Of a stretch of 64,000 nucleotides of DNA, positions 1-64,000 are shown one piece after another. A program made the position numbers and the translations under genes. The DNA is from an uncultured Clostridia bacterium (lineage in GTDB: Bacteria; Bacillota; Clostridia; Christensenellales; UBA1242). The notes under the pieces were generated by a model, which saw only the letters and a list, made by a program, of their open reading frames with translations, searched no databases and had not been told where the DNA came from. Location: the NCBI GenBank assembly GCA_944377365.1, contig CALWEQ010000009.1, positions 15,137 through 79,136 of the forward strand, written 5' to 3'. Positions within the stretch are counted from its first letter, which is position 1, and each line of letters starts with the position of its first letter.

Positions 1-755
1 AAACATGCAAAACTGCTTTTTTTGAAAATGTCAACATATCCGACTATTAGATTTTTCACAGCATGTTTTTCTTTTTTAGGTGACTGGCCGTATTTAACAT
101 ATTTTCTCACACGTTTCAGATTGCCAAAAACAGCAATTAAACCAAAAAATATGACAAGCGCTCCATTTAAAAGTGCTATTGTTATAAAGCCACCTTGACT
201 AGCATCTGCCGCATCTATGCCTAACGTCAACGACGGCATTAACCAAAACATTAAAAAACTTGGCGCTATCATGCCTATTACATTAAAAAAAGTTTTATAT
301 GATTGAATTTTGCTTTGTTCGTTGTAATCAGGTGCTATGTCAAGTGCAAGCGCTGAAAATGGTGTTGACCAAAACGTGTTTGCCGTTTCTAAAAGTAGCA
401 AAAATGTCAAAAGCCACACAAACATTCCAAACTGACTGGTTTTGGGCATGCTCCATAATGCCAGATTGCAAATTGCGATAGCAAAAACAGCAAAAACCAT
501 GTACTTGAGCCTTTTGCCAAAAAAACCTGGCTTAGCTCTGTCAGAAATATAACCAACAAGCGGATCACTAACTCCGTCCCACAAAGATGCTATGCCTATT
601 GCAAGTCCAACAAGGGTGCCTGAAAGCCCCATGATAGAAGTGCAAAAAAACATTAAAAACGAACCTATCGTCTGTGATAGAGAATTATAGCCCAGTCCAC
701 CCACACCATAAAACACTTTGTTTCTAAAAGGTAAAAAATTGTCCTTCTTTTTCAC
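1..755 (-). CDS. GPH/MFS-type sugar:cation symporter, N-terminal part (3' end lies beyond window start)
   Basis: Absent from the ORF track because it is open to the window edge. My hand translation of the minus strand from GTG 755-753 is stop-free down to position 3 (VKKKDNFLPFRNKVFYGVGGLGYNS...SLWDGVSDPLVGYISDRAKPGFFGKR...). The D-x2-x-D-P-x-x-G-x3-DR loop after TM2 is the GPH (MelB/XylP/UidB) signature, and there are several hydrophobic helices. The GTG start is uncertain and there is no clear SD. Confidence 0.7.
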   Translation of the reverse strand, partial: MKKKDNFLPFRNKVFYGVGGLGYNSLSQTIGSFLMFFCTSIMGLSGTLVGLAIGIASLWDGVSDPLVGYISDRAKPGFFGKRLKYMVFAVFAIAICNLALWSMPKTSQFGMFVWLLTFLLLLETANTFWSTPFSALALDIAPDYNEQSKIQSYKTFFNVIGMIAPSFLMFWLMPSLTLGIDAADASQGGFITIALLNGALVIFFGLIAVFGNLKRVRKYVKYGQSPKKEKHAVKNLIVGYVDIFKKSSFAC

Positions 756-810
756 AAGTTATCTATATGCTATGTTGTTGAAAAAAAGGACAAACCACTC
801 AATTAAATTG

Positions 811-1575
811 TCAAACTTCTTCTTTACTTTCCTGTTTGGTTTCGTTATTTAGCTGTTCTTTCAATTCCTTGCGCGACAACTTAGGCTTGTCACTTCTTTT
901 TGCTCTTAAAATTCGTTGAGCGACTTCAAACCTACTTTCATTGTAAAAAAACAACTCTTTGCATTTTCTTTCTATTGCGCTCAGCACTTCGTCAACTTCT
1001 TTACTAAAGCTTGGATCTTCTGGAAGAGATAAGGTTGCTCCAAGCTTTTTTGCTTTTCTACCAGTTTGCATATCTTTGTATGTGATTTTTTCAAAAGCAA
1101 TATTGCCTTTCATTCCTGTTCCACTTATAAGCTTGTAAAAATTTGATTTTATCTTTATTTCAAAAATTGGCACTGTTTGTTTTACAACTTCAACCAAATC
1201 GATAGTAAAAATGTTGGAAAAGGCATTGTTAATCGCTGACGCTATTTGTATTGGATAGTCTTTTGGAGTTTCCCTTCCACCACATTCGGCATTATAAAAC
1301 TTTCGACTTGGTTTACGAAATTCAGTCGGTAAATATGATATTTTTTTTACCTTAAAATAAGATTTTCCATCTCGAAATTCTTTGCTTAAAACAATGCCAG
1401 CGCTTGAAAGCAAATTGGTTGGGGTGTCATAAATTATTTCAACTGATTTCATACGTTTTTCAAAATAAATTCTGTAATATGTTAGCTCAGCATCAAGCTT
1501 GTCGATGACGTTCTGTACATTGTTTCTTAACAAGTCGTAGTGATATTTAATCATACCATTTTCTGTTGTTTCCAT
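811..1575 (-). CDS. hypothetical protein, possibly CYTH-like fold with Lys/Glu-rich tail
   Basis: 254-aa ORF. The strand pattern (VEIIYDTPTNLLSSAGIVLSKE..., FEIKIKSNFYKL..., IAFEKITYKD) resembles CYTH/triphosphate-tunnel proteins, but I see no N-terminal ExExK motif. Assignment is weak. Confidence 0.3.
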   Translation of the reverse strand: METTENGMIKYHYDLLRNNVQNVIDKLDAELTYYRIYFEKRMKSVEIIYDTPTNLLSSAGIVLSKEFRDGKSYFKVKKISYLPTEFRKPSRKFYNAECGGRETPKDYPIQIASAINNAFSNIFTIDLVEVVKQTVPIFEIKIKSNFYKLISGTGMKGNIAFEKITYKDMQTGRKAKKLGATLSLPEDPSFSKEVDEVLSAIERKCKELFFYNESRFEVAQRILRAKRSDKPKLSRKELKEQLNNETKQESKEEV

Positions 1576-1689
1576 ATTTACTCCTAAACAGTTTCTACCT
1601 TTAATGAAAGTTTAACACGTTTTAATAAAAAAATGCAAATGTTTGAAAGCACAAACTGTTGGTTATAATTTACAAAGGAGGTAAAATAT

Positions 1690-2280
1690 ATGGAATTTTG
1701 TAACAGTAAAACAAGAGAAAATTTAGCAAGAGCGTTTGCCGCGGAGTGCCAAGATGGAGCAAGATATCAATTTATCGCAAAAGATGCTAAAAAAAATCAA
1801 ATGAATTACATTTCCACAATTTTAAAAATGCTTGCAAAAAACGAAATGGCTCATGCAAAAATGTTTTACCAGCACATGATTGAAAATCTGCCAAAATCAT
1901 CTAATGGAAATGTAAACATCGAAGCTGGTTTTCCTTTTAAGGAGTCTGAAATTTGTTCTGCACTAGCTACTTCAGCTCAAATAGAAGAATCTGAGGGAGA
2001 AAACATCTATCCTTCTTTTGCTAAGATTGCAAAAGACGAAGGCTTTTTAGAAATATCGAAAACCTTTTTGGAGGTTTCAGAAGTTGAAAAAGTGCATTCT
2101 CAAAAATTAGCATTTTTAGCAGAAATGTACAAGAAAAATTCTCTCTATAAATCTCCAACCGCCAAGCAATACGAATGCTCAAATTGCGGGCACAGGCAAA
2201 CAAAAAAGGAGGCTTGGAAAATTTGCCCCCTTTGTCAGTATCCACAAGGCTATGTCGTCATCGACTTCCCACAAAATTAA
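1690..2280 (+). CDS. rbr: rubrerythrin
   Basis: Ferritin-like diiron domain (ARAFAAECQDGARYQF, NEMAHAKMF, EKVHSQKL) plus a C-terminal rubredoxin-like CSNCGH...CPLCQ. SD aaaggagg lies upstream of the ATG. Confidence 0.88.
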   Translation: MEFCNSKTRENLARAFAAECQDGARYQFIAKDAKKNQMNYISTILKMLAKNEMAHAKMFYQHMIENLPKSSNGNVNIEAGFPFKESEICSALATSAQIEESEGENIYPSFAKIAKDEGFLEISKTFLEVSEVEKVHSQKLAFLAEMYKKNSLYKSPTAKQYECSNCGHRQTKKEAWKICPLCQYPQGYVVIDFPQN

Positions 2281-2307
2281 AAAAACCGCTAAATGCGGTT
2301 TTTTTTA
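2281..2307. terminator. bidirectional intrinsic terminator between rbr and hup
   Basis: aaaaaCCGCtaaatGCGGttttttt. The stem is flanked by an A-run and a T-run and sits between convergent genes. Confidence 0.7.
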
Positions 2308-2577
2308 ATTAAAAATAGCTTTAAAACTGTTTCCGAATTTGAATGCTGGCACCTTTGCAGCAGCAATTTTAACCTTTTGTTTTGTCATAGGATTAATGCC
2401 AGTGCGTGCTGGTTTCTTTTTAATTTCGTAAGTGCCGAACCCAGCAATAGCGATTTTGTCTCCTTTTTTAAGTGTGTCAACAATTGTCGCCACCATAGCT
2501 TCAAAAGCAATCCCCGCGTCCTTTTGAGTAAAATTTGCTTTTTCAGCAAAAGCTTTGATAAATTCAGATTTGTTCAT
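2305..2577 (-). CDS. hup: DNA-binding protein HU
   Basis: MNKSEFIKAFAEKANFTQKDAG...GFGTYEIKKKPARTGINPMTKQKVKIAAAKVPAFKFG is a canonical HU/IHF sequence. I start at the internal ATG 2577, which is preceded by SD aagggagaa. The 21 upstream codons of the track ORF are unsupported. Confidence 0.93.
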   Translation of the reverse strand: MNKSEFIKAFAEKANFTQKDAGIAFEAMVATIVDTLKKGDKIAIAGFGTYEIKKKPARTGINPMTKQKVKIAAAKVPAFKFGNSFKAIFN

Positions 2578-2692
2578 AAATTTTCTCCCTTTTTTAATTT
2601 TGCATCTTAATGCTAATAAAATACTAGCATAAATCGACATTTTAGCAAAACGATTTTAACTGTTTTCACAAGAAAACAAGCAGATTCCGCAC

Positions 2693-3541
2693 TTATCTTG
2701 CAAAAACATCTTCTATTTCGCTCCAATAATATTGACATATTGAAGACGTTTTAATCCAAATCAATTGAGTGTCTGTGGCAAGCTCTGCATCTTTTAAAAT
2801 AATTTCAGCTACGCCTTCTAAATCATCCAAACTTGCAACTCCTCGAATGCGACTATCAGACGAATGCGCTCGATTGTCGCCAAGATAAAACACCGAATTT
2901 TCAGGGACCTTGTAATACCACGTGTCTCCTATCTTTACAACATTTTCATCTTTCCCTTTTAAAAAAGTTTGATAAAACATTTGTTCATATTCTATTTTAA
3001 CAAGTTCTAGATTGTTTAAATGCCATTCAGTGTGTGACGCCATTGTTGACCATTCTTCGTAGCTTTTGATGTAACCTTCATCAAGCCTAGTAGGTGCCAA
3101 TTCCCCTGCTTTTTGAATGTAAACGTGAAAGTAACCGTCCTCTCCTTCTCCTGTGGCTTTTTTAATAGTAACAAAATCTCCTTCCAAAGCAATTGCTCGT
3201 TTGATTAAAGAAATATGACTTATCTCACCCTTGTCATTGAATTGTGCCGATGAAATGGTTATTATGTCAAACTGCTCAGGTAATTTGTTGTTGTTGACAT
3301 AAACCCAATCATAACAATCATCTGAATCGATGGCACTAGCATTCAAAGTGTTTTGCATGCTTATTCCATCGACGCTTGAAAGAGTATGGGTGGAAATGAA
3401 GTAAAAATACCAAATCATGTAAGAAGCAAAAAGCAAAAAATAAAATAGAAAAATCCAGAAAATCACTTTTGGATATTTTCTTACGCTTCTCTCTATGAAT
3501 TCCTCTCCTTTAATATCTCTTCTAGACTTCGTGCCGAACAT
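2693..3541 (-). CDS. lepB: signal peptidase I (S26)
   Basis: Motifs GISMQNTL (Ser box), LIKRAIALEGD (Lys box) and YLGDNRAHSSDSR, with an N-terminal TM helix. The start is ambiguous: ATG 3541 has an aaggag SD, while the track ORF extends to 3595. It overlaps the queH end. Confidence 0.85.
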   Translation of the reverse strand: MFGTKSRRDIKGEEFIERSVRKYPKVIFWIFLFYFLLFASYMIWYFYFISTHTLSSVDGISMQNTLNASAIDSDDCYDWVYVNNNKLPEQFDIITISSAQFNDKGEISHISLIKRAIALEGDFVTIKKATGEGEDGYFHVYIQKAGELAPTRLDEGYIKSYEEWSTMASHTEWHLNNLELVKIEYEQMFYQTFLKGKDENVVKIGDTWYYKVPENSVFYLGDNRAHSSDSRIRGVASLDDLEGVAEIILKDAELATDTQLIWIKTSSICQYYWSEIEDVFAR

Positions 3542-4076
3542 CTCTCTCCTTTTTTGAAAATCTACAACCGCAGTAATTTTGTCTGTAAAGCCCAAACTGT
3601 TTTGAAAGCTGAATGCTTTTTAAATAGCCATCTTTCTTTTTAAAGTTTTCAGGTAAAAATTCTATTTCTTCTTTTTTAGAAATTTCCGTTCCAACTTCAT
3701 TAATGAGTAATGTGTTCTTATATGGACTTACCGAAAGAGTTGTAGCAAACAGGTCAAATCCTAGCTCTTTGGCCACTTGAGCCGTTTTGTTTAAGCGAAT
3801 TTCAAAACAAAGTTTACAACGGCTCCCACCCTCTTTTTCGTTTTCAAGTCCTTTTGCAAGTTTTAAAAACCCTTCCTCATCATAGTCACCTTCAATAACT
3901 TTGACTCCCTTGAGTTTAGCATATCTTTTTTGTTCAGCCAAACGTTTTTGGTATTCTTCGAATGGAAAAATATTTGGATTATAGTAGAAAATTGTCAAAT
4001 CATATTTTCCTATAAGCTCTTCAATAACCTGTGTAGAACATGGCCCACAACAAGAATGCAACAAAAGTTTTTTCAT
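3522..4076 (-). CDS. queH: epoxyqueuosine reductase QueH (DUF208)
   Basis: LLHSCCGPCS...YYNPNIFP...GGSRCKLCFEIRL...LSVSPYKN...YCGC is the typical QueH Cys pattern and length (184 aa). Confidence 0.85.
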   Translation of the reverse strand: MKKLLLHSCCGPCSTQVIEELIGKYDLTIFYYNPNIFPFEEYQKRLAEQKRYAKLKGVKVIEGDYDEEGFLKLAKGLENEKEGGSRCKLCFEIRLNKTAQVAKELGFDLFATTLSVSPYKNTLLINEVGTEISKKEEIEFLPENFKKKDGYLKSIQLSKQFGLYRQNYCGCRFSKKERDVRHEV

Positions 4077-4492
4077 TTTAGCGCCCTCACAAACCCCACC
4101 AAATCTGATAATGAGATGTTCTCTTTTTTTAGTTTTTCATAACTTGGCTCAAATTTTTCTATAGTAGACACACAACTGTAAAGTTTGTCATTTAGTTGAA
4201 AAAACAACTGTGCGAAAAAGCTTTCTTTTCCTATAATATATAATGTTGCTGTCCTTTCTCCAATTTTTATGTTAAACTTTTTCTTTAACTCAAGATTTGA
4301 CGTAATATTCTTGTAGTCTTTAATCATTTTGTCATAAACAGACAATTCTTCTTTTGCCAAAAAAACAGAGATAATTGTTTTGTTTGGCGAAAGCAAATTA
4401 AAAACAAATTGCAAGTTTTGACCGTTTGAAAGATCGTATTTTTCTTGCAACCTTATGTAACCTTTAGGAACTTTAAATGTCACAATAGCCAT
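4073..4492 (-). CDS. hypothetical protein
   Basis: 139-aa ORF, translationally coupled to queH by a 4-nt overlap. No motif recognised. Confidence 0.5.
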   Translation of the reverse strand: MAIVTFKVPKGYIRLQEKYDLSNGQNLQFVFNLLSPNKTIISVFLAKEELSVYDKMIKDYKNITSNLELKKKFNIKIGERTATLYIIGKESFFAQLFFQLNDKLYSCVSTIEKFEPSYEKLKKENISLSDLVGFVRALK

Positions 4493-4532
4493 GCAAAGAT
4501 TTTAACAAATTACGAAAAAAAAGTCAATGCTC

Positions 4533-4868
4533 TTATAAATATTCAACAGCATACATCATAACATCATTCACAGACCTTTCGGTGAGCGAATAAAGCAAAA
4601 TTTTTCCATCTCGATGATAACTCACTAGTCCTTGGTCTTTTAAAATTTTTAGTTGGTGTGAAACTGTAGTTTGGTTTATTCCTAACAATGTTGAAATGTC
4701 GCCAACACACAAATCACATATAGAAAGACACGAAATGATTTTAAGACGAGTAAAATCAGAAAAATTTTGAAAATAATCAGCCAGTCGCAAAACCTCAGCA
4801 TCGCTTGGCAAAAAATTTAATATGTCGCTTTTTCGACGTTCCGAAAGCATCAAGTATTTTTCTTGCAT
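4533..4868 (-). CDS. ArsR/SmtB-family metal-sensing transcriptional regulator
   Basis: Winged HTH: FTRLKIISCLSICDLCVGDISTLLGINQTTVSHQLKILKDQGLVSYHRDGK. The CDLC cluster sits at the alpha-3 metal-site position. Start taken at ATG 4868 after SD aggaggg. Confidence 0.85.
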   Translation of the reverse strand: MQEKYLMLSERRKSDILNFLPSDAEVLRLADYFQNFSDFTRLKIISCLSICDLCVGDISTLLGINQTTVSHQLKILKDQGLVSYHRDGKILLYSLTERSVNDVMMYAVEYL

Positions 4869-5043
4869 TTTCCCTCCTAAAAGTGTCAAAATTGTAAAAA
4901 CTGTCATATATAATGTCGTAACGCTCCTCCTGAAGCGAAACAATCAGGACATATTCAATAATAACTTACAAAAGAAAAATGTAAAAAAAATATTTTGACT
5001 GTTTTTGCTTTTTTAAATTAAAAATTGTTGAAAGGAGGAGCCA

Positions 5044-5223
5044 ATGAACTCACAAGACATTTTACTAATTTTGCTACTATCAATCTTTGCAAATGCGACT
5101 GACACAAATCTTAACACAAACACAAACTTTTTGTTACTGCTTTTGCTTGCCTTGTCAAACAACAACAGTTGTTGTGGTTGTGCAAACACTTGCCCTGGGC
5201 AATACTCTAATCGATTTTTTTAA
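5044..5223 (+). CDS. 59-aa hydrophobic peptide with C-terminal Cys cluster (below track cutoff)
   Basis: Hand-translated: MNSQDILLILLLSIFANATDTNLNTNTNFLLLLLLALSNNNSCCGCANTCPGQYSNRFF, stop TAA 5221-5223. A perfect SD (aaaggaggag) ends 4 nt before the ATG. It is divergent from the ArsR gene and followed by a hairpin plus T-run at about 5321-5367. Confidence 0.55.
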   Translation: MNSQDILLILLLSIFANATDTNLNTNTNFLLLLLLALSNNNSCCGCANTCPGQYSNRFF

Positions 5224-5539
5224 TAATTTAATGCAAAATAGATGTTTAATTTGCTAAAAATATTAAACATAAAAATAAAAAAATAAAAAATAATCACATT
5301 TAAAAAATAAGACGAGTTTTAAGCAAGGTTAATTATTAATTTTCAATTTTACCACCTTGCTTTTTTTATATAAAAAATTTTTTTATTTTTTTTAAAAAAA
5401 ATGTAAAAACGTTTGGTATTAAAAATTTTTTATGCTAATATTGTCATGTAAAAAGATTTGAATATAAATTTCTTTTTTACAAATATTAAATTAAAAACAA
5501 AAGAGCGCTTTAATCTTTATGCGCGAAACGGAGGTTTTT

Positions 5540-5893
5540 ATGTTTAAGTTTATTTCTTTACTTGGTGGATGGGATGACCTTGCGACAGAGTTAGGGTCTG
5601 AGTACAATTGGCTTAGCTCCTTGTTTGATGTACTTTATCCATTACTTTATGCTATTATGGCAATTACTGCGGCAGCAGGTGCTGTTTATGCAATAGTATT
5701 AGGCATAAATCTCGCACGTGCAGAAGATCAATCAAAACGTGACGAAGCAAAAAAGCGTTTGATTACAACTATAATCGCTGTTGCTGTAACAATTTTACTT
5801 ATCGTATTCTTTAATGAGTTGTTGCCATTAATCATTCAACAATTTGTTGGGACACCTGAATCCCCTGTTGATCACTTTGGAACTACCCAATAA
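5540..5893 (+). CDS. small two-TM membrane protein (TrbC/VirB2-pilin-like topology)
   Basis: SD ggagg lies 6 nt before ATG 5540. Two hydrophobic helices (LLYAIMAITAAAGAVYAIVLGINL and LITTIIAVAVTILLIVFFNELL) are separated by the charged loop ARAEDQSKRDEAKKR. The family call is by resemblance only. Confidence 0.5.
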   Translation: MFKFISLLGGWDDLATELGSEYNWLSSLFDVLYPLLYAIMAITAAAGAVYAIVLGINLARAEDQSKRDEAKKRLITTIIAVAVTILLIVFFNELLPLIIQQFVGTPESPVDHFGTTQ

Positions 5894-5906
5894 AGCTTAG
5901 TTTAAA

Positions 5907-5932
5907 AAAGACCAAAAATTTGGTCTTTTTTT
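5907..5932 (+). terminator. intrinsic terminator
   Basis: aaaaaaGACCAAAaattTTTGGTCttttttt immediately after the 5540-5893 CDS. Confidence 0.75.
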
Positions 5933-5959
5933 ATTAATTTAATCTAAACATTAATACTA

Positions 5960-5990
5960 AAAAACTGCAACAAAAATTGCAGTTTTTTAA
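5960..5990 (-). terminator. intrinsic terminator downstream of valS
   Basis: aaaaaaCTGCAAcaaaaaTTGCAGtttttt. A symmetric hairpin with flanking A- and T-runs, downstream of the valS stop. Confidence 0.65.
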
Positions 5991-6105
5991 GGTTTTTTAA
6001 GCATTTAATTACATTTAGAATATAAGAGATTTAAAATATTATGAAGTTTAACTATATTGAAAAAAGTTTTTAACATTTAAAATTCTCACATTGTAAGATT
6101 TAAAT

Positions 6106-8703
6106 TTACAAACTATTTATTTCATTTTCTATTTTTCTTAATTTTTGTAAATTGTTTTCTAATTTTTCTCTTTCAGAATTTATTAGTTTTTCAGGCGCTT
6201 TTGCTACAAAGCCGGCATTCGACAACATTTTTTTAGAGCGCTCTATTTCAAACTTTAATCTTTCGATCTCTTTTTCCATGAGTTCTTTTTCTTTTTGAGA
6301 GTCAACAAGTTGCCCCATTGGAAGCATTATTTCTATCTCCCCGCTTATTATCTTTGAGCACTTTTCTTTTGGTTCAGTTTCTACAAGCTTGCAAACATCA
6401 CCGTGAGCAAGCTTTGCAATTTCGTTTAAATTTTCTTCAAGTGTTTTATCTTTTTTGTTTGTATGCAAGAAAATTGAAACATTTTTATTGTCAGGCACAT
6501 TAAACTCTGCCCTTGCATTTCTGATCAAACGAACGATTTCAATAACTCTATCAAAATTGTTTTTTAATCGTTTACATTGAACTTTCTTTGGAAATTCTGC
6601 AAGCATTATTGTCCCTTGGCTATTTGGCAACTCTTGATAAATATATTCGGTTACAAAAGGAATAAACGGATGAAACAATTTGAGCAAATTAGACAAAACG
6701 TAAAGTAAAACATTTTGCGTTTTGTTTTTGTTGCTCTCGTCAGCCCCATACAAATCGACCTTGCTTAGCTCTATATACCAATCACAAAACTTGCTAACTG
6801 TAAATTCAATCAAATTGCTTGTGGCAACACCAAAAGCATACTTATCAATATTTTTATTTACCGATTTGATCAGTTTATCAAGTTCCAACAAAATCCATTT
6901 GTCTTTTTCTCTTAAATTAAGACTTTCGATTGAACAAATTTTTACATCTTTTAGATTTTGAACAACAAATTTGCTAGCATTATAGAGTTTGTTGATAAAA
7001 ATCTTTGCTTCTTTCGCTTTTTCTTCGCCATATTTGACATCTGTCCCTGTGCTCATACCATTGACAAGACTCAATCTTAACGCGTCGGCGCCATATTTGT
7101 TTATCATGTCTATTGGGTCAATTCCATTGCCCAAATGTTTGGACATCTTCACTCCGTGTATATCTCTTACAAGCCCATGAATAACGACGTCTTTGAATGG
7201 AACATCGCCCATAAACTTCAACCCTGAAAACACCATTTTTGAAACCCAAAAAGTGATGATGTCATATCCTGTTACAAGTGCTGAAGTTGGATAATAGTAC
7301 TTTAAATCATCAGTTTTTTCAGGGTAACCGAGAGTGGAAAAAGGCCAAAGCGCAGAAGAGAACCATGTGTCAAGCACTCCTTCGTCTTGTTCAAGATGCT
7401 TTTCACCACAAATTGGGCACTTTTGAGGATCACTTTCTGCCGCAAATGTATGACCATTTAAACAAGTAAACACCGGTATTCTATGTCCCAACCAAATTTG
7501 ACGTGAAATACACCAATCTTGTATGTTTTCAAGCCAATTTAAATATGTTTTTTCATAACGTTTAGGATGAAAATTCAACCTGCCATTTTTTACAACTTCA
7601 ATAGCTGGCTTAACAAGGTCCTTCATCTTAACAAACCATTGGGTTGAAATCCTTGGCTCTGTAAATGAACCACATCGTTCACAAGTTCCAACTTGGTTTT
7701 TGTATTTTTCTTTTTTAACTAAATAGCCACCATCAGCCAAAGCTTTTTCAATAACGCCCCTTGCCTCAATTCTATCAAGCCCGGCAAAAACACCAGCGCT
7801 TTCCGTAAGCTTTCCATCATGGTCAATGCAGTTTACTACATCAAGGTTATGCCTTAATCCAATTTCATAGTCGTTTGGATCATGCGCAGGAGTAATCTTA
7901 ACCGCCCCTGTTCCAAAACCCATTTCACAATAGTCGTCAGCTATAAGCTTTATTTTTTTGTTTACAAGTGGCAAAATCAAATCTTTCCCTATTTTGTCAG
8001 AAAAACGTCTGTCGTTTGGATTTACAGCAACGGCCGTGTCGCCAAAAATTGTCTCTGGCCTTGTAGTAGCAACAACAACGCTTCCGCTTCCATCTGCAAA
8101 AGGATATTTTATGTACCATAAAAACGTAGATTGATCGATGTGCACATTTTCGTTGTCTGAAATGGTTGTTTTACAACTTGGACAGTAATTTACAACCCTT
8201 TTCCCTTTGTAAATGAGCCCTTCCTTGTAATATTGACAAAACACGTGCCTGACAGCTCTATTAAGATTTTCATCCATAGTAAAAGCTTGCCTAGACCAAT
8301 CGCATGAAATACCAAGTTTTTTTAGCTGATCGCATATGACATTTGCATATTTATCATACCACTGCCAGCCCAATTTCAAAAATTCCTCTCTGCCAACAGT
8401 TTCTTTGTCTAGCCCTTTGCTTTTTAAGTCTTTCACCAAAACTTGTTCAGTGGCTATTGCTGCATGATCTGTGCCTGGCACCCAAAGAGTGTTAAAGCCC
8501 TGCATTCTTTTCGTTCTAATTAAAATGTCTTGCATGGTGTTGTCGAGGGCATGCCCAATATGTGCTTTACCAGTAACGTTTGGTGGTGGCATAACAATGC
8601 TGTAATGTTCCCTTCCGTCAGGCTTAGTGGTGAAATAATTTTTGTCCAACCAATTTTGATAAATTTTCGTTTCGAACAATTCAGGTGAATAACTTTTCTC
8701 CAT
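6106..8703 (-). CDS. valS: valine--tRNA ligase
   Basis: 865 aa with PPNVTGKAHIGHALDNT (HIGH), KMSKHLGN (KMSKS), an editing-domain region and a C-terminal coiled coil. Confidence 0.97.
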   Translation of the reverse strand: MEKSYSPELFETKIYQNWLDKNYFTTKPDGREHYSIVMPPPNVTGKAHIGHALDNTMQDILIRTKRMQGFNTLWVPGTDHAAIATEQVLVKDLKSKGLDKETVGREEFLKLGWQWYDKYANVICDQLKKLGISCDWSRQAFTMDENLNRAVRHVFCQYYKEGLIYKGKRVVNYCPSCKTTISDNENVHIDQSTFLWYIKYPFADGSGSVVVATTRPETIFGDTAVAVNPNDRRFSDKIGKDLILPLVNKKIKLIADDYCEMGFGTGAVKITPAHDPNDYEIGLRHNLDVVNCIDHDGKLTESAGVFAGLDRIEARGVIEKALADGGYLVKKEKYKNQVGTCERCGSFTEPRISTQWFVKMKDLVKPAIEVVKNGRLNFHPKRYEKTYLNWLENIQDWCISRQIWLGHRIPVFTCLNGHTFAAESDPQKCPICGEKHLEQDEGVLDTWFSSALWPFSTLGYPEKTDDLKYYYPTSALVTGYDIITFWVSKMVFSGLKFMGDVPFKDVVIHGLVRDIHGVKMSKHLGNGIDPIDMINKYGADALRLSLVNGMSTGTDVKYGEEKAKEAKIFINKLYNASKFVVQNLKDVKICSIESLNLREKDKWILLELDKLIKSVNKNIDKYAFGVATSNLIEFTVSKFCDWYIELSKVDLYGADESNKNKTQNVLLYVLSNLLKLFHPFIPFVTEYIYQELPNSQGTIMLAEFPKKVQCKRLKNNFDRVIEIVRLIRNARAEFNVPDNKNVSIFLHTNKKDKTLEENLNEIAKLAHGDVCKLVETEPKEKCSKIISGEIEIMLPMGQLVDSQKEKELMEKEIERLKFEIERSKKMLSNAGFVAKAPEKLINSEREKLENNLQKLRKIENEINSL

Positions 8704-9204
8704 AGCGACTCCTTAAACGAATTAATTATATCATACACACAACAAAAAAATCAAACACTTAAGCATATTGATATAGCATGTTTTAAACATTTAATTGTCA
8801 TCATTAAATTTTTATTAATGGAAATAAAAATTAAGCGTTACCTTACCATTTTTTTTAAAAAAATGTAAGCTTAGTTTAAAATGGTTTTAAAATCTGACAT
8901 CGCTTAAAAAAAGAGTATTAAAAATATTCTTTGCTTTTCTTTAAAAACTTTTGTTAATTCTTATTATTATTTAAAGAATTTTTTTATTATACAATGTTTT
9001 TCGTAATTTTATATAATTTCAATTTCACCATAAGATATAATCTTGTCAAATAAATACAATTTACATAAATCCTTTGTCGGCACAAAAAAATTATTTTTCG
9101 TTCAAACTTACAGCTTTAAAAAACGGTGAATTAAAAAAATTATGAATTTAACGAAGCTTTTCACAACTATTATAGTTAAGCATTTGACACACTTGATTAT
9201 TATA

Positions 9205-9780
9205 CTATTTCAAATATTTGTCTAAATTTAATTCGTTATACAAATTTTCAAGCAAATAAGTATATTTTTGAGGACGCCACCCAAGCCTAATTCTTTTTTC
9301 TATATCATATGCAGAATTTATTGCATTTAATTTGTTTTTTTCATTATCAATCACACTGTTTTTCACATCAACAAGTTTTGGATTTTCATGTGTAAAATCT
9401 ACCACATAAAAAGGAACTTCTGTCAACTTAACATTTTTACCTTTTGACATAAGCATAGCTAGTGACCAGTGAGTGTTATCAACAAAATACTTATTGTTTG
9501 AAGTCTTGACAATTCTTATAGGTCTTATTGTTTGAGATCTACTCATTTCAATAATTCTATTTATTTCAAAATTTAAACGCATTTCTTCTTGCATTTTACG
9601 GTGCGAACCGAAAATTGCCCATTCATAACCAACTTTTTTTGCAAGCTCAAGCCATATTTTATTTTTGGGAGAATCGTTTGCTATATGTTTACACTCCAAA
9701 TCTTTAAGATATAATTTGCAAATTTCTGGATTTAATAATACATATTCCTCAAATTGTAGAAATTCAAAATTTGTATTCAT
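9205..9780 (-). CDS. hypothetical protein (weak ParB/Srx-like resemblance)
   Basis: 191-aa ORF isolated by AT-rich spacers. IRPIRIVKTSNNKYFVDNTHWSLAML loosely resembles the PI-V...Y-x-DG-HR-x-A core of ParB-like nuclease domains. Confidence 0.4.
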   Translation of the reverse strand: MNTNFEFLQFEEYVLLNPEICKLYLKDLECKHIANDSPKNKIWLELAKKVGYEWAIFGSHRKMQEEMRLNFEINRIIEMSRSQTIRPIRIVKTSNNKYFVDNTHWSLAMLMSKGKNVKLTEVPFYVVDFTHENPKLVDVKNSVIDNEKNKLNAINSAYDIEKRIRLGWRPQKYTYLLENLYNELNLDKYLK

Positions 9781-10064
9781 AAATTTCCTTTATCATTTTA
9801 TTATTTATTTTTACGTTTTTCGCACTATATAATTTTATATAACCCAACAAAATCACAGAAGTTTTCACACGTTATCTAATTTTTACAATTATAACATTTT
9901 TATATTATATAAAAGCAAATAAATAATGTCATTTACTTAAAGTTAAACTGCAACGGAAAGCAAACTTTTTGCTTAATAGATATTAAGTTTTAATATATTT
10001 TTTAATGTTTAAATAATTAAAAATTATGATTAAATCCGAAATTGTTAAATTCTGATTATAGCAA

Positions 10065-10688
10065 CTAGACTTCCAATTCTTTACAAAATTCATCCATCAT
10101 TTTGTTATGCTCTTTTATTGTTAATTTCTTCCCTAAATCTAAATCTCTAAAATAAGGAATGTAAACGTTATGCCCACAAATTGAATATGTCAGGATTATT
10201 TTGTTTACTTCATATTTTTCTTGAATGCGCCTACTTGTAGGATCAACTAAAATCCACCTGCCATTAAAGTAACATTCGCAAAAACTGTGTCCGGAATAGA
10301 ACAACGTGTTTCCTTTGTTCTTCAACTCTTGAAACCAACTATATTCTGCAGTATGTAAATAAGTGGTAGGAATTCCCAATGTTCTAGCAAATGTAGCAAA
10401 CAAAAGTGCATAATCCGTGCATCCACTCGTCTGTTTACTTTCCCATATCTCCTTTGCTGTGCGCATAAATTTTTGTTTTTGTATTTTTTCATCTTTTGAA
10501 TAAGTTACGTTTGCATTGATCCACAAAAACAAACTCTCCAAATAATAGTCAGAGTTTTCATCTTTTTGTTTGTGTTTTAAATCTATTAAAATCTTTTCAT
10601 GCAAAAACTCTTTTGTCAAAAAAGGCTGAGTGAGAACTCCAAAATTTTTGTATTTTTCTACATCTTCTAAGTTATTTAAAACCTCCAT
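10065..10688 (-). CDS. transglutaminase-like cysteine protease-fold protein
   Basis: SGCTDYALLFATFARTLGIPTTY...GHSFCECYFNGRWILVDPT shows Cys/His/Asp triad spacing typical of transglutaminase-core domains. Confidence 0.7.
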   Translation of the reverse strand: MEVLNNLEDVEKYKNFGVLTQPFLTKEFLHEKILIDLKHKQKDENSDYYLESLFLWINANVTYSKDEKIQKQKFMRTAKEIWESKQTSGCTDYALLFATFARTLGIPTTYLHTAEYSWFQELKNKGNTLFYSGHSFCECYFNGRWILVDPTSRRIQEKYEVNKIILTYSICGHNVYIPYFRDLDLGKKLTIKEHNKMMDEFCKELEV

Positions 10689-10799
10689 ATTATCCTCTTC
10701 GTAAATATTTTAACATAAAAAAAATATAGACCAAAATGTTCTCAATAAAACTATACAATAAAATTTTTCTATTGTGTAATGTTAAAATAAGATATTGTT

Positions 10800-10916
10800 G
10801 CAAACCTGTCAAGCGACCACGCACGCCTCTTGGTTCGGTCGTAGCCACAAAACGTGGGTTCGGTCAAATGACAATTTGACAGGAGCCGACAGGCTCCAAT
10901 CACACCGCGACGACTT
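10800..10916. ncRNA. unclassified GC-rich structured element abutting the 3' end of tRNA-Ser
   Basis: By my hand count, about 55% GC over 116 nt versus about 18% in the adjacent 60 nt. Two hairpins share the same tetraloop (GGAGCC-GACA-GGCTCC at 10882-10897 and GTCAAAT-GACA-ATTTGAC at 10863-10880). There is also CCAC-AAAAC-GTGG at 10845-10857, GGTTCGGTC at 10832-10840 and 10857-10865, and an 8-bp outer pairing of CCTGTCAA 10805-10812 with TTGACAGG 10876-10883. Identity and strand are unknown. Confidence 0.35.
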
Positions 10917-11009
10917 TGGCGGAGACGGTGGGATTCGAACCCACGTGCCGGGGTAAACCGACAACTTGATTTCGAGTCAAGCTCGTTGCGACCACTTCGA
11001 TACGTCTCC
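10917..11009 (-). tRNA. tRNA-Ser (anticodon CGA), CCA encoded
   Basis: Minus strand GGAGACG...CTTGA-CTCGAAA-TCAAG...long variable arm...GTGGG-TTCGAAT-CCCAC-CGTCTCC-G-CCA. It has a 7-bp acceptor stem, a canonical T arm and a class II variable arm. Confidence 0.95.
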
Positions 11010-11109
11010 AAACAAACGATTTAATTTTATCATAACCACCAACTTTGCGCAAGTGTTTTAAAATAGTATTTGATGTAAAACAAAATATTAATAAAAAAAC
11101 GCATTACTA

Positions 11110-14100
11110 TCAATGCGTTTTTTCGTTTTCTTTAAATTTTTTCCTGCTTGCCTCAATTTGTTTAGTAAGATTTGCAATAACTTTGTTTTTATTAAGCCAC
11201 CAATCTCTGCTCCAAACCCTCACAATTTTCCATCCCCTTGATTGTAAAAATTTGTTTCGATAAACATCTCGTTCCAAAACTGAATCACTGCTTTGATATG
11301 CAGCATAATCACACTCAATGCCAATCAAATATCTATCTAATTTTTTGTCATATACTGCGAGAGAAAGCTTATAATTTGTGTTGCCAATATTGGCTTCAAC
11401 ATCATAACCCAATTTTTCAAGTTCAGATTTTATTTCATTTTCGAATTGATTTAGTTTAATCTCGGTTTTATTTTCAAGAGTTGGCTTAAACGAATCTAAA
11501 ATAAATGCGATTTCTTTTTTCTTTCCAGCAGAAACAGCTCTGACATACTGCAAGTACTTTTTAAAGATCTTTGGCCCTGCATTTTTTGTTCCTTCAACTT
11601 GCAACTCTTCTGGTTCTATGCTTGTTATAACATAGATCTTTTCTTTTGCTCTAGTAATTGCAACATTCAATCGGTTTTCTCCACCTTCAACCGAAAGAGG
11701 ACCAAAATGCGCAACCACCCTGCCGAATTCATTTCTTGCATAACCTGTGCTAAAAATGATTATATCTCGCTCATCACCCTGAACATTTTCAAGATTTTTA
11801 ACAAAAATACTCTCATCCTCACCCTTTTGAGTTCGATTTTGTTCTCTAATGTATGCATCACGAAAAGCCGAATCCCTTTGGCATTCTTTGTCTATCGCAT
11901 CTTCTATGGCACTTTCCTGTTCTGTGTTGAAAGTAATAATGCCGATAGAAAGCTTATTCCTCTTGTTTTTAATCAATTTTTTTAGAAGAGAAACAACGGC
12001 GTTTGCTTCTTCTTGATTTTTTCTTGCAATCCACGACCCGTTCACCTTTATTCTTTCTATAGGTTTTTTGCCAATGTTTTTTGTTGTGTTAGGAGCGATT
12101 TGAAGTTTGCCATCATAAAACGCATAGTTGGAAAAATTTATTAATTCTTCATTTCGGCTTCTATAGTGGTAAGTTAAATTCGTGCTATGATAACGCGACG
12201 TTGCCAAATCTAACAAACTTTCCACTTCAAGCGCAGCTTGGGTTGAATAATCAAGTTCATCATCAGAGTCATTGCCCATGTATCTCTTCATAAAAGTAGA
12301 AGTCGGCCTTAATTGTTTGTTGTCACCCGCAACGACAATAAATTTACCACGATAAATTGACGGCAATGTGTTTTCAATAAACACTTGTGACGCTTCATCA
12401 AAAAGCACTATATCAAACAAATTCTTTTCTAACGGGAAAATGTTGGACACGCTTTCTGGTGACAGCAACCAGCAAGGAAAAAGTTTTAACAAAAAGTCGC
12501 CATATGTATCCATCATTTTACGAATAGGCATTAATGACTGTTGTTTTGTTATTTGGTAAAGATAATTTTTGTTTTCTGGATTAGAATAGTAATAATTTTG
12601 ATAATCGTCTTTAAACTTATTCAAACAAATCATTGTCGCGATTGACTTGCCTTCATTTTTTAAAGACAATATGCGATTGCGAATATTTTCAAAATCTATT
12701 ATTTTTGAAAGGTCTTCCTTATACTTTTCTTCATAAATTAGTGCCTCATGGTAAGTCCTAATCTCCAACAATTTTTCGACGATTTCTTTAAAGTTTTTTA
12801 AACTTTTACAGCATTTATATGAAAAATCTAGAATTAGATTTTCATTTGGTGTTGACGATTTTAAAGCGACAACAACATCACGTATTTCAATATAATCATT
12901 CAACGCATTTAACAACAAACGCAAAAAAGCATGATTGCCATTTAAAATGTTGTCGACTGTAAGCACATAACCCTTCCTGTCCAAAACTTTTTCGAGAAGT
13001 TTGTAGTTTCCCACATAATTTTTTATGTCTTTCATAGCATTTGAAAAATTGCTTTCAAGTTCTTTTTCAACTTTGTTTACCTTGGCTTTAAAAATTGGAT
13101 ATAGTGGAAAAACGATCTTTGATATATTTAAATTTCTGTGTAATTTTGGATAACACACCTTGCTTATCATTTGTACGAGAGGTTTAATGTCGGTATTGTC
13201 TGGGAGATTGTTTTCTAAAAGATATGCCATAAGTTGCCTTGAATGAGGATATTTTGTGCTGTCAAATGGAACTATGCTTTTGTTCAATAAACTGGTAATA
13301 AAGGTTTTAATTTGGTTTACTACATGAATTTCAAGATTGCTTTTGATGTGATCAACAAGCGGATTTGCTTTTTTCATATACATATATTTGTAGTATAATT
13401 CGCACTTGTTTTTTTCAACAATTACTCGCGTCGCTTGATAAAAATCATTGAAATTTAATTTCATTAAATCTTTGTTTTTTATTAACTTTTTATAAAGCTC
13501 ATAATCAGCACTGTTTTTTCCTATTTTTGCAGAATTGGAATACATTTGTTGCAAATTAAGCCCAAACGACGTTTTTGTAAACAAAACATCGCTTATCTTT
13601 TCCAGCTCGTCTATTTCTTTATCTATGTTTTTCTGTATCCCTTCAAAATTCTCTTGATAGTCCTCCTGCGTTTTGTAACCATCAAATATTTCTTGGTGCA
13701 TCTGCTTACAACGTTCATAAAAAGCAACTTTGTTTTTTTCAGCATCAACAATAAACATACATTTTGAATTTAATTCTCTTAAACGATTGTAAACAACATC
13801 TAGCGCTGCCTTTTTTTGCGAGACAACAAGCACTTTTTTATCTTTACAAAGAGCGTCAGAAATAATATTTACAATTGTTTGACTTTTACCTGTTCCAGGA
13901 GGACCATAAATGACCATGTTGCCATATTTATTTAATTTTGTTATGGCACTCTCTTGCGCATAATCTAAATCATTTATTGTATATAATTGTGTGTTTGGCT
14001 TTTTTATTTTTTTACTAGGTCTGCTCTCTAAAAGCTCATCTATTGCATCACTTGAAAGTTTACGTTTGTCAAGCAATGTGTAGTCATTGTAAATAGAATT

Positions 14101-14928
14101 TGCAAGAGGAAATCTTCCAACAACACAAGCAGGAACAACTTTCAAGCCATCACCTTTTGAGGCATCTTTTATGTTGTCAAAATTTAGCAATCCCCTATCA
14201 TTTTGTTGGTATTTTATTTTTATATCAAACTCTGCCAAGTATTTGATTACATCATCAATACTTTTGAGCCGATAGTCCATCAAGCTATCAAATTCCATCA
14301 TTAAACCATCAATGTTAAGTTTTCTTGCTTTTGCATAAGCGAGAAGCAAAACTTTGTTGAATTGAACAGATTCATCTGCTTTCGCTTCTAACGAAACAGT
14401 TGAGTCATTTTCGACATTAATGGTAACAGGAAATAAGATCAAAGGTGCTTTTATAATCAAATCACTCCCAATATACCCTGTAACAAAAGGATAGCCAACA
14501 AACATTTCATATCTACCTGTCTCTTTGGCGAATTCTTCTATTTCTCTTTTTAAAGTTTTAAGTGCAGAAACCTGACCTAGCAAAAGTTTTTTTGATTCTT
14601 CCCTTTTTTGACGTTCGCGTTTAAGGTTGTCAAGACGTTTTTCTTCTACAGACATTCCTGTTTGGTCTGCAAATGTCGCATTTAATTTTTTCTCAGCACC
14701 AAAATTAACAAAAAGCTTGTCTTTCATATTTTTGTCGATGAGAGTGAAAGCGCGACGACGCCCCTTCCACATAAAATCAATCAATTCCTGCAACTGATCC
14801 TTGTCATTTGCAATTATAGATCCTATGTCAAACGAAAACTTTTTACTAATTTTCTTTGAATAAAGGCTACGGTTCCTTCCGCTGATTTCAATAAGTCTTT
14901 CTTTGTAATATTTGTAAATAGTCCTCAT
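11110..14928 (-). CDS. DUF4011-type superfamily-1 (Upf1/DNA2-like) helicase fused to a Vsr/DUF559-like endonuclease domain
   Basis: Helicase motifs: VIYGPPGTGKSQT (Walker A), IVLFDEASQV (Walker B), VVAGDNKQLRPT, YHYRSRNEELINFSN, VQGDERDIIIFS, RLNVAITRAKEKIYV. The C-terminus LIGIECDYAAYQSS...ERDVYRNKFLQSRGWKIVRVWSRDWW matches the DUF559/Vsr-like nuclease core. The N-terminus YKERLIEISGRNRSLY is DUF4011-like. Start taken at ATG 14928 after ggag; the track starts at GTG 14934. Confidence 0.85.
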   Translation of the reverse strand: MRTIYKYYKERLIEISGRNRSLYSKKISKKFSFDIGSIIANDKDQLQELIDFMWKGRRRAFTLIDKNMKDKLFVNFGAEKKLNATFADQTGMSVEEKRLDNLKRERQKREESKKLLLGQVSALKTLKREIEEFAKETGRYEMFVGYPFVTGYIGSDLIIKAPLILFPVTINVENDSTVSLEAKADESVQFNKVLLLAYAKARKLNIDGLMMEFDSLMDYRLKSIDDVIKYLAEFDIKIKYQQNDRGLLNFDNIKDASKGDGLKVVPACVVGRFPLANSIYNDYTLLDKRKLSSDAIDELLESRPSKKIKKPNTQLYTINDLDYAQESAITKLNKYGNMVIYGPPGTGKSQTIVNIISDALCKDKKVLVVSQKKAALDVVYNRLRELNSKCMFIVDAEKNKVAFYERCKQMHQEIFDGYKTQEDYQENFEGIQKNIDKEIDELEKISDVLFTKTSFGLNLQQMYSNSAKIGKNSADYELYKKLIKNKDLMKLNFNDFYQATRVIVEKNKCELYYKYMYMKKANPLVDHIKSNLEIHVVNQIKTFITSLLNKSIVPFDSTKYPHSRQLMAYLLENNLPDNTDIKPLVQMISKVCYPKLHRNLNISKIVFPLYPIFKAKVNKVEKELESNFSNAMKDIKNYVGNYKLLEKVLDRKGYVLTVDNILNGNHAFLRLLLNALNDYIEIRDVVVALKSSTPNENLILDFSYKCCKSLKNFKEIVEKLLEIRTYHEALIYEEKYKEDLSKIIDFENIRNRILSLKNEGKSIATMICLNKFKDDYQNYYYSNPENKNYLYQITKQQSLMPIRKMMDTYGDFLLKLFPCWLLSPESVSNIFPLEKNLFDIVLFDEASQVFIENTLPSIYRGKFIVVAGDNKQLRPTSTFMKRYMGNDSDDELDYSTQAALEVESLLDLATSRYHSTNLTYHYRSRNEELINFSNYAFYDGKLQIAPNTTKNIGKKPIERIKVNGSWIARKNQEEANAVVSLLKKLIKNKRNKLSIGIITFNTEQESAIEDAIDKECQRDSAFRDAYIREQNRTQKGEDESIFVKNLENVQGDERDIIIFSTGYARNEFGRVVAHFGPLSVEGGENRLNVAITRAKEKIYVITSIEPEELQVEGTKNAGPKIFKKYLQYVRAVSAGKKKEIAFILDSFKPTLENKTEIKLNQFENEIKSELEKLGYDVEANIGNTNYKLSLAVYDKKLDRYLIGIECDYAAYQSSDSVLERDVYRNKFLQSRGWKIVRVWSRDWWLNKNKVIANLTKQIEASRKKFKENEKTH

Positions 14929-15033
14929 ATGCACTCCAAAAGTTTTAATAAAATTTTACCGCTGGTAGTTATAAATAATATTATAGCATATAAAGACACA
15001 AATAAAAAATATTTATTTACAAATGTTATTACA

Positions 15034-15060
15034 TTAAAAAAAAGCACCTTTCAAGGTGCT
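15034..15060 (-). terminator. intrinsic terminator after the 15066-15566 gene
   Basis: Minus strand AGCACCttgaaaGGTGCT followed by a T8 run, 6 nt downstream of the stop. Confidence 0.75.
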
Positions 15061-15065
15061 ATCTT

Positions 15066-15566
15066 TTATTCGTCGCTTTCTTTTGTTTCGTCATCTGAAT
15101 TGTTCTTTTGTTCATTTGATTCGACACTATTTTGACTTTTCTCTTTTTTTATTCCAATGATTTTGTCAGCCAAACAACCAAGCCATGGTGCGTCTTTTTT
15201 TAAACAGAAAAAGACGAGGACCACTATTTCTAAAACATACACCAGTATAGCAAGTATCATTTGAATAATTACGTAAGCTTGTTGAGCTTGATAGTAAGAT
15301 GATGCAGTAGTAAAAACAAAAAAGAAAATAAAATCTAAAAATAATTTTAAAACGCCTATTGCAACGATGATAAGAAACGGTTGAAGTGTTTTTGATGCTA
15401 GTTTTTTATCCTTTACAACAAAGTATGCGATAAGAATAGGAATTAAACCAAGTAGAATTCCAAACACCACGCCTACTACCGAAATAGTACTCATCGGCAA
15501 AGCAAAAACCATCGCTGCAACAAATGATAAAATGATTAAAAATACACTTAAAGCTTTATTTTTCAT
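15066..15566 (-). CDS. hypothetical 4-TM membrane protein with acidic tail
   Basis: 166-aa ORF with four clear hydrophobic helices and a C-terminal NSDDETKESDE tail. Confidence 0.6.
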   Translation of the reverse strand: MKNKALSVFLIILSFVAAMVFALPMSTISVVGVVFGILLGLIPILIAYFVVKDKKLASKTLQPFLIIVAIGVLKLFLDFIFFFVFTTASSYYQAQQAYVIIQMILAILVYVLEIVVLVFFCLKKDAPWLGCLADKIIGIKKEKSQNSVESNEQKNNSDDETKESDE

Positions 15567-15784
15567 ATTTTTTCTCCTTTATTTATTATATCATAATCTT
15601 ATATTTTTTGCAACACTTTGTATGCTTTAATTAATAAATTTTAAATTAAAAAGATTTGTTTTTTTGTAGTGCTATTATAAAGCGAAGAATTTTATAAACG
15701 GTAATTTTTAAGAATTAATAAAAAATAACAAAAATTTTAATATTTTTTAAAAAATTATTGAAAAAAATCATATTTTTAATAAAA

Positions 15785-17200
15785 TTATCCCAAAATATCG
15801 CTTCTGTCTTGATATTTTGTATGTAACAACGGACTACCAAAATTTTTTAAAAAATGTTTGTAAACAAAATTGACGTTTGGGTTTTTATATGAAAATCTCA
15901 CTTGGCTGTTTTTGTCCAATTCATACAGAGCATCGCTTCGTTTTTGTCTTACTTGCTCATGAGAAAACTTCACGTTTATAGGTTGACCTCCTCCCGCCAT
16001 ACAACCACCAAGGCAAGCCATAACTTCAACAATGTCATACTTTTTGCCTTTTTTCATCTCATCAAACATTTTTCTTGCATTTATTGTTCCCGACACCGAA
16101 GCGATAGAAAGTTTTCTACCAGCAAAATCGATTTCTGCCTCAACAAAACCATCAAGATTTCGAACGATTTTAAACTCAACATTTTGCAAATCTTTGCCTG
16201 TTTTTAAAAAGTATGCAGTGCGAAGAAGAGCCTCAGTTACTCCACCGGAAGAGCCAAAGATTATGCCCGCTCCACTTCCTGTCGACATAAAATTGTCATA
16301 ACTAGATTTTTTAATTTTAAAATAATCTATATTTTTAGACTTCACCCACTCTGCAAGTTCTCTAACAGGGATGACAAAATCAACATCATTAAATTTTTTA
16401 ATTTCATCTTTTTTTGCTGTGCATGGAGTGATCGCAACACTAACAATGTCTTGCGGGTTTTTGTTTATAATTTTTGTAAAATAATTTTTAATTAAACTTC
16501 CTTGTATGGAAATTGGACTTTTAGTTGAAGATATATGATTTATTTGTTCAGGATAAAATATTTCAACAAATTTTACCCAGGCAGGACAACAACTCGTCAT
16601 AATAGGAAGGTTTTTCCCTGTCTTTAACCTCTCTAAAAATTCATGTGCTTCTTCCATAACGGTCATATCAGCCCCAAAAGTTGTGTCGAAAACATAATCG
16701 GCACCTAATTCACGAAGCAATCCAACAAGTTGTTCGGTGCAAATCTCCCCAGCCTCACCTCCAAATTCTTCCGCCAAAGAAACGCGAACAGACGGTGATG
16801 TTTGAAAAATAACAGTTTTTTTTCTTGAATTTATAATTTCTTCTAGTTTTTTATAGTCTTTTTTTATATCCAAAGCTTTTTTAGGGCAGTTCAGTGTGCA
16901 TTGACCACAATCAATGCAAATGGATTTGCATTTTATTTTTTGAAGGTCGTAATAACCGTAAACGCCTTGTTTAAATCTGCAAACCGATTTACAGTTGCCA
17001 CACGCCACACATTTAGAGGGGGCTCGCGAAATTGCAACATTATCGTCATCAATTTCTACATACACGGTTTCTTCTCTTGCAGTGTTTTTCACTTCTGTAA
17101 AAAACTCTGCGCCAATTCCACATGTTGGACAAACAAAACCGTCTGGTAATTTTTCCCCTTCATAAACGTAACCACAAACAGCGCAAACAAACTTTGTCAT
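15785..17200 (-). CDS. [FeFe]-hydrogenase catalytic subunit with N-terminal rubredoxin-like domain and two [4Fe-4S] motifs
   Basis: H-cluster motifs TSCCPAWV, ITPCTAKKDE and EVMACLGGCMAGGGQP. Ferredoxin motifs CVACGNCKSVC and CIDCGQCTLNCP. N-terminus FVCAVCGYVYEGE...FVCPTCG. Start at ATG 17200 after SD ggagg. Confidence 0.88.
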   Translation of the reverse strand: MTKFVCAVCGYVYEGEKLPDGFVCPTCGIGAEFFTEVKNTAREETVYVEIDDDNVAISRAPSKCVACGNCKSVCRFKQGVYGYYDLQKIKCKSICIDCGQCTLNCPKKALDIKKDYKKLEEIINSRKKTVIFQTSPSVRVSLAEEFGGEAGEICTEQLVGLLRELGADYVFDTTFGADMTVMEEAHEFLERLKTGKNLPIMTSCCPAWVKFVEIFYPEQINHISSTKSPISIQGSLIKNYFTKIINKNPQDIVSVAITPCTAKKDEIKKFNDVDFVIPVRELAEWVKSKNIDYFKIKKSSYDNFMSTGSGAGIIFGSSGGVTEALLRTAYFLKTGKDLQNVEFKIVRNLDGFVEAEIDFAGRKLSIASVSGTINARKMFDEMKKGKKYDIVEVMACLGGCMAGGGQPINVKFSHEQVRQKRSDALYELDKNSQVRFSYKNPNVNFVYKHFLKNFGSPLLHTKYQDRSDILG

Positions 17201-17249
17201 AAAAATCAATCCTCCGACACAAGTTAATAAATTATAACAAAATTTTAGT

Positions 17250-18329
17250 TTATTTGCATATTTTTTCAAAATGATTTAGAAAAAATTCTTCATTTTTTGC
17301 TACGATTGCATCATCTGGTCTAATTTTTTTTGCCATTTCATGAAAATGGAAAGATTTTTGCACATCTCCCTTTAAATATGAAACATAACAAAGTTGCAAA
17401 CAAGGCAAAAAATCGTGCATATCTCTTTCAATAAAAGCACCGTTGTCGACTATATAATTATTCTCATATGCCTGCAAATACCAATATTCAGCTTCGTTTA
17501 ATCTGTTTTTAGATAAAAAATGGTTGCCAAGTCGATAGCTAACTTCGCTGCGAGGAGAACTATACTCAAATGACTGCAACAAACTTTTTAATTCTTCTTT
17601 TTTGTTGTTTAGGGACTTGTAACATGAGCTCATATCAATGCAGGCCTGAATTTTGTTTTCAACCCAACCATCTTCTCTTTTTAAAAATTGTTTAAATTCG
17701 CCAATCGCTTTTTTGCGTTTACAATTAAACATAAGTTCACGTGCATAATAAAATTGCTCACGTGGTGAAAAATCTGCGCCACTTTTTTTCATTTTTTGAT
17801 ATATTTTCAAATTTCTTCCTGCTTTTGTCGGTTTTTCTTTTTTATGGTAGATTTTTATATCAACTTTTTGCACGTCACCTTCTAAACAGATCACCTCATG
17901 AACGGCACCAACCCAGCGAAAACCTTTTGTTCTTTTAAACAGCCTTTCACGCATATATTTATAAATCGGTGTCATATCCTTCTCATATGTTAAAACATAC
18001 TCAAACATATAAATATCTGCGCTCATGTTTGTGCTTTTTAGTTTTTTTATTTTTTCTACATCTTCGTCTAAAATATAATCATCTGCGTCGAGCCACATAA
18101 TATAATCGCATTTAGCGAAAGAAAATGAGAAATTTCTCGCCTTGCTAAAATCATCAACCCAATCAAACTTATAAACATATGGTGTAAATGATTTTGCAAT
18201 TTCTACGCTTTTGTCTTTTGACCCTGTGTCAACAACAATTATTTCATCAGCAATTTTTTTTATTTGCTTTAATATTCTTTCAAGCACAAGCTCTTCATCT
18301 TTAACAATCATGCAAACAGAAATCGTCAT
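17250..18329 (-). CDS. family-2 glycosyltransferase with C-terminal TPR-like helical domain
   Basis: ISVCMIVKDEE...IIVVDTGSKDKS...WLDADD is the GT-A/GT2 signature. The C-terminal half is helical-repeat-like (YYARELMF..., AEYWYLQAYE...). Start at ATG 18329 after SD aggaggg. Confidence 0.8.
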   Translation of the reverse strand: MTISVCMIVKDEELVLERILKQIKKIADEIIVVDTGSKDKSVEIAKSFTPYVYKFDWVDDFSKARNFSFSFAKCDYIMWLDADDYILDEDVEKIKKLKSTNMSADIYMFEYVLTYEKDMTPIYKYMRERLFKRTKGFRWVGAVHEVICLEGDVQKVDIKIYHKKEKPTKAGRNLKIYQKMKKSGADFSPREQFYYARELMFNCKRKKAIGEFKQFLKREDGWVENKIQACIDMSSCYKSLNNKKEELKSLLQSFEYSSPRSEVSYRLGNHFLSKNRLNEAEYWYLQAYENNYIVDNGAFIERDMHDFLPCLQLCYVSYLKGDVQKSFHFHEMAKKIRPDDAIVAKNEEFFLNHFEKICK

Positions 18330-18482
18330 TTTCCCTCCTATTGTTAAATCAAAACTAAACATAAAAAATACATAAATATGCTATTCATAAAAACAAAATA
18401 TTGTTAATAAACTAATTATTTATTAAAAAAATTAATTTTTTTGCAAATTTTTATTGATTTTTATATATTTTTTATTTAATTA

Positions 18483-18498
18483 TTTTTTTTTTTTTTTT
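18483..18498. repeat. T16 homopolymer in the divergent promoter region
   Basis: 16 consecutive T, counted by hand, in the 466-bp extremely AT-rich spacer between the GT2 gene and the giant ORF. Confidence 0.9.
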
Positions 18499-18552
18499 AA
18501 ATATAACAAAAATAATATTTTTAAAATTTGTAAAATCTTTTATTGGCTAAAT

Positions 18553-18590
18553 TTGTCTTATCGATAAAATCGTTATATAATCGTTATATA
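18553..18590 (+). promoter_or_regulatory. candidate sigma-A promoter overlapping an 11-bp tandem direct repeat
   Basis: TTGTCT (18553-18558), a 17-nt spacer, then TATAAT (18576-18581). ATCGTTATATA is repeated head-to-tail at 18569-18579 and 18580-18590. In such AT-rich DNA, chance matches are common. Confidence 0.3.
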
Positions 18591-18795
18591 TAATTTTATT
18601 TAAAATTTTATTTATTATTTTATAAAAATTTTTATATATAAATAACCGTTTTATAAAAATTTAGAAATCATTTTACAAAAAATTTTAAATATGTTTTTTA
18701 TAATTATTTATTTATATATATATTATATTATTTTGTTTTTGGGAAAAACTATGTTAAAATGTCTTTGTCAAATTATGGCGAAAGAGGTGTTTGAT

Positions 18796-21700
18796 ATGAA
18801 CAAAATTAAACAAATTTTTAAGTTTTCAACTTTTGCTTTACTTTCTTGTTTTCTGGCAGGAAGTGGGTTTTTGCTTTCCACGATAAATCCTACACCAACC
18901 AACGCACAAGTCGTTGAAGAAAATATCTCAAACAACACTCCTGTTTTTTTTAGTAACGGTGGTCATGAGAGCGAAGTTTATTTTTCACAAACTGGCATAG
19001 TTAAGTTTGATTTTATAGAACAAGCCGACCGTAATGCTGATGATAAAGATGATTATATCTATAAACTCGGTGATACGACAGTGTATCCTGAAGATGAAGG
19101 CTATGTAGAACCGACGGCCAGCTATGCAAATTATGAAAAAATAAAAATCTATCGCTATTACCCTGATGGCTTAAATGCCAATGATACCCCAACCCCAATC
19201 AATCCAAATCATTATTATTACATAGACATAAACTCAATCGCAATATCGTTGAACGGTGTGCCCCTAACTTATAGCGAAAGTGGTGGCACAGTCGACAATT
19301 TTATTTTAAAGTCAAACGCTTATGCTTACTTTGATGAATCGTTTTTCCCTGAATCTTTAAATTTTAAGATAGCACTAGATACTACAACCAACACAACTGA
19401 AACTGATTACAACGCAAAAATTACAGTGCCTTCTGACGACGCAGCTTTGCTAACAATTTACCAAGAAGGGCTTTTAAACATAAACGTTGGCTATACTCTC
19501 TATGACGTGAATTTGACTAGCACCGTAACAGGAGCCCCTTCCGAAACTCAAACAACTTTAACGGGACAAAGCCTAAACTATTCGATATTTTTGTTTAACA
19601 ACACATCTTATTTTGAAAGTGAAAGTTCACAAAATCCAAATGTCATATATGGAGAAAAAACTACAAGAACACCAAGCAATTCCGCCACACACAGTTATAA
19701 CTATTTTTACAATTACACTTCGAAAAGCTTGCCATATATCAGTTATGACCCTTACAAGTATGACCTTACAATAACAAAATCGCTAAACAACACTACTTCC
19801 TCTGAAACTATCGAATTTAATCCTGAAACAAAAGAATTTAAAGTGCCAAGTTTTGTTTACAATGCTGTTTTAAATGAAAACTCGTTGACAATATATTTCA
19901 ACGACCTTGGACTTTACAACCTACACTTTTCAATGAAATATTCATTCACAACCACCTCTGCAACAAGTGGCACAACAACACATGTTTATGATTTGTCGAC
20001 AACTGTAAAAGACCAACTGTTTTACGTTTATGGCGCGCAGATGTATTACACAAATTATGAAACAGGAGCGTTTTCTGAATTTAAATCAATTAAAGAAAAC
20101 TCGATTACTCAATCGGCAGATATAACTAGAAAACTTACGTCCCTGTCTACTGATGACAATTCTGCACTCTCTCCTAACGGCAATAACGATTTAAAAACTT
20201 ATATTGACAACATAACCAACACCCCAGTCGTAACTGACCAAACACCTGTAAAAATTTCGACTTACGCATCCAACGTTGTTGCAAAACTTTACACAAAAAC
20301 AGAAACAGAAACAGGTTGGGACTCAGGCCCTGCCATATCTACCACTAAAAACATAAGCGAAGATGGAACTTACTTACTAGCACTAGAATATAACTTTGCA
20401 AATTACACAAATTCGTCAGGGCTTGTGAATGCAAGCGAAGAATTTTATCAATATTTCTATTTTAAAATTGAAAAAGAAACACCTATCGTCAATGTTGAAA
20501 AACAAACAAGCACAGAGGAAAGCGAGTTTGAAAATCTTGCTTCAGGCAAATACACCAATCAAAATGTAAAAATCTCATATGGGGCTGATACAAGTGAGTT
20601 TGACGCAGATGTTTATGTTTATTTGTCGCGCTACTCCTTTACAAATTCAACAACTCCATTAACAAGGGAGCTCATATATCCAAAAGGCGAAATTACGCTG
20701 GGAGAATATCAGAAAGACGATTCAATAATGATCTATAACGAAAACAACGGAAAATATGTTTTAGAAATCTATTATGGCAAAAACGCATTAGAACAAAAGC
20801 CAATCACGAGATCATTCATTATCGACACAGAAGAGATTTCGGGACTACAAGCATACACCATTGCTTCTGTTTCTAAAAAATATTACGCTGAAAGCTTGCT
20901 TGAATCACAAGCTTCAAACGTTTATGGAGTCTCTACCAATCAACCTTTTGCTTTTGGCTGGGAAAACACAAAGCCTAGTGGAGCAAAGACTCAAGCCTGG
21001 GTCAAATACTTCCCACTAAAAAATTATGACGATTACTACACAGGCGCATCAGCATTTGGAACTCTCGTCTACGAACTTTTAAGTAGCGACACACTAGCTG
21101 TTGCCAAACGTCTTGATTTGCAGTCTGCGTCCAACTGGACTGAATACACAAACTCAAGCGTCTACCCACTCTCTTCTATTCCTGCCGAAAACGTAAAATC
21201 ACCAGCAGGCCTTTATGTCTTTCAGATCTTTGACGATGCTGGCAACACAACAACTGCGTATGTGTTTAACGACAATTCATCCCCTGTTTTTATGCTAGAA
21301 AAAGAGGGTCTTGGGTACAGCTTAATTTCAAATAACGAAACAATAAATTCGAACGCGACTGTTTATTGGTCAGATACCAAAGCAATTTATATTGATCTGC
21401 CTGATGGAAATTTTGCTTATGGCGATTTTTCAACTGATTTAACTGAAAACAAAGATAATGCCACTGACGAAAAATTGACCGAACTTTTTAATGACTTTAT
21501 TGGTGGCGCTTCACAAACAAACATTAAAACATTTGAATTTTTGCCTGACAATAGAAATGGCACGTATCTTATCGTTGACATTTTGGACCAAATAGCATTT
21601 GCCGAACGCTCGCCAGAGAATCTTGTTTTAACAACATTTGAAACAAATTCGTATGACATTCAATTTTCTTATTCAATTCATTACACTCAATCTACTGATG

Positions 21701-24700
21701 GGACAACAACTTTTTACCGTTCAACAACTGTAGATGACAACACATACGAAAATATTGAAACTGGCGAAAACTTTGTGGCTTACAATGGAATGATTAACAA
21801 TTTAGAGCTTAAAGATGCAATGATTTATCAAACGCTTACAGAAAACGGTAGCAGATTATTTTACTACGGTGAGCAAAACGCTTCTGCCTTAACACGTCTT
21901 GACACAAACACGCAAGTGACACCGTCAAACCAAGATGGTCAAATCATAATAGAGGGACTAATCGCAACATCAGTTGAATTTGTGGACATGGAAGGCACTT
22001 ACAGTTTTCTTGTTCGAGATGCATCAAACACAAAGGGGTTAAACGAACAAAACTTATTAACTCAATTGTCAGCTTATCCATCAGCAAGTCAATACATAAC
22101 GGTTTCCGCCGACACGTCTTCGGTTCAAATTAATTACAAAGATGATAACAACAAATCAAATCAACTGTTTTTAGCGGGCTATTATGCAACAAACGGTTCA
22201 GGGAACACGTCTCAAAGATCCAGCTTTTACACCCCAACATCTTATGAGGGAATTTTAGAAATATCCTACAAACCTACGGTTGAGAGCACCCAAATTGACA
22301 AATTAATATTGCGTTTCTATCCTTATGAAACCAAGATGATTGCACATAAATCAGCAAGTGGAGAAGCTAAAATTTCATTCTATCAAACATTGTCAGAAAC
22401 TTATACCGACTTTACGGTTTATGATTTTGACAGAGACGGCGCTTTTACAAGTGACACAACACGAACATATCAAATAAACCCTTCCGAGAACTTAACCACT
22501 GCAGGAAAATATATTTTGACTAGGACTTACAAAACTGGCGAAAGTTACACTGTTGACAAATTCGATTACGCAACACGCAATCTTACAGCGATTGTTGACA
22601 GAACAAATGTTATTTCAGAAAGCCAAGCTGTTACAGCTAATTCTAAAACGTATACTTTGCAAGACAATGACGGAAATCCTTCTGATTATACTTTAACAAT
22701 TTATGGAAATCTTTTCATTTTGCAAACTAACGACAACATAGTTTTCCCAATAAGTGCAGAAACAACATTTGTCGGCAGTAATTCCCCAGAAGACGCATAT
22801 TACAATGATGTCAATAAAGTGTGGACAAAAGGCAATGCCAGATATTTCATAATGCCAGAGGATTTTGAATTTACTTCACTTGAAATCACTTATAATGGTA
22901 AAACTTACACAACAAATGATGTAAGACCAACAGAAAATCATATTTCGACTTTGGAAAGCGTTGTCGGTGGGGACATGTTTGTCAATATGTATGATGATCA
23001 AGCTGGTGAACCCGGTTCAATCCTTTCCGTAACCTTCCCTAACGTTTCAATCACAGACGGAATTGTGTTAGGATCCGGCGAATCCTTCTACACCGACGAC
23101 CAATCAAATTTAGGAAACCAATCACCTAGCCCGATGTTTGAAACAAACAAACTGCCAGTAAAGGTTTACATACCTCAATACAAATACACAATTTACAATG
23201 ACGAATCATACACCAACGACGGAAAAGTTTCATATCAATCCAAAGAAAATCCATTGCTTTCATATTACGATCAACAAGCTCAATCTATTTCTTCAATTTC
23301 TGCTTACAAACTCTATGCCACAATAACAAGCAACAACGGAACGGTTTACTGTTCTAATGGCACTGACGAGAATGGATATTTACAATTTACTAATTCAAAC
23401 GGTGAGGTTTTAAATGAACTAACCGAAGAAGGTACTTACACCGTTACAATAACACAAAATTACAACGGCAGTGGCAGTGGAACTGCAAATGATTTTAGAA
23501 AGACATACAAATTTTCATTCAATATTCAAGAAACAAAACCAGAATTTGATTTGGCATCGGCTGGACGAGAATTAAAAACTCTTGGAAATGAAAATTATTA
23601 CACAAATCAAAAAAGTGTCACTTTTTCGTGGCGTGATGAAAATTCAGATTATATCGCAAACATTGACAAATCACACATTAAATTACAATTTTCAAACAAC
23701 TACCCAGATATGATCATCGATGTTTCTTCAACTTCTCCAAATGTGACCTTAGCAAGTGACGGAAGCTCAGATGAGTCAACGAGTTTGATTGCATCTGCAT
23801 TAGATTACAACCAATCAGGGCTAAACCACACTTTAACACTAGATTTTGAAAAGGCCAACATTTACAGTCAAAACATGTGGGTTGATGTTACAATGCAATA
23901 TGTTGGGCACAATGATGAATATTACCAGGTGACAACAAAACGTGTTACCATTGATAAAATAGCAAGCTATGACACTTTGGACAGCTTAATTTCAAAATTA
24001 ACACCTTTCTCATCGTCTTACATCTCATTTAACGATTCTAGTTTAAGAAATTATTACGATGTCGAAGGCATGACAGTAGCAAACAAAAATTTGGCAACTT
24101 ACAACACCACAGTGTCTAGTGGAAATCTAAAATATTATTCATACATGGTAAACCAACAATTTTTACAAGATTTAACAAACAAGATTGCAAACAACAATTC
24201 GCCTCAACATTCGGGAAACACCGTTTATGCATATTATAGAGAAATTAACCCTTATGATGGCACCTTTACAGAAACGGCCTATGACAATTTTGCAGAATCA
24301 AATTTTGATGAATTAATTCAAAATCTTGAAGCAAACAATTATTATGAAATCGTAGAACAAGATCTCGCTGGAAATTTAACTATATATTTAATCTATCTAT
24401 ACGCTGATAATAATAACGACGCTGATAATAATAATGATGGCTTCGACGGGACGATAGATGAATATGGCAACGTTTATGATATTGATGGAAATTCTATTGA
24501 CGCCTCTAAATTGCAGGGCATTCAATTTAATGACGAAAACAGATTTGTTCAAATAAGCGACGCACAAATTTTGGCTCAACAAACAACCGCAAAAGTTGTC
24601 GAAATGTTTTCTTCTAAAAACTTCAATTTGAAAGAGCTTAACTTCCGTGGAGACGTTTGGTTGACACTGACTGTTGCTCATCAAAATTATCAAACCAAAA

Positions 24701-27678
24701 GCTACTTATTCTCGCCTTGGCTATCTTTGACAAAATCCGCCTTAGACATGCAAACTGGAAATCAAGTTTCTTATGAACAAATATTCAATGATTTTACATC
24801 AAGTTCAGCAAGCTCGCTTGAAATAAGTTTGGAAATTTCAAACCGTGCAGATGGTGGCAAATTAAAGGCAGAATTAAATTTAACAAATGGCGCAAGTTTA
24901 AGTGCGACTTACTCTGATAGCCAAACAGAAGAATATCTTTCTATCAGACGTTCAACTCTTGTTTATCCTGTGGAAATCAAAATACAGATAAACAACGACG
25001 AGTTTGTGTATAAAGTCAAAAACGATCCAAATGCTCTTAACAATTTGTTAAATTCGTCTTACTCTTATTTAAACAATTGGGTGGACACTAAGATCGCTTT
25101 TACTTATGATTCAGAGAGGCTGACTTACAAATTCATCACTACCCCAGCAAACAACACAAAAGTCCGTTATCAAATTAGAGATAACTTTGGAAATGTTTCA
25201 ACTCTTATACACATCTTTGGAGAAACATATTTCGAACCGATTTCAAGCACCGGCAACCTTTACCAAGATTTGATTTCAAATCCAACTTTAAACGATGGAA
25301 GTGAAGATTATTTCATTTCATACGTAAGTAGTGAAGACATAATCTACCGTTATAACAGATCTATCTACTTTGTAAAAGCTTATTACTTTAACGGAAGTGA
25401 ATGGGAAGAAACAAGTGATTATTCTACATTTGATGGAGACGGCAACATTGTAGCTTGGACTTTTAGCAGAGGTGAAGATCTACAAACAGACAAACGATTT
25501 AAACTTTGTGTTTATGAAAAACCTGCTGACCCTGACGAAACTTGGGAGCCTTCAGCCGATGAACAGCCTGTTGACACAATCTTTTTACACATCTACGAAA
25601 TGAGACCTGAATTAAATACTGAAGATGTAGTTGCTGACTACAAAATTACATTTAGCGACCACTATGGAGAAAACATAACCGGTGATTTGTTAGATGACAA
25701 CACGACTATTGAATACTTAACAATCAATGGCAAACAACACAGAGTTACAAAACAAGGAAGCACCTTTGCACTTAATTTGACAATAACTTACACCGATCCT
25801 TCTTCGTTAAGTTATCCATATGAAGTTCTCTATTACCACCCTTCTACTATGGAAAATTTTGAACCGCTTTCTTCAGGGACAAGAGTGGATGAAACAGGAA
25901 TTTACTACTTCTTAATAAAATATGTCCAAAATGAAAATTCTGTCCTTTCAAATGAATATAAGCTTTACAAAGTTGAAATAGTGGATTCGGCACAAGAGTT
26001 CTATCGAGTTACAAACAATGGTGTTAATGTGGAAAGAGCGCCTGTTTATTACACATATGAAGGCACTGAATACTCTGATTACTACATAGTAAATGTAAAT
26101 TACAATCAAGATTCGGCATCCGTTCAAATAGTTCCAAATGTCTATCAACAGGTGGACGTTGTTGATAATACTTTAATACCTGAAGGTAGCGGAGTCGTTA
26201 CTGTAAGATATCGTGTTACAAATTATGTTGACAATTCACCACCAACTACGACCGGCGTGTCAGCATTTGACAGATATGTTTTTATCACTTACATTCCTCC
26301 AACAAGTAGTCCTGCAACTAATGCTGTTTACTACTTTAATCAAAATGAGCAATACAATATGCTAGGCTCGTCTTCAATAAACGCTATTGTCTCAGCTGAA
26401 AATTCAACACAAAACACAGTAACGTTAAGATGGAGTAAGTCATATGGCATTTCTACAAATCTAGTTTACGTAAACTTGCTAAAAGACGGAGTACAATTCT
26501 TTAATTCTGAAAGTTCGCAACTTACTGATTTGTCAATAGCTCTTGTTTCATACTACACAGACGACGATTACAATTATGTTACACTTGACAGAAGTGGTAC
26601 TTACACAGTAACAATCTATGACGAAGCAGGAAATACGCAATCATTTGCTTCAGGATTGCAATCGCTAAAATTCGTATTCTTAAAAGATGTGGCATTCTCT
26701 ATGACCTACACGGATCCAGTGACTGGGAATGAAATCGTTTCAGATCCTATACAAAAAGGCATCTTTAACAATGAAGTGACTTTGACCGTCCTTAACATGA
26801 ATGACTACTACACTGCTGAATCAACGGGAAGCGGAGAAAACATGATTCATGTTCAAAGAAACGGCTCTGCTTACACTGGATTTGAATATGATTCAACTAC
26901 TCATTCATTCAAATTTTCTAGCCCTGGCTATTACACTGTTTCTTTTAGTGCAATAAGTCAAACTGGTCAACAAGTGAGAGAGCAAACATACAACTTTACC
27001 ATTATTAATCCAAATGAATCGCGCTATTCCTTTGAATTCTCACCTTATCAAGACTATTATATTACTTCAATCGTTAAAGACAACTTGGGTGACATTTCAA
27101 ACCAATTAATCCAAAACATGCAAGAATACAACCTTAATTTGCAAACTGTTTTGATCAACGGAACAACTTATTTGCGAGAACTTATTACTTCATATTTCGG
27201 TGTTGGCAGTGGAAGATATACCGTTACAATTTCCACAAACAAGCCATTTAATCGCAACGATTATTCATCAACTTCTCTACTTACTTTCTCGTACTGGATT
27301 AACTCAACCACCGTTCCAATTAATGTTAGCATATCAGAAGGTGAATCAACCTCCTCTCCTATTAACGTAACTTTTAATGCAGAACGTGTATACCAAGCTG
27401 TTGGTGAATGTGTGATAACAATTGGGCTTAACGCTTACTATATTACCGCCGAAAATGCTAGCGCATTTGGTGTTGTGAATGCCCCTGCCATTGAACAAGC
27501 TGGAACACATTTCATCACAGTTCGTTCGATGAGCGGAAACCTGCTGTTCAGTTACAAGGTTGTAAAAACCGAACCTCTTAACGGCTGGGCAATAGCCGCG
27601 ATAGTAATTGGTTGTGTGGTAGCAATCGTAGCCGTGATAATAATTGTTAAACTAAGAAAGAAGATTAGAGTAAAATAG
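18796..27678 (+). CDS. giant (2960-aa) secreted or membrane-anchored surface protein, putative adhesin
   Basis: Start taken at ATG 18796 after SD aaagaggtg. N-terminal signal peptide MNKIKQIFKFSTFALLSCFLAGSG... has a possible lipobox LLSC or an SPase I site near TNA-QV. The body is T/N/S/Y-rich and beta-like. It has one C-terminal TM helix plus a basic stop-transfer sequence (WAIAAIVIGCVVAIVAVIIIVKLRKKIRVK). No LPxTG was seen. Confidence 0.85.
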   Translation: MNKIKQIFKFSTFALLSCFLAGSGFLLSTINPTPTNAQVVEENISNNTPVFFSNGGHESEVYFSQTGIVKFDFIEQADRNADDKDDYIYKLGDTTVYPEDEGYVEPTASYANYEKIKIYRYYPDGLNANDTPTPINPNHYYYIDINSIAISLNGVPLTYSESGGTVDNFILKSNAYAYFDESFFPESLNFKIALDTTTNTTETDYNAKITVPSDDAALLTIYQEGLLNINVGYTLYDVNLTSTVTGAPSETQTTLTGQSLNYSIFLFNNTSYFESESSQNPNVIYGEKTTRTPSNSATHSYNYFYNYTSKSLPYISYDPYKYDLTITKSLNNTTSSETIEFNPETKEFKVPSFVYNAVLNENSLTIYFNDLGLYNLHFSMKYSFTTTSATSGTTTHVYDLSTTVKDQLFYVYGAQMYYTNYETGAFSEFKSIKENSITQSADITRKLTSLSTDDNSALSPNGNNDLKTYIDNITNTPVVTDQTPVKISTYASNVVAKLYTKTETETGWDSGPAISTTKNISEDGTYLLALEYNFANYTNSSGLVNASEEFYQYFYFKIEKETPIVNVEKQTSTEESEFENLASGKYTNQNVKISYGADTSEFDADVYVYLSRYSFTNSTTPLTRELIYPKGEITLGEYQKDDSIMIYNENNGKYVLEIYYGKNALEQKPITRSFIIDTEEISGLQAYTIASVSKKYYAESLLESQASNVYGVSTNQPFAFGWENTKPSGAKTQAWVKYFPLKNYDDYYTGASAFGTLVYELLSSDTLAVAKRLDLQSASNWTEYTNSSVYPLSSIPAENVKSPAGLYVFQIFDDAGNTTTAYVFNDNSSPVFMLEKEGLGYSLISNNETINSNATVYWSDTKAIYIDLPDGNFAYGDFSTDLTENKDNATDEKLTELFNDFIGGASQTNIKTFEFLPDNRNGTYLIVDILDQIAFAERSPENLVLTTFETNSYDIQFSYSIHYTQSTDGTTTFYRSTTVDDNTYENIETGENFVAYNGMINNLELKDAMIYQTLTENGSRLFYYGEQNASALTRLDTNTQVTPSNQDGQIIIEGLIATSVEFVDMEGTYSFLVRDASNTKGLNEQNLLTQLSAYPSASQYITVSADTSSVQINYKDDNNKSNQLFLAGYYATNGSGNTSQRSSFYTPTSYEGILEISYKPTVESTQIDKLILRFYPYETKMIAHKSASGEAKISFYQTLSETYTDFTVYDFDRDGAFTSDTTRTYQINPSENLTTAGKYILTRTYKTGESYTVDKFDYATRNLTAIVDRTNVISESQAVTANSKTYTLQDNDGNPSDYTLTIYGNLFILQTNDNIVFPISAETTFVGSNSPEDAYYNDVNKVWTKGNARYFIMPEDFEFTSLEITYNGKTYTTNDVRPTENHISTLESVVGGDMFVNMYDDQAGEPGSILSVTFPNVSITDGIVLGSGESFYTDDQSNLGNQSPSPMFETNKLPVKVYIPQYKYTIYNDESYTNDGKVSYQSKENPLLSYYDQQAQSISSISAYKLYATITSNNGTVYCSNGTDENGYLQFTNSNGEVLNELTEEGTYTVTITQNYNGSGSGTANDFRKTYKFSFNIQETKPEFDLASAGRELKTLGNENYYTNQKSVTFSWRDENSDYIANIDKSHIKLQFSNNYPDMIIDVSSTSPNVTLASDGSSDESTSLIASALDYNQSGLNHTLTLDFEKANIYSQNMWVDVTMQYVGHNDEYYQVTTKRVTIDKIASYDTLDSLISKLTPFSSSYISFNDSSLRNYYDVEGMTVANKNLATYNTTVSSGNLKYYSYMVNQQFLQDLTNKIANNNSPQHSGNTVYAYYREINPYDGTFTETAYDNFAESNFDELIQNLEANNYYEIVEQDLAGNLTIYLIYLYADNNNDADNNNDGFDGTIDEYGNVYDIDGNSIDASKLQGIQFNDENRFVQISDAQILAQQTTAKVVEMFSSKNFNLKELNFRGDVWLTLTVAHQNYQTKSYLFSPWLSLTKSALDMQTGNQVSYEQIFNDFTSSSASSLEISLEISNRADGGKLKAELNLTNGASLSATYSDSQTEEYLSIRRSTLVYPVEIKIQINNDEFVYKVKNDPNALNNLLNSSYSYLNNWVDTKIAFTYDSERLTYKFITTPANNTKVRYQIRDNFGNVSTLIHIFGETYFEPISSTGNLYQDLISNPTLNDGSEDYFISYVSSEDIIYRYNRSIYFVKAYYFNGSEWEETSDYSTFDGDGNIVAWTFSRGEDLQTDKRFKLCVYEKPADPDETWEPSADEQPVDTIFLHIYEMRPELNTEDVVADYKITFSDHYGENITGDLLDDNTTIEYLTINGKQHRVTKQGSTFALNLTITYTDPSSLSYPYEVLYYHPSTMENFEPLSSGTRVDETGIYYFLIKYVQNENSVLSNEYKLYKVEIVDSAQEFYRVTNNGVNVERAPVYYTYEGTEYSDYYIVNVNYNQDSASVQIVPNVYQQVDVVDNTLIPEGSGVVTVRYRVTNYVDNSPPTTTGVSAFDRYVFITYIPPTSSPATNAVYYFNQNEQYNMLGSSSINAIVSAENSTQNTVTLRWSKSYGISTNLVYVNLLKDGVQFFNSESSQLTDLSIALVSYYTDDDYNYVTLDRSGTYTVTIYDEAGNTQSFASGLQSLKFVFLKDVAFSMTYTDPVTGNEIVSDPIQKGIFNNEVTLTVLNMNDYYTAESTGSGENMIHVQRNGSAYTGFEYDSTTHSFKFSSPGYYTVSFSAISQTGQQVREQTYNFTIINPNESRYSFEFSPYQDYYITSIVKDNLGDISNQLIQNMQEYNLNLQTVLINGTTYLRELITSYFGVGSGRYTVTISTNKPFNRNDYSSTSLLTFSYWINSTTVPINVSISEGESTSSPINVTFNAERVYQAVGECVITIGLNAYYITAENASAFGVVNAPAIEQAGTHFITVRSMSGNLLFSYKVVKTEPLNGWAIAAIVIGCVVAIVAVIIIVKLRKKIRVK

Positions 27679-27684
27679 TAAATA

Positions 27685-27721
27685 CAAAAAAACCTTGTTT
27701 TTAAGAAAACAAGGTTTTTTG
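27685..27721 (+). terminator. intrinsic terminator of the giant ORF
   Basis: aaaaaaAACCTTGTTTTtaagAAAACAAGGTTttttgtt. Confidence 0.85.
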
Positions 27722-27869
27722 TTAATAAAAATCATTTTTAAAAAAATAATTAACACTTGAAAGGAATTCTTTTTAAAACGAATTGTCTCATATTAAAAAG
27801 CTTTGCTTTGTTTAAAATCTTTAAACAAAATCGGGTCGTATTTTAATTTATTTGATGTTTTGCAAATTA

Positions 27870-28411
27870 TTATAAATATCTGATTATCTCATGGAATTCA
27901 TTGTATCCCGCATTTGTATTAAAATGCCCTGCTTTTTCATATACAACTTCTTGCGCATCAATCGACTTTGCAAAATCTTGTAATGCATCATATTTAATAT
28001 ATGGGTCGTTTTTTGAATAGAAACAAATGCGTTTTTTGCATAAGTCTTTGAAAGCTGAAACATCTTCAAGAAACATTGTTTGGTTTATTTTGTCAAACTC
28101 TAAATTGCCTGTTTTAAAATTGTTTGCGCCACTCACTGAAATCAGCTTTGATATTTTGATTTTGTTTCTAATGCAATATTTTATCAAAAAAATAGGCGCT
28201 ATTGAATGACAAATAAACACACTTTTCTCTGTTATTTTATCCTTAACATTATCCAAAACTTTTGACCAGTTTTTAAAATTTTGTCCTATTGGAGTTGGGT
28301 AATTAAAATTAAAAACTTGCTCGCCTTTTTAGTTAAAAAATCTTCAAGCCAACCAAACCAGTTTTCTCTATTGTTTCCAAAAGAACCATGAATGATAAAA
28401 CAATTTTTCAT
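27870..28411 (-). pseudogene. YdeN/RBBP9-type alpha/beta serine hydrolase, disrupted by a 1-nt frameshift in an A5 run
   Basis: N-terminal 27 codons from ATG 28411 read MKNCFIIHGSFGNNRENWFGWLEDFLT-KK. The frame of the 128-aa track ORF continues upstream as GEQVFNFNYPTPIGQNFKNWSKVLDNVKDK...FICHSIAP (nucleophile elbow)...GHFN. The two frames meet at the plus-strand T5 run 28326-28330, and one extra A would join them. Confidence 0.75.
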
Positions 28412-28527
28412 CTTTTCCCCGTTACTATATTTAGTTTGAAAATCGTTTTTTTTGTTTCTTTATAAATAAAGAAAATTGAATATCAATTTTTTTAAAATAA
28501 AAAGGACTTGTAAAAAGCCCTTTCTTC

Positions 28528-29211
28528 TTAAATTGTTGTGACTACTTTTACTCCTGGCCCCATACTTGAGCAAACTGAAATGTTTCTAAAATATTGACCT
28601 TTTGCTGCGGCTGGTTTTGCCTTTGTAAGAGCATCAATAACTGTTGTGTAATTTTCAAGCAATTTTTCTTTTCCAAAACTTGCTTTACCAATTATAACAT
28701 GCACGTTGTTTGTTTTGTCAAGTCTGTATTCAACTTTTCCGGCTTTTACATCAGTTATTGCTTTCTTAACATCCATCGTTACAGTACCACTTTTTGGGTT
28801 TGGCATAAGTCCCTTTGGCCCAAGAATTCTTGCTACTCGGCCGATTACTCCCATCATGTCTGGTGTTGTAATGCAGACATCAAAATCGAGCCATCCACCT
28901 TGTATTTTCGCAACGATTTCTTCTGCCCCAACAAAGTCCGCACCTGCTTTAACTGCGTCGTCTGCTTTGTCGCCTCTAGCAATTACCAAAACTTTGACGC
29001 TTTTACCTGTTCCGTGTGGCAATACCACAACTCCTCTAACCTGTTGGTCAGCATTTCTTCCATCAACGCCAAGTTTTACGTGCAATTCGATTGTTTCGTC
29101 AAATTTTGCTTTTGCGTTGTTTAAAACGTTTTCAATCGCTTCGCTTGCTGAATAACTTTTCAATTTGTCATAAGATTCAAGCGCAGCTTTCATTCTTTTC
29201 CCTACTTTCAT
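28528..29211 (-). CDS. rplA: 50S ribosomal protein L1
   Basis: 227 aa: [12 protein letters not shown]...[19 protein letters not shown]...GPRGLMPNPK-type sequence ([16 protein letters not shown]). Confidence 0.97.
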
Positions 29212-29225
29212 CTGCTTCTCTCCTC

Positions 29226-29657
29226 TTATTCAACAACTGTCACGCCCATACTGCGTGCTGCTCCTTCAATCATGCTCATAGCAGATTCTAAACTTCCAGC
29301 ATTTAAATCTGGCATTTTTAATTCTGCAATTTCTTTAATTTGGGCTTTTGTGATTGATCCGACTTTTGTTTTGTTTGGTTTTGCTGAACCTTTTTCTAAT
29401 CCAATAGCTTTCTTAATAAGAACTGCTGCTGGTGGTGTTTTCAGCACAAACGAGAATGACCTGTCTTGATAAATTGTTATCACAACAGGAATGACAAGAC
29501 CAGCTTGTGATGCTGTTTTGTCGTTAAACTCTTTGGTAAATGCCGCAATGTTTATACCGTGAGGTCCCAAAGATGAACCTACTGGTGGTCCAGGTGTGGC
29601 TTTACCAGCTGGGAGCTGAAGTTTTACAACTGCTCCAATCTTCTTTACTGCTGCCAT
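29226..29657 (-). CDS. rplK: 50S ribosomal protein L11
   Basis: 143 aa: [35 protein letters not shown]... Confidence 0.97.
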
Positions 29658-29751
29658 TTTTTCCTCCTTATGTTGTGGTGCGTTGAGCAGATGGCTACTG
29701 CTCTCCCACGATTTTGTATTTTAAGCGGTCTCCCGCGAAATACCATTTTTT
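29658..29751 (-). promoter_or_regulatory. structured rplK-rplA leader, candidate L1 autoregulatory site
   Basis: A GC-rich leader in an AT-rich genome. Minus strand has GCGG-GAGA-CCGC and GAGCAG-tagccat-CTGCTC hairpins and two GGGAGA motifs just 5' of the SD. The link to L1 feedback is by analogy only. Confidence 0.3.
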
Positions 29752-30360
29752 CTATGCGTCAACCTTTCGCATTTGCGTGAAGTCTAAATCTACCGGGGCT
29801 TCTCTGCCGAACATTTCAACTATAACTGTTGCTATTCCTGTTTCAGTGTTAACAGTTTGAACAGTCCCTATAGTGCCTTCGAGGGGTCCGTCAATGACTT
29901 CAACCTTGTCTCCTACATCAAGCTTGGCTTCAATCTTGATTTTTTCAAGTTTGTTTTTGCGCACTTCTTCTTCTGTAAGCGCCAACGCTCTTGCGTTTGG
30001 GCCAACAAACCCTGTTATACCACGCGTATTGATAACTGCATGCCACAAATCATCGCCATATATCATTTTAACAAAGATATAACAAGGCATGCTTTTTCTT
30101 TCAACCAATTTTTTCTTGCCATTTTTTTCTTCGACCACTGTTTCCATTGGTATAACAATGTCGAATATACGATTTTGTAAATTAAATTTTGGTATAACTG
30201 CAAGCAAATTTTCTTTAGCCACATTTTCGTAACCTGAATAGGTGTGAAGAGCATACCATTTTGCTTTTGATTTTGCCTCTTCATACTCAGCTTTTGATTT
30301 TTCTTCTTCCAAGCTCACTTGATTTGCTTCCATATTCTCATCTAGTTTTTTTTCTTCCAT
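29752..30360 (-). CDS. nusG: transcription termination/antitermination factor NusG
   Basis: KWYALHTYSGYENVAKENL (NGN) and GDKVEVIDGPLEGTIGTVQTV (KOW). There is an acidic N-terminal extension of about 33 aa. Confidence 0.95.
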   Translation of the reverse strand: MEEKKLDENMEANQVSLEEEKSKAEYEEAKSKAKWYALHTYSGYENVAKENLLAVIPKFNLQNRIFDIVIPMETVVEEKNGKKKLVERKSMPCYIFVKMIYGDDLWHAVINTRGITGFVGPNARALALTEEEVRKNKLEKIKIEAKLDVGDKVEVIDGPLEGTIGTVQTVNTETGIATVIVEMFGREAPVDLDFTQMRKVDA

Positions 30361-30373
30361 TTTATTCCTCCCA

Positions 30374-30739
30374 TTAGCCAGTCAAGAGACCAAACAAATA
30401 TCCAAACAAGGTGTCAAGGCCGAAAAGCAACAAAGCAAAAATCAAAACCACAACTAAGACTATGCCTGTTTTTTTGCAAACTTCAGCAAATCCTGGCCAC
30501 GTAACTTTTTTTAATTCACTGGACATTTCTCTGGCCTTTTTTGATATTTTTCTTTCTTTAGGTTTTTTTTCTTTCTTTTTCTTGTCTTGTTTTGTTAAAT
30601 TTGCTTTTTCTACTTTAACACTTTTATCCTCTTTTGCAGGCAAAGTCGTATTGCCGAGATTTTGATTTTCAGCAATCACGTTTTCGGTTTGTTCACTTTC
30701 AGAGATTTTCTTCTCTTTTAAGTTTTTGTTTTTCGACAT
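30374..30739 (-). CDS. secE: preprotein translocase subunit SecE with long Lys/Glu-rich N-terminal extension
   Basis: The C-terminal 50 aa (MSSELKKVTWPGFAEVCKKTGIVLVVVLIFALLLFGLD...) equal a normal SecE. The long form is supported by a strong SD (gcaggaggcgat) before ATG 30739 and tight spacing after rpmG. Confidence 0.85.
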   Translation of the reverse strand: MSKNKNLKEKKISESEQTENVIAENQNLGNTTLPAKEDKSVKVEKANLTKQDKKKKEKKPKERKISKKAREMSSELKKVTWPGFAEVCKKTGIVLVVVLIFALLLFGLDTLFGYLFGLLTG

Positions 30740-30754
30740 ATCGCCTCCTGCGGA

Positions 30755-30916
30755 TTATTTTGTTTCTTTGTGAACTGTTCTCTTCCCACATTTTGGACAG
30801 AATTTTTTAATTTCAATCCTTTCAGGATTTGATGCACTATTCTTTGATGAAGAATAATTTCTCTCTTGACATTCTGTGCAAGCAAGGGTCACATATTTAC
30901 GTTTTGGTGCTGCCAT
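30755..30916 (-). CDS. rpmG: 50S ribosomal protein L33 (below track cutoff)
   Basis: Hand-translated 53 aa: [55 protein letters not shown] aggag lies upstream, and the gene sits in the canonical position before secE-nusG. Confidence 0.93.
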
Positions 30917-30930
30917 ACTTAACTCCTAAC

Positions 30931-30994
30931 AAAAAAACTAACACCCCAATTGGAAGTGTTAGTGTATTTTAACATAACAACAGTTGTTTGTCAA
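30931..30994 (-). promoter_or_regulatory. near-consensus promoter of the rpmG operon overlapping a terminator hairpin
   Basis: Minus strand has TTGACA (30994-30989), a 17-nt spacer, then TAAAAT (30971-30966). The hairpin CTAACAC...GTGTTAG (30938-30962) plus a U7 run (30931-30937) lies just downstream, so the predicted TSS falls in the hairpin 5' arm. Confidence 0.5.
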
Positions 30995-31028
30995 GAAATT
31001 TTCTTGTAATTCAAAAAAATTTTATATG

Positions 31029-31328
31029 CTAGCTTTTCTTTGCTTTTTTTCGAAAATCTTTTAAGTCTTTGTCTGAAACAAACACGTCAATCAGCATAGC
31101 CTTTTGCTTTTCTCCGCATCTTTTAGTGCTGTCAATAAAATTTGACGGAAAATTAAAATCCAAATCGTTTGTAAGAACGTACATAAAATAAACTTTCAAA
31201 AGCTCTTTTGCAAACAAAAACGCTTCGTCATAATTGTCACCAGACGTCGAAATGTCAAGATCTGGGAAGTAAACCTTGGTTTCACCCTCATCAAAGTAAA
31301 ATATTGCTGGATAAATAAATTGTCGCAT
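31029..31328 (-). CDS. HicB-like (UPF0150) antitoxin-fold protein, no HicA partner nearby
   Basis: MRQFIYPAIFYFDEGETKVYFPDLDISTSGDNYDEAFLFAKELLKVY is the typical HicB N-terminal domain pattern. Start at ATG 31328 after ggagag. Confidence 0.6.
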   Translation of the reverse strand: MRQFIYPAIFYFDEGETKVYFPDLDISTSGDNYDEAFLFAKELLKVYFMYVLTNDLDFNFPSNFIDSTKRCGEKQKAMLIDVFVSDKDLKDFRKKAKKS

Positions 31329-31470
31329 TAATACTCTCCATTTAGTATATTTTAACAAACTTTAAACATTTTACCAAATAAAATCATATAAAATTTTTTT
31401 ATTAAAATTAATTTGACAAATTGTTTAAAAAGTTTTCTTACTAAAATCACGATTAATAATGTTGAACATA

Positions 31471-31492
31471 AAAAAAACGGGCATTTGCCCGA
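31471..31492 (-). terminator. intrinsic terminator
   Basis: Minus strand CGGGCAaatGCCCG followed by a T8 run, just after the 38-aa ORF. Confidence 0.8.
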
Positions 31493-31500
31493 GCTTTTTA

Positions 31501-31617
31501 TTAACGAGAAAGTTCCGTTCTTGCCTCAATGGATGCTATTTTTGATTTTTGCGCCACTGGATTGTAAGATACAACTGTAACATTGTCTTTTAATATTGTA
31601 AGCGAAAACTTTGGCAT
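31501..31617 (-). CDS. 38-aa conserved-looking small ORF downstream of argS
   Basis: Hand-translated: MPKFSLTILKDNVTVVSYNPVAQKSKIASIEARTELSR. A strong SD (taaggaggattg) ends 6 nt before the ATG, and it has its own terminator. No family recognised. Confidence 0.45.
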   Translation of the reverse strand: MPKFSLTILKDNVTVVSYNPVAQKSKIASIEARTELSR

Positions 31618-31723
31618 TTTTCAATCCTCCTTAATGACAACCATACTATATCACAAAATTTTGATTTTGTAAATAGTTTTTAAAAAAAATTTAAAATATT
31701 TTTTTCATTTATTTTAATAGTTT

Positions 31724-33454
31724 TTACATCTTTTCAGGCACTTCTATGGCAAGCACATCGCAGGCTGAATTGATCTCGTTTAAAGTCAGCTTTAACAAGG
31801 TTAATTTTGTAAATTTTTTGTTTAAATCTTGTTCAGAAATTATGCGCTCGGCATTGTAAAACGTTGAAAAGTTTTTTGCTAAATCGTATAAAGCATTACA
31901 AACACTGCTTAAACTTTTTTCATTAAATGCAGTTTCATAGCTTGCTTGCAATTTTGCCATGCTGATTACAACTGCTTTTTGTTCTGGTGTGTAAAAAGAA
32001 AGGTTTTCTTTAAAACTTCCTGCTTTGTTTAAAATTGACTTAATCCTGCAAGCGGTGTATTGAATATATGGCCCTGTTTTTCCTTCAAAAGAAGTGAATT
32101 TGTCTATGTCAAACACATAATCTTTTTCTACAACATTTGATAAATCTGCAAATTTAATTGCGGAATTTGCAATTATTCTTTTTAATTCATTGTCATAATC
32201 AGTGCCATTTTGTTTTAATTTTTCTTCAACTTTTTCTTGAACCATGCTTATCAGGTCAAGCAAACCAACATTGCCACCGTTTCTTGTCTTAAACGCCTTC
32301 CCGTCTTTGCCGTTCATTGTTCCAAAACCAGTGTGCCATAACTGTTGATTTGCAGGCGATATTCCTGCCTTTTTGCATGCTCTGAAAATTTGAGTAAATC
32401 GCTGAGTTTGTCTGCCATCTGTTAGATAATGTAAAATGTCGGGATGATAAAACTTGTTGCGATAATAAATTGTTGCAATATCGGAGGTGGCATAAAGTTC
32501 GCCTCCGTTTGATTTTTGTATTATGAGTGGTGGCATAGGGTTGTCATAACGTTGCACTTCATCTGGAGTTTTTTTAGGTAGAGGAATTTGTTCCCCCTCA
32601 ACTGCCACATCAACAACGAGAGCTCCTTCGCTTTCACGTGCGAGATTTTTTTCTTTAAAAATGTTTATTACCGTGTCAATATATTCACGTGCATCACTTT
32701 CACCATTCCATAAATCAAAATCGGCGTCAAGCAATTTGCAAACCTTTTTAGCTTCTTTCACAGAAACATCTCTCAATTTTTTCCAAAAATCATAATATGG
32801 CTCTTGTTTGTTTTGAAAAGCCAACGTCAAGCTTTCCGCCCTTTCTTTAAAAAACCTGTCCTCATCTTTTAATTTACTCGCCTTTGGGTATGCTTCGTTC
32901 ATAACTTCTATATTTAAGTTAAGCTCTCCTGACATATATTTTTCAAGCGTTCCTTCCTTTTCTAACATTGCCATAATCAAGCCTAACGGCATTCCCCAGT
33001 CTCCAAAAAAGATGTCGCTTGTTACTTTATAACCCAACTTTTTGTAAAGTCTTTTCAAGGCTTCACCAATATTAAAGGATCGCATATGGCCTATGTGCAT
33101 AGCTTTTCCCAAATTTGGCCCACCATAGTCAATAAAAATGTGCTCTTTTTTCTTTAAATATTTGTGATTTAGAATTTCTTTTCCGAGCTTCTCAAGCCCT
33201 ATTTGTGTTAATTTAATGTTTATAAACGCAGGTTTTGCAACGGAAAATTCGAAAAACTCGTTTGATGGAATGCTGTTTACGATCTTTTGTGCCAGTTCAA
33301 AAGGATTTGTGTTAAGTTTTTTTGCAACAGAAAAACACGAATTGCATTGAAAGTCACAATTTGGCATGTTTGAAAATACGACCGAAAACTCATCCTCCAC
33401 GCCTTGTGATTTTGCCGAACTCGTAAGAATTTTTTCTGCTTCTTTTTTAATCAT
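31724..33454 (-). CDS. argS: arginine--tRNA ligase
   Basis: 576 aa with GPNLGKAMHIGHMRS (HIGH). The anticodon-binding C-terminus ends in ...PEKM. Confidence 0.95.
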   Translation of the reverse strand: MIKKEAEKILTSSAKSQGVEDEFSVVFSNMPNCDFQCNSCFSVAKKLNTNPFELAQKIVNSIPSNEFFEFSVAKPAFINIKLTQIGLEKLGKEILNHKYLKKKEHIFIDYGGPNLGKAMHIGHMRSFNIGEALKRLYKKLGYKVTSDIFFGDWGMPLGLIMAMLEKEGTLEKYMSGELNLNIEVMNEAYPKASKLKDEDRFFKERAESLTLAFQNKQEPYYDFWKKLRDVSVKEAKKVCKLLDADFDLWNGESDAREYIDTVINIFKEKNLARESEGALVVDVAVEGEQIPLPKKTPDEVQRYDNPMPPLIIQKSNGGELYATSDIATIYYRNKFYHPDILHYLTDGRQTQRFTQIFRACKKAGISPANQQLWHTGFGTMNGKDGKAFKTRNGGNVGLLDLISMVQEKVEEKLKQNGTDYDNELKRIIANSAIKFADLSNVVEKDYVFDIDKFTSFEGKTGPYIQYTACRIKSILNKAGSFKENLSFYTPEQKAVVISMAKLQASYETAFNEKSLSSVCNALYDLAKNFSTFYNAERIISEQDLNKKFTKLTLLKLTLNEINSACDVLAIEVPEKM

Positions 33455-34046
33455 CGATCTCTCTCCTGTCTTCTATTGCACGCATCAGTGTTGCCTCGTC
33501 TGCATACTCCAAATTGCTTCCCATTGAAATTCCTTGCGCAAGCCTAGTAACTTTCACTCCCAGCGGTCGCAATAACCGAGAAATGTACATGGCCGTTGCG
33601 TCGCCCTCTACGTCTGGATCTGTCGCCATAATGACCTCTACAACTTTGTCATCTTTAACTCTCTTCAGCAACTCTTTAATCTTTAAATCTTCTGGTCCAC
33701 GCCCTTCTAATGGACTTATTGTTCCAAACAAAACATGGTAGCAACCGTTGAATGTTTTCACCTTTTCCATCGCAATAATATCTTTGGGTTCTTTTACTAC
33801 GCAAACAATTTTTGGATCGCGATTTAAACAAATGTCACACACAGGCTTGTCCGTATAATTACCACACTTAGAGCATAATTTTATTTTCTCTTTTGCATTT
33901 TTAATAGCTTCGGCAAAATTTTCTGCGCGTTCGTTTGATCCTTCGATTATAGAAAAAGCATAGCGTTGCGCCGTTTTATAGCCAACGCCTGGTAACGATC
34001 TAAAATATTCAATTAATCTTTCAATAGGATCATCAAATTTTGCCAT
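33447..34046 (-). CDS. recR: recombination protein RecR
   Basis: LPGVGYKTAQRYAF (HhH), a C4 zinc finger CSKCGNYTDKPVCDIC, and Toprim VCVVKEPKDIIAME...ATDPDVEGDATA. Confidence 0.96.
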   Translation of the reverse strand: MAKFDDPIERLIEYFRSLPGVGYKTAQRYAFSIIEGSNERAENFAEAIKNAKEKIKLCSKCGNYTDKPVCDICLNRDPKIVCVVKEPKDIIAMEKVKTFNGCYHVLFGTISPLEGRGPEDLKIKELLKRVKDDKVVEVIMATDPDVEGDATAMYISRLLRPLGVKVTRLAQGISMGSNLEYADEATLMRAIEDRREIDD

Positions 34047-34047
34047 A

Positions 34048-34368
34048 TTACATTCCTGGTATCTGTGGTATTCTTTCTTTTTCCGCTATGTCGATTTTTG
34101 CTATGACATCATTTATTGCAGAAACTACAAGGTCTTCAAGCATTTCAACATCGTCTGGATCAACAACTTCCTTTTTAATTTTCACGCTTTTCAAAGTTTT
34201 GTCACCAAGCATAATCACTTCAACCATGCCACCACCAGAAGAACCTCTAAATTCTTCTGCGTTTAGTTCTTCTCTTGCTTGTTGCATTTGTTGTTGAATT
34301 TTTTGTGCTTGACGCATAAGCTGTTGCATATTGCCTCCGCCAAAACCTCCGCCAAAACCGTAAGCCAT
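34048..34368 (-). CDS. ybaB: nucleoid-associated protein YbaB/EbfC
   Basis: 106 aa with MQQLMRQAQKIQQQMQQAREEL...SSGGGMVEV. Sits in the canonical dnaX-ybaB-recR context. Confidence 0.92.
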   Translation of the reverse strand: MAYGFGGGFGGGNMQQLMRQAQKIQQQMQQAREELNAEEFRGSSGGGMVEVIMLGDKTLKSVKIKKEVVDPDDVEMLEDLVVSAINDVIAKIDIAEKERIPQIPGM

Positions 34369-34378
34369 GTTTTCCTCC

Positions 34379-34741
34379 TTATTTGATTATTTTTAATTTT
34401 TCACCAAACATCTTTTCTAGTTTTTGTTTGTCTAGTTCAATATTGCTAGGTAATATCTCCGTTTTTTCTATGACAACGTTCATTTCAAGCCCTTGCCAGC
34501 TAAGCGCTCGCTCTATCTCTCGCTTTCCGTCTTTTAATAGTCCTTGAACCGTGGTGTCAGTGGTCGAAACAACCAGATTCTTTTCTATGATTTTGACATC
34601 TGTAATATCGCCACACGCAACGTGTAATGCAACGTGTTTGTGCTCTTTCAAAAACAAAACAACTTTCCCCCAAATTTCTCGAACATTTGTAGAGATGCTT
34701 GTCGCGAGTGGCTTAATTAATTTTTTTTTTGAAAATCTCCA
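34379..34741 (-). CDS. dnaX: dnaX tau-specific C-terminal segment, in the -1 frame relative to the upstream dnaX ORF
   Basis: This frame opens right after a TAA at 34744-34742 and reads WRFSKKKLIKPLATSISTNVREIWGKVVLFLKEHKHVALHVACGD... to the stop at 34379. The track lists only the last 92 aa, from a TTG. It has no SD of its own. It overlaps the zero-frame end only across the A10 run. Confidence 0.7.
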   Translation of the reverse strand, partial: WRFSKKKLIKPLATSISTNVREIWGKVVLFLKEHKHVALHVACGDITDVKIIEKNLVVSTTDTTVQGLLKDGKREIERALSWQGLEMNVVIEKTEILPSNIELDKQKLEKMFGEKLKIIK

Positions 34742-35832
34742 TTAATGCATGAAATTGCGACGTTTTCAACTAACAGCCGTGTGGATAACGCATAACGTAA
34801 TTCCGCCTCACTAGCCGAAAAATTTTGCATGTATCCTATTAATTGTTTGTCTGTTGCTCGGTCGCTTTGATCAAGCATCTTCGAAACGATTTCATCTGGC
34901 AAATTTAAAATTTCATTAGGATTGTTGCAGGTCTTGCAAATCAACAAATTTCTTGCGTGCTTAGCTGCATCCTTGGCAAAAATTGCAAGATTTTTGCCAC
35001 TATTTTCAATTCTGTTGATTTCTTCAAGCACCCCACCTATGTCTTTATCTATGATTTTGTCAAAAAAATTGATCAACAATTCATGGTCGGTTGCACCAAG
35101 CACCTTCAACACATCTTCTTGTGTGATATGCCCACCAGCATATGCGTTGATGGAGTCAGCAATTGACAATGTGTCACGCACACTTCCTTCGCCTGCTGAT
35201 GCGATTAATTTTATTGCTTCTGGTTCGGCATCAATGTTTTCTTTTTCAAAAACATTTGTTAGCACTTTGCAAAGATTTTCAATCGACAACAATCTAAAAT
35301 CGAATCTAGAACATCTCGAAAGTATTGTCGCTGGCAACTTTTGAACTTCTGTTGTTGCTAAAATAAATATCACATATTGAGGTGGCTCTTCCAAAGTTTT
35401 CAAAAGAGCATTGAATGCGCTGTCCGAAAGCATGTGAACTTCATCAATAATATAAACTTTATATTTTGCATCTATCGGAGCAAACTTAACCTTTTCACGC
35501 AACTCCCTAATGTCGTCAACCCTATTGTTTGAAGCTGCATCTATTTCAACTATGTTGACATCGTTTTCAGCCGAAAGCCTTCTGCAAACATCACATTGAC
35601 CACATGGCGAACCTGTTTGAGTGTTTGTGCAATTCACAGCTTTTGCAAAAATTTTTGCAACGCTTGTTTTTCCTGTCCCACGAGAACCTGTAAACAAATA
35701 GGCATGCGAAAGCTTGCCTGTCAATATTTGATTTGCAAGCGTTTTTGTTATGTGCTCTTGCCCAACCACTTCTTCAAATGTTTTTGGTCGATATTTTCGA
35801 TATAATGCTAGGTTGTTGTTTTTTTCTGTCAT
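34717..35832 (-). CDS. dnaX: DNA polymerase III subunit gamma/tau, zero-frame product (clamp-loader domains I-III)
   Basis: HAYLFTGSRGTGKTSVAK (Walker A), Zn module CGQCDVCRR, YIIDEVHMLS (Walker B), SRC motif ILSRCSRF. It ends ...GDFQKKN-stop, two codons after an A10 run (plus-strand T10 at 34721-34730). Confidence 0.93.
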   Translation of the reverse strand: MTEKNNNLALYRKYRPKTFEEVVGQEHITKTLANQILTGKLSHAYLFTGSRGTGKTSVAKIFAKAVNCTNTQTGSPCGQCDVCRRLSAENDVNIVEIDAASNNRVDDIRELREKVKFAPIDAKYKVYIIDEVHMLSDSAFNALLKTLEEPPQYVIFILATTEVQKLPATILSRCSRFDFRLLSIENLCKVLTNVFEKENIDAEPEAIKLIASAGEGSVRDTLSIADSINAYAGGHITQEDVLKVLGATDHELLINFFDKIIDKDIGGVLEEINRIENSGKNLAIFAKDAAKHARNLLICKTCNNPNEILNLPDEIVSKMLDQSDRATDKQLIGYMQNFSASEAELRYALSTRLLVENVAISCINGDFQKKN

Positions 35833-35881
35833 ATTTTATTATAACCTTTTAAAATGACCTTTGTAAAGTGTTTGTCCTAGA

Positions 35882-36631
35882 TTACTTTATGTTGTTTGCA
35901 ATATCTAAAAATTGGTTGACATTTAGTGATAGCTTACCAAACAATCCTCCGTCAATGCCAGCACAGTTTAAAAGTGCTCCAACATTTTTTTCATTTAAAC
36001 TGCCACCATAAAGAACTTGAATGTCTCGACTTGCTTTTTCTGAATAACTTTCGTATATCACCTTTCGAACGACTTTTGCTGCATTTTCCACATCTTTAAC
36101 ACTGGCGTTTTGTCCAGTGCCTATCGCCCAAATAGGCTCATACGCAATTATGACACTTTCTAATTCGTTTTCATATAATCCCCTCACGCATTCTTCGATT
36201 TGATGTCTAATTACGTCAAAAGTCTTTCCTGTGTTGCGATCTGCAAGAGATTCACCAACGCAAACTATGCATTTAAGTCCATTTTTAAGTGCTGTTTTTA
36301 TTTTTTTGTTTATAAGCTTGTCAGATTCTTTGTATTTTAAACGCCTGTCGCTATGCCCAATTATCACATATTCAACGCCGATGTCTTTGAGCATTTGTGC
36401 ACTGACCTCACCTGTGTAAGCGCCCTCTTCCTCATCGCTGACGTTCTGTGCGCCTATTCTCACAAGCGTGCCTTTTGTCAAATATGATGAAATTGGCAAA
36501 GAAACAAAAGAGGGGCACAAAACGACATCGGCACGGTTCCCGTTAAACCCTGCAACAAACTTTATTAAATATTGCTTGGTTTGCGACGGCGTTTGATTCA
36601 TTTTAAAATTACCAACTAACAATTTTTTCAT
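35882..36631 (-). CDS. tpiA: triose-phosphate isomerase
   Basis: VGNFKMN..., IIGHSDRR, AYEPIWAIGTG, YGGS. Confidence 0.96.
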   Translation of the reverse strand: MKKLLVGNFKMNQTPSQTKQYLIKFVAGFNGNRADVVLCPSFVSLPISSYLTKGTLVRIGAQNVSDEEEGAYTGEVSAQMLKDIGVEYVIIGHSDRRLKYKESDKLINKKIKTALKNGLKCIVCVGESLADRNTGKTFDVIRHQIEECVRGLYENELESVIIAYEPIWAIGTGQNASVKDVENAAKVVRKVIYESYSEKASRDIQVLYGGSLNEKNVGALLNCAGIDGGLFGKLSLNVNQFLDIANNIK

Positions 36632-37809
36632 ATATACTTCTCCTGAATTACATCTATTCCTGGAAGGTCTTCTCCACTCATCAGCTTCAACGAAGCTCCT
36701 CCACCTGTTGAGATGTGATTTATAAGTTTGTCACATTTGGCTTGTTTAACTGCACTGACGCTGTCTCCTCCGCCTACTATGCTGTATGCCTTTGACTTGG
36801 CAATTGCTTTTGCAATCTTAAATGTCCCCGCTTTAAACTTCTCATCTTCATATTTCCCTAAAGGCCCATTCCAAACTATTTGCCTTGCCCTGCCGATTTC
36901 CTCCTCAAACAAGTTAATGGTTTTAGGGCCAATATCAGCTCCTACCATATCCCCCGACAAAACCTCTGTTTGAAAAGGCTTCATCTTTTTGTCACTAAGA
37001 TTATACGCAATATGGTCAATTGGTAACACAATTCTTTTCCCCATGGTCTTTAATTCATCTAAAATCTGTGATGCACTACTAACGCTTTCTGCGTTTATAA
37101 GACTCTGACCGATCGTGTGCCCTTGCGCAACTAAAAATGAGTATGCCATAGCTCCGCCGACCAAAATTGAATCTGCAACTTTTGCAATATTTAAAATTAC
37201 TTTTATTTTGTCCTGGACCTTAGCTCCACCAAAAATAGCAACAAAAGGTTTTTTAGGGTTTTTTATGGCTTCCTCAATGGTGTTTATTTCGTTTTCCATC
37301 AAAAACCCTATTGCATTTGGCAAAAGCCTTGCAACACCAAAAGTCGAAGCATGCTTTCTGTGTGCTACACCAAACGCGTCGTTGACATAAATATCTGCAA
37401 GTGACGCTAGATGCTTTGCAAATTCGGGATCGTTTTCAGTTTCTTCTTTGTAAAACCTTACATTTTCCAAAAGTAGTATCGAACCGTTGCTCATACTTTC
37501 TACTTGTTTGGCAACTTCATCACCTATAACTTTGTGTGCGAACTGAACTTTTCCAGGGAAATATTTCATAAGAATCAAAGCAACTGGCCATAACGAAAGT
37601 CTGAATTCAAACCCCTTTGGTCTGCCTAAATGTGAACATATAATGACTTTTGCTCCTCTTTCGACCAAATAACGAATTGTTGGAAGCTCACTCACAACTC
37701 TAGTCGTATCGGTTATTTTCCCAACCTTGTTCATAGGCAGGTTGAAGTCGGCTCTCAACAAAACCCTTTTTCCTTCTAGCCCCACCAAATCTCTGATACT
37801 TCTTTTCAT
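36628..37809 (-). CDS. pgk: phosphoglycerate kinase
   Basis: RADFNLPM..., SHLGRPKG, FGGAKVQDKI, STGGGASL. 4-nt overlap with tpiA. Confidence 0.97.
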   Translation of the reverse strand: MKRSIRDLVGLEGKRVLLRADFNLPMNKVGKITDTTRVVSELPTIRYLVERGAKVIICSHLGRPKGFEFRLSLWPVALILMKYFPGKVQFAHKVIGDEVAKQVESMSNGSILLLENVRFYKEETENDPEFAKHLASLADIYVNDAFGVAHRKHASTFGVARLLPNAIGFLMENEINTIEEAIKNPKKPFVAIFGGAKVQDKIKVILNIAKVADSILVGGAMAYSFLVAQGHTIGQSLINAESVSSASQILDELKTMGKRIVLPIDHIAYNLSDKKMKPFQTEVLSGDMVGADIGPKTINLFEEEIGRARQIVWNGPLGKYEDEKFKAGTFKIAKAIAKSKAYSIVGGGDSVSAVKQAKCDKLINHISTGGGASLKLMSGEDLPGIDVIQEKYI

Positions 37810-37818
37810 CTTTCCTCC

Positions 37819-38778
37819 TCAACCTATAGGCATTTTACTACTTTTTTTAGATATATCAAAATGTTTAAACTCCGCTTTTAATATTTTCAAACTTTCATCA
37901 ATGCTCTGACTTGTAGAAAGAAATTTTTTTGTTTCAGATTTTGCTCCAAATGTGTTGGCATAAGCAAGAAAATGTTTTCTAATATAAAGCGACAGCCATT
38001 TTTCAGGATAATTTTCTCTTAAAATGTCAATGTGCAGTTTTATTAAATCAAAAGCATTTTCGGTGGGATTGAAACTAAGCTCAGAAAAAATCCATGGTTT
38101 GCCTATGGCACCCCTGCCTATCATAACACCGTCTATGTTTGTAGAAAGCATTTTCTTGTAAGAAGCAAAATCTTTTACATCACCATTTCCAATAACTGGG
38201 ATAGATGAAATGCTTTTGGCTGTTGCTATCGCCTCCAGATCCACATCGCCCGAATACCCTTGTGCTTTTGTCCTTCCATGAACAGTAATAAAATCTGCTC
38301 CACCATCCTCACAAGCACGAACTATGTTTACTATGTTGTTTTCATCATAACCTATTCGCACCTTTGCTGAAACTGGTTTGGTAGTAGACTTTTTTACTTC
38401 AAAAATGATTTTAGAAAGAAGAGTTAAATCTTTTAAAAGAGCCGACCCATCTCCGTTTTTTACAATTTTAGGAGCAGGGCAACCAAAATTTATGTCGACC
38501 CCATCAAACAGGCTTAATGCTTCATTGTTTACTGCTTCTGCCATACTCACGGTGTCATGTCCAAAAATTTGTGCTATTTTAAATTTTTCATATGGATGCA
38601 CTATAGTCATATCTTTAGTTTTTTTAGAATCGTATTTTAAAGCTTGCGCAGAAAGCATTTCTGAAAACGTGATTTCAGCCCCTTGCAAAGCACAAACGGC
38701 GCGAAAACCAACGTCACTAAAACCTGCAAGTGGCGCCAACAAAAGATTGTTTTTAAAATTTTTTCCTGCTATTAGCAC
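37819..38778 (-). CDS. dus: tRNA-dihydrouridine synthase
   Basis: LAPLAGFSDVGFR, DINFGCPAPKI, SAKVRIG, ITVHGRT, IGNGD. Confidence 0.9.
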   Translation of the reverse strand: MLIAGKNFKNNLLLAPLAGFSDVGFRAVCALQGAEITFSEMLSAQALKYDSKKTKDMTIVHPYEKFKIAQIFGHDTVSMAEAVNNEALSLFDGVDINFGCPAPKIVKNGDGSALLKDLTLLSKIIFEVKKSTTKPVSAKVRIGYDENNIVNIVRACEDGGADFITVHGRTKAQGYSGDVDLEAIATAKSISSIPVIGNGDVKDFASYKKMLSTNIDGVMIGRGAIGKPWIFSELSFNPTENAFDLIKLHIDILRENYPEKWLSLYIRKHFLAYANTFGAKSETKKFLSTSQSIDESLKILKAEFKHFDISKKSSKMPIG

Positions 38779-38814
38779 ATATTTATTTTAACAAACTTCG
38801 CATTGTTTTCAAAC

Positions 38815-39087
38815 TTAAATTATACTTTTTTTCAAATTGTTGCTAATTTTAAATGCGACAAGTTTTCTTTTATCAACGCTGTACTTTCGTCCCGTTTTAG
38901 GATTTTTCATTTGTCGCGCAGGCATGCTTTTAATGTAAAACTTTCCTATTCTATTTAGCGAAATTTCTTCTCCTTTTTTTAACGCGTCAAAGATCAAAAA
39001 ATTAAGACCTTCAACCACTTTTTTACATTTAGAAATGTTTACGTTTGTAATTTTACTTAAATTTTCAATTAGTTGAGTTTTGTTCAT
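38815..39087 (-). CDS. HU/IHF-family DNA-binding protein (second paralog)
   Basis: MNKTQLIENLSK...IGKFYIKSMPARQMKNPKTGRKYSVDKRKLVAFKISNNLK has the HU fold with the R-x-x-x-N-P arm. Confidence 0.85.
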   Translation of the reverse strand: MNKTQLIENLSKITNVNISKCKKVVEGLNFLIFDALKKGEEISLNRIGKFYIKSMPARQMKNPKTGRKYSVDKRKLVAFKISNNLKKSII

Positions 39088-40606
39088 TTTTGCCCCCTTC
39101 TATCTTTTTGGCAAAAAACTCTTTAAATATTCCTGCTAAAATAGGAAGAGTAAAAAATAAATAGACTAGCGCCCCCAATAAAACCGAAAAGACAATTTGC
39201 AGTAACAGCGAAAGTTGAAAATGCATATTAAATAAGTTTAAAACAAGTGCCATTGCAAAAGAGGAAAGAAGTGGCAAAGCCAAATCAAAAACATGAACTG
39301 AAATTTTTCGCTTGTTTTTGATTAAAGCAAGTATGCATACAATCGAAGACAAAGCAATATTTCCAAGCGTGACCCCAAAAATATTGACCGAAGGCACAGC
39401 ACACAATATCGCCACACACACAACCTTTACGATTCCCCCTAAAAAATATGAAACCATTATATAAGTCCATTCTCCCTTTGCTTGCAAGAGTGTTACAAAA
39501 AATTGGGTCAAGGCAGTAATTATTGTTGAAATTACCCCTAAATATGTCAAATTTACAGCTACCGAAAGCATATGCGAATCTAAAGAAGGATAAACTAGCG
39601 CATATAATGGCTTGCAAATGCACGCTATACCTACAGAAAGAGGCAACAAAACAAACCATAATATTTTTAAAGCTTGTGAAATAGATCTCTCTGCGTCTTG
39701 CGAAAGTTTTGCATCTAAATATGAAATCGATGGTAAAATGGCTACCGACAAAGAGGTTGATAAGATCAATGGAAAGTTTAAAATAGCGCCCACAATTCCT
39801 GCCTGCACGCCAAAAAGTGATGTCGCGACTGTTTGCTCTATGCCCGCCATTTTTAATCTTGAAACAACAATAAAAGAGTCAACTGCTGACGACAGAGGCA
39901 AAACGGACGCGCCAATTGATAGAGGCACAACAGCTTTGATAAAAGTAGAAGATGAAAATTTTTGCTTTTCGGAAGCAAAATGCGATTTTATTTTCATATA
40001 TATTGCAAGATAGCCAATTGCGATTACTTCTCCACTGCACACCCCTAAAAAAGCGCCTAGCACACCTGACTTTAAAGAAGATGAAGAAAACATTTGTGCA
40101 AAAAAGAGCCCCAAAGCAAATTTAAAAGACTGTTCGATAATTTGACTTACTGCTGTTGGAGTCATATTTTCATAACCCTGAAAAATACCTCTCATGGTAG
40201 CAACAACTCCACCGAATGGGATTAAAAGAATCATAATCCTATAAGAATCTATGGCTTGTGCTATTCCCTGCGCTTTTGATATAGGAACTGCTAGAACAAA
40301 CAATATTCCACCAGCTATAATGCCGAGTAAGATCGCGTAAGAAAGGGCAGTTTTGAACAGAGAGCTGACTTTGGCATAATCAGATCTTGCCCTCGCTTGA
40401 GAAACATATTTCGAAAGCACCGAACTTATCCCTCCACTTGTAAATACTAACGCAAACGAATATACCGCCATTACCATTTGGAATATTCCAATACCCTCGA
40501 TGCCAAGTATGTTGGTGAGTGGCAAACGAAAAAGTGCTCCTAGCAACTTGCACACTAGTCCACTGACTATTAAAACAAATGATCCCTTTACAACACTTTT
40601 TTTCAT
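39065..40606 (-). CDS. MOP-superfamily flippase (MurJ/SpoVB-like)
   Basis: About 14 TM helices. N-terminus KGSFVLIVSGLVCKLLGALFRLPLTNILGIEGIG is typical of SpoVB/polysaccharide-biosynthesis flippases. Start at ATG 40606. Confidence 0.8.
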   Translation of the reverse strand: MKKSVVKGSFVLIVSGLVCKLLGALFRLPLTNILGIEGIGIFQMVMAVYSFALVFTSGGISSVLSKYVSQARARSDYAKVSSLFKTALSYAILLGIIAGGILFVLAVPISKAQGIAQAIDSYRIMILLIPFGGVVATMRGIFQGYENMTPTAVSQIIEQSFKFALGLFFAQMFSSSSLKSGVLGAFLGVCSGEVIAIGYLAIYMKIKSHFASEKQKFSSSTFIKAVVPLSIGASVLPLSSAVDSFIVVSRLKMAGIEQTVATSLFGVQAGIVGAILNFPLILSTSLSVAILPSISYLDAKLSQDAERSISQALKILWFVLLPLSVGIACICKPLYALVYPSLDSHMLSVAVNLTYLGVISTIITALTQFFVTLLQAKGEWTYIMVSYFLGGIVKVVCVAILCAVPSVNIFGVTLGNIALSSIVCILALIKNKRKISVHVFDLALPLLSSFAMALVLNLFNMHFQLSLLLQIVFSVLLGALVYLFFTLPILAGIFKEFFAKKIEGGKNEQNSTN

Positions 40607-40699
40607 AAAAATATTTTGTTGCAAACAAAAAAAGTTATACAAAGGGTATTTACAAATCAAAATTTATATGTTATAATTGCTTAACTGTTAGGAGGAAGC

Positions 40700-41236
40700 A
40701 TGAACTTTATAAAAGATCTTAAACAAGACACCCAGTTGACACCAGAACTCATACGCCAAGAAAAACTTCTTAGCTTGATCTCTCTAAAAATTATGAAGTA
40801 TATCTATTCAAAACATAAAAATGGAGAAATTCGCCAAGCATATGAAAGTTATCTTGTCGATGAAGCACAAACGCTGTTTGCAGAGCCTTCGGTTGAAGAG
40901 CAAAGAGTTAAAAACTTTATAAAAAATTTTGACAAGCATTTTGACGAATATGAAAACGTGCCTTGCTTTAGCATATTGAAAGGTTTTAACAATTCAAAAG
41001 AAAACGCAACAGACAGCTATTTGGACAGCTCAAAAGAAACAAGAACTTTTGATTTGCGCTCCTACATGAACATGCTTTCCGACAAAAATGGCAACTTAAA
41101 ATCTTCTCGCGAACTTGAAGCTTTGCCAAAAGAAACAACTTTACAAATGGCAGATTCAATATTGTCGTTTGCAAAAATTGCTGACGATTGCGCTGTAAGG
41201 TCTGGAAGTGGTTTCGGTCTAGGGTTGTCTAGATAA
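40700..41236 (+). CDS. hypothetical protein
   Basis: 178-aa ORF with SD taggaggaagc before the ATG. No motif recognised. Confidence 0.55.
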   Translation: MNFIKDLKQDTQLTPELIRQEKLLSLISLKIMKYIYSKHKNGEIRQAYESYLVDEAQTLFAEPSVEEQRVKNFIKNFDKHFDEYENVPCFSILKGFNNSKENATDSYLDSSKETRTFDLRSYMNMLSDKNGNLKSSRELEALPKETTLQMADSILSFAKIADDCAVRSGSGFGLGLSR

Positions 41237-41267
41237 CAATCAATCTAACGTAAAAAAATTACAAAAT

Positions 41268-41297
41268 AAAAGCTTAGGATTTTTCCTAAGCTTTTTC
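41268..41297. terminator. bidirectional intrinsic terminator
   Basis: aaAGCTTAGGatttttCCTAAGCTttttt between convergent genes. Confidence 0.8.
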
Positions 41298-41391
41298 TGT
41301 TTAATCATTTATTTTTTTATTAAAGACTCAACATCTTTTACAAAATATTTTATTAGCCCAATATTAATCCGACTTTAATTTAATCATAAAA

Positions 41392-42534
41392 CTATCTAGT
41401 CATATCTTGAATTAACGACGCCTCTTTTTTTGTTTGATCGTATGCTTCCCTCATAAGCAAATTCGCGACGTTTTTTGATTGTTTTATCGATGCTTCTTTT
41501 GGATTTTTGCTCGCATAAATACCGTTAGATAAAGTTTGATTTTTTGTTTGTGACTTGTTTTTTGGTAGTCCTAAAAAGACCTGCGGTTTTTCTTTCTTTT
41601 TGGCTTTATCTTTTTTAGATTTTTGTGGTTTGTATTTGTAAGGAGCATTTGTTTTAGGAGGTTTGTAAGAAGGTGCCTTCGCTTTCTTCGCCGAAGATTT
41701 AGCTGTTTCAACTGTTTTTGTTTGTGGCTTTTTCATTTTTGCACTTTCGTCAAAAATCTCTATATCTCTCACATACCCTTTGGCAGACTTAGCAATTTCC
41801 TTGTTTTTTTCAAAAAAAGTTACAAACTTGCCATCTTTTAAAAGATGATCTTCAAAAAAGTGTTTAAGCCTAAGATGAATAAATTGCTTTTCAGGTTTTA
41901 ACTTTTCAATTTCATATTGTTGAAGCAGAAGTTCTAACAATTTCTTTTCTTCCTCTCCACCCTTTTTAAGTTTTTCGATTATATCAAGCATCAAATATTG
42001 CGCTTCTATTTCATAAAGATAACTCGATTGTTTAAACTGCTCTTCACTTTTCGTCAACTCTTGTTTTATCACATCGGTGTCGTCATTTTCAAGTTGCTCG
42101 ATTTCTTCCACTAAATTAAAAACCGTTTTCGTGCGACTAATAAAGTCCTTGTCGTTTTCTGACACATATTGTGCTATAAAAGAATTGAGTTGACGATCGT
42201 CATTAAACTGCTCATCAAAGTATAAATTTGCTATGGCGTCTTTGCCTGCCACCCAGGTGTTTATGCGAAAACTTAAAACGACAGAACCTATTGTGACTTG
42301 TGCAAAAAACGATGTTTCATCTCCACTAACTATCAATTTTTTAATTTTGACAAGTGCCTTTTTAATCTCAGGCGAAAAAACATATTTTCCATCTGCTGTA
42401 AACTGGCCAAGAAGTTTCTGTTTGTTTTTAATTTCTAAAATTCGAAGTTTGTAATAAGAGATCAAATCTTTATCTTCAATCACTTCATCATTTTCAAAAA
42501 TCTTAAACGTCTCCTTTGCTTTTGTTTCTTCCAT
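41392..42534 (-). CDS. hypothetical protein with very basic Lys/Pro-rich C-terminal region
   Basis: 380-aa ORF with a structured N-terminal ~250 aa, followed by KKPQTKTVETAKSSAKKAKAPSYKPPKTNAPYKYKPQKSKKDKAKKKEKPQ. Confidence 0.55.
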   Translation of the reverse strand: MEETKAKETFKIFENDEVIEDKDLISYYKLRILEIKNKQKLLGQFTADGKYVFSPEIKKALVKIKKLIVSGDETSFFAQVTIGSVVLSFRINTWVAGKDAIANLYFDEQFNDDRQLNSFIAQYVSENDKDFISRTKTVFNLVEEIEQLENDDTDVIKQELTKSEEQFKQSSYLYEIEAQYLMLDIIEKLKKGGEEEKKLLELLLQQYEIEKLKPEKQFIHLRLKHFFEDHLLKDGKFVTFFEKNKEIAKSAKGYVRDIEIFDESAKMKKPQTKTVETAKSSAKKAKAPSYKPPKTNAPYKYKPQKSKKDKAKKKEKPQVFLGLPKNKSQTKNQTLSNGIYASKNPKEASIKQSKNVANLLMREAYDQTKKEASLIQDMTR

Positions 42535-42597
42535 ATTTTATCCTCTGCAATAATTATATTATATTTAAATTAAAATTGCAAGAGTTTTTTGCTTAGC

Positions 42598-42909
42598 CTA
42601 TTCTTCGAGAAAGGTAAGGCAACTCGGCTTTAATCTGTAATCATTCATGGTGATGCCATTGGCGACACATATGCCTCCATGGTTCATAAGACACTTTGCA
42701 TTACATTTAATTTCTACTGCCTTTGAATCTCTCATTGGCGCAAAATACGGCGTTTTCTCGAACAAATTTTTTGTAGTGTCGATTTCTTTTTTCTCTGAGC
42801 CATAAACATACGTCTTGCAAATCGCCGTCTTTGTTACTGAAAGACTTTTTGCCCTACAAGTGAAGTGATCGTTAAATTTACAATTTAATTTTCTGCACCT
42901 TATATCCAA
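42598..42909 (-). CDS. DUF1540 domain protein (Cys-rich)
   Basis: Two C-x-x-x-x-C-x-A..I repeats ([21 protein letters not shown]; [22 protein letters not shown]). TTG start after SD gggag. Confidence 0.65.
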
Positions 42910-42990
42910 CTTTTTTCTCCCAAACTTTTATTGACCAAACGTTTGACAATTAATCAAAGAAAATGTAAAATTTTGAATGAGGAGAATTCA

Positions 42991-43431
42991 ATGAAAGTTA
43001 TTTTATTAGCCGATGTTAGAGGCTGTGGAAAAAAGGGAGAAATAAAGGAAGTCGCAAACGGATATGCGCAAAATTTTTTGATAAAAAACGGACTAGCAAA
43101 AATAGCCGACAATTCATCTTTGTCGCATCAAAAACAGATTGAAAGCGCAAACAAATTTCACCGCGCGCAAGAACTTGAACAAGCGATGGCACTTGCAAAA
43201 CAAATGCAAAATTTACAGCTTAATTTTAGTTTAAAGGTTGGAGAGAATGGAAAAACTTTTGGCTCAATTACAAGCAAAGAAATAGCTGAAAAGCTTGCCG
43301 AAATGGGTTACAAAATCGACAAGAAAAAAATAATTGCCGAACCAATAAAATCAGCAGGCAAATATAACATATTAATCAAACTTCACTGCGATGTGACAAC
43401 AAAAATAACAGTCGTCGTGGAGGCATTATGA
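42991..43431 (+). CDS. rplI: 50S ribosomal protein L9
   Basis: [38 protein letters not shown] gaggag lies upstream. The TGA stop overlaps the next ATG. Confidence 0.95.
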
Positions 43432-44552
43432 AAGCATTAATTTTTACAATGACCTGCGGAGAAGGGCATAATATGATGGCAAAATCGCTTTCACAAGCAT
43501 TTAACGAAAAAGGTGTAGAAAATATAATAGTTCAAACACACGGATACAATCAAAAAAGATTGGATAGAGAAAACAAAATGTTTTTGTGGGCTTGTAAACA
43601 TATTCCGAATCTTTACGATTTTGTTTGGAATAAACTTAGAAAAAAAAATAAGCCAATGCAAAAACTACCTTACTATGTAAAGGATTGTGTAGATTATTTT
43701 AATAAAAAAATTAAAGAATATGAACCTGATATTATCGTCTGCACACATTTTTACGCTAGCAGTGTTTTAACATATATGAAAAATGAAAACTTACTAAACA
43801 ATAAAGTAATTACCAGCACTATACTGGTTGATTTTTGTTTAGCGCCTTACTGGGAACATTCCGTAGGTGTTAATTATGTGTTTCAGCCATATACAAACAC
43901 AACAAACGAATTAATTGAAAAAGGGTTTAACGAAAATCAAATAATTACCACAGGTCTGCCAATTCGACAAGAATTTTTTAATGAAAGAAAAAAAACGATT
44001 GATTTTAAGAAAGCACTACATTTAAACGATCTTTTTACCATTTTAATTATAGGTGGAGGCAACGGCTTAGGAAATACCTTAAAGCTTTTAAAATCTATCC
44101 TAAAAAAGAATTTAAACATTCAAATAATTGTTATAAACGGAAAAAATGTGAAGAATTGTAAAAAAATATCTAATTATATTGAGAAAAACAAAATTACAAA
44201 TATCGTTAACTTGGGTTTTGTTGATAACGTAGATGAATACATGCGTGCTTCTGATTTATTAATCTGTAGATGTGGTAGTAGTGTTTTATCAGAGGCAGTT
44301 TGTTTAGGCAAACCTTTTATTGCTCGTGAAAAAATGATATTAAATGAAAAAATTAACAAAAAATTTTTTATTAATGAAGGCTGTGCGTTAGGCTTGAACA
44401 AAATTACAGAAGCTGGAGAAAAAATAAAATTTGTTTTAGAAAATCCTATAGTTTATAAAAATATGCAAAATAATATCAAAAAAATGCAACGAAAAAATCC
44501 TTCAAAAATTATTGTCGATTTTTTAATTGACAAAGTAGAAAAAGTAAAGTAA
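43428..44552 (+). CDS. GT28-family glycolipid glycosyltransferase (UgtP / MGDG-synthase-like)
   Basis: N-terminus [14 protein letters not shown] is MGDG_synth-like. The C-terminal GT-B region reads IGGGNGLG...[25 protein letters not shown]. Confidence 0.7.
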
Positions 44553-44562
44553 AAATACAAAC

Positions 44563-44597
44563 AAAAAAATGAAAATCTATGATTTTCATTTTTTTTA
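44563..44597. terminator. bidirectional intrinsic terminator
   Basis: aaaaaaATGAAAATCtatGATTTTCATtttttttt between convergent genes. Confidence 0.8.
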
Positions 44598-44715
44598 TTA
44601 TTTATTTTTTATTATTTATTTTTTATTATTTATTTTTATTTTTTATTTTTTTAACCTTTTTTTAATATTTTTTAACTTTTTTTAATATTTTTTAATATTT
44701 TTTAATTTTTTTATT
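44597..44715. repeat. AT-only short tandem repeats
   Basis: ATTATTTATTTTTT x3 (44597-44638), then reiterated TTTTTTAA(T/C)(A/T)TT units up to about 44715. Confidence 0.8.
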
Positions 44716-44723
44716 TTCTTTTA

Positions 44724-45812
44724 TTAAACATCACTCTGTTCCAATTTTTCAGTTCTGTCTTTTATTATCAATGCGTCTATAAATTCGTCTATGTTGCCGT
44801 TTAAAACTCCCTCTAAATCATATGATGAAATATTCACCCTATGATCTGTAACTCTGCCTTGTGGATAATTATATGTCCTAACACGCTCACTCCTGTCACC
44901 TGTGCCAACCTGCGATTTTCTATTAGCTTTTTGCTCATTTTCAAGTTGCGATTGATAGAGGTCGTGTATTTTGCTTTGCAATATTCTCATCGCTTTTTCA
45001 CGATTTTTAATTTGACTACGTTCGTCTTGACAAGCCACAACAATTCCTGTTGGCAAATGTGTTATTCTTATCGCAGAGTCGGTTTTGTTTATATGCTGTC
45101 CGCCAGCACCACTCGCGCGATATGTATCAATCTTTAAATCGCTGTCCAAAATGTCAAAATCGACATTGTCCATTTCAGGCAATACCGCAACAGTTACAGT
45201 GGATGTATGAACCCTGCCCTGAGATTCCGTCTCCGGCACACGTTGAACACGGTGAACGCCTGCTTCATATTTTAGTCTGCTGTAAGCACCTTTGCCCTTT
45301 ACAACAAATGTTACTTCCTTTATCCCACCGAGTTCTGTTTCATTAATATCCATTATCTCAACTTTCCAATGATGTAAATCAGCGTAATATGAATACATTC
45401 TTAAAAGTTCAGTTGCGAAAAGCGAGGACTCCTCACCGCCAGCAGCACCACGTATTTCCATAATAATATTTTTCTCATCGTTTTCATCTTTTGGAAGAAG
45501 CATAATCTTTATCTCATCACAAAGGGATTCGATTTTTTGTTCAAGATCCGATTTCTCATCTTCAAAAAGTTTTTTAAGTTCGGCATCATTTTCTTTTTTA
45601 ATTTCGCTTTCGCAGTCCCTTTTTTGTGAAATTAGATTTTCAAGTTTATAGGATGCATTCGCTAGTTCTTCAAGTGAAGCATGTTCCTTCGCCAATTTTT
45701 GCCATGACCTGTTATCTGCAATAATAGAAGGATCAGAGATCTTTTTTGCGAGTTCCTCACTTCTTTCTCTGATTTTTAACGTCTTATTAAGTATTTCTTC
45801 TGCGTTTGTCAT
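44724..45812 (-). CDS. prfA: peptide chain release factor 1
   Basis: RASGAGGQHINKTDSAIRITHLPTG (GGQ), PETESQGRVHTS (PxT-type region). Confidence 0.97.
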   Translation of the reverse strand: MTNAEEILNKTLKIRERSEELAKKISDPSIIADNRSWQKLAKEHASLEELANASYKLENLISQKRDCESEIKKENDAELKKLFEDEKSDLEQKIESLCDEIKIMLLPKDENDEKNIIMEIRGAAGGEESSLFATELLRMYSYYADLHHWKVEIMDINETELGGIKEVTFVVKGKGAYSRLKYEAGVHRVQRVPETESQGRVHTSTVTVAVLPEMDNVDFDILDSDLKIDTYRASGAGGQHINKTDSAIRITHLPTGIVVACQDERSQIKNREKAMRILQSKIHDLYQSQLENEQKANRKSQVGTGDRSERVRTYNYPQGRVTDHRVNISSYDLEGVLNGNIDEFIDALIIKDRTEKLEQSDV

Positions 45813-47514
45813 ATTCTGCTATCACTACCCTTATAATTTTTGAATAATCTTTTCTGTATGAAATGTTAGTAAATCCATTTTCAATCAATATTTTTTCAAC
45901 TGCTGAATATTGCCCTCTGCCTATTTCTAAAAAGAGCTTGCCACTTTTTTTTAAGTGCAAAGGTGCGTTTTGTGCAATAACACGATAAAATTTTAGCCCG
46001 TCAACTCCTCCATCTAAAGCGAGTTTGGGGTCATAATTTTTCACCTCTTCATCGAGCCCCTCAATATCAAGAGTCCTAATATATGGTGGATTTGACACTA
46101 TTATATCAAATCTAGCTCTTTTTTTCAAGTTTTCAAACATGTTAGATTGCAAAAAATTTATTTTTACGTTGTTAATTTTAGCATTCTCTCTTGCAACATC
46201 GAGAGCCATTTTGCTGATGTCTGTTGCACTCACCAGACATTTTGATTTTTTTGCTATAACTATCGCTATAGCTCCACTACCTGTGCATAAATCCAACACC
46301 TGTAAATTCTTTTTGTCGCCTACCTCTTTAAGTACTTCTTCTACTAAAATTTCGGTTTCCATTCTAGGCGACAAAACCTTTTTGTTTATATTAAACTTTA
46401 ATCCATAAAATTCGACAAAACCAAATATGGCGGATAAAGGCTTTCCAGACGCGCGCGCCGTCGTGGCTCGCATTATCTCTTTATATGTTTTTTGATCAAA
46501 ACTATTTACAAGCTTTGCCTCCTCGCGAGAGCAATTTAAAATGGTTGCTATGATCCATTCAACATCAGCTTTGTCATATTTACCCACTTTTTCCAATTCT
46601 GTTTGCATTTCAGCAAGCACGGTGGATTTTGCTATTTGTGACTTGTTTGTCATTTCATCCTCTTGACCTATGCTTTTGATTTCTGAATAAGCAACACGCG
46701 CCACTTCGTCATGAGTTATACTAGGCTTTGCGCAAACAAAAAAATTTGTAAATAATGCTATCATTCTTAAAACGTATGTTTTTTGAAAAAGTATGCATAG
46801 CTCAAAACTTAGTCCACAGCATAAAAGAAATATAGCTAAATTAATTAAGATTTTCCAATATGGCGCTAAACTTATCCCAATAAATGTTATCACAAAAATT
46901 GCCAAAACTAAAGCAAAAACGACTATGTTAAGTATATTAAATGGCGCGTAATAATCTTTTTTACTCACATTCTTCATCTCTCCGTCTCTTAAAAGCACTT
47001 GATTGGTTGCACCATTAAATTTGTACAGATCTTGCATTGGTGGCAAAAATCTGAAAATCAAAAGTATAATAAAAAATATGGCAACTTTTGTAATTGCAAT
47101 AATGAAGTTTCGAAGCACAAAGTTCATGCTCATTCCAATAAACACAAACGACAGTTTGGCAGGAATAAAACCAAACAAAAACAAGCTGATGCCCAGACTT
47201 ATTAAAAGCAAAAAGGTCATTGCTACTACTTCTTTTTTCACATTCAATTTTTCTGCGACCTTATCGCTCATTCCTCTTTCTATGCTTGTTCCACTTAATT
47301 CTATTGAGTCTATGCCGGTTTTAATGGTTGCTACTACGCCACAAAAAAAGTAAGTTATACCCCTAACTATCGGAATATTCCAAAACACCACTTTGTTTTT
47401 AAGTTTTCCTGTTTTAAGCCTTTTAGCGCCACGCGAGTCAACAGCAGAAACGGCATATCGAGTTTTGTTTTGACAGCGGACGCCCGTAGCGCCGGGAAAG
47501 AATAAGCATTTCAC
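45787..47514 (-). CDS. prmC: fusion protein: DUF1385-like membrane domain + release-factor glutamine methyltransferase PrmC
   Basis: The C-terminal half carries LDLCTGSGAIAI, SPRMETE and IVSNPPYI (NPPY). The N-terminal ~300 aa aligns by eye to the YqhQ/DUF1385 layout (NIPIVRGITYF..., multi-TM). GTG start. It overlaps the prfA start by 26 nt. Confidence 0.8.
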   Translation of the reverse strand: MKCLFFPGATGVRCQNKTRYAVSAVDSRGAKRLKTGKLKNKVVFWNIPIVRGITYFFCGVVATIKTGIDSIELSGTSIERGMSDKVAEKLNVKKEVVAMTFLLLISLGISLFLFGFIPAKLSFVFIGMSMNFVLRNFIIAITKVAIFFIILLIFRFLPPMQDLYKFNGATNQVLLRDGEMKNVSKKDYYAPFNILNIVVFALVLAIFVITFIGISLAPYWKILINLAIFLLCCGLSFELCILFQKTYVLRMIALFTNFFVCAKPSITHDEVARVAYSEIKSIGQEDEMTNKSQIAKSTVLAEMQTELEKVGKYDKADVEWIIATILNCSREEAKLVNSFDQKTYKEIMRATTARASGKPLSAIFGFVEFYGLKFNINKKVLSPRMETEILVEEVLKEVGDKKNLQVLDLCTGSGAIAIVIAKKSKCLVSATDISKMALDVARENAKINNVKINFLQSNMFENLKKRARFDIIVSNPPYIRTLDIEGLDEEVKNYDPKLALDGGVDGLKFYRVIAQNAPLHLKKSGKLFLEIGRGQYSAVEKILIENGFTNISYRKDYSKIIRVVIAEYDKRRRNT

Positions 47515-47560
47515 ACTTGAATGTTTTCCAATTTATTTAAAATCATACTTAAATGATTTA

Positions 47561-47586
47561 AAAAAATATGAGCCGTAGCTCATATA
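47561..47586 (-). terminator. intrinsic terminator after rpmE
   Basis: Minus strand ATATGAGCtacgGCTCATAT followed by a T-run. Confidence 0.8.
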
Positions 47587-47793
47587 TTAATCAAGATTAT
47601 ATTTTTTCTTAAACTTGTCAACATTTCCGCTCACATCTACGGCTTTCTTCTTGCCTGTGAAAAATGGGTGGCATTTGTTGCAAATGTCTATGCTTAAAGT
47701 GTTCCCTTTAACAGTTGAATGCGTTTTAAATGTGTTTCCACAAGCACAAACTACTGTTACTTCATGATAATCTGGATGTAAATTTTCTTTCAT
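47587..47793 (-). CDS. rpmE: 50S ribosomal protein L31 (Zn-binding type)
   Basis: [27 protein letters not shown]...[13 protein letters not shown] aaggagg lies before ATG 47793. Confidence 0.95.
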
Positions 47794-47803
47794 ATCTTCC
47801 TCC

Positions 47804-48061
47804 TTAATCACCAACATATGGAAGCAATGCCACATTTCTTGCTCTCTTTATTGCAAGAGCCAATTTTCTTTGATGATAAGAACAAACACCTGTTTGTCTT
47901 CTAGGCAAAATTTTTCCTTTCTCGGTGATAAATTTTCTTAATTTTGCAGCATCTTTATAATCAATTTCCTTTTCACCAGCAACGCAAAAAGCACAAACTT
48001 TTTTCTTTGAAGGTTTACGGAATTTTTTTGCTTGTTTTTCTTCAACTTTTACTTCGCTCAT
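47804..48061 (-). CDS. rpsR: 30S ribosomal protein S18
   Basis: [43 protein letters not shown]. Confidence 0.96.
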
Positions 48062-48072
48062 ATTTCCTCCTA

Positions 48073-48498
48073 TTAAAATGGAAGTGAATCGTCATCAATA
48101 GGCTCAAGCTCTGCAACTTGTTTTTTTGATGAGGCTTGTTGTGGCTCTTTGCCAAATGTAGCACCACTTTCATCATCTCTTGGCCTTGTCCCTACGAATT
48201 CAACTTCATCTGCTATGACTTCTGTCACATATCTTTTTGAGCCGTCTTGCGCTTCATAAGAAGATGTTTGAAGTCTACCAACAACTGCGCATTTGGATCC
48301 TTTTTTCAAAAATCTATGACAATTTTCTGCTTGGCCTCTCCATACTACTATGTTGATAAAATCTGCATCTCTTTCGCCTTCGGCATTTTGAAATCTTCTT
48401 TGAACAGCGATTGTAAAACGACAAACAGAAACCCCTCCGTTTGTTGTAGCAAGCTCTGGATCTCTAGAAAGATTTCCTATTAAAATCACTTTATTCAT
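48073..48498 (-). CDS. ssb: single-stranded DNA-binding protein
   Basis: [16 protein letters not shown]...[13 protein letters not shown] has the OB fold. The acidic tip is DDDSLPF. Confidence 0.96.
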
Positions 48499-48536
48499 AT
48501 TTTCTCCTATCAGCTTTTACAGCCTAACTTCTTATG

Positions 48537-48821
48537 TTAAATTCTAACAAATTGATGACGTATAATTCCGTCTGTGATGTTTAATAACTTGCTCATTGCA
48601 TCAACTTCCAAATTTGGCATTTCCATTTTCATTAAAACGTAAAAACCTTCATTTTTGAAATTGATTGGATATGCAAGTTTTCTCATTCCCCATTTTTCGA
48701 CGCCTTCAACTTTCCCGCCTTTGTTTTCAACATATGCACGGAATTTTGCGATGAGTTCTTCTCTCTTCTCCTCTGTGGCGTCTGATGAAATGATATACAA
48801 AAGTTCATATCTTGACATCAT
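48537..48821 (-). CDS. rpsF: 30S ribosomal protein S6
   Basis: MMSRYELLYIISSDATEEKREELI...WGMRKLAYPI. SD aaggagg lies before ATG 48821. Confidence 0.95.
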   Translation of the reverse strand: MMSRYELLYIISSDATEEKREELIAKFRAYVENKGGKVEGVEKWGMRKLAYPINFKNEGFYVLMKMEMPNLEVDAMSKLLNITDGIIRHQFVRI

Positions 48822-48894
48822 TTTTTCCTCCTTTTGGACAATTTTTGGCTTTTCTTTTACAAACAAGAAAAGCAAGGATCTCTCGACTAGTGTG

Positions 48895-48923
48895 ATTATA
48901 ACACATCGTCGTCAGCTTTGCAA
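48895..48923 (-). promoter_or_regulatory. consensus sigma-A promoter of rpsF-ssb-rpsR, followed by a leader hairpin
   Basis: Minus strand has TTGCAA (48923-48918), a 17-nt spacer, then TATAAT (48900-48895). The leader contains GCTTTTCTT-gtttgta-AAGAAAAGC just 5' of the SD. Confidence 0.65.
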
Positions 48924-49036
48924 GTGATTTTTTGAAAAAGTTAAAACATTAGGAAAGCAATATTCTTTTAAAAGAATTTGAAGCATTAAAAATTAAATTG
49001 TAGAAATTATTAAAGACTTTCTTGGCAACAATTATG

Positions 49037-49054
49037 TTTGCTTTGCAAAGCAAA
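49037..49054. repeat. perfect 18-bp palindrome
   Basis: TTTGCTTTG|CAAAGCAAA in the secA/rpsF spacer. Confidence 0.85.
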
Positions 49055-49094
49055 AAGCAAAATACTTTTAGATAAATTTCAAATTTAGCAAAAT

Positions 49095-49139
49095 TAAAAA
49101 AGATAATGTAGCTTGTCAATTTACATTATCTTTTTTTTA
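49095..49139 (-). terminator. intrinsic terminator downstream of secA
   Basis: aaaaaAGATAATGTAgcttgtcaattTACATTATCTtttttttt. 10-bp stem with symmetric A- and T-runs. Confidence 0.75.
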
Positions 49140-49290
49140 AATTTTTAAAAGTAATCATTATCTTTATCTTTTTAACTCAACATTTTTAATCATGTTTTAG
49201 ATATGAATTTCGAATATTATATTTTTTATTTCAATACCAAAAAAATTTATCGATGTAAAGGTTGTTTTAGTCAAAAATATTGGAAATTTG

Positions 49291-52008
49291 TTATACATCT
49301 TTACCACAACAATTTTTGTATTTTTTCCCACTACCGCATGGACATAACTCATTCCTGCCAACTTTAGGTCCAGAATTTACAACTGTCGTTTGAATTTTTT
49401 GTTTTTCAGGTTTTTGATTGTTGGACGGAAGTTCTTCTTTTCTTGCAATAGGAGTAAAGGTCGGCCTTTGCACCTTTTCAGGTTTTCTTTCGACTTGCAT
49501 CTTAATAGAAAGCAAAATTAAACAAACTGTTTCACGAATTTGATTGATCATCTTTTCAAACAACTCATATCCGTCTTTTTTGTAAGCTAAAACGGGGTCT
49601 TGGTTTCCAAATCCTCTTGCGAATATTTCGTTTTTCATGATTTGCATGTCGTCAATATGGTTCATCCAATTGGCATCAACGACTTTGAGCATAACAAATC
49701 TTTCAACGTTTGCAAAGTCAACTCCCAATTCCTTTGCATAGTCTATTTGCTTTTGATATCTCTCTTTTACAACCTTAAAAATCTTTTTTTCAACGTCTGC
49801 CACATCGCAGTCTTCTATAAATTTTTCATCGACAAGATTTGTCCCTTTTTCTATAAGTCCTTTTTCAAGATCGGCATTAATATTTGAAATGTCCCACTCA
49901 AAATATGGTTTGTCGTCGTCCAAATGTTTTCTTACAATTTTCGAAATTACCTCTGGATACATTCCAAGAATTTGGTCTCTTAAAGGCAGACCTTCCAACA
50001 CTTTGTTTCTTTCATCATACACGATTTTTCTTTGTGCGTTCATAACATCATCAAATTGAAGCACTGTTTTTCGCATTCCAAAATTTTGAGCTTCAATTTT
50101 TTTCTGGGCAGAAGAAATTTGCCTTGTCAAAAGTTTTAACTGTATTGGTGTGGACTCGTCAATTCTAAACATTTGCGCAACACGTTGTAATCTTTCTCCA
50201 CCAAATCTTTTTAGCAAGTCATCTTCAAGCGAGAGGAAAAACACGCTCGAACCTGGGTCGCCTTGTCTTGCGGCACGTCCTCTAAGCTGGTTGTCAATTC
50301 TTCTTGATTCGTGACGTTCCGTTCCAATAATATGAAGACCACCGAGCTTTTTAACCTCTTCTTTTTCTGCGTCAGTCTCTTTTTTAAATTCTGCGTAAAG
50401 CTCTTGATAACGCTTTCTTGCTTTTATCAATTCTTCGTCATCGGAATTATTAAAAGCCGTGGCATATGAAATTTGCTCCTCTGTGAATTTCTCGTCAGCC
50501 ATTTTTTTCTTTGCCATAAACTCTGGGTTTCCGCCGAGCAAAATATCTGTTCCACGCCCCGCCATATTGGTAGCGATTGTAACTGCTCCCTTTCGTCCTG
50601 CCTGGGCAACAATAGCGCTCTCTTGCTCGTGATTTTTAGCGTTCAAAACTACGTGCTTAATTTTTTGCGCTTTAAGCGCTTTTGAAAGATCTTCTGATTT
50701 GTCAATTGTAACAGTGCCGACAAGCACAGGTGTGCCTTGGTCATTGCACCTTTTAATTTCTTCAACTATCGCATTGATTTTACCCTTGTAAGTAGTAAAA
50801 ACTATGTCTGGTTCATCTTTTCTTTTGTTTGGAAGGTTTGGCGGTATTGTGACAACATCAAGGTTGTAAATCGTCCTAAATTCTCCCTCTTCCGTCTTTG
50901 CAGTTCCTGTCATACCCGAAAGTTTTTTATACAGCCTAAAATAATTTTGAAAAGTTATAGTAGCAAGCGTTTTGTTTTCATCTTTAATTGTTACTTTTTC
51001 TTTTGCTTCAATTGCTTGATGAAGTCCATCAGAAAATCTACGACCTGGCATCAAACGCCCAGTAAATTCATCGACGATGATCACTTCACCGTCTTTTACT
51101 ATATAGTTTTCGTCCTTAAACATAGTAAAATTGGCTTTTAAGGCATTGTTGATGTGATGATTGAGCTCCAAATTGTCAATATCAGAAAGCGAATCCACAT
51201 GAAAATACCTTTCAGCTTTTGTGATGCCACTTTCAGTCAGATTTATCTGTTTTGTTTTTATGTCAATTTCTACGTCATCATCTTTTTTTAACGTTCTAAC
51301 AAAACTTTGTGCCTTTTCATATTGTTCGCTAGATTTAGAGCCACGACCACTTATGATAAGAGGTGTTCGAGCTTCATCAATTAAAATGGAATCGACCTCA
51401 TCGACTATCGCAAAATTTTGCCCTCGCTGAACCCTCATTTGTGTGCTGGTTGCCATGTTGTCTCTCAAATAATCAAACCCAAGCTCATTGTTCGTGCAAT
51501 ATGTTATGTCAGCTTGATACGCTTGCTTTTTCGCTTCATGCGACATGTTGGCAACAATTACTCCAACGCTTAGCCCTAAAAATTTGTAAACTTTACCCAT
51601 CCATTCCGCATCGCGTTTTGCAAGGTATTCATTGACAGTAACGATGTGCACCCCTTTTCCTGCAAGTGCATTTAAATATGCTGGAAGAGTAGCAACGAGC
51701 GTTTTTCCTTCACCTGTTGCCATTTCGGCAATTCGACCTTGATGAAGAGCGATTCCCCCCATGATTTGCACCAAGAAATGTTTCATGTTTAAAACGCGAT
51801 GTCCAGCTTCTCTACACACAGCAAACGCATCTGGCAAAATGTTGTCTAACGTCTCGCCGTTTTGAAGTCTTTGTTTTAAGACTTCTGTTTGACTTTGCAA
51901 CATTTCGTCTGACATCTTCTCATACTTTTCTTCTAAATCGACAACCTTCAATGCCTTTTTACGAAGTTTTCTTACCTGTCCATTGTTTTCGCTACCAAAA
52001 AGTCCCAT
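49291..52008 (-). CDS. secA: preprotein translocase ATPase SecA
   Basis: 905 aa with MATGEGKTLVATLP, DEVDSILIDEARTPLIISG, and C-terminal Zn finger CPCGSGKKYKNCCG. Confidence 0.98.
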   Translation of the reverse strand: MGLFGSENNGQVRKLRKKALKVVDLEEKYEKMSDEMLQSQTEVLKQRLQNGETLDNILPDAFAVCREAGHRVLNMKHFLVQIMGGIALHQGRIAEMATGEGKTLVATLPAYLNALAGKGVHIVTVNEYLAKRDAEWMGKVYKFLGLSVGVIVANMSHEAKKQAYQADITYCTNNELGFDYLRDNMATSTQMRVQRGQNFAIVDEVDSILIDEARTPLIISGRGSKSSEQYEKAQSFVRTLKKDDDVEIDIKTKQINLTESGITKAERYFHVDSLSDIDNLELNHHINNALKANFTMFKDENYIVKDGEVIIVDEFTGRLMPGRRFSDGLHQAIEAKEKVTIKDENKTLATITFQNYFRLYKKLSGMTGTAKTEEGEFRTIYNLDVVTIPPNLPNKRKDEPDIVFTTYKGKINAIVEEIKRCNDQGTPVLVGTVTIDKSEDLSKALKAQKIKHVVLNAKNHEQESAIVAQAGRKGAVTIATNMAGRGTDILLGGNPEFMAKKKMADEKFTEEQISYATAFNNSDDEELIKARKRYQELYAEFKKETDAEKEEVKKLGGLHIIGTERHESRRIDNQLRGRAARQGDPGSSVFFLSLEDDLLKRFGGERLQRVAQMFRIDESTPIQLKLLTRQISSAQKKIEAQNFGMRKTVLQFDDVMNAQRKIVYDERNKVLEGLPLRDQILGMYPEVISKIVRKHLDDDKPYFEWDISNINADLEKGLIEKGTNLVDEKFIEDCDVADVEKKIFKVVKERYQKQIDYAKELGVDFANVERFVMLKVVDANWMNHIDDMQIMKNEIFARGFGNQDPVLAYKKDGYELFEKMINQIRETVCLILLSIKMQVERKPEKVQRPTFTPIARKEELPSNNQKPEKQKIQTTVVNSGPKVGRNELCPCGSGKKYKNCCGKDV

Positions 52009-52184
52009 TTTTATCTCCTGAGTTTATTTTAACCATTTTTGTAAATTAGTCAAGCAGAATTCAATCGTATATTGTCAACTGCTTTTAACAATACATTACA
52101 AGCTGTATTTTTACATTCATTATGTTGACAAAACAAGACAAAAATGTTATATTTAAAACAAATAGAAAAACCTTGGAGGTATAA

Positions 52185-54932
52185 ATGGGTTCCGATCTGT
52201 CAAGAGTAGTGAGTTTTTCAAATTTATATAAATCTGGCGACAAAAAATACACACAAACCGTTAACATAGAATCTACAAGCGAAAAAAACAAAACCAAGCT
52301 TGTCTCTTTAGCAGATAAATCCGGACTTTTTTTTGAAGTGCGATCGTCTGGCAAAAACGCTTATAAAGTTGAAATTCAGTATGACAGGCTAGAAGGCCTT
52401 TCTGATGATCAGTTAAAAGCGCTGGGAATTAATGACAGAGAAATCGCAAAACAAAAAGGCAAGGTCAGTTTGCCTGTTGAAAGCATTAATGTAATTGACT
52501 CCACACAAAATGGCACCGACAAAGGATTCCAAATCGTTTTGAAAGGTGGCGTTGAAATAAGGTCAAACGCACGAGGAGTTGAAATCAAAAAGGCGGGAGA
52601 GCAAAACGCTATACTGCGCACAAAACCAAAATTAGAAGATGACACATTCTCAGTTTCTATCACAGAGACTTGTTTGCATCGCGCACTAGACAATGCAGAC
52701 ACAAAAGTTTCTTTTTCATCAATAAGAAAAGATGGGCATATGGTTGCATTGCAAGAAGACATCACTGCATTTTCTCCAACCTTTGTTTCTGCACTTGGAA
52801 AAATTGTTGTCGCTGAATCATTAAATGAAAACACACAGTCAACATCAACGTTGGGCAACTTTAGTTTCTTAAAAGCCAATGTGGCTGGCTTTGATGGTGA
52901 TTCATCAACTCCAGTAAAAACGTCTAATGAGATTACTTTAATAAAGCAAGATGACAGATGTTACATCTTTCACAACGGCTCTTTCGTCGAAATCGACTAT
53001 GTGCACGCATACAATTATCCAACAAAACAAGGCGATCCTTCTCTTAACGCACAAATTGTGGTTGTGCCAAAATCTAAAAGCAGAGCATCTTTTCGCATTC
53101 CTTTAGCAATTGAACTTGGACCAAAAGCCCCAAAGACAAAATCGCCTTCTTACGTTTTATTAAATGACATTGCCAATTTTTTAGGCGTAACCAAAATTCA
53201 AGAACCTTCAAATAGAGAAAATTTAGTAAATCTTGGCAGATTAAAATCAGAGCCAGCATCTGCATTTTCCAACAAGGTACAAACAATCAACACAAGAATT
53301 AAAAGCAGAGCTCTTAATTTAGACGAGTTGGACACAACAGAAAACATTGTGGACATCATCGAAATAGATGTGCCAGAGCCAGAAAAAACTGACGAAATTG
53401 AAATTACTGAGCCCCCTAAAGACCCAGAAAAAACTGACGAAATTGAAATTACTGAGCCCCCTAAAGAGCCAGAAAAAGTTGACGAGGGTAAAACCACGGA
53501 ACCCCCTAAAGATCCAGAAAAAACTGACGAAGTTGAAATTACTGAAACTCCTAAACCAGAGCCAGAAAAAGTTGACGAAGTTGAAACCACACCAAAGACA
53601 GGAGAAAAAGCAACTGCTGATGATAAAAATAAAAAAGGAGCACACAAACCTGAAAAAGTTAGTCGTTTTTGGCCAAAAGTTTTAAGTGCGTTTGGAGGAC
53701 TGTTAATTTTAGGTGGAATTGTGGTCGCAATGGCTCTTGGCCTTTCAGTAATAGGATTGGCTGTAGGAGGTGCACTGGTTGGAATTGGCGTCACATCAAA
53801 TATTATAGGAAAAGTCGTTCCGACGGAATATAACCGCGAAGCAAGGCAAATCTTGAGAAAGGCTGAAAAATTTACAGACAGTGAGTTAAAAAGATTTTTG
53901 CAATTGTCAAGATCTATGTCTAGAACAAGCAAACGATTTTTTAAGTTAGATAAAAAAATTAAAAAAATTAAAGAATCACAACTCGAAAAAGTTGAAGCTT
54001 TAAAAGAAATTCAAAAGAAGCCTGAATCTGAAAGGACAAGAAAAGAAAAAAGATTGGTTAAAAAGTACTATAAAAACCAAAAGAAAATGACATCACTTAA
54101 AAACAAACAGCGCGAAGCGATAGCCTATTCAAACCCTAAAATCATAGACACTTTGAAAAAAACTTACGTTGCTCGCAAAATTGTTGAACTTAAAAAAGAA
54201 AGCAAAGAAAATCTGTCAAGAACTTTTGCTGATGAAATGGCTTTTGAATTTGTTGATGAATACAAATACGACATCGTCCACTGTTTAAGCCGAAACACAG
54301 GCAAGAGATCTGCAAAAAAAGCAATCCAAAAAATGAGTGTTGCTGAGCGATGCATCATCGAAGAAGCTGATCACAATTTCAACGAGGCTTTAAAAATGGC
54401 AAATGCAAAGTACAATCCTGCCACAATATCATCATCTCGATTAATACCTTTTGGTCCTCAAGAACAAGATATTTTAGGAGAATCAATTTCAAAATATTTT
54501 ACTTCAGGTGACTTTACAAAACGACAAGAAAAACTTGGAGCAGGGAAAAAGGCAAAAGTAAGAAGAATGGATCATAGAGATGTAGTTTTGGCTGAAAGAA
54601 TTGCCGAAGCAAACTCTTGGGTTGGGACTTTTTGCGATAATTTAACATCTCTTGAACTTCAAAGAAATGCTATAGATGGCTTACTTGAAGATGATAAAAA
54701 ACTGTTAGAAAAAGCTGATGAGCTACTTAGTAGCAGAGGAAGAGATTATTTATCAAAAGAAAAAAGAACGACGCTTGAAAAGAATTTGGAGTCTGTTTCT
54801 TCCCTTAGCGAAGAGGATAAGAAAAAAGCAAAAGAAAAGCTTGATGATGCTAAAAAGAAACTGTCCGACGATTCAAAAAAAGCAAAAAAAGACCAATCCT
54901 TGCGTGTTTCAGATTTGTCGGCAGGAAGATAA
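52185..54932 (+). CDS. hypothetical 915-aa bitopic protein: globular N-domain, acidic 15-aa repeats, double TM, basic coiled-coil C-domain
   Basis: SD ggaggt lies before the ATG. No signal peptide. Repeats read PEKTDEIEITEPPKD. The hydrophobic stretch is FWPKVLSAFGGLLILGGIVVAMALGLSVIGLAVGGALVGIGV. The C-terminal ~400 aa are Lys/Glu-rich. Confidence 0.7.
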   Translation: MGSDLSRVVSFSNLYKSGDKKYTQTVNIESTSEKNKTKLVSLADKSGLFFEVRSSGKNAYKVEIQYDRLEGLSDDQLKALGINDREIAKQKGKVSLPVESINVIDSTQNGTDKGFQIVLKGGVEIRSNARGVEIKKAGEQNAILRTKPKLEDDTFSVSITETCLHRALDNADTKVSFSSIRKDGHMVALQEDITAFSPTFVSALGKIVVAESLNENTQSTSTLGNFSFLKANVAGFDGDSSTPVKTSNEITLIKQDDRCYIFHNGSFVEIDYVHAYNYPTKQGDPSLNAQIVVVPKSKSRASFRIPLAIELGPKAPKTKSPSYVLLNDIANFLGVTKIQEPSNRENLVNLGRLKSEPASAFSNKVQTINTRIKSRALNLDELDTTENIVDIIEIDVPEPEKTDEIEITEPPKDPEKTDEIEITEPPKEPEKVDEGKTTEPPKDPEKTDEVEITETPKPEPEKVDEVETTPKTGEKATADDKNKKGAHKPEKVSRFWPKVLSAFGGLLILGGIVVAMALGLSVIGLAVGGALVGIGVTSNIIGKVVPTEYNREARQILRKAEKFTDSELKRFLQLSRSMSRTSKRFFKLDKKIKKIKESQLEKVEALKEIQKKPESERTRKEKRLVKKYYKNQKKMTSLKNKQREAIAYSNPKIIDTLKKTYVARKIVELKKESKENLSRTFADEMAFEFVDEYKYDIVHCLSRNTGKRSAKKAIQKMSVAERCIIEEADHNFNEALKMANAKYNPATISSSRLIPFGPQEQDILGESISKYFTSGDFTKRQEKLGAGKKAKVRRMDHRDVVLAERIAEANSWVGTFCDNLTSLELQRNAIDGLLEDDKKLLEKADELLSSRGRDYLSKEKRTTLEKNLESVSSLSEEDKKKAKEKLDDAKKKLSDDSKKAKKDQSLRVSDLSAGR
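53379..53600 (+). repeat. 45-nt (15-codon) in-frame tandem repeat, about 5 units
   Basis: ccagaaaaaactgacgaaattgaaattactgagccccctaaagac. Units 1 and 2 differ at 1 nt by my reading. Later units are diverged. Confidence 0.9.
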
Positions 54933-54988
54933 ATTTTTAAAAAGCAAATGTTTAACGCATTTGCTTTTACATTTAAAAGGAATTTAAA

Positions 54989-56080
54989 ATGAAAATTGGA
55001 GTTATAGGTTTGCCTAACGTTGGCAAAAGCACATTGTTTAATGCTATAACTGAGGCGGGTGCAGAAAGCGCCAACTACCCTTTTTGCACAATAGAACCGA
55101 ATGTTGGTGTGGTGGACGTGCCAGACGAAAGGTTGGACGTACTTGGCAAGATTTACAACACTCAAAAAATCACACCTGCCAGCATTGAATTTATGGATAT
55201 CGCAGGGCTTGTGGCAGGAGCAAGCCACGGAGAAGGCCTTGGAAACAAGTTTTTAAGTCATATAAGAGAGGTCGACGCCATTGTTCATGTTGTAAGATGT
55301 TTTGAAAATGAAAAAATTATTCACGTGTCAGGTTCTATCGACCCTATTCGCGACATCGAGGTTATAAATTTAGAACTCGCGCTTGCTGACCTCGAACAAG
55401 TTACAAAAAAACTTGAAAAAGATGCTAAGCTTGTAAAAACAGGAGACAAGACCTTAATAGATGGCGTAGAAGTTTTACAAAAAATCAAAACTGCACTAGA
55501 AAACGGCCAATCCGTTCGCACATTGCCACTTTCTGAAAAAGAAAAAGAAATTTTGCATGGGTTTTCGCTTTTAACGGCAAAACCTGTAATTTATGTTGCA
55601 AATATTGCCGAAAATGACATTTTGACAGGCGAAAATTCTTTTTCAAAAAAAGTTTTTGATTATGCCAAAGCTGAAAACTCTGCCTGCATAACATTATGTG
55701 CAAAAATCGAAGAAGAGCTTGTTTCTTTGCCAAAGGAGGAACGGCCTTTTTACAAAGAAGAACTAGGAATTAAACAAAGTGGACTAGAAAAACTAGTAAG
55801 AGCCAGCTATGATCTTTTGGGTTTAATGAGCTTTTTAACAGCTGGCGAAAAAGAAGTTCGAGCTTGGACTATAAAGAAAGGAACAAAGGCACCTCAAGCT
55901 GCAGGAAAAATTCACACTGATTTTGAAAAAGGATTTATAAAGGCCGAAATTGTGTCTTACAATGATTTGGTTGAAGCTGGCTCTTTTTTAAAAGCAAAAG
56001 AAAAAGGAAAAGTTCGAATTGAAGGCAAGGATTACATTATGCAAGATGGTGACGTCGTTCTTTTTAGGTTTAACGTATGA
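54989..56080 (+). CDS. ychF: ribosome-binding ATPase YchF
   Basis: MKIGVIGLPNVGKSTLFNA, DIAGLVAGAS, and a C-terminal TGS-like domain. Confidence 0.96.
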   Translation: MKIGVIGLPNVGKSTLFNAITEAGAESANYPFCTIEPNVGVVDVPDERLDVLGKIYNTQKITPASIEFMDIAGLVAGASHGEGLGNKFLSHIREVDAIVHVVRCFENEKIIHVSGSIDPIRDIEVINLELALADLEQVTKKLEKDAKLVKTGDKTLIDGVEVLQKIKTALENGQSVRTLPLSEKEKEILHGFSLLTAKPVIYVANIAENDILTGENSFSKKVFDYAKAENSACITLCAKIEEELVSLPKEERPFYKEELGIKQSGLEKLVRASYDLLGLMSFLTAGEKEVRAWTIKKGTKAPQAAGKIHTDFEKGFIKAEIVSYNDLVEAGSFLKAKEKGKVRIEGKDYIMQDGDVVLFRFNV

Positions 56081-56451
56081 GAAACTTTACCTCACTTGAA
56101 CTAGCTTTCATCGGCGACGCAATACACACCGCGTTTGTCAGAAAGTGGGCTTTGCTCAATCATGACAAACCTATAAATGAACTGCACAAAATATGTTCAA
56201 AATTTTGTAGTGCTGTGCTTCAATCAAGCGTCTTGGACACGCTTGAACTGACCGATGAAGAAAAAGAAATTGCACGAAAAGCTAGAAACGCAAAAATCAA
56301 ACATCAGGCAAAAAATTCAGGCACTGCGGAATACAAAAAAGCAACAGCTTTTGAAGCAATAATAGGCTATCTTTTTCTTTCGCAAAACTATGAAAGATTA
56401 AACTACTTATTACAAAAATCAATCGTCAACGGAGGGACAGATGCAATTTGA
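56077..56451 (+). CDS. mrnC: mini-ribonuclease III
   Basis: LELAFIGDAIHTAFVRKW...ATAFEAIIGYLFL. Canonical position before rlmB-sigH. Confidence 0.88.
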   Translation: MRNFTSLELAFIGDAIHTAFVRKWALLNHDKPINELHKICSKFCSAVLQSSVLDTLELTDEEKEIARKARNAKIKHQAKNSGTAEYKKATAFEAIIGYLFLSQNYERLNYLLQKSIVNGGTDAI

Positions 56452-57151
56452 AGGAAAAAACGCGATAAGACAAGCTTTGCAAGCAGACATAACAATAAAC
56501 AAAATTTTGGTGGATCAGAACTATGCAAATCGAAAAGACGATTTAATTATGCTTGCTCGTGAAAAAAAAATAAGAATTGAATTTGCGCCAAAGCAAGCAC
56601 TTGATCGAAAATCAACCACATCTCATCACCAAGGCTACATCGCCTTTGCTGTTGATTTTGCTTACACTCCCCTTGAAAAACTTTCTTCTAAAGATTTGCC
56701 TTTTTATGTTTTGCTTGATGGAATAGAAGACCCACACAATTTAGGTGCGATCATTAGATCATGCGAGTGTGCAGGTGTTGATGGAATTGTTATACCCAAA
56801 AACAGAGCTTGTCAAGTTAATGACACTGTGATAAGAACAAGCACAGGTGCGATTGCAAATGTAAAAATTGCTCAAGTGACAAATTTAAAAGAAGCCATTG
56901 ACTATTTTAAAAAGAAAAACATTTGGGTTTTTGCAGCAGAAACAGGCGGAGAATGTATTTACAAAAAAAACCTCAATGTCCCACTCGCTGTAATAATAGG
57001 TTCAGAAGGAAAAGGTGTAAGGCCTAGCATACTTGAAAAATGTGATGGCGTGATTTCATTGCCACTGAAAGGACAAGTCAATTCATTAAACGCTAGCGTC
57101 GCTTGTGGCATTGTGGTTTTTGAAGTATTAAGACAAAGGATAAATTTATGA
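56441..57151 (+). CDS. rlmB: 23S rRNA 2'-O-ribose methyltransferase, SpoU/TrmH family (RlmB/YacO)
   Basis: LDGIEDPHNLGAIIRS, IIGSEGKGVR, PLKGQVNSLNASVACG. Confidence 0.88.
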   Translation: MQFEGKNAIRQALQADITINKILVDQNYANRKDDLIMLAREKKIRIEFAPKQALDRKSTTSHHQGYIAFAVDFAYTPLEKLSSKDLPFYVLLDGIEDPHNLGAIIRSCECAGVDGIVIPKNRACQVNDTVIRTSTGAIANVKIAQVTNLKEAIDYFKKKNIWVFAAETGGECIYKKNLNVPLAVIIGSEGKGVRPSILEKCDGVISLPLKGQVNSLNASVACGIVVFEVLRQRINL

Positions 57152-57732
57152 CAGATGAACAACTTGTAAAACTTGCAAAAGATGGCGATTCCAACGCAGA
57201 ATTAGAACTTTTTAATCGTTATAGAACGGCTATGACAAAACTAAGCCGAGGCTTTTATTTGGTTGGTGGAGATGTTGAAGACGTTGTGCAAGAGAGCATG
57301 ATTGGATTTTTTAAAGCGATCAAAAACTACGACCCAAACAAAGAAGCGTCATTTTCGACTTTTGCAAACATTTGCATGCGTAGACAAATACAGTCCGCTA
57401 TTAGAAATGCTTCTACTCAAAAGAATTTGGTTTTATCCTCCGCCCTACCAATAACAGACGAAGAGAATGATGATCTAGGAATATTTTTAATTTCAGATGG
57501 TTTAAGTCCAGAGCAAATTTTGACAAACAAGCAGATGGCTTTGGAACTTAAAACTTGCATTGCAAAAGAGCTATCCTTACTCGAACAAAAAGTTTTAAAA
57601 CTTTATCTTAGTGGATTGAGTTATCAAGAAATTGCCAACAAAACTGGTCAAACAAAAAAAAGCATTGACAATGCCTTGTCTAGAATAAAGAAGAAAATTT
57701 CTAACATGAGAAAAATTATATTCAATTTGTAA
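57148..57732 (+). CDS. sigH: sigma-70 family sigma factor, SigH-like
   Basis: Region 2 (DVVQESMIGFFKAIKNYD...FSTFANICMRRQI) and region 4 HTH (LSYQEIANKTGQTKKSIDNALSRIKKK). Context is mrnC-rlmB-sigH. Confidence 0.8.
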   Translation: MTDEQLVKLAKDGDSNAELELFNRYRTAMTKLSRGFYLVGGDVEDVVQESMIGFFKAIKNYDPNKEASFSTFANICMRRQIQSAIRNASTQKNLVLSSALPITDEENDDLGIFLISDGLSPEQILTNKQMALELKTCIAKELSLLEQKVLKLYLSGLSYQEIANKTGQTKKSIDNALSRIKKKISNMRKIIFNL

Positions 57733-57786
57733 TTGTTTGACAAAAGAACTTTAATGGTGATAAATTTAAATGCGGAGAATAATATT

Positions 57787-59751
57787 ATGGAAAATTTTGT
57801 AAAACCTCGTCCTACATTCCCTAAAAGGGCAGTTGTAACAGGTGGAATGCCATATGGCAACAAACATTTGCATTTTGGGCATTTGGCAGTCATGCTTCGC
57901 GCCGACACAATCGCAAGGTTTTTGCGAGATAGAATTGGCAATGAAAATGTGATTTTTGTTTCGGGGACAGATTGCTATGGTTCTACTGCGACTGAAGGCT
58001 ATAGAAAAGCAAAATTGAGTGGGCAAATTCCAGAAAACGTCAGCTTGCAAGACTTTATTTATTCAAATCACATTCATCAAAAAGAGACTTTTGAAATGTT
58101 TGAAATAAAACATAACCTTTTTGGTGCTTCTGCTTTTGAGCCAATGAAATCTGAACACATAAAAATGAGCGAAAGCTTTATTAAAACACTTTACAAAAAC
58201 AATATGATTTCAAAACACTCTTCTTTTCAGTTCTTTGATTCAAAAATTGGTGTTTTGTTAAATGGCAGACAAGTGATAGGTCGCTGTCCTATTGAAGGTT
58301 GCCAGAGCGAAAAGGGTTATGCAGACGAGTGCGACTTGGGGCATCAATATCTGCCTATGGATTTAATCGACCCCGTTAGCGCTCTCAGTGGGACAAAGCC
58401 AGAATTAAAAAAAGTAGAAAATTGGTATTTTGACCTTGACAAATGTGTTGATGAAATGAAAACTTGGATTGAGGATGTTGAAAAACGCTCCGACTCCCCT
58501 GTTTTTATGATTAGAGAGATAAAAGAATTTTTAAAAAAACCTGAGATTTATGTAAAAAAAGAATATATGGATTTACTAAAAACCTTGAAACTTCCAAATT
58601 ATGAAATCGTAGAAAAAAATGGTCCAAGTTCTACTATTGTTTTTGACAAACTCTCTGACAGAGAAAAGGCTTGCGAAATTCTTTCTTCAAACGGTTTGCA
58701 CTATCGAACTGGCAAAACACTTGTTCCATTTAGATTGACAGGAAATGATCCTTGGGGTGTTGCATGCCCAGAAATCGATGGCTTAAAAGATCAAACCTTT
58801 TATGTTTGGCCAGAAAGTTTGTGGGCTCCTATTTCTTTGACAAAAGCATATTTAAAATCTATTGGAAAATCTGATGACGAATGGGAAAAATATTGGAAAA
58901 GCAAAGATGCTGAGGTGTATCAAATTATTGGCGAAGACAATCTGTCTTTCTATGGCCCAGCTCAACAAGCTATGTGGCTACACATGCAAAATGGAAAAGT
59001 TAAATATCCTGCAAAAGATGGAGATTTTCGCAACACGCGTTTAGTACCAATCAAACATCTCTTATTTTTAAACAAAAAAGCAAGTTCATCAGGCTCTATC
59101 AAGCCTCCTATGGCAAGAGAATTTTTAAATTACTACACACCCGAACAATTAAGAATGCACTTTTTGGGGATGAACCTTTCCAACAACAACGTAAACTTTA
59201 TGCCAAAACCTTTCAATCCAGAAGCAAAAGCAGAGGAAGTTGACCCTGTTTTAAAAGAAGGCAATCTGCTTACTAATGTCTACAATCGAATTTTGCGCAC
59301 TTTCTTTTACAGCACTCAAAATAATTTTAATGGCGTCGTTCCAGATGCTGAAATATCTCAGGAAATTTTAGATAAATGTGAAAAGGCTTGTTTGGACTAT
59401 GAAAGATTTATGTATGACAAGAAATTACATCAGGTTGTCAACGTAGTCGATGTTTTTGTCAGAGACATAAACAAGATGTGGGTCAAAGAAGTGAATGGTT
59501 GCGACGAAGCAAAGCTAAAAATTCTCACAGTAAACACCTTGCAATTAATAAAAACTGCCAACCTTCTCCTTCACCCAATGGCGCCTAGCGGAACAGAAAA
59601 CGTTGCAGAATATCTCGGTTTTGACAAAACAAAAGCTTTTTCTTGGGCTTATGCTTTCGACGATTACAAAGCAATAAAACCAAAAGCAGAAATAAAGTTT
59701 ATAGAAGAAAAATTTGATTTTTTCAAAAAACATCCATCTCAACTTGTTTAA
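57787..59751 (+). CDS. metG: methionine--tRNA ligase (non-canonical KMSKS loop)
   Basis: GMPYGNKHLHFGHL (HIGH) and Zn knuckle CPIEGCQSEKGYADECDLGH. The anticodon-binding C-terminus follows. At the KMSKS position the sequence reads LNKKASSSGS. Start at ATG 57787. Confidence 0.85.
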   Translation: MENFVKPRPTFPKRAVVTGGMPYGNKHLHFGHLAVMLRADTIARFLRDRIGNENVIFVSGTDCYGSTATEGYRKAKLSGQIPENVSLQDFIYSNHIHQKETFEMFEIKHNLFGASAFEPMKSEHIKMSESFIKTLYKNNMISKHSSFQFFDSKIGVLLNGRQVIGRCPIEGCQSEKGYADECDLGHQYLPMDLIDPVSALSGTKPELKKVENWYFDLDKCVDEMKTWIEDVEKRSDSPVFMIREIKEFLKKPEIYVKKEYMDLLKTLKLPNYEIVEKNGPSSTIVFDKLSDREKACEILSSNGLHYRTGKTLVPFRLTGNDPWGVACPEIDGLKDQTFYVWPESLWAPISLTKAYLKSIGKSDDEWEKYWKSKDAEVYQIIGEDNLSFYGPAQQAMWLHMQNGKVKYPAKDGDFRNTRLVPIKHLLFLNKKASSSGSIKPPMAREFLNYYTPEQLRMHFLGMNLSNNNVNFMPKPFNPEAKAEEVDPVLKEGNLLTNVYNRILRTFFYSTQNNFNGVVPDAEISQEILDKCEKACLDYERFMYDKKLHQVVNVVDVFVRDINKMWVKEVNGCDEAKLKILTVNTLQLIKTANLLLHPMAPSGTENVAEYLGFDKTKAFSWAYAFDDYKAIKPKAEIKFIEEKFDFFKKHPSQLV

Positions 59752-59845
59752 TCTCGCACTCAAAAGCGATAAAAGAAAATCAAATAATTAAAAAACAATC
59801 TCAAATTTATTAAAAAACAATATTTAAAATTTTATTTAAAAACTG

Positions 59846-59877
59846 CACTTTATTTAAATTAAAGTGTTGTTTTTTTA
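59846..59877 (+). terminator. intrinsic terminator after metG
   Basis: CACTTTAtttaaatTAAAGTG followed by ttgttttttt. Confidence 0.6.
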
Positions 59878-60030
59878 TTGGATTAAATGTCAATAGATTT
59901 GTTACTACGAAAAGTTTTACTTTTAAAACTTAAATTTTAAAATTAATTTTAAGTCAAAATGTGAGCCATGAAAATACAAGCCTGAAAAACTCTTTTGCTT
60001 TAAGTGAAGTACAAAAATATTTACAAAATC

Positions 60031-60301
<271 letters not shown>

Positions 60302-60311
60302 ACGTGATTAT

Positions 60312-60340
60312 AGTATATGCCCTTTTGTTAAAATTGTCAA
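60312..60340 (-). promoter_or_regulatory. promoter of tRNA-fMet
   Basis: Minus strand has TTGACA (60340-60335), a 17-nt spacer, then TATACT (60317-60312). This is about 10 nt before the tRNA 5' end. Confidence 0.6.
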
Positions 60341-60459
60341 CAAATTTTTAAAATTTTTGTTTTTTATTTAAAATTTTTTGTTAAACTTCTGCTTTTTTTT
60401 GTTAATTATTTTTATATTTCGTCAAAAAATTGCTATAATGTCTTTGACTAGGAGAAAAT

Positions 60460-61869
60460 ATGATTATTGGTGTCGACATTGATGATGTAATAGCAGAGTT
60501 TTCAAAAGCATATGTTCCGTGTGCAATTTATCTAAATTCTAAAAACCACAAAACAGGCTTTAAGGATAAAAAATTGTTTCCAACAAAAGGTATGTTTTTT
60601 TGGTCAAAAAACGAATGTCAGAATAATAACAAATACTGTGTGTCAACAATATTTGATTTTATAAAACCAAAAAGCGACGCAAGATCCTGTTTTGCACGTT
60701 TAAAAGAAAATGGCCACAAAATAGTGTTGATTAGCGCCCGTGGAAAAGACGGATACTCAACAAGAAAACAAACAATAAATTGGTTAAGAAACAATGGTAT
60801 ATGTTATGACAAACTTTTTACGCACATTTCTGATAAGGTAGAAATTGCAAAAAAAGAAAAAATAGACATTATGATTGAAGATCAATACCATTTAGCAAAC
60901 CAAATGCAAAACGCGGGTATAAAAACTATTTTATTTAAATCTTACTTTAACGGTAATGAAAAAACAAAATGTAAGATATTTAATTCCTGGATAGATGTTT
61001 ATGAATACATAAATCCAGGCAATCCAATTAAAGATTTACCAGTCATCATCGACACGGATGTTTGCAACGAAGTTGATGATGAATTTGCACTTGCATATTT
61101 GTTAAAATCAAATTTAAACTTAAAAGCCATAACAATCGCGCCTAATTTCTTTTTAACTTCAGCAAACTTAGATATAGAGAAGAATTGCTTAAATTCTTAC
61201 AAAAAAGCAGTTCAAATCTGCAACTTGACTAATAAGAGTTTCAAAGATAAAGTTTTTATGGGGTCGACAAATTTTTGCACAGTAGGATTTGACACAACTT
61301 CGCCAGCAGTTGAAAAAATTATTGAAACAGCAAGACAAAACGACAAAACATTAATTGTTGCCATAGGCGCGCCAACAAACATCTCCTTAGCATTAAAAAA
61401 AGCCCCTGACATCAAAAACAAAATCAAAATATTGTTTCTAGGCGGTGACTTTTTTACTATGGACAACAATGAATATAACTATGCACAAGATTACGTAGCA
61501 ACAAATCACCTTTTTTCTGCGGGGTTAGACCTCACCGTTTTCCCGGTGCAAAATGTAACAGAAAAACTGATTTTAAGCTTGCCTTACTTAGTTGAAAAAC
61601 TTGAAAAAAATGAGTGCAATAAGATTTTAATAAAGGATTTTGAAAAAACGATAAAAAAATTTAAAATTACAATAAAGTCACTGTTTGATGTTTGTCCAAT
61701 CGCTTATATTTTAAATCAAAATTTGTTTGATGTTCAAAACATAAATTATGGTGTTTTAAACACTCGATTAGATTTTACAAAAAATAAATATAACGCAAAT
61801 TTTGTCGTAGACTTTAAAATAAACGCCGTTTTAGACAGCTTAATAAATGCACTAAACAAAAGGAATTAA
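60460..61869 (+). CDS. fusion: HAD-type 5'(3')-deoxyribonucleotidase-like domain + inosine/uridine-preferring nucleoside hydrolase domain
   Basis: N-terminus IIGVDIDDVIAEF...VLISARG...MIEDQ carries the HAD DxDxV motif (NT5C-like). From about residue 195, VIIDTDVCNEVDDEFALAYLL is the IUNH DxDxxxDD fingerprint. An extended -10 (tgcTATAAT, 60431-60439) lies upstream. Confidence 0.75.
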   Translation: MIIGVDIDDVIAEFSKAYVPCAIYLNSKNHKTGFKDKKLFPTKGMFFWSKNECQNNNKYCVSTIFDFIKPKSDARSCFARLKENGHKIVLISARGKDGYSTRKQTINWLRNNGICYDKLFTHISDKVEIAKKEKIDIMIEDQYHLANQMQNAGIKTILFKSYFNGNEKTKCKIFNSWIDVYEYINPGNPIKDLPVIIDTDVCNEVDDEFALAYLLKSNLNLKAITIAPNFFLTSANLDIEKNCLNSYKKAVQICNLTNKSFKDKVFMGSTNFCTVGFDTTSPAVEKIIETARQNDKTLIVAIGAPTNISLALKKAPDIKNKIKILFLGGDFFTMDNNEYNYAQDYVATNHLFSAGLDLTVFPVQNVTEKLILSLPYLVEKLEKNECNKILIKDFEKTIKKFKITIKSLFDVCPIAYILNQNLFDVQNINYGVLNTRLDFTKNKYNANFVVDFKINAVLDSLINALNKRN

Positions 61870-61870
61870 A

Positions 61871-62572
61871 ATGAAAATTGAAGTAGTAGGGTCTGGAAAT
61901 TCCTGGACAAAGCGTCTTTCGACAAGTTTTATCATAGACGATCACATTTTAATAGACGTGCCACAAGGCTCTTTTAAATCGCTTTTTACTAATAAAAAAT
62001 TGGAAAATATTGACACTGTCATTTTGACTCATTATCACAGCGATCATTGGGCAGATTTGCATTTGTTTATACAAACTTTAAAACATAAAAAATTTGCAGG
62101 TAAATTAAAACTGTTTGCGCCAGAGGGGTTTTGGAACAAGTATGAAACCTTAACATCAGCATTTTGCGTCAGCAATAATTTCGAATTTGCTAAACAACAT
62201 ATTTCATATTCCCAGCTTTACAATGGAAAAATATTTAAAATTGCCAATTTAAAACTTACAACATATGAAGTCTTGCACATCCCAAACACTTTTGGGTTTG
62301 TAATCGACGATGGCAAAACAAAGATCGGTTTTAGCGCAGATACTGCAATGTGCGATTCTTTGATTAAATTAATAAAAAAATCCAGTCATGTTTTTATTGA
62401 TGTTTCTTCAATAGAATTAAACAAAAATCATTTAAGTGTTAATGAAGTTTTAAATTTGAAAAAAGAATTTGAAAACGTAAACTTTTATGCAATTCACTAC
62501 TTAGATGATGTTGCCTTTAAGTTGAAACGAAAAATAAATATTGCTCACGATGGTGAAATTTTCAATTTTTAA
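61871..62572 (+). CDS. MBL-fold metallo-hydrolase
   Basis: VILTHYHSDHWADL (HxHxDH) with later His/Asp ligands. Confidence 0.75.
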   Translation: MKIEVVGSGNSWTKRLSTSFIIDDHILIDVPQGSFKSLFTNKKLENIDTVILTHYHSDHWADLHLFIQTLKHKKFAGKLKLFAPEGFWNKYETLTSAFCVSNNFEFAKQHISYSQLYNGKIFKIANLKLTTYEVLHIPNTFGFVIDDGKTKIGFSADTAMCDSLIKLIKKSSHVFIDVSSIELNKNHLSVNEVLNLKKEFENVNFYAIHYLDDVAFKLKRKINIAHDGEIFNF

Positions 62573-62696
62573 GCGTTTAAAATCAAAATCACATGGTTTT
62601 TAATTGGTTATTAAAACTTTTTTCTCTCAAAAAAAATTATTCAATTCTTTATCATGCTGTTTTGTTTATTTTCTTTCTTGTTGCAAATAATAAATT

Positions 62697-63266
62697 ATGA
62701 AATTCTTAAAAAATCTCACGCTTTACATAAGCGCGTTTATGCCAATGTATTTTTTGGTGTTAATAAAATTGATAGTTGAACTCATCAATTCAAATTTAAC
62801 ATTTAATGTTTTAAATTCTATCAATCTTGCCACCTTGCTTTTGCTAAGTGGAGCAAGCATATGGGGACTTTTGTGGAATATAAGGTTTAACAATGAAGAA
62901 GCAAAGGAAGTGAGAATATTATCGAAAAAAAACATAACTGATCAACATTTTTTAGGTTATTTCTCCCTCTTCGTTTTGTTTGCTATACCGCTTGATTTGT
63001 CACACGTGAGTGTTTTTTGTGTTTATGTGTTGACAATAATTTTGATAGGTATAGTTTATATGAAAAATTCTCTATATTACATAAATCCATTTTTAAATAT
63101 ACTTGGTTACAGTTTTTACGATATTGAATATTGCGAAATTGGTTCAGAAAAAATAAAACGAGCGAAAATGTTTCATAAAGGAGAATTACAAATTCAGGAC
63201 AAAACTTTTTTTGTTAAGCTAAAAAATGAACATTTTTCTTTTGTCGATGAACAAAAAAAGAATTAG
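62697..63266 (+). CDS. hypothetical membrane protein
   Basis: 189-aa ORF with about 4 TM helices and a soluble C-terminal ~60 aa. Confidence 0.5.
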   Translation: MKFLKNLTLYISAFMPMYFLVLIKLIVELINSNLTFNVLNSINLATLLLLSGASIWGLLWNIRFNNEEAKEVRILSKKNITDQHFLGYFSLFVLFAIPLDLSHVSVFCVYVLTIILIGIVYMKNSLYYINPFLNILGYSFYDIEYCEIGSEKIKRAKMFHKGELQIQDKTFFVKLKNEHFSFVDEQKKN

Positions 63267-63418
63267 CAACGTTTTAAAGCTTTTCTAATGGCCATTTTTT
63301 AACAATTTGACTTCATCTTGGTGATTTTTCACTGTATGACATTTTTGTTGTTTAAATCACTTGTTTTTATGTCTATAATAATATATAATATATTATATTA
63401 ATATAAATGGAGATTAAA

Positions 63419-64000
63419 ATGACAGAAAAAACAAACGACGAGCTCGAACTTACGAGCTCCCAACACTATGGTGCCAGTGATATTCAGGTTTTGGAGGGAT
63501 TGGAGCCTGTTCGCAAGCGCCCGGGCATGTACATCGGTTCAACCGATGAGCATGGCTTACATCACCTAGTTACAGAGGTTGTTGACAACTCTATTGATGA
63601 AGCTCTTGCTGGTTATTGCACAAAAATTGACGTCACAATCAACGAAGATGGGTCTTGTAGTGTTGCAGACAATGGTCGTGGAATTCCAACAGGAATTATT
63701 GAAAAAGAGGGAAAAAGTGCCGTTGAGGTCGTTTTGACAAAACTCCATGCTGGTGGAAAATTTGGTGGAGAAGGTTATAAAATTTCTGGTGGTCTTCACG
63801 GCGTAGGTGTTTCATGTGTAAATGCACTGTCATCGAAACTTGTAGCAGAGGTGTTTCAAAACGGCCTTTACTACATCATAGAATTTTCTCGTGGGAAAAC
63901 AACTTCGCCTTTGAAAATCGTTGGCAGAACAGAAAAACGAGGAACTACAATAACTTTTTGGCCAGATGACGAAATTTTCGAAACAATAGTGTTTAATTAC
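63419..64000 (+). CDS. type IIA topoisomerase subunit B (GyrB/ParE), 5' part, continues past window end
   Basis: Not in the track because it is open at the edge. Hand-translated: [65 protein letters not shown]...[32 protein letters not shown] atggag lies upstream. I cannot separate GyrB from ParE here, and there is no dnaA/dnaN/recF context. Confidence 0.85.

Follow-up and report, generated by a model that had tools for sequence, protein, structure and literature searches.

The essential gene dnaX encodes a clamp-loader subunit whose long form, tau, tethers the polymerase to the clamp loader; to our knowledge, only tau is made in the characterised Firmicutes, for example Bacillus and Streptococcus. 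A class of two-ORF dnaX genes with tau made by recoding was described by Antonov, Coakley, Atkins, Baranov and Borodovsky (2013, NAR 41:6514, PMC3711429; GeneTack cluster COF_239165634) and taken up again by Atkins et al. (2016) and by Sharma et al. (2014). In the account of Antonov et al. (2013), nine of 17 two-ORF dnaX genes carry an A10 run, transcriptional realignment is inferred, and the taxa given are Chlorobium, Prosthecochloris, Pelodictyon, Chloroherpeton, Flavobacterium, Cytophaga, Capnocytophaga and Coraliomargarita. The A9 run of Thermus dnaX gives about 50% slippage.

Here, we describe a dnaX gene of similar design in the window, the whole 64-kb stretch of DNA that was analysed. 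From sequence comparison, we consider it fairly probable that the A10 run in this gene is a conserved programmed recoding site at which tau is produced by transcriptional slippage, possibly with -1 frameshifting. The dnaX locus and its parts lie on the minus strand, with the following features.

34717..35832, minus strand: dnaX ORF1, a zero-frame gamma-like clamp-loader subunit of 371 aa, domains I-III, with the C-terminus ...GDFQKKN
34721..34730, minus strand (T10 on the plus strand): A10 slippery run, the candidate recoding site (from sequence and a 15-lineage DNA comparison)
34720..34729, minus strand: two overlapping zero-frame -1 slippery heptamers, A_AAA_AAA at 34729..34723 and A_AAA_AAT at 34726..34720 (from sequence)
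34717..34719, minus strand: zero-frame TAA, one codon past the A10 run, which ends gamma (from sequence)
34742..34744, minus strand: TAA closing the tail frame on its upstream side (from translation)
34379..34732, minus strand: tail ORF in the -1 frame (KKK-LIKPLATS...), 117 codons, predicted tau-specific linker and C-terminal domain (from translation and a trans-frame alignment of 15 lineages)
34382..34672, minus strand: putative tau C-terminal domain (WGKVVLFLKEH...ACGDITDV...SWQG...), about 97 aa, conserved (from alignment, profile and AF2 model)
34737..34740, minus strand: GGAG, a putative SD-like element, 7 nt 5' of the first heptamer and 10 nt 5' of the second (from sequence)
34368..34048, minus strand: ybaB, downstream of dnaX (from the ORF list and Pfam labels on syntenic loci)
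34046..33447, minus strand: recR, downstream of ybaB (from the ORF list and Pfam labels on syntenic loci)
36631..35882: tpiA, upstream of dnaX
37809..36628: pgk, upstream of tpiA

The ORF running from 35832 to 34717 encodes 371 aa and ends GAT TTT CAA AAA AAA AAT TAA (sequence and ORF list). Its product comprises DnaX domains I-III, matching NCBIfam PRK05563 (E=3e-150, profile positions 3-358 of 567), NCBIfam TIGR02397 dnaX_nterm (4.5e-134) and, in Pfam, DNA_pol3_delta2, DNAX_ATPase_lid and DNA_pol3_gamma3. The -1 frame, hereafter the tail frame, opens four codons before the A10 run and stays open for 120 codons, down to a TAA at 34381-34379; its translation reads W R F S K K K L I K P L A T S ... 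IWGKVVLFLKEHKHVALHV .... Because this frame is closed upstream by the TAA at 34742..34744, the two reading frames overlap across the A10 run only. This anatomy had been described in the first-pass annotation, with the 371-aa ORF, the A10 run with its A AAA AAA heptamer, and a -1 frame open for about 120 codons; the sequence and its translation confirm it throughout. Fusion of the two frames would yield a tau of 484 aa with the predicted junction peptide ...DFQKKKLIKPLATS.... The gene order is that of the usual dnaX-ybaB-recR cluster, with 33447..34368 downstream of dnaX. An alternative genetic code was rejected, as the zero-frame stop is TAA, a stop in all bacterial codes.

Large collections were scanned with generic DnaX motifs; the matches listed were mostly distant single-ORF homologues, the close ones being L001-L004, and the loci of other close relatives were retrieved protein by protein. 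The first-pass annotation had suggested aligning dnaX from relatives, and this alignment revealed that relatives at 57-99% identity, in many independent assemblies, keep the split together with the run and the relationship of the frames. At the protein level, the truncation fell at the same point in 111 of the 120 best homologues (59-99% identity). All 111 truncated homologues, 366-393 aa in length, possess K-K-N at the junction, and in 101 of them the C-terminus lies exactly there. The residue preceding KK was V, A, Q, S, E, T, P or I in 57 distinct C-terminal contexts, each of these having an NNA codon, while none of the residues lacking an NNA codon (about 25% of residues) was found at this position across the same contexts. 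Identical truncated proteins recur, with P0110 present in 81 index blocks, P0119 in 85 and P0020 in 26, and P0012 was found on 18 contigs.

At the DNA level, an unbroken run of A9-A11 occupies the junction in 15/15 lineages with DNA, though AAG makes up 25% of the Lys codons of these genes. Split alleles carry either A9 starting from codon position 3 or A10 starting from codon position 2, and in-frame alleles carry exactly one A more (A10 in L001, L196 and L197; A11 in L163). The frame relationship is shared with L002, L003, L004 and L164-L199, and both the position and the direction of the frameshift are conserved among homologues, the property used to define clusters in the Antonov class. 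Stops occur within 1-8 codons of the run in both non-tau frames in all 15 lineages (1-2 codons in one frame, 2-8 in the other), and in 10 of the 11 split lineages the tail frame opens only 3-7 codons ahead of the point where the run ends.

These observations bear directly on whether the split is a product of assembly or sequencing, that is, a 1-nt homopolymer under-call, or else a decaying pseudogene, which we regard as scarcely credible. Long homopolymers are error-prone, and a hydrolase frameshift elsewhere in the window (28326-28330) is likewise mended by one extra A. However, the independent strains L161 and L162, which are 99.2-99.3% identical to the window at the DNA level over 7113 bp (51-54 mismatches), align with 0 gaps and an identical A10 run, and the same state is present in dozens of further independent assemblies (ENA, NCBI, JGI and Logan). 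The under-call, raised in the first-pass annotation as the competing explanation, is therefore rejected. Artefact and decay are further opposed by the essentiality of dnaX and by the purifying selection on the tail described below. The hydrolase frameshift itself proved to be real, as the first-pass annotation had it, but it does not point to a systematic assembly fault, because it sits at a short A5 run and was seen again in another assembly, and because the other ORFs checked are intact. Other overlapping same-strand ORF pairs were considered as homopolymer-split genes and rejected, S26 peptidase/QueH and HU/flippase being separate, intact genes. Although the window contains 119 runs of length 7 and 29 of length 8, the other long ORFs checked are whole, one with 2995 aa among them.

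No coding homopolymer in the window is longer than the A10 run; T16 at 18483-18498, the sole longer homopolymer, is intergenic. Compared with the number expected analytically under a first-order Markov model, A/T runs of at least 9 are depleted about 8-fold in the window (4 observed, about 31 expected); the observed and expected counts are 119 and 93 at length 7, 29 and 40.5 at length 8, and 2 and 17.7 at length 9. Long runs are thus counter-selected in this genome, a pattern regarded as a signature of slippage-prone polymerases (Baranov et al. 2005). As a point to the contrary, two further in-frame intragenic A9 runs are present in the window (43640-43648 and 56562-56570), so that A9 is tolerated in some of its coding sequences. 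With runs of 9 or more so strongly depleted, chance does not account for an A10 run within an essential gene.

The sequence beyond the run is a conserved coding region. Trans-frame products could be aligned across 15 lineages, and the in-frame relatives read ...KKKL... across the junction. A profile of the tail matched the extreme C-terminus of single-ORF Clostridia DnaX proteins (E 3.5e-9 to 4.5e-5), and W, G, K, C, G, D and I are invariant in the domain alignment. In the linker between run and domain, 0 stops were found in 172 codons, whereas the corresponding frame has a stop density of 9.8% in the rest of these genes (P about 2e-8, an indicative value, the lineages used being related). Judged from these alignments, the tail is under purifying selection. 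Searched by itself, the tail matched no Pfam or NCBIfam family, nor any PDB sequence. An AF2 model of the domain (pLDDT 77) adopts an alpha/beta fold, for which the top Foldseek matches were DnaA domain I and DciA, with E. coli tau-C (5fku_E) in seventh place; all of these matches are weak (E at least 5e-3). The assignment of the tail as a putative tau domain rests on positional homology and on these weak fold matches. Collectively, the conserved split and the homologous tail support the inverted logic put forward in the first-pass annotation, in which gamma would be the zero-frame product and tau would be reached by a -1 shift or one extra A.

The tail could instead be a separate small protein, expressed by termination-reinitiation or from a non-canonical start, with a clamp loader that contains gamma only. 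Gene callers do annotate stand-alone tail ORFs, and 56 of the 58 tail matches in a 50%-identity protein library are short ORFs of this kind (56-176 aa). However, the called starts are inconsistent, giving lengths of 82-132 aa. Between the upstream stop and the WGK motif there is no ATG, GTG or TTG in 4 of the 11 split lineages, the window included, which agrees with the statement of the first-pass annotation that the tail has no ATG of its own, and no SD was found ahead of the candidate tail starts in the remaining split lineages. The linker, moreover, is kept stop-free, and the sister alleles and outgroups carry the tail domain fused to DnaX. A polymerase-binding domain apart from the clamp loader would also forfeit its tethering role, and we judge a separate tail protein to be very improbable.

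How the ribosome or the RNA polymerase might join the two frames was considered from the RNA signals around the run. Applied to the 15 lineages, RNAalifold returned 0 conserved pairs, both in the 75 nt downstream of the run and in the 60 nt upstream, and the flanks in the window itself showed no unusual structure (fold z-scores, +0.56 downstream and +0.34 upstream). The first-pass annotation had noted the GGAG 7 nt 5' of the heptamer as reminiscent of the E. coli stimulatory element. Its position was correct, and its anti-SD pairing in the window amounts to -6.4 kcal/mol, at the 13th percentile of windows within the gene. The E. coli-like cassette as a whole is not supported, because the GGAG is weakly conserved and confounded by an overlapping conserved Gly codon and because no downstream stem-loop follows.

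A mainly translational version of the same recoding, in which ribosomes slip by -1 on A_AAA_AAA or A_AAA_AAT with the help of GGAG/GGTGA and an A-site stop, as in E. coli but with the roles of the frames reversed, is possible but rather unlikely. It would yield the identical protein, every split allele has zero-frame slippery heptamers (A_AAA_AAA with A_AAA_AAT, or A_AAA_AAC in relatives), and a zero-frame stop lies directly 3' of the run. An SD-like, G-rich patch (GGAG/GGTGA) complementary to the anti-SD is found 7-10 nt upstream in 12 of the 15 lineages, and Atkins et al. (2016) list candidates in which tau comes from ribosomal frameshifting. Against this, the patch pairs weakly (-5 to -8 kcal/mol across lineages), is absent in three lineages and overlaps a conserved Gly codon, and neither a conserved downstream stem-loop nor a conserved pseudoknot accompanies it. 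Furthermore, the run was never shorter than 9, although 7 nt would be enough for frameshifting, and the highly shift-prone A_AAA_AAG never occurred at the junction among the lineages compared; in E. coli, A_AAA_AAA and A_AAA_AAC are far less shift-prone than A_AAA_AAG (Atkins et al. 2016). Transcriptional slippage is the better candidate mechanism.

According to the transcriptional model that we favour, standard decoding of dnaX would end one codon past the A10 run and release a 371-aa gamma-like subunit without the polymerase-tethering end. The most likely route to tau would be stuttering of RNA polymerase on T10, by which one non-templated A is added; the resulting A11 mRNA would place the tail frame in register and encode the 484-aa tau. 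A lesser share of tau may come from -1 ribosomal frameshifting on A_AAA_AAA or A_AAA_AAT. Because both other frames stop within a few codons, any mRNA with the run outside the tau register would give gamma. We infer the occurrence of slippage, its efficiency and the shares of transcription and translation in it from the conserved features described above.

The length of the run also varies among close relatives. In the 90%-identity protein cluster P0001, the 372-aa form is found in 10 members and the 485-aa form in 4; in a second such cluster, P0014, 4 members measure 367 aa and 3 measure 478-479 aa. At 6 or more places in the tree, in-frame alleles lie nested within groups of split alleles, and split alleles outnumber them about 10:1 by contig counts; some of the in-frame alleles seen only once may reflect assembly error in the homopolymer. 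The run in the DNA switches heritably between n and n+1 within the clade, swapping the default product. In a reading in which this switch acts alone, replication slippage would toggle n and n+1, tau would be made by the in-frame subpopulation only, and the split allele of the assemblies would be the majority state. The presence of both alleles within single 90%-identity clusters and their repeated interspersion in the tree fit such a scheme. However, tau is reported to be the essential form of DnaX (Blinkowa 1993), and the majority of cells, carrying the split allele, would die without recoding; that allele is also fixed across lineages down to 57% identity, in addition to its excess in contigs. 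The run-length polymorphism is real but cannot be the sole source of tau, and we hold the DNA-level switch on its own to be improbable.

A more speculative proposal, which we put forward as unlikely, is that the A-run acts as a two-level rheostat, in which RNA slippage would set the tau:gamma ratio per cell while toggling of the DNA between n and n+1 would flip the default. If true, it would mean phase-variable replisome stoichiometry in natural populations of gut Clostridia, trading, for example, translesion polymerase access against replication coupling, and would be the first evidence for any use of a gamma subunit in a Bacillota lineage.

A clade in which the DNA encodes the short form alone would depend on non-standard decoding for replication. 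Atkins et al. (2016) set out the idea that a change of a single nucleotide can decide which of the two products has to be recoded, and the dnaX genes described here lend it natural support. A practical consequence arises for the metagenome-assembled genomes (MAGs) of this clade, where gene calling routinely breaks dnaX into a truncated gene and an orphan hypothetical ORF; the two should be merged by annotation pipelines, and the frameshift should not be scored as a pseudogene or as a defect in MAG quality. Because Antonov et al. (2013) described inverted dnaX genes in other phyla, the window represents a new lineage and not a new principle. The predicted inverted design is hereby extended to uncultured gut Clostridia, beyond the Chlorobi, Bacteroidetes and Verrucomicrobia to which the species named in the text or Figure S3 of that paper belong; the window is from Bacillota/Clostridia (Candidatus Caccovivens and relatives). 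Shared with that class, as presented there, are a zero-frame gamma, a stop directly after the run, a tau C-terminus in the -1 frame and an A9-10 junction, the class being marked by poly-A motifs of 7-10 A. The window clade differs from the class, as far as that account goes, in its short tau (about 480 aa), where the junction is followed by only a linker and a single domain of about 100 aa, and in having n and n+1 alleles side by side in species-level clusters.

Among single genes with two products, the dnaX of Thermus thermophilus (Larsen et al. 2000, PNAS 97:1683) resembles the window in having a long A run at the gamma/tau boundary and nearby stops in both alternative frames. There, RNA polymerase slippage creates mixed mRNAs, so that both products arise from one gene, and the same is proposed for the window. 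The roles are exchanged, however: tau is templated and gamma made by slippage in Thermus, whereas in the window gamma is templated and tau would be made by slippage. The in-frame sister alleles L001, L163, L196 and L197 (A10/A11) have exactly the Thermus layout. The E. coli dnaX shares with the window the gene and its two products, an A-rich X_XXY_YYZ heptamer and a stop right after the shift site. Its shift occurs at A_AAA_AAG, with a strong SD-like element placed 10 nt upstream and a stem-loop downstream that is essential, and tau is in the zero frame, whereas the window has no AAG and no conserved stem-loop, a run of at least 9 and reversed frames, with an SD-like element as a possible common feature. 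Finally, in Shigella mxiE, Citrobacter rodentium tssM and certain Buchnera/Blochmannia genes, two ORFs are joined in the mRNA by a non-templated base at an A/T run of at least 9, and the longer functional product needs slippage, as we propose for the window. These are other genes, and those of the endosymbionts are commonly interpreted as decay that is tolerated; unlike them, the site described here is conserved throughout its clade and is predicted to give two useful products.

The locus described by the first-pass annotation was confirmed. The minus-strand dnaX ORF ends GAT TTT CAA AAA AAA AAT TAA and encodes DnaX domains I-III (PRK05563, E=3e-150, profile positions 3-358 of 567), with Pfam matches to DNA_pol3_delta2, DNAX_ATPase_lid, and DNA_pol3_gamma3. 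The tail lies in the frame one base back, where a TAA is followed by WRFSKKKLIKPLATSISTNVREIWGKVVLFLKEHKHVALHV... and the frame stays open for 120 codons. The tail frame is closed just before the A-run, and therefore the two frames share only the run; the fused protein computed for one additional A is 484 aa long. The genes pgk and tpiA precede dnaX, and ybaB and recR come after it.

Features of the dnaX locus
35832..34717, minus strand: dnaX ORF, 371 codons
34744-34742, minus strand: TAA closing the tail frame ahead of the run
34730..34721, minus strand: A10 run (plus-strand T10)
34381-34379, minus strand: TAA ending the tail frame

An under-called homopolymer in the assembly would produce the same break. 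This explanation was rejected, since the A10 run is reproduced in other samples, homologues are cut alike, and the long ORFs of the window are intact. Two loci from other samples (L161 and L162) have an identical A10 and match the window at 99.2-99.3% over 7113 bp, differing by 51-54 substitutions and no gaps. When the fused protein was used as a query, 111 of the best 120 matches (59-99% identity), drawn from ENA, NCBI, JGI, and Logan assemblies, were 366-393 aa long and cut where the window ORF is cut. All 111 carried K-K-N at the junction, which in 101 of them forms the very C-terminus, and the nine full-length homologues read ...KKKL... across it. Single cut sequences recurred in 81 (P0110), 85 (P0119), and 26 (P0020) blocks by index counts, and on 18 contigs (P0012). 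Although the window contains 119 A/T runs of 7 nt and 29 of 8 nt, its listed long ORFs, including one of 2995 aa (18691..27678), show no break, and other overlapping ORF pairs that looked suspicious are separate, intact genes. The only other frame break that was found in the window affects a minus-strand Ser_hydrolase gene (PF06821; 28286-28411 and 27870-28256), where ACT AAA AAG GCG contains a short A5 run (28326-28330). As noted in the first pass, one extra A repairs it, giving ...WLEDFLTKKGEQVFNFNYPTPIG.... An independent contig (L200, ERZ24773442; 100% identity over 3387 bp) has this frameshift too, and the gene is probably a true pseudogene and not the result of an under-called base.

Sequence comparison indicates that the tail is coding, forms the C-terminal part of tau, and cannot be translated independently. 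The trans-frame products align well and share invariant W-G-K, C-G-D-I, and W-Q-G motifs. In single-ORF DnaX proteins of other Clostridia, the tail profile matches the far C-terminus (L010, residues 359-452 of 466, E=3.5e-9; L065, 444-545 of 546; L005, 414-520 of 522; also L030 and L009). The variable linker between the run and the WGK motif contains no stops in 172 codons from 11 split lineages, against a stop density of 9.8% in its frame elsewhere in these genes (P ~2e-8, to be taken as indicative, given the relatedness of the lineages). The tail frame opens 3-7 codons ahead of the run end in 10 of the 11. No ATG, GTG, or TTG precedes the conserved domain in four of the 11, the window among them, in agreement with the earlier statement that the tail has no ATG of its own. 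Gene callers set the tail start inconsistently (82-132 aa). In a 50%-identity protein library, 56 of 58 tail matches are short stand-alone ORFs; hence, within the clade, the split form is both diverse and systematically misannotated. The tail domain (34382-34672) had no sequence match in Pfam, NCBIfam, or PDB. Its AlphaFold model is a small alpha/beta domain (pLDDT 77) whose predicted fold weakly resembles DnaA domain I and DciA-type KH-like domains, the closest solved folds; the E. coli tau C-terminal domain ranked seventh, and all matches were weak.

DNA was compared across 15 distinct lineages (57-99% protein identity), and an unbroken A9-A11 run was found at the junction in all 15. Split alleles have either A9 from the third codon position (NNA AAA AAA AAC TRA) or A10 from the second (CAA or GAA followed by AAA AAA AAT TAA), while in-frame alleles have A10 (L001, L196, and L197) or A11 (L163), exactly one A more than their split neighbours. 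Both non-tau frames end 1-8 codons past the run in every lineage. These genes encode ~25% of their Lys residues with AAG, which never occurs inside the run, and the residue preceding KK (V, A, Q, S, E, T, P, or I; 57 distinct C-terminal contexts) is always encodable by an NNA codon. It is thus the nucleotide run of at least 9, and not the peptide, that is under selection. Collectively, the conserved split, the coding tail, and the unbroken run in 15/15 lineages bear out the proposal that tau requires recoding here, and comparative evidence indicates that the split dnaX is real, conserved, and functionally meaningful.

Distant Clostridia (at most 54% identity) mostly have dnaX as one ORF of 466-632 aa without an A-run at the boundary (137 of the 195 loci examined, among the matches listed). 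Five single-ORF genes at 41-49% identity (L110, L159, L031, L103, and L158) carry in-frame A8-A10 at the domain III/linker boundary, possible Thermus-type sites at which slippage would yield gamma. Four others, from other Clostridia, Hydrogenedentota, and a metagenome, are cut at ~365-405 aa with no A-run; in L008 (+1), L051, and L054 (both -1) the cut gene is followed by a long ORF in a different frame, and L090 is known as a 393-aa truncated gene alone. These may be MAG errors or another kind of recoding. A PNPOx-family gene separates the dnaX tail from ybaB in some P0119-lineage strains (L191 and L192, 3518-3958); sister strains L193-L195 are without it.

A neighbour-joining tree built on the N-terminal domains places in-frame alleles among split ones in at least six positions, and both states coexist within single 90%-identity clusters. 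In cluster P0001, 33 contigs carry the ten members of 372 aa, and each of the four members of 485 aa is on one contig; in cluster P0014, 26 contigs carry the four members of 367 aa, and the three of 478-479 aa are each on a single contig. Some singleton alleles may be assembly noise. In a few lineages the in-frame state is constant: P0023, the P0031 cluster, and P0025/P0027 together with L001. The polymorphism fits the remark of Atkins et al. (2016) that, near 50% recoding efficiency, one nucleotide can swap the product that requires recoding.

Tau could come from ribosomes slipping -1 on A_AAA_AAA or A_AAA_AAY beside the stop codon, a possible route that would give an identical protein. GGAG-like patches occur upstream of the run in 12 of 15 lineages, are missing in three, and overlap a conserved Gly codon. 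In the window, the GGAG pointed out in the first pass pairs modestly with the anti-SD sequence (-6.4 kcal/mol, at the 13th percentile for this gene). RNAalifold found no conserved pairs in the 75 nt after the run or in the 60 nt before it, and the window's own RNA folded no better than shuffles (z = +0.56 and +0.34). Transcriptional slippage is favoured as the main route because the run is always at least 9, never a bare heptamer or A_AAA_AAG, because stimulatory structures were absent from these regions, and because of the precedent of Thermus dnaX (A9, ~50% slippage). Judged from the sequence, the recoding mechanism is probably transcriptional.

Across the window, A/T runs of at least 9 are about 8-fold depleted, with lengths 5-7 in slight excess and a break at 8-9 nt. 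Baranov et al. (2005) read such a deficit as selection against slippage-prone runs of at least 9.

A/T homopolymers in the window, observed and first-order Markov expectation
Length 7: 119 observed, 93 expected
Length 8: 29 observed, 40.5 expected
Length 9: 2 observed, 17.7 expected
Length 10: 1 observed, 7.7 expected
Length at least 9: 4 observed, ~31 expected

Other long runs in the window
18483-18498: T16, the longest run, intergenic, ~190 nt upstream of the 2995-aa ORF
43640-43648: A9, in frame, in an intact MGDG-synthase-like glycosyltransferase gene (43428..44552)
56562-56570: A9, in frame, in an intact SpoU-family RNA methyltransferase gene (56441..57151)

The T16 may act as a phase-variable tract, as promoter or as spacer, for a giant surface protein; the 2995-aa ORF had no Pfam match. 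TAAG follows both A9 runs, so one alternative run length would stop at once.

The inverted layout has been published: Antonov et al. (2013; PMC3711429) list 17 dnaX genes from 12 genera, every one with a -1 shift at the DNA level, poly-A runs in 12 of the 17 (A10 in nine), and transcriptional realignment as the proposed mechanism. Later papers restate the point, Atkins et al. (2016) among them. The species named in the text and Figure S3 of the 2013 paper belong to Chlorobi, Bacteroidetes, and Verrucomicrobia, whereas the window organism belongs to Bacillota/Clostridia, and its relatives are gut-sample MAGs named Candidatus Caccovivens or "Clostridia bacterium". The locus adds a new lineage, and a polymorphic example, to the dnaX design described in 2013.
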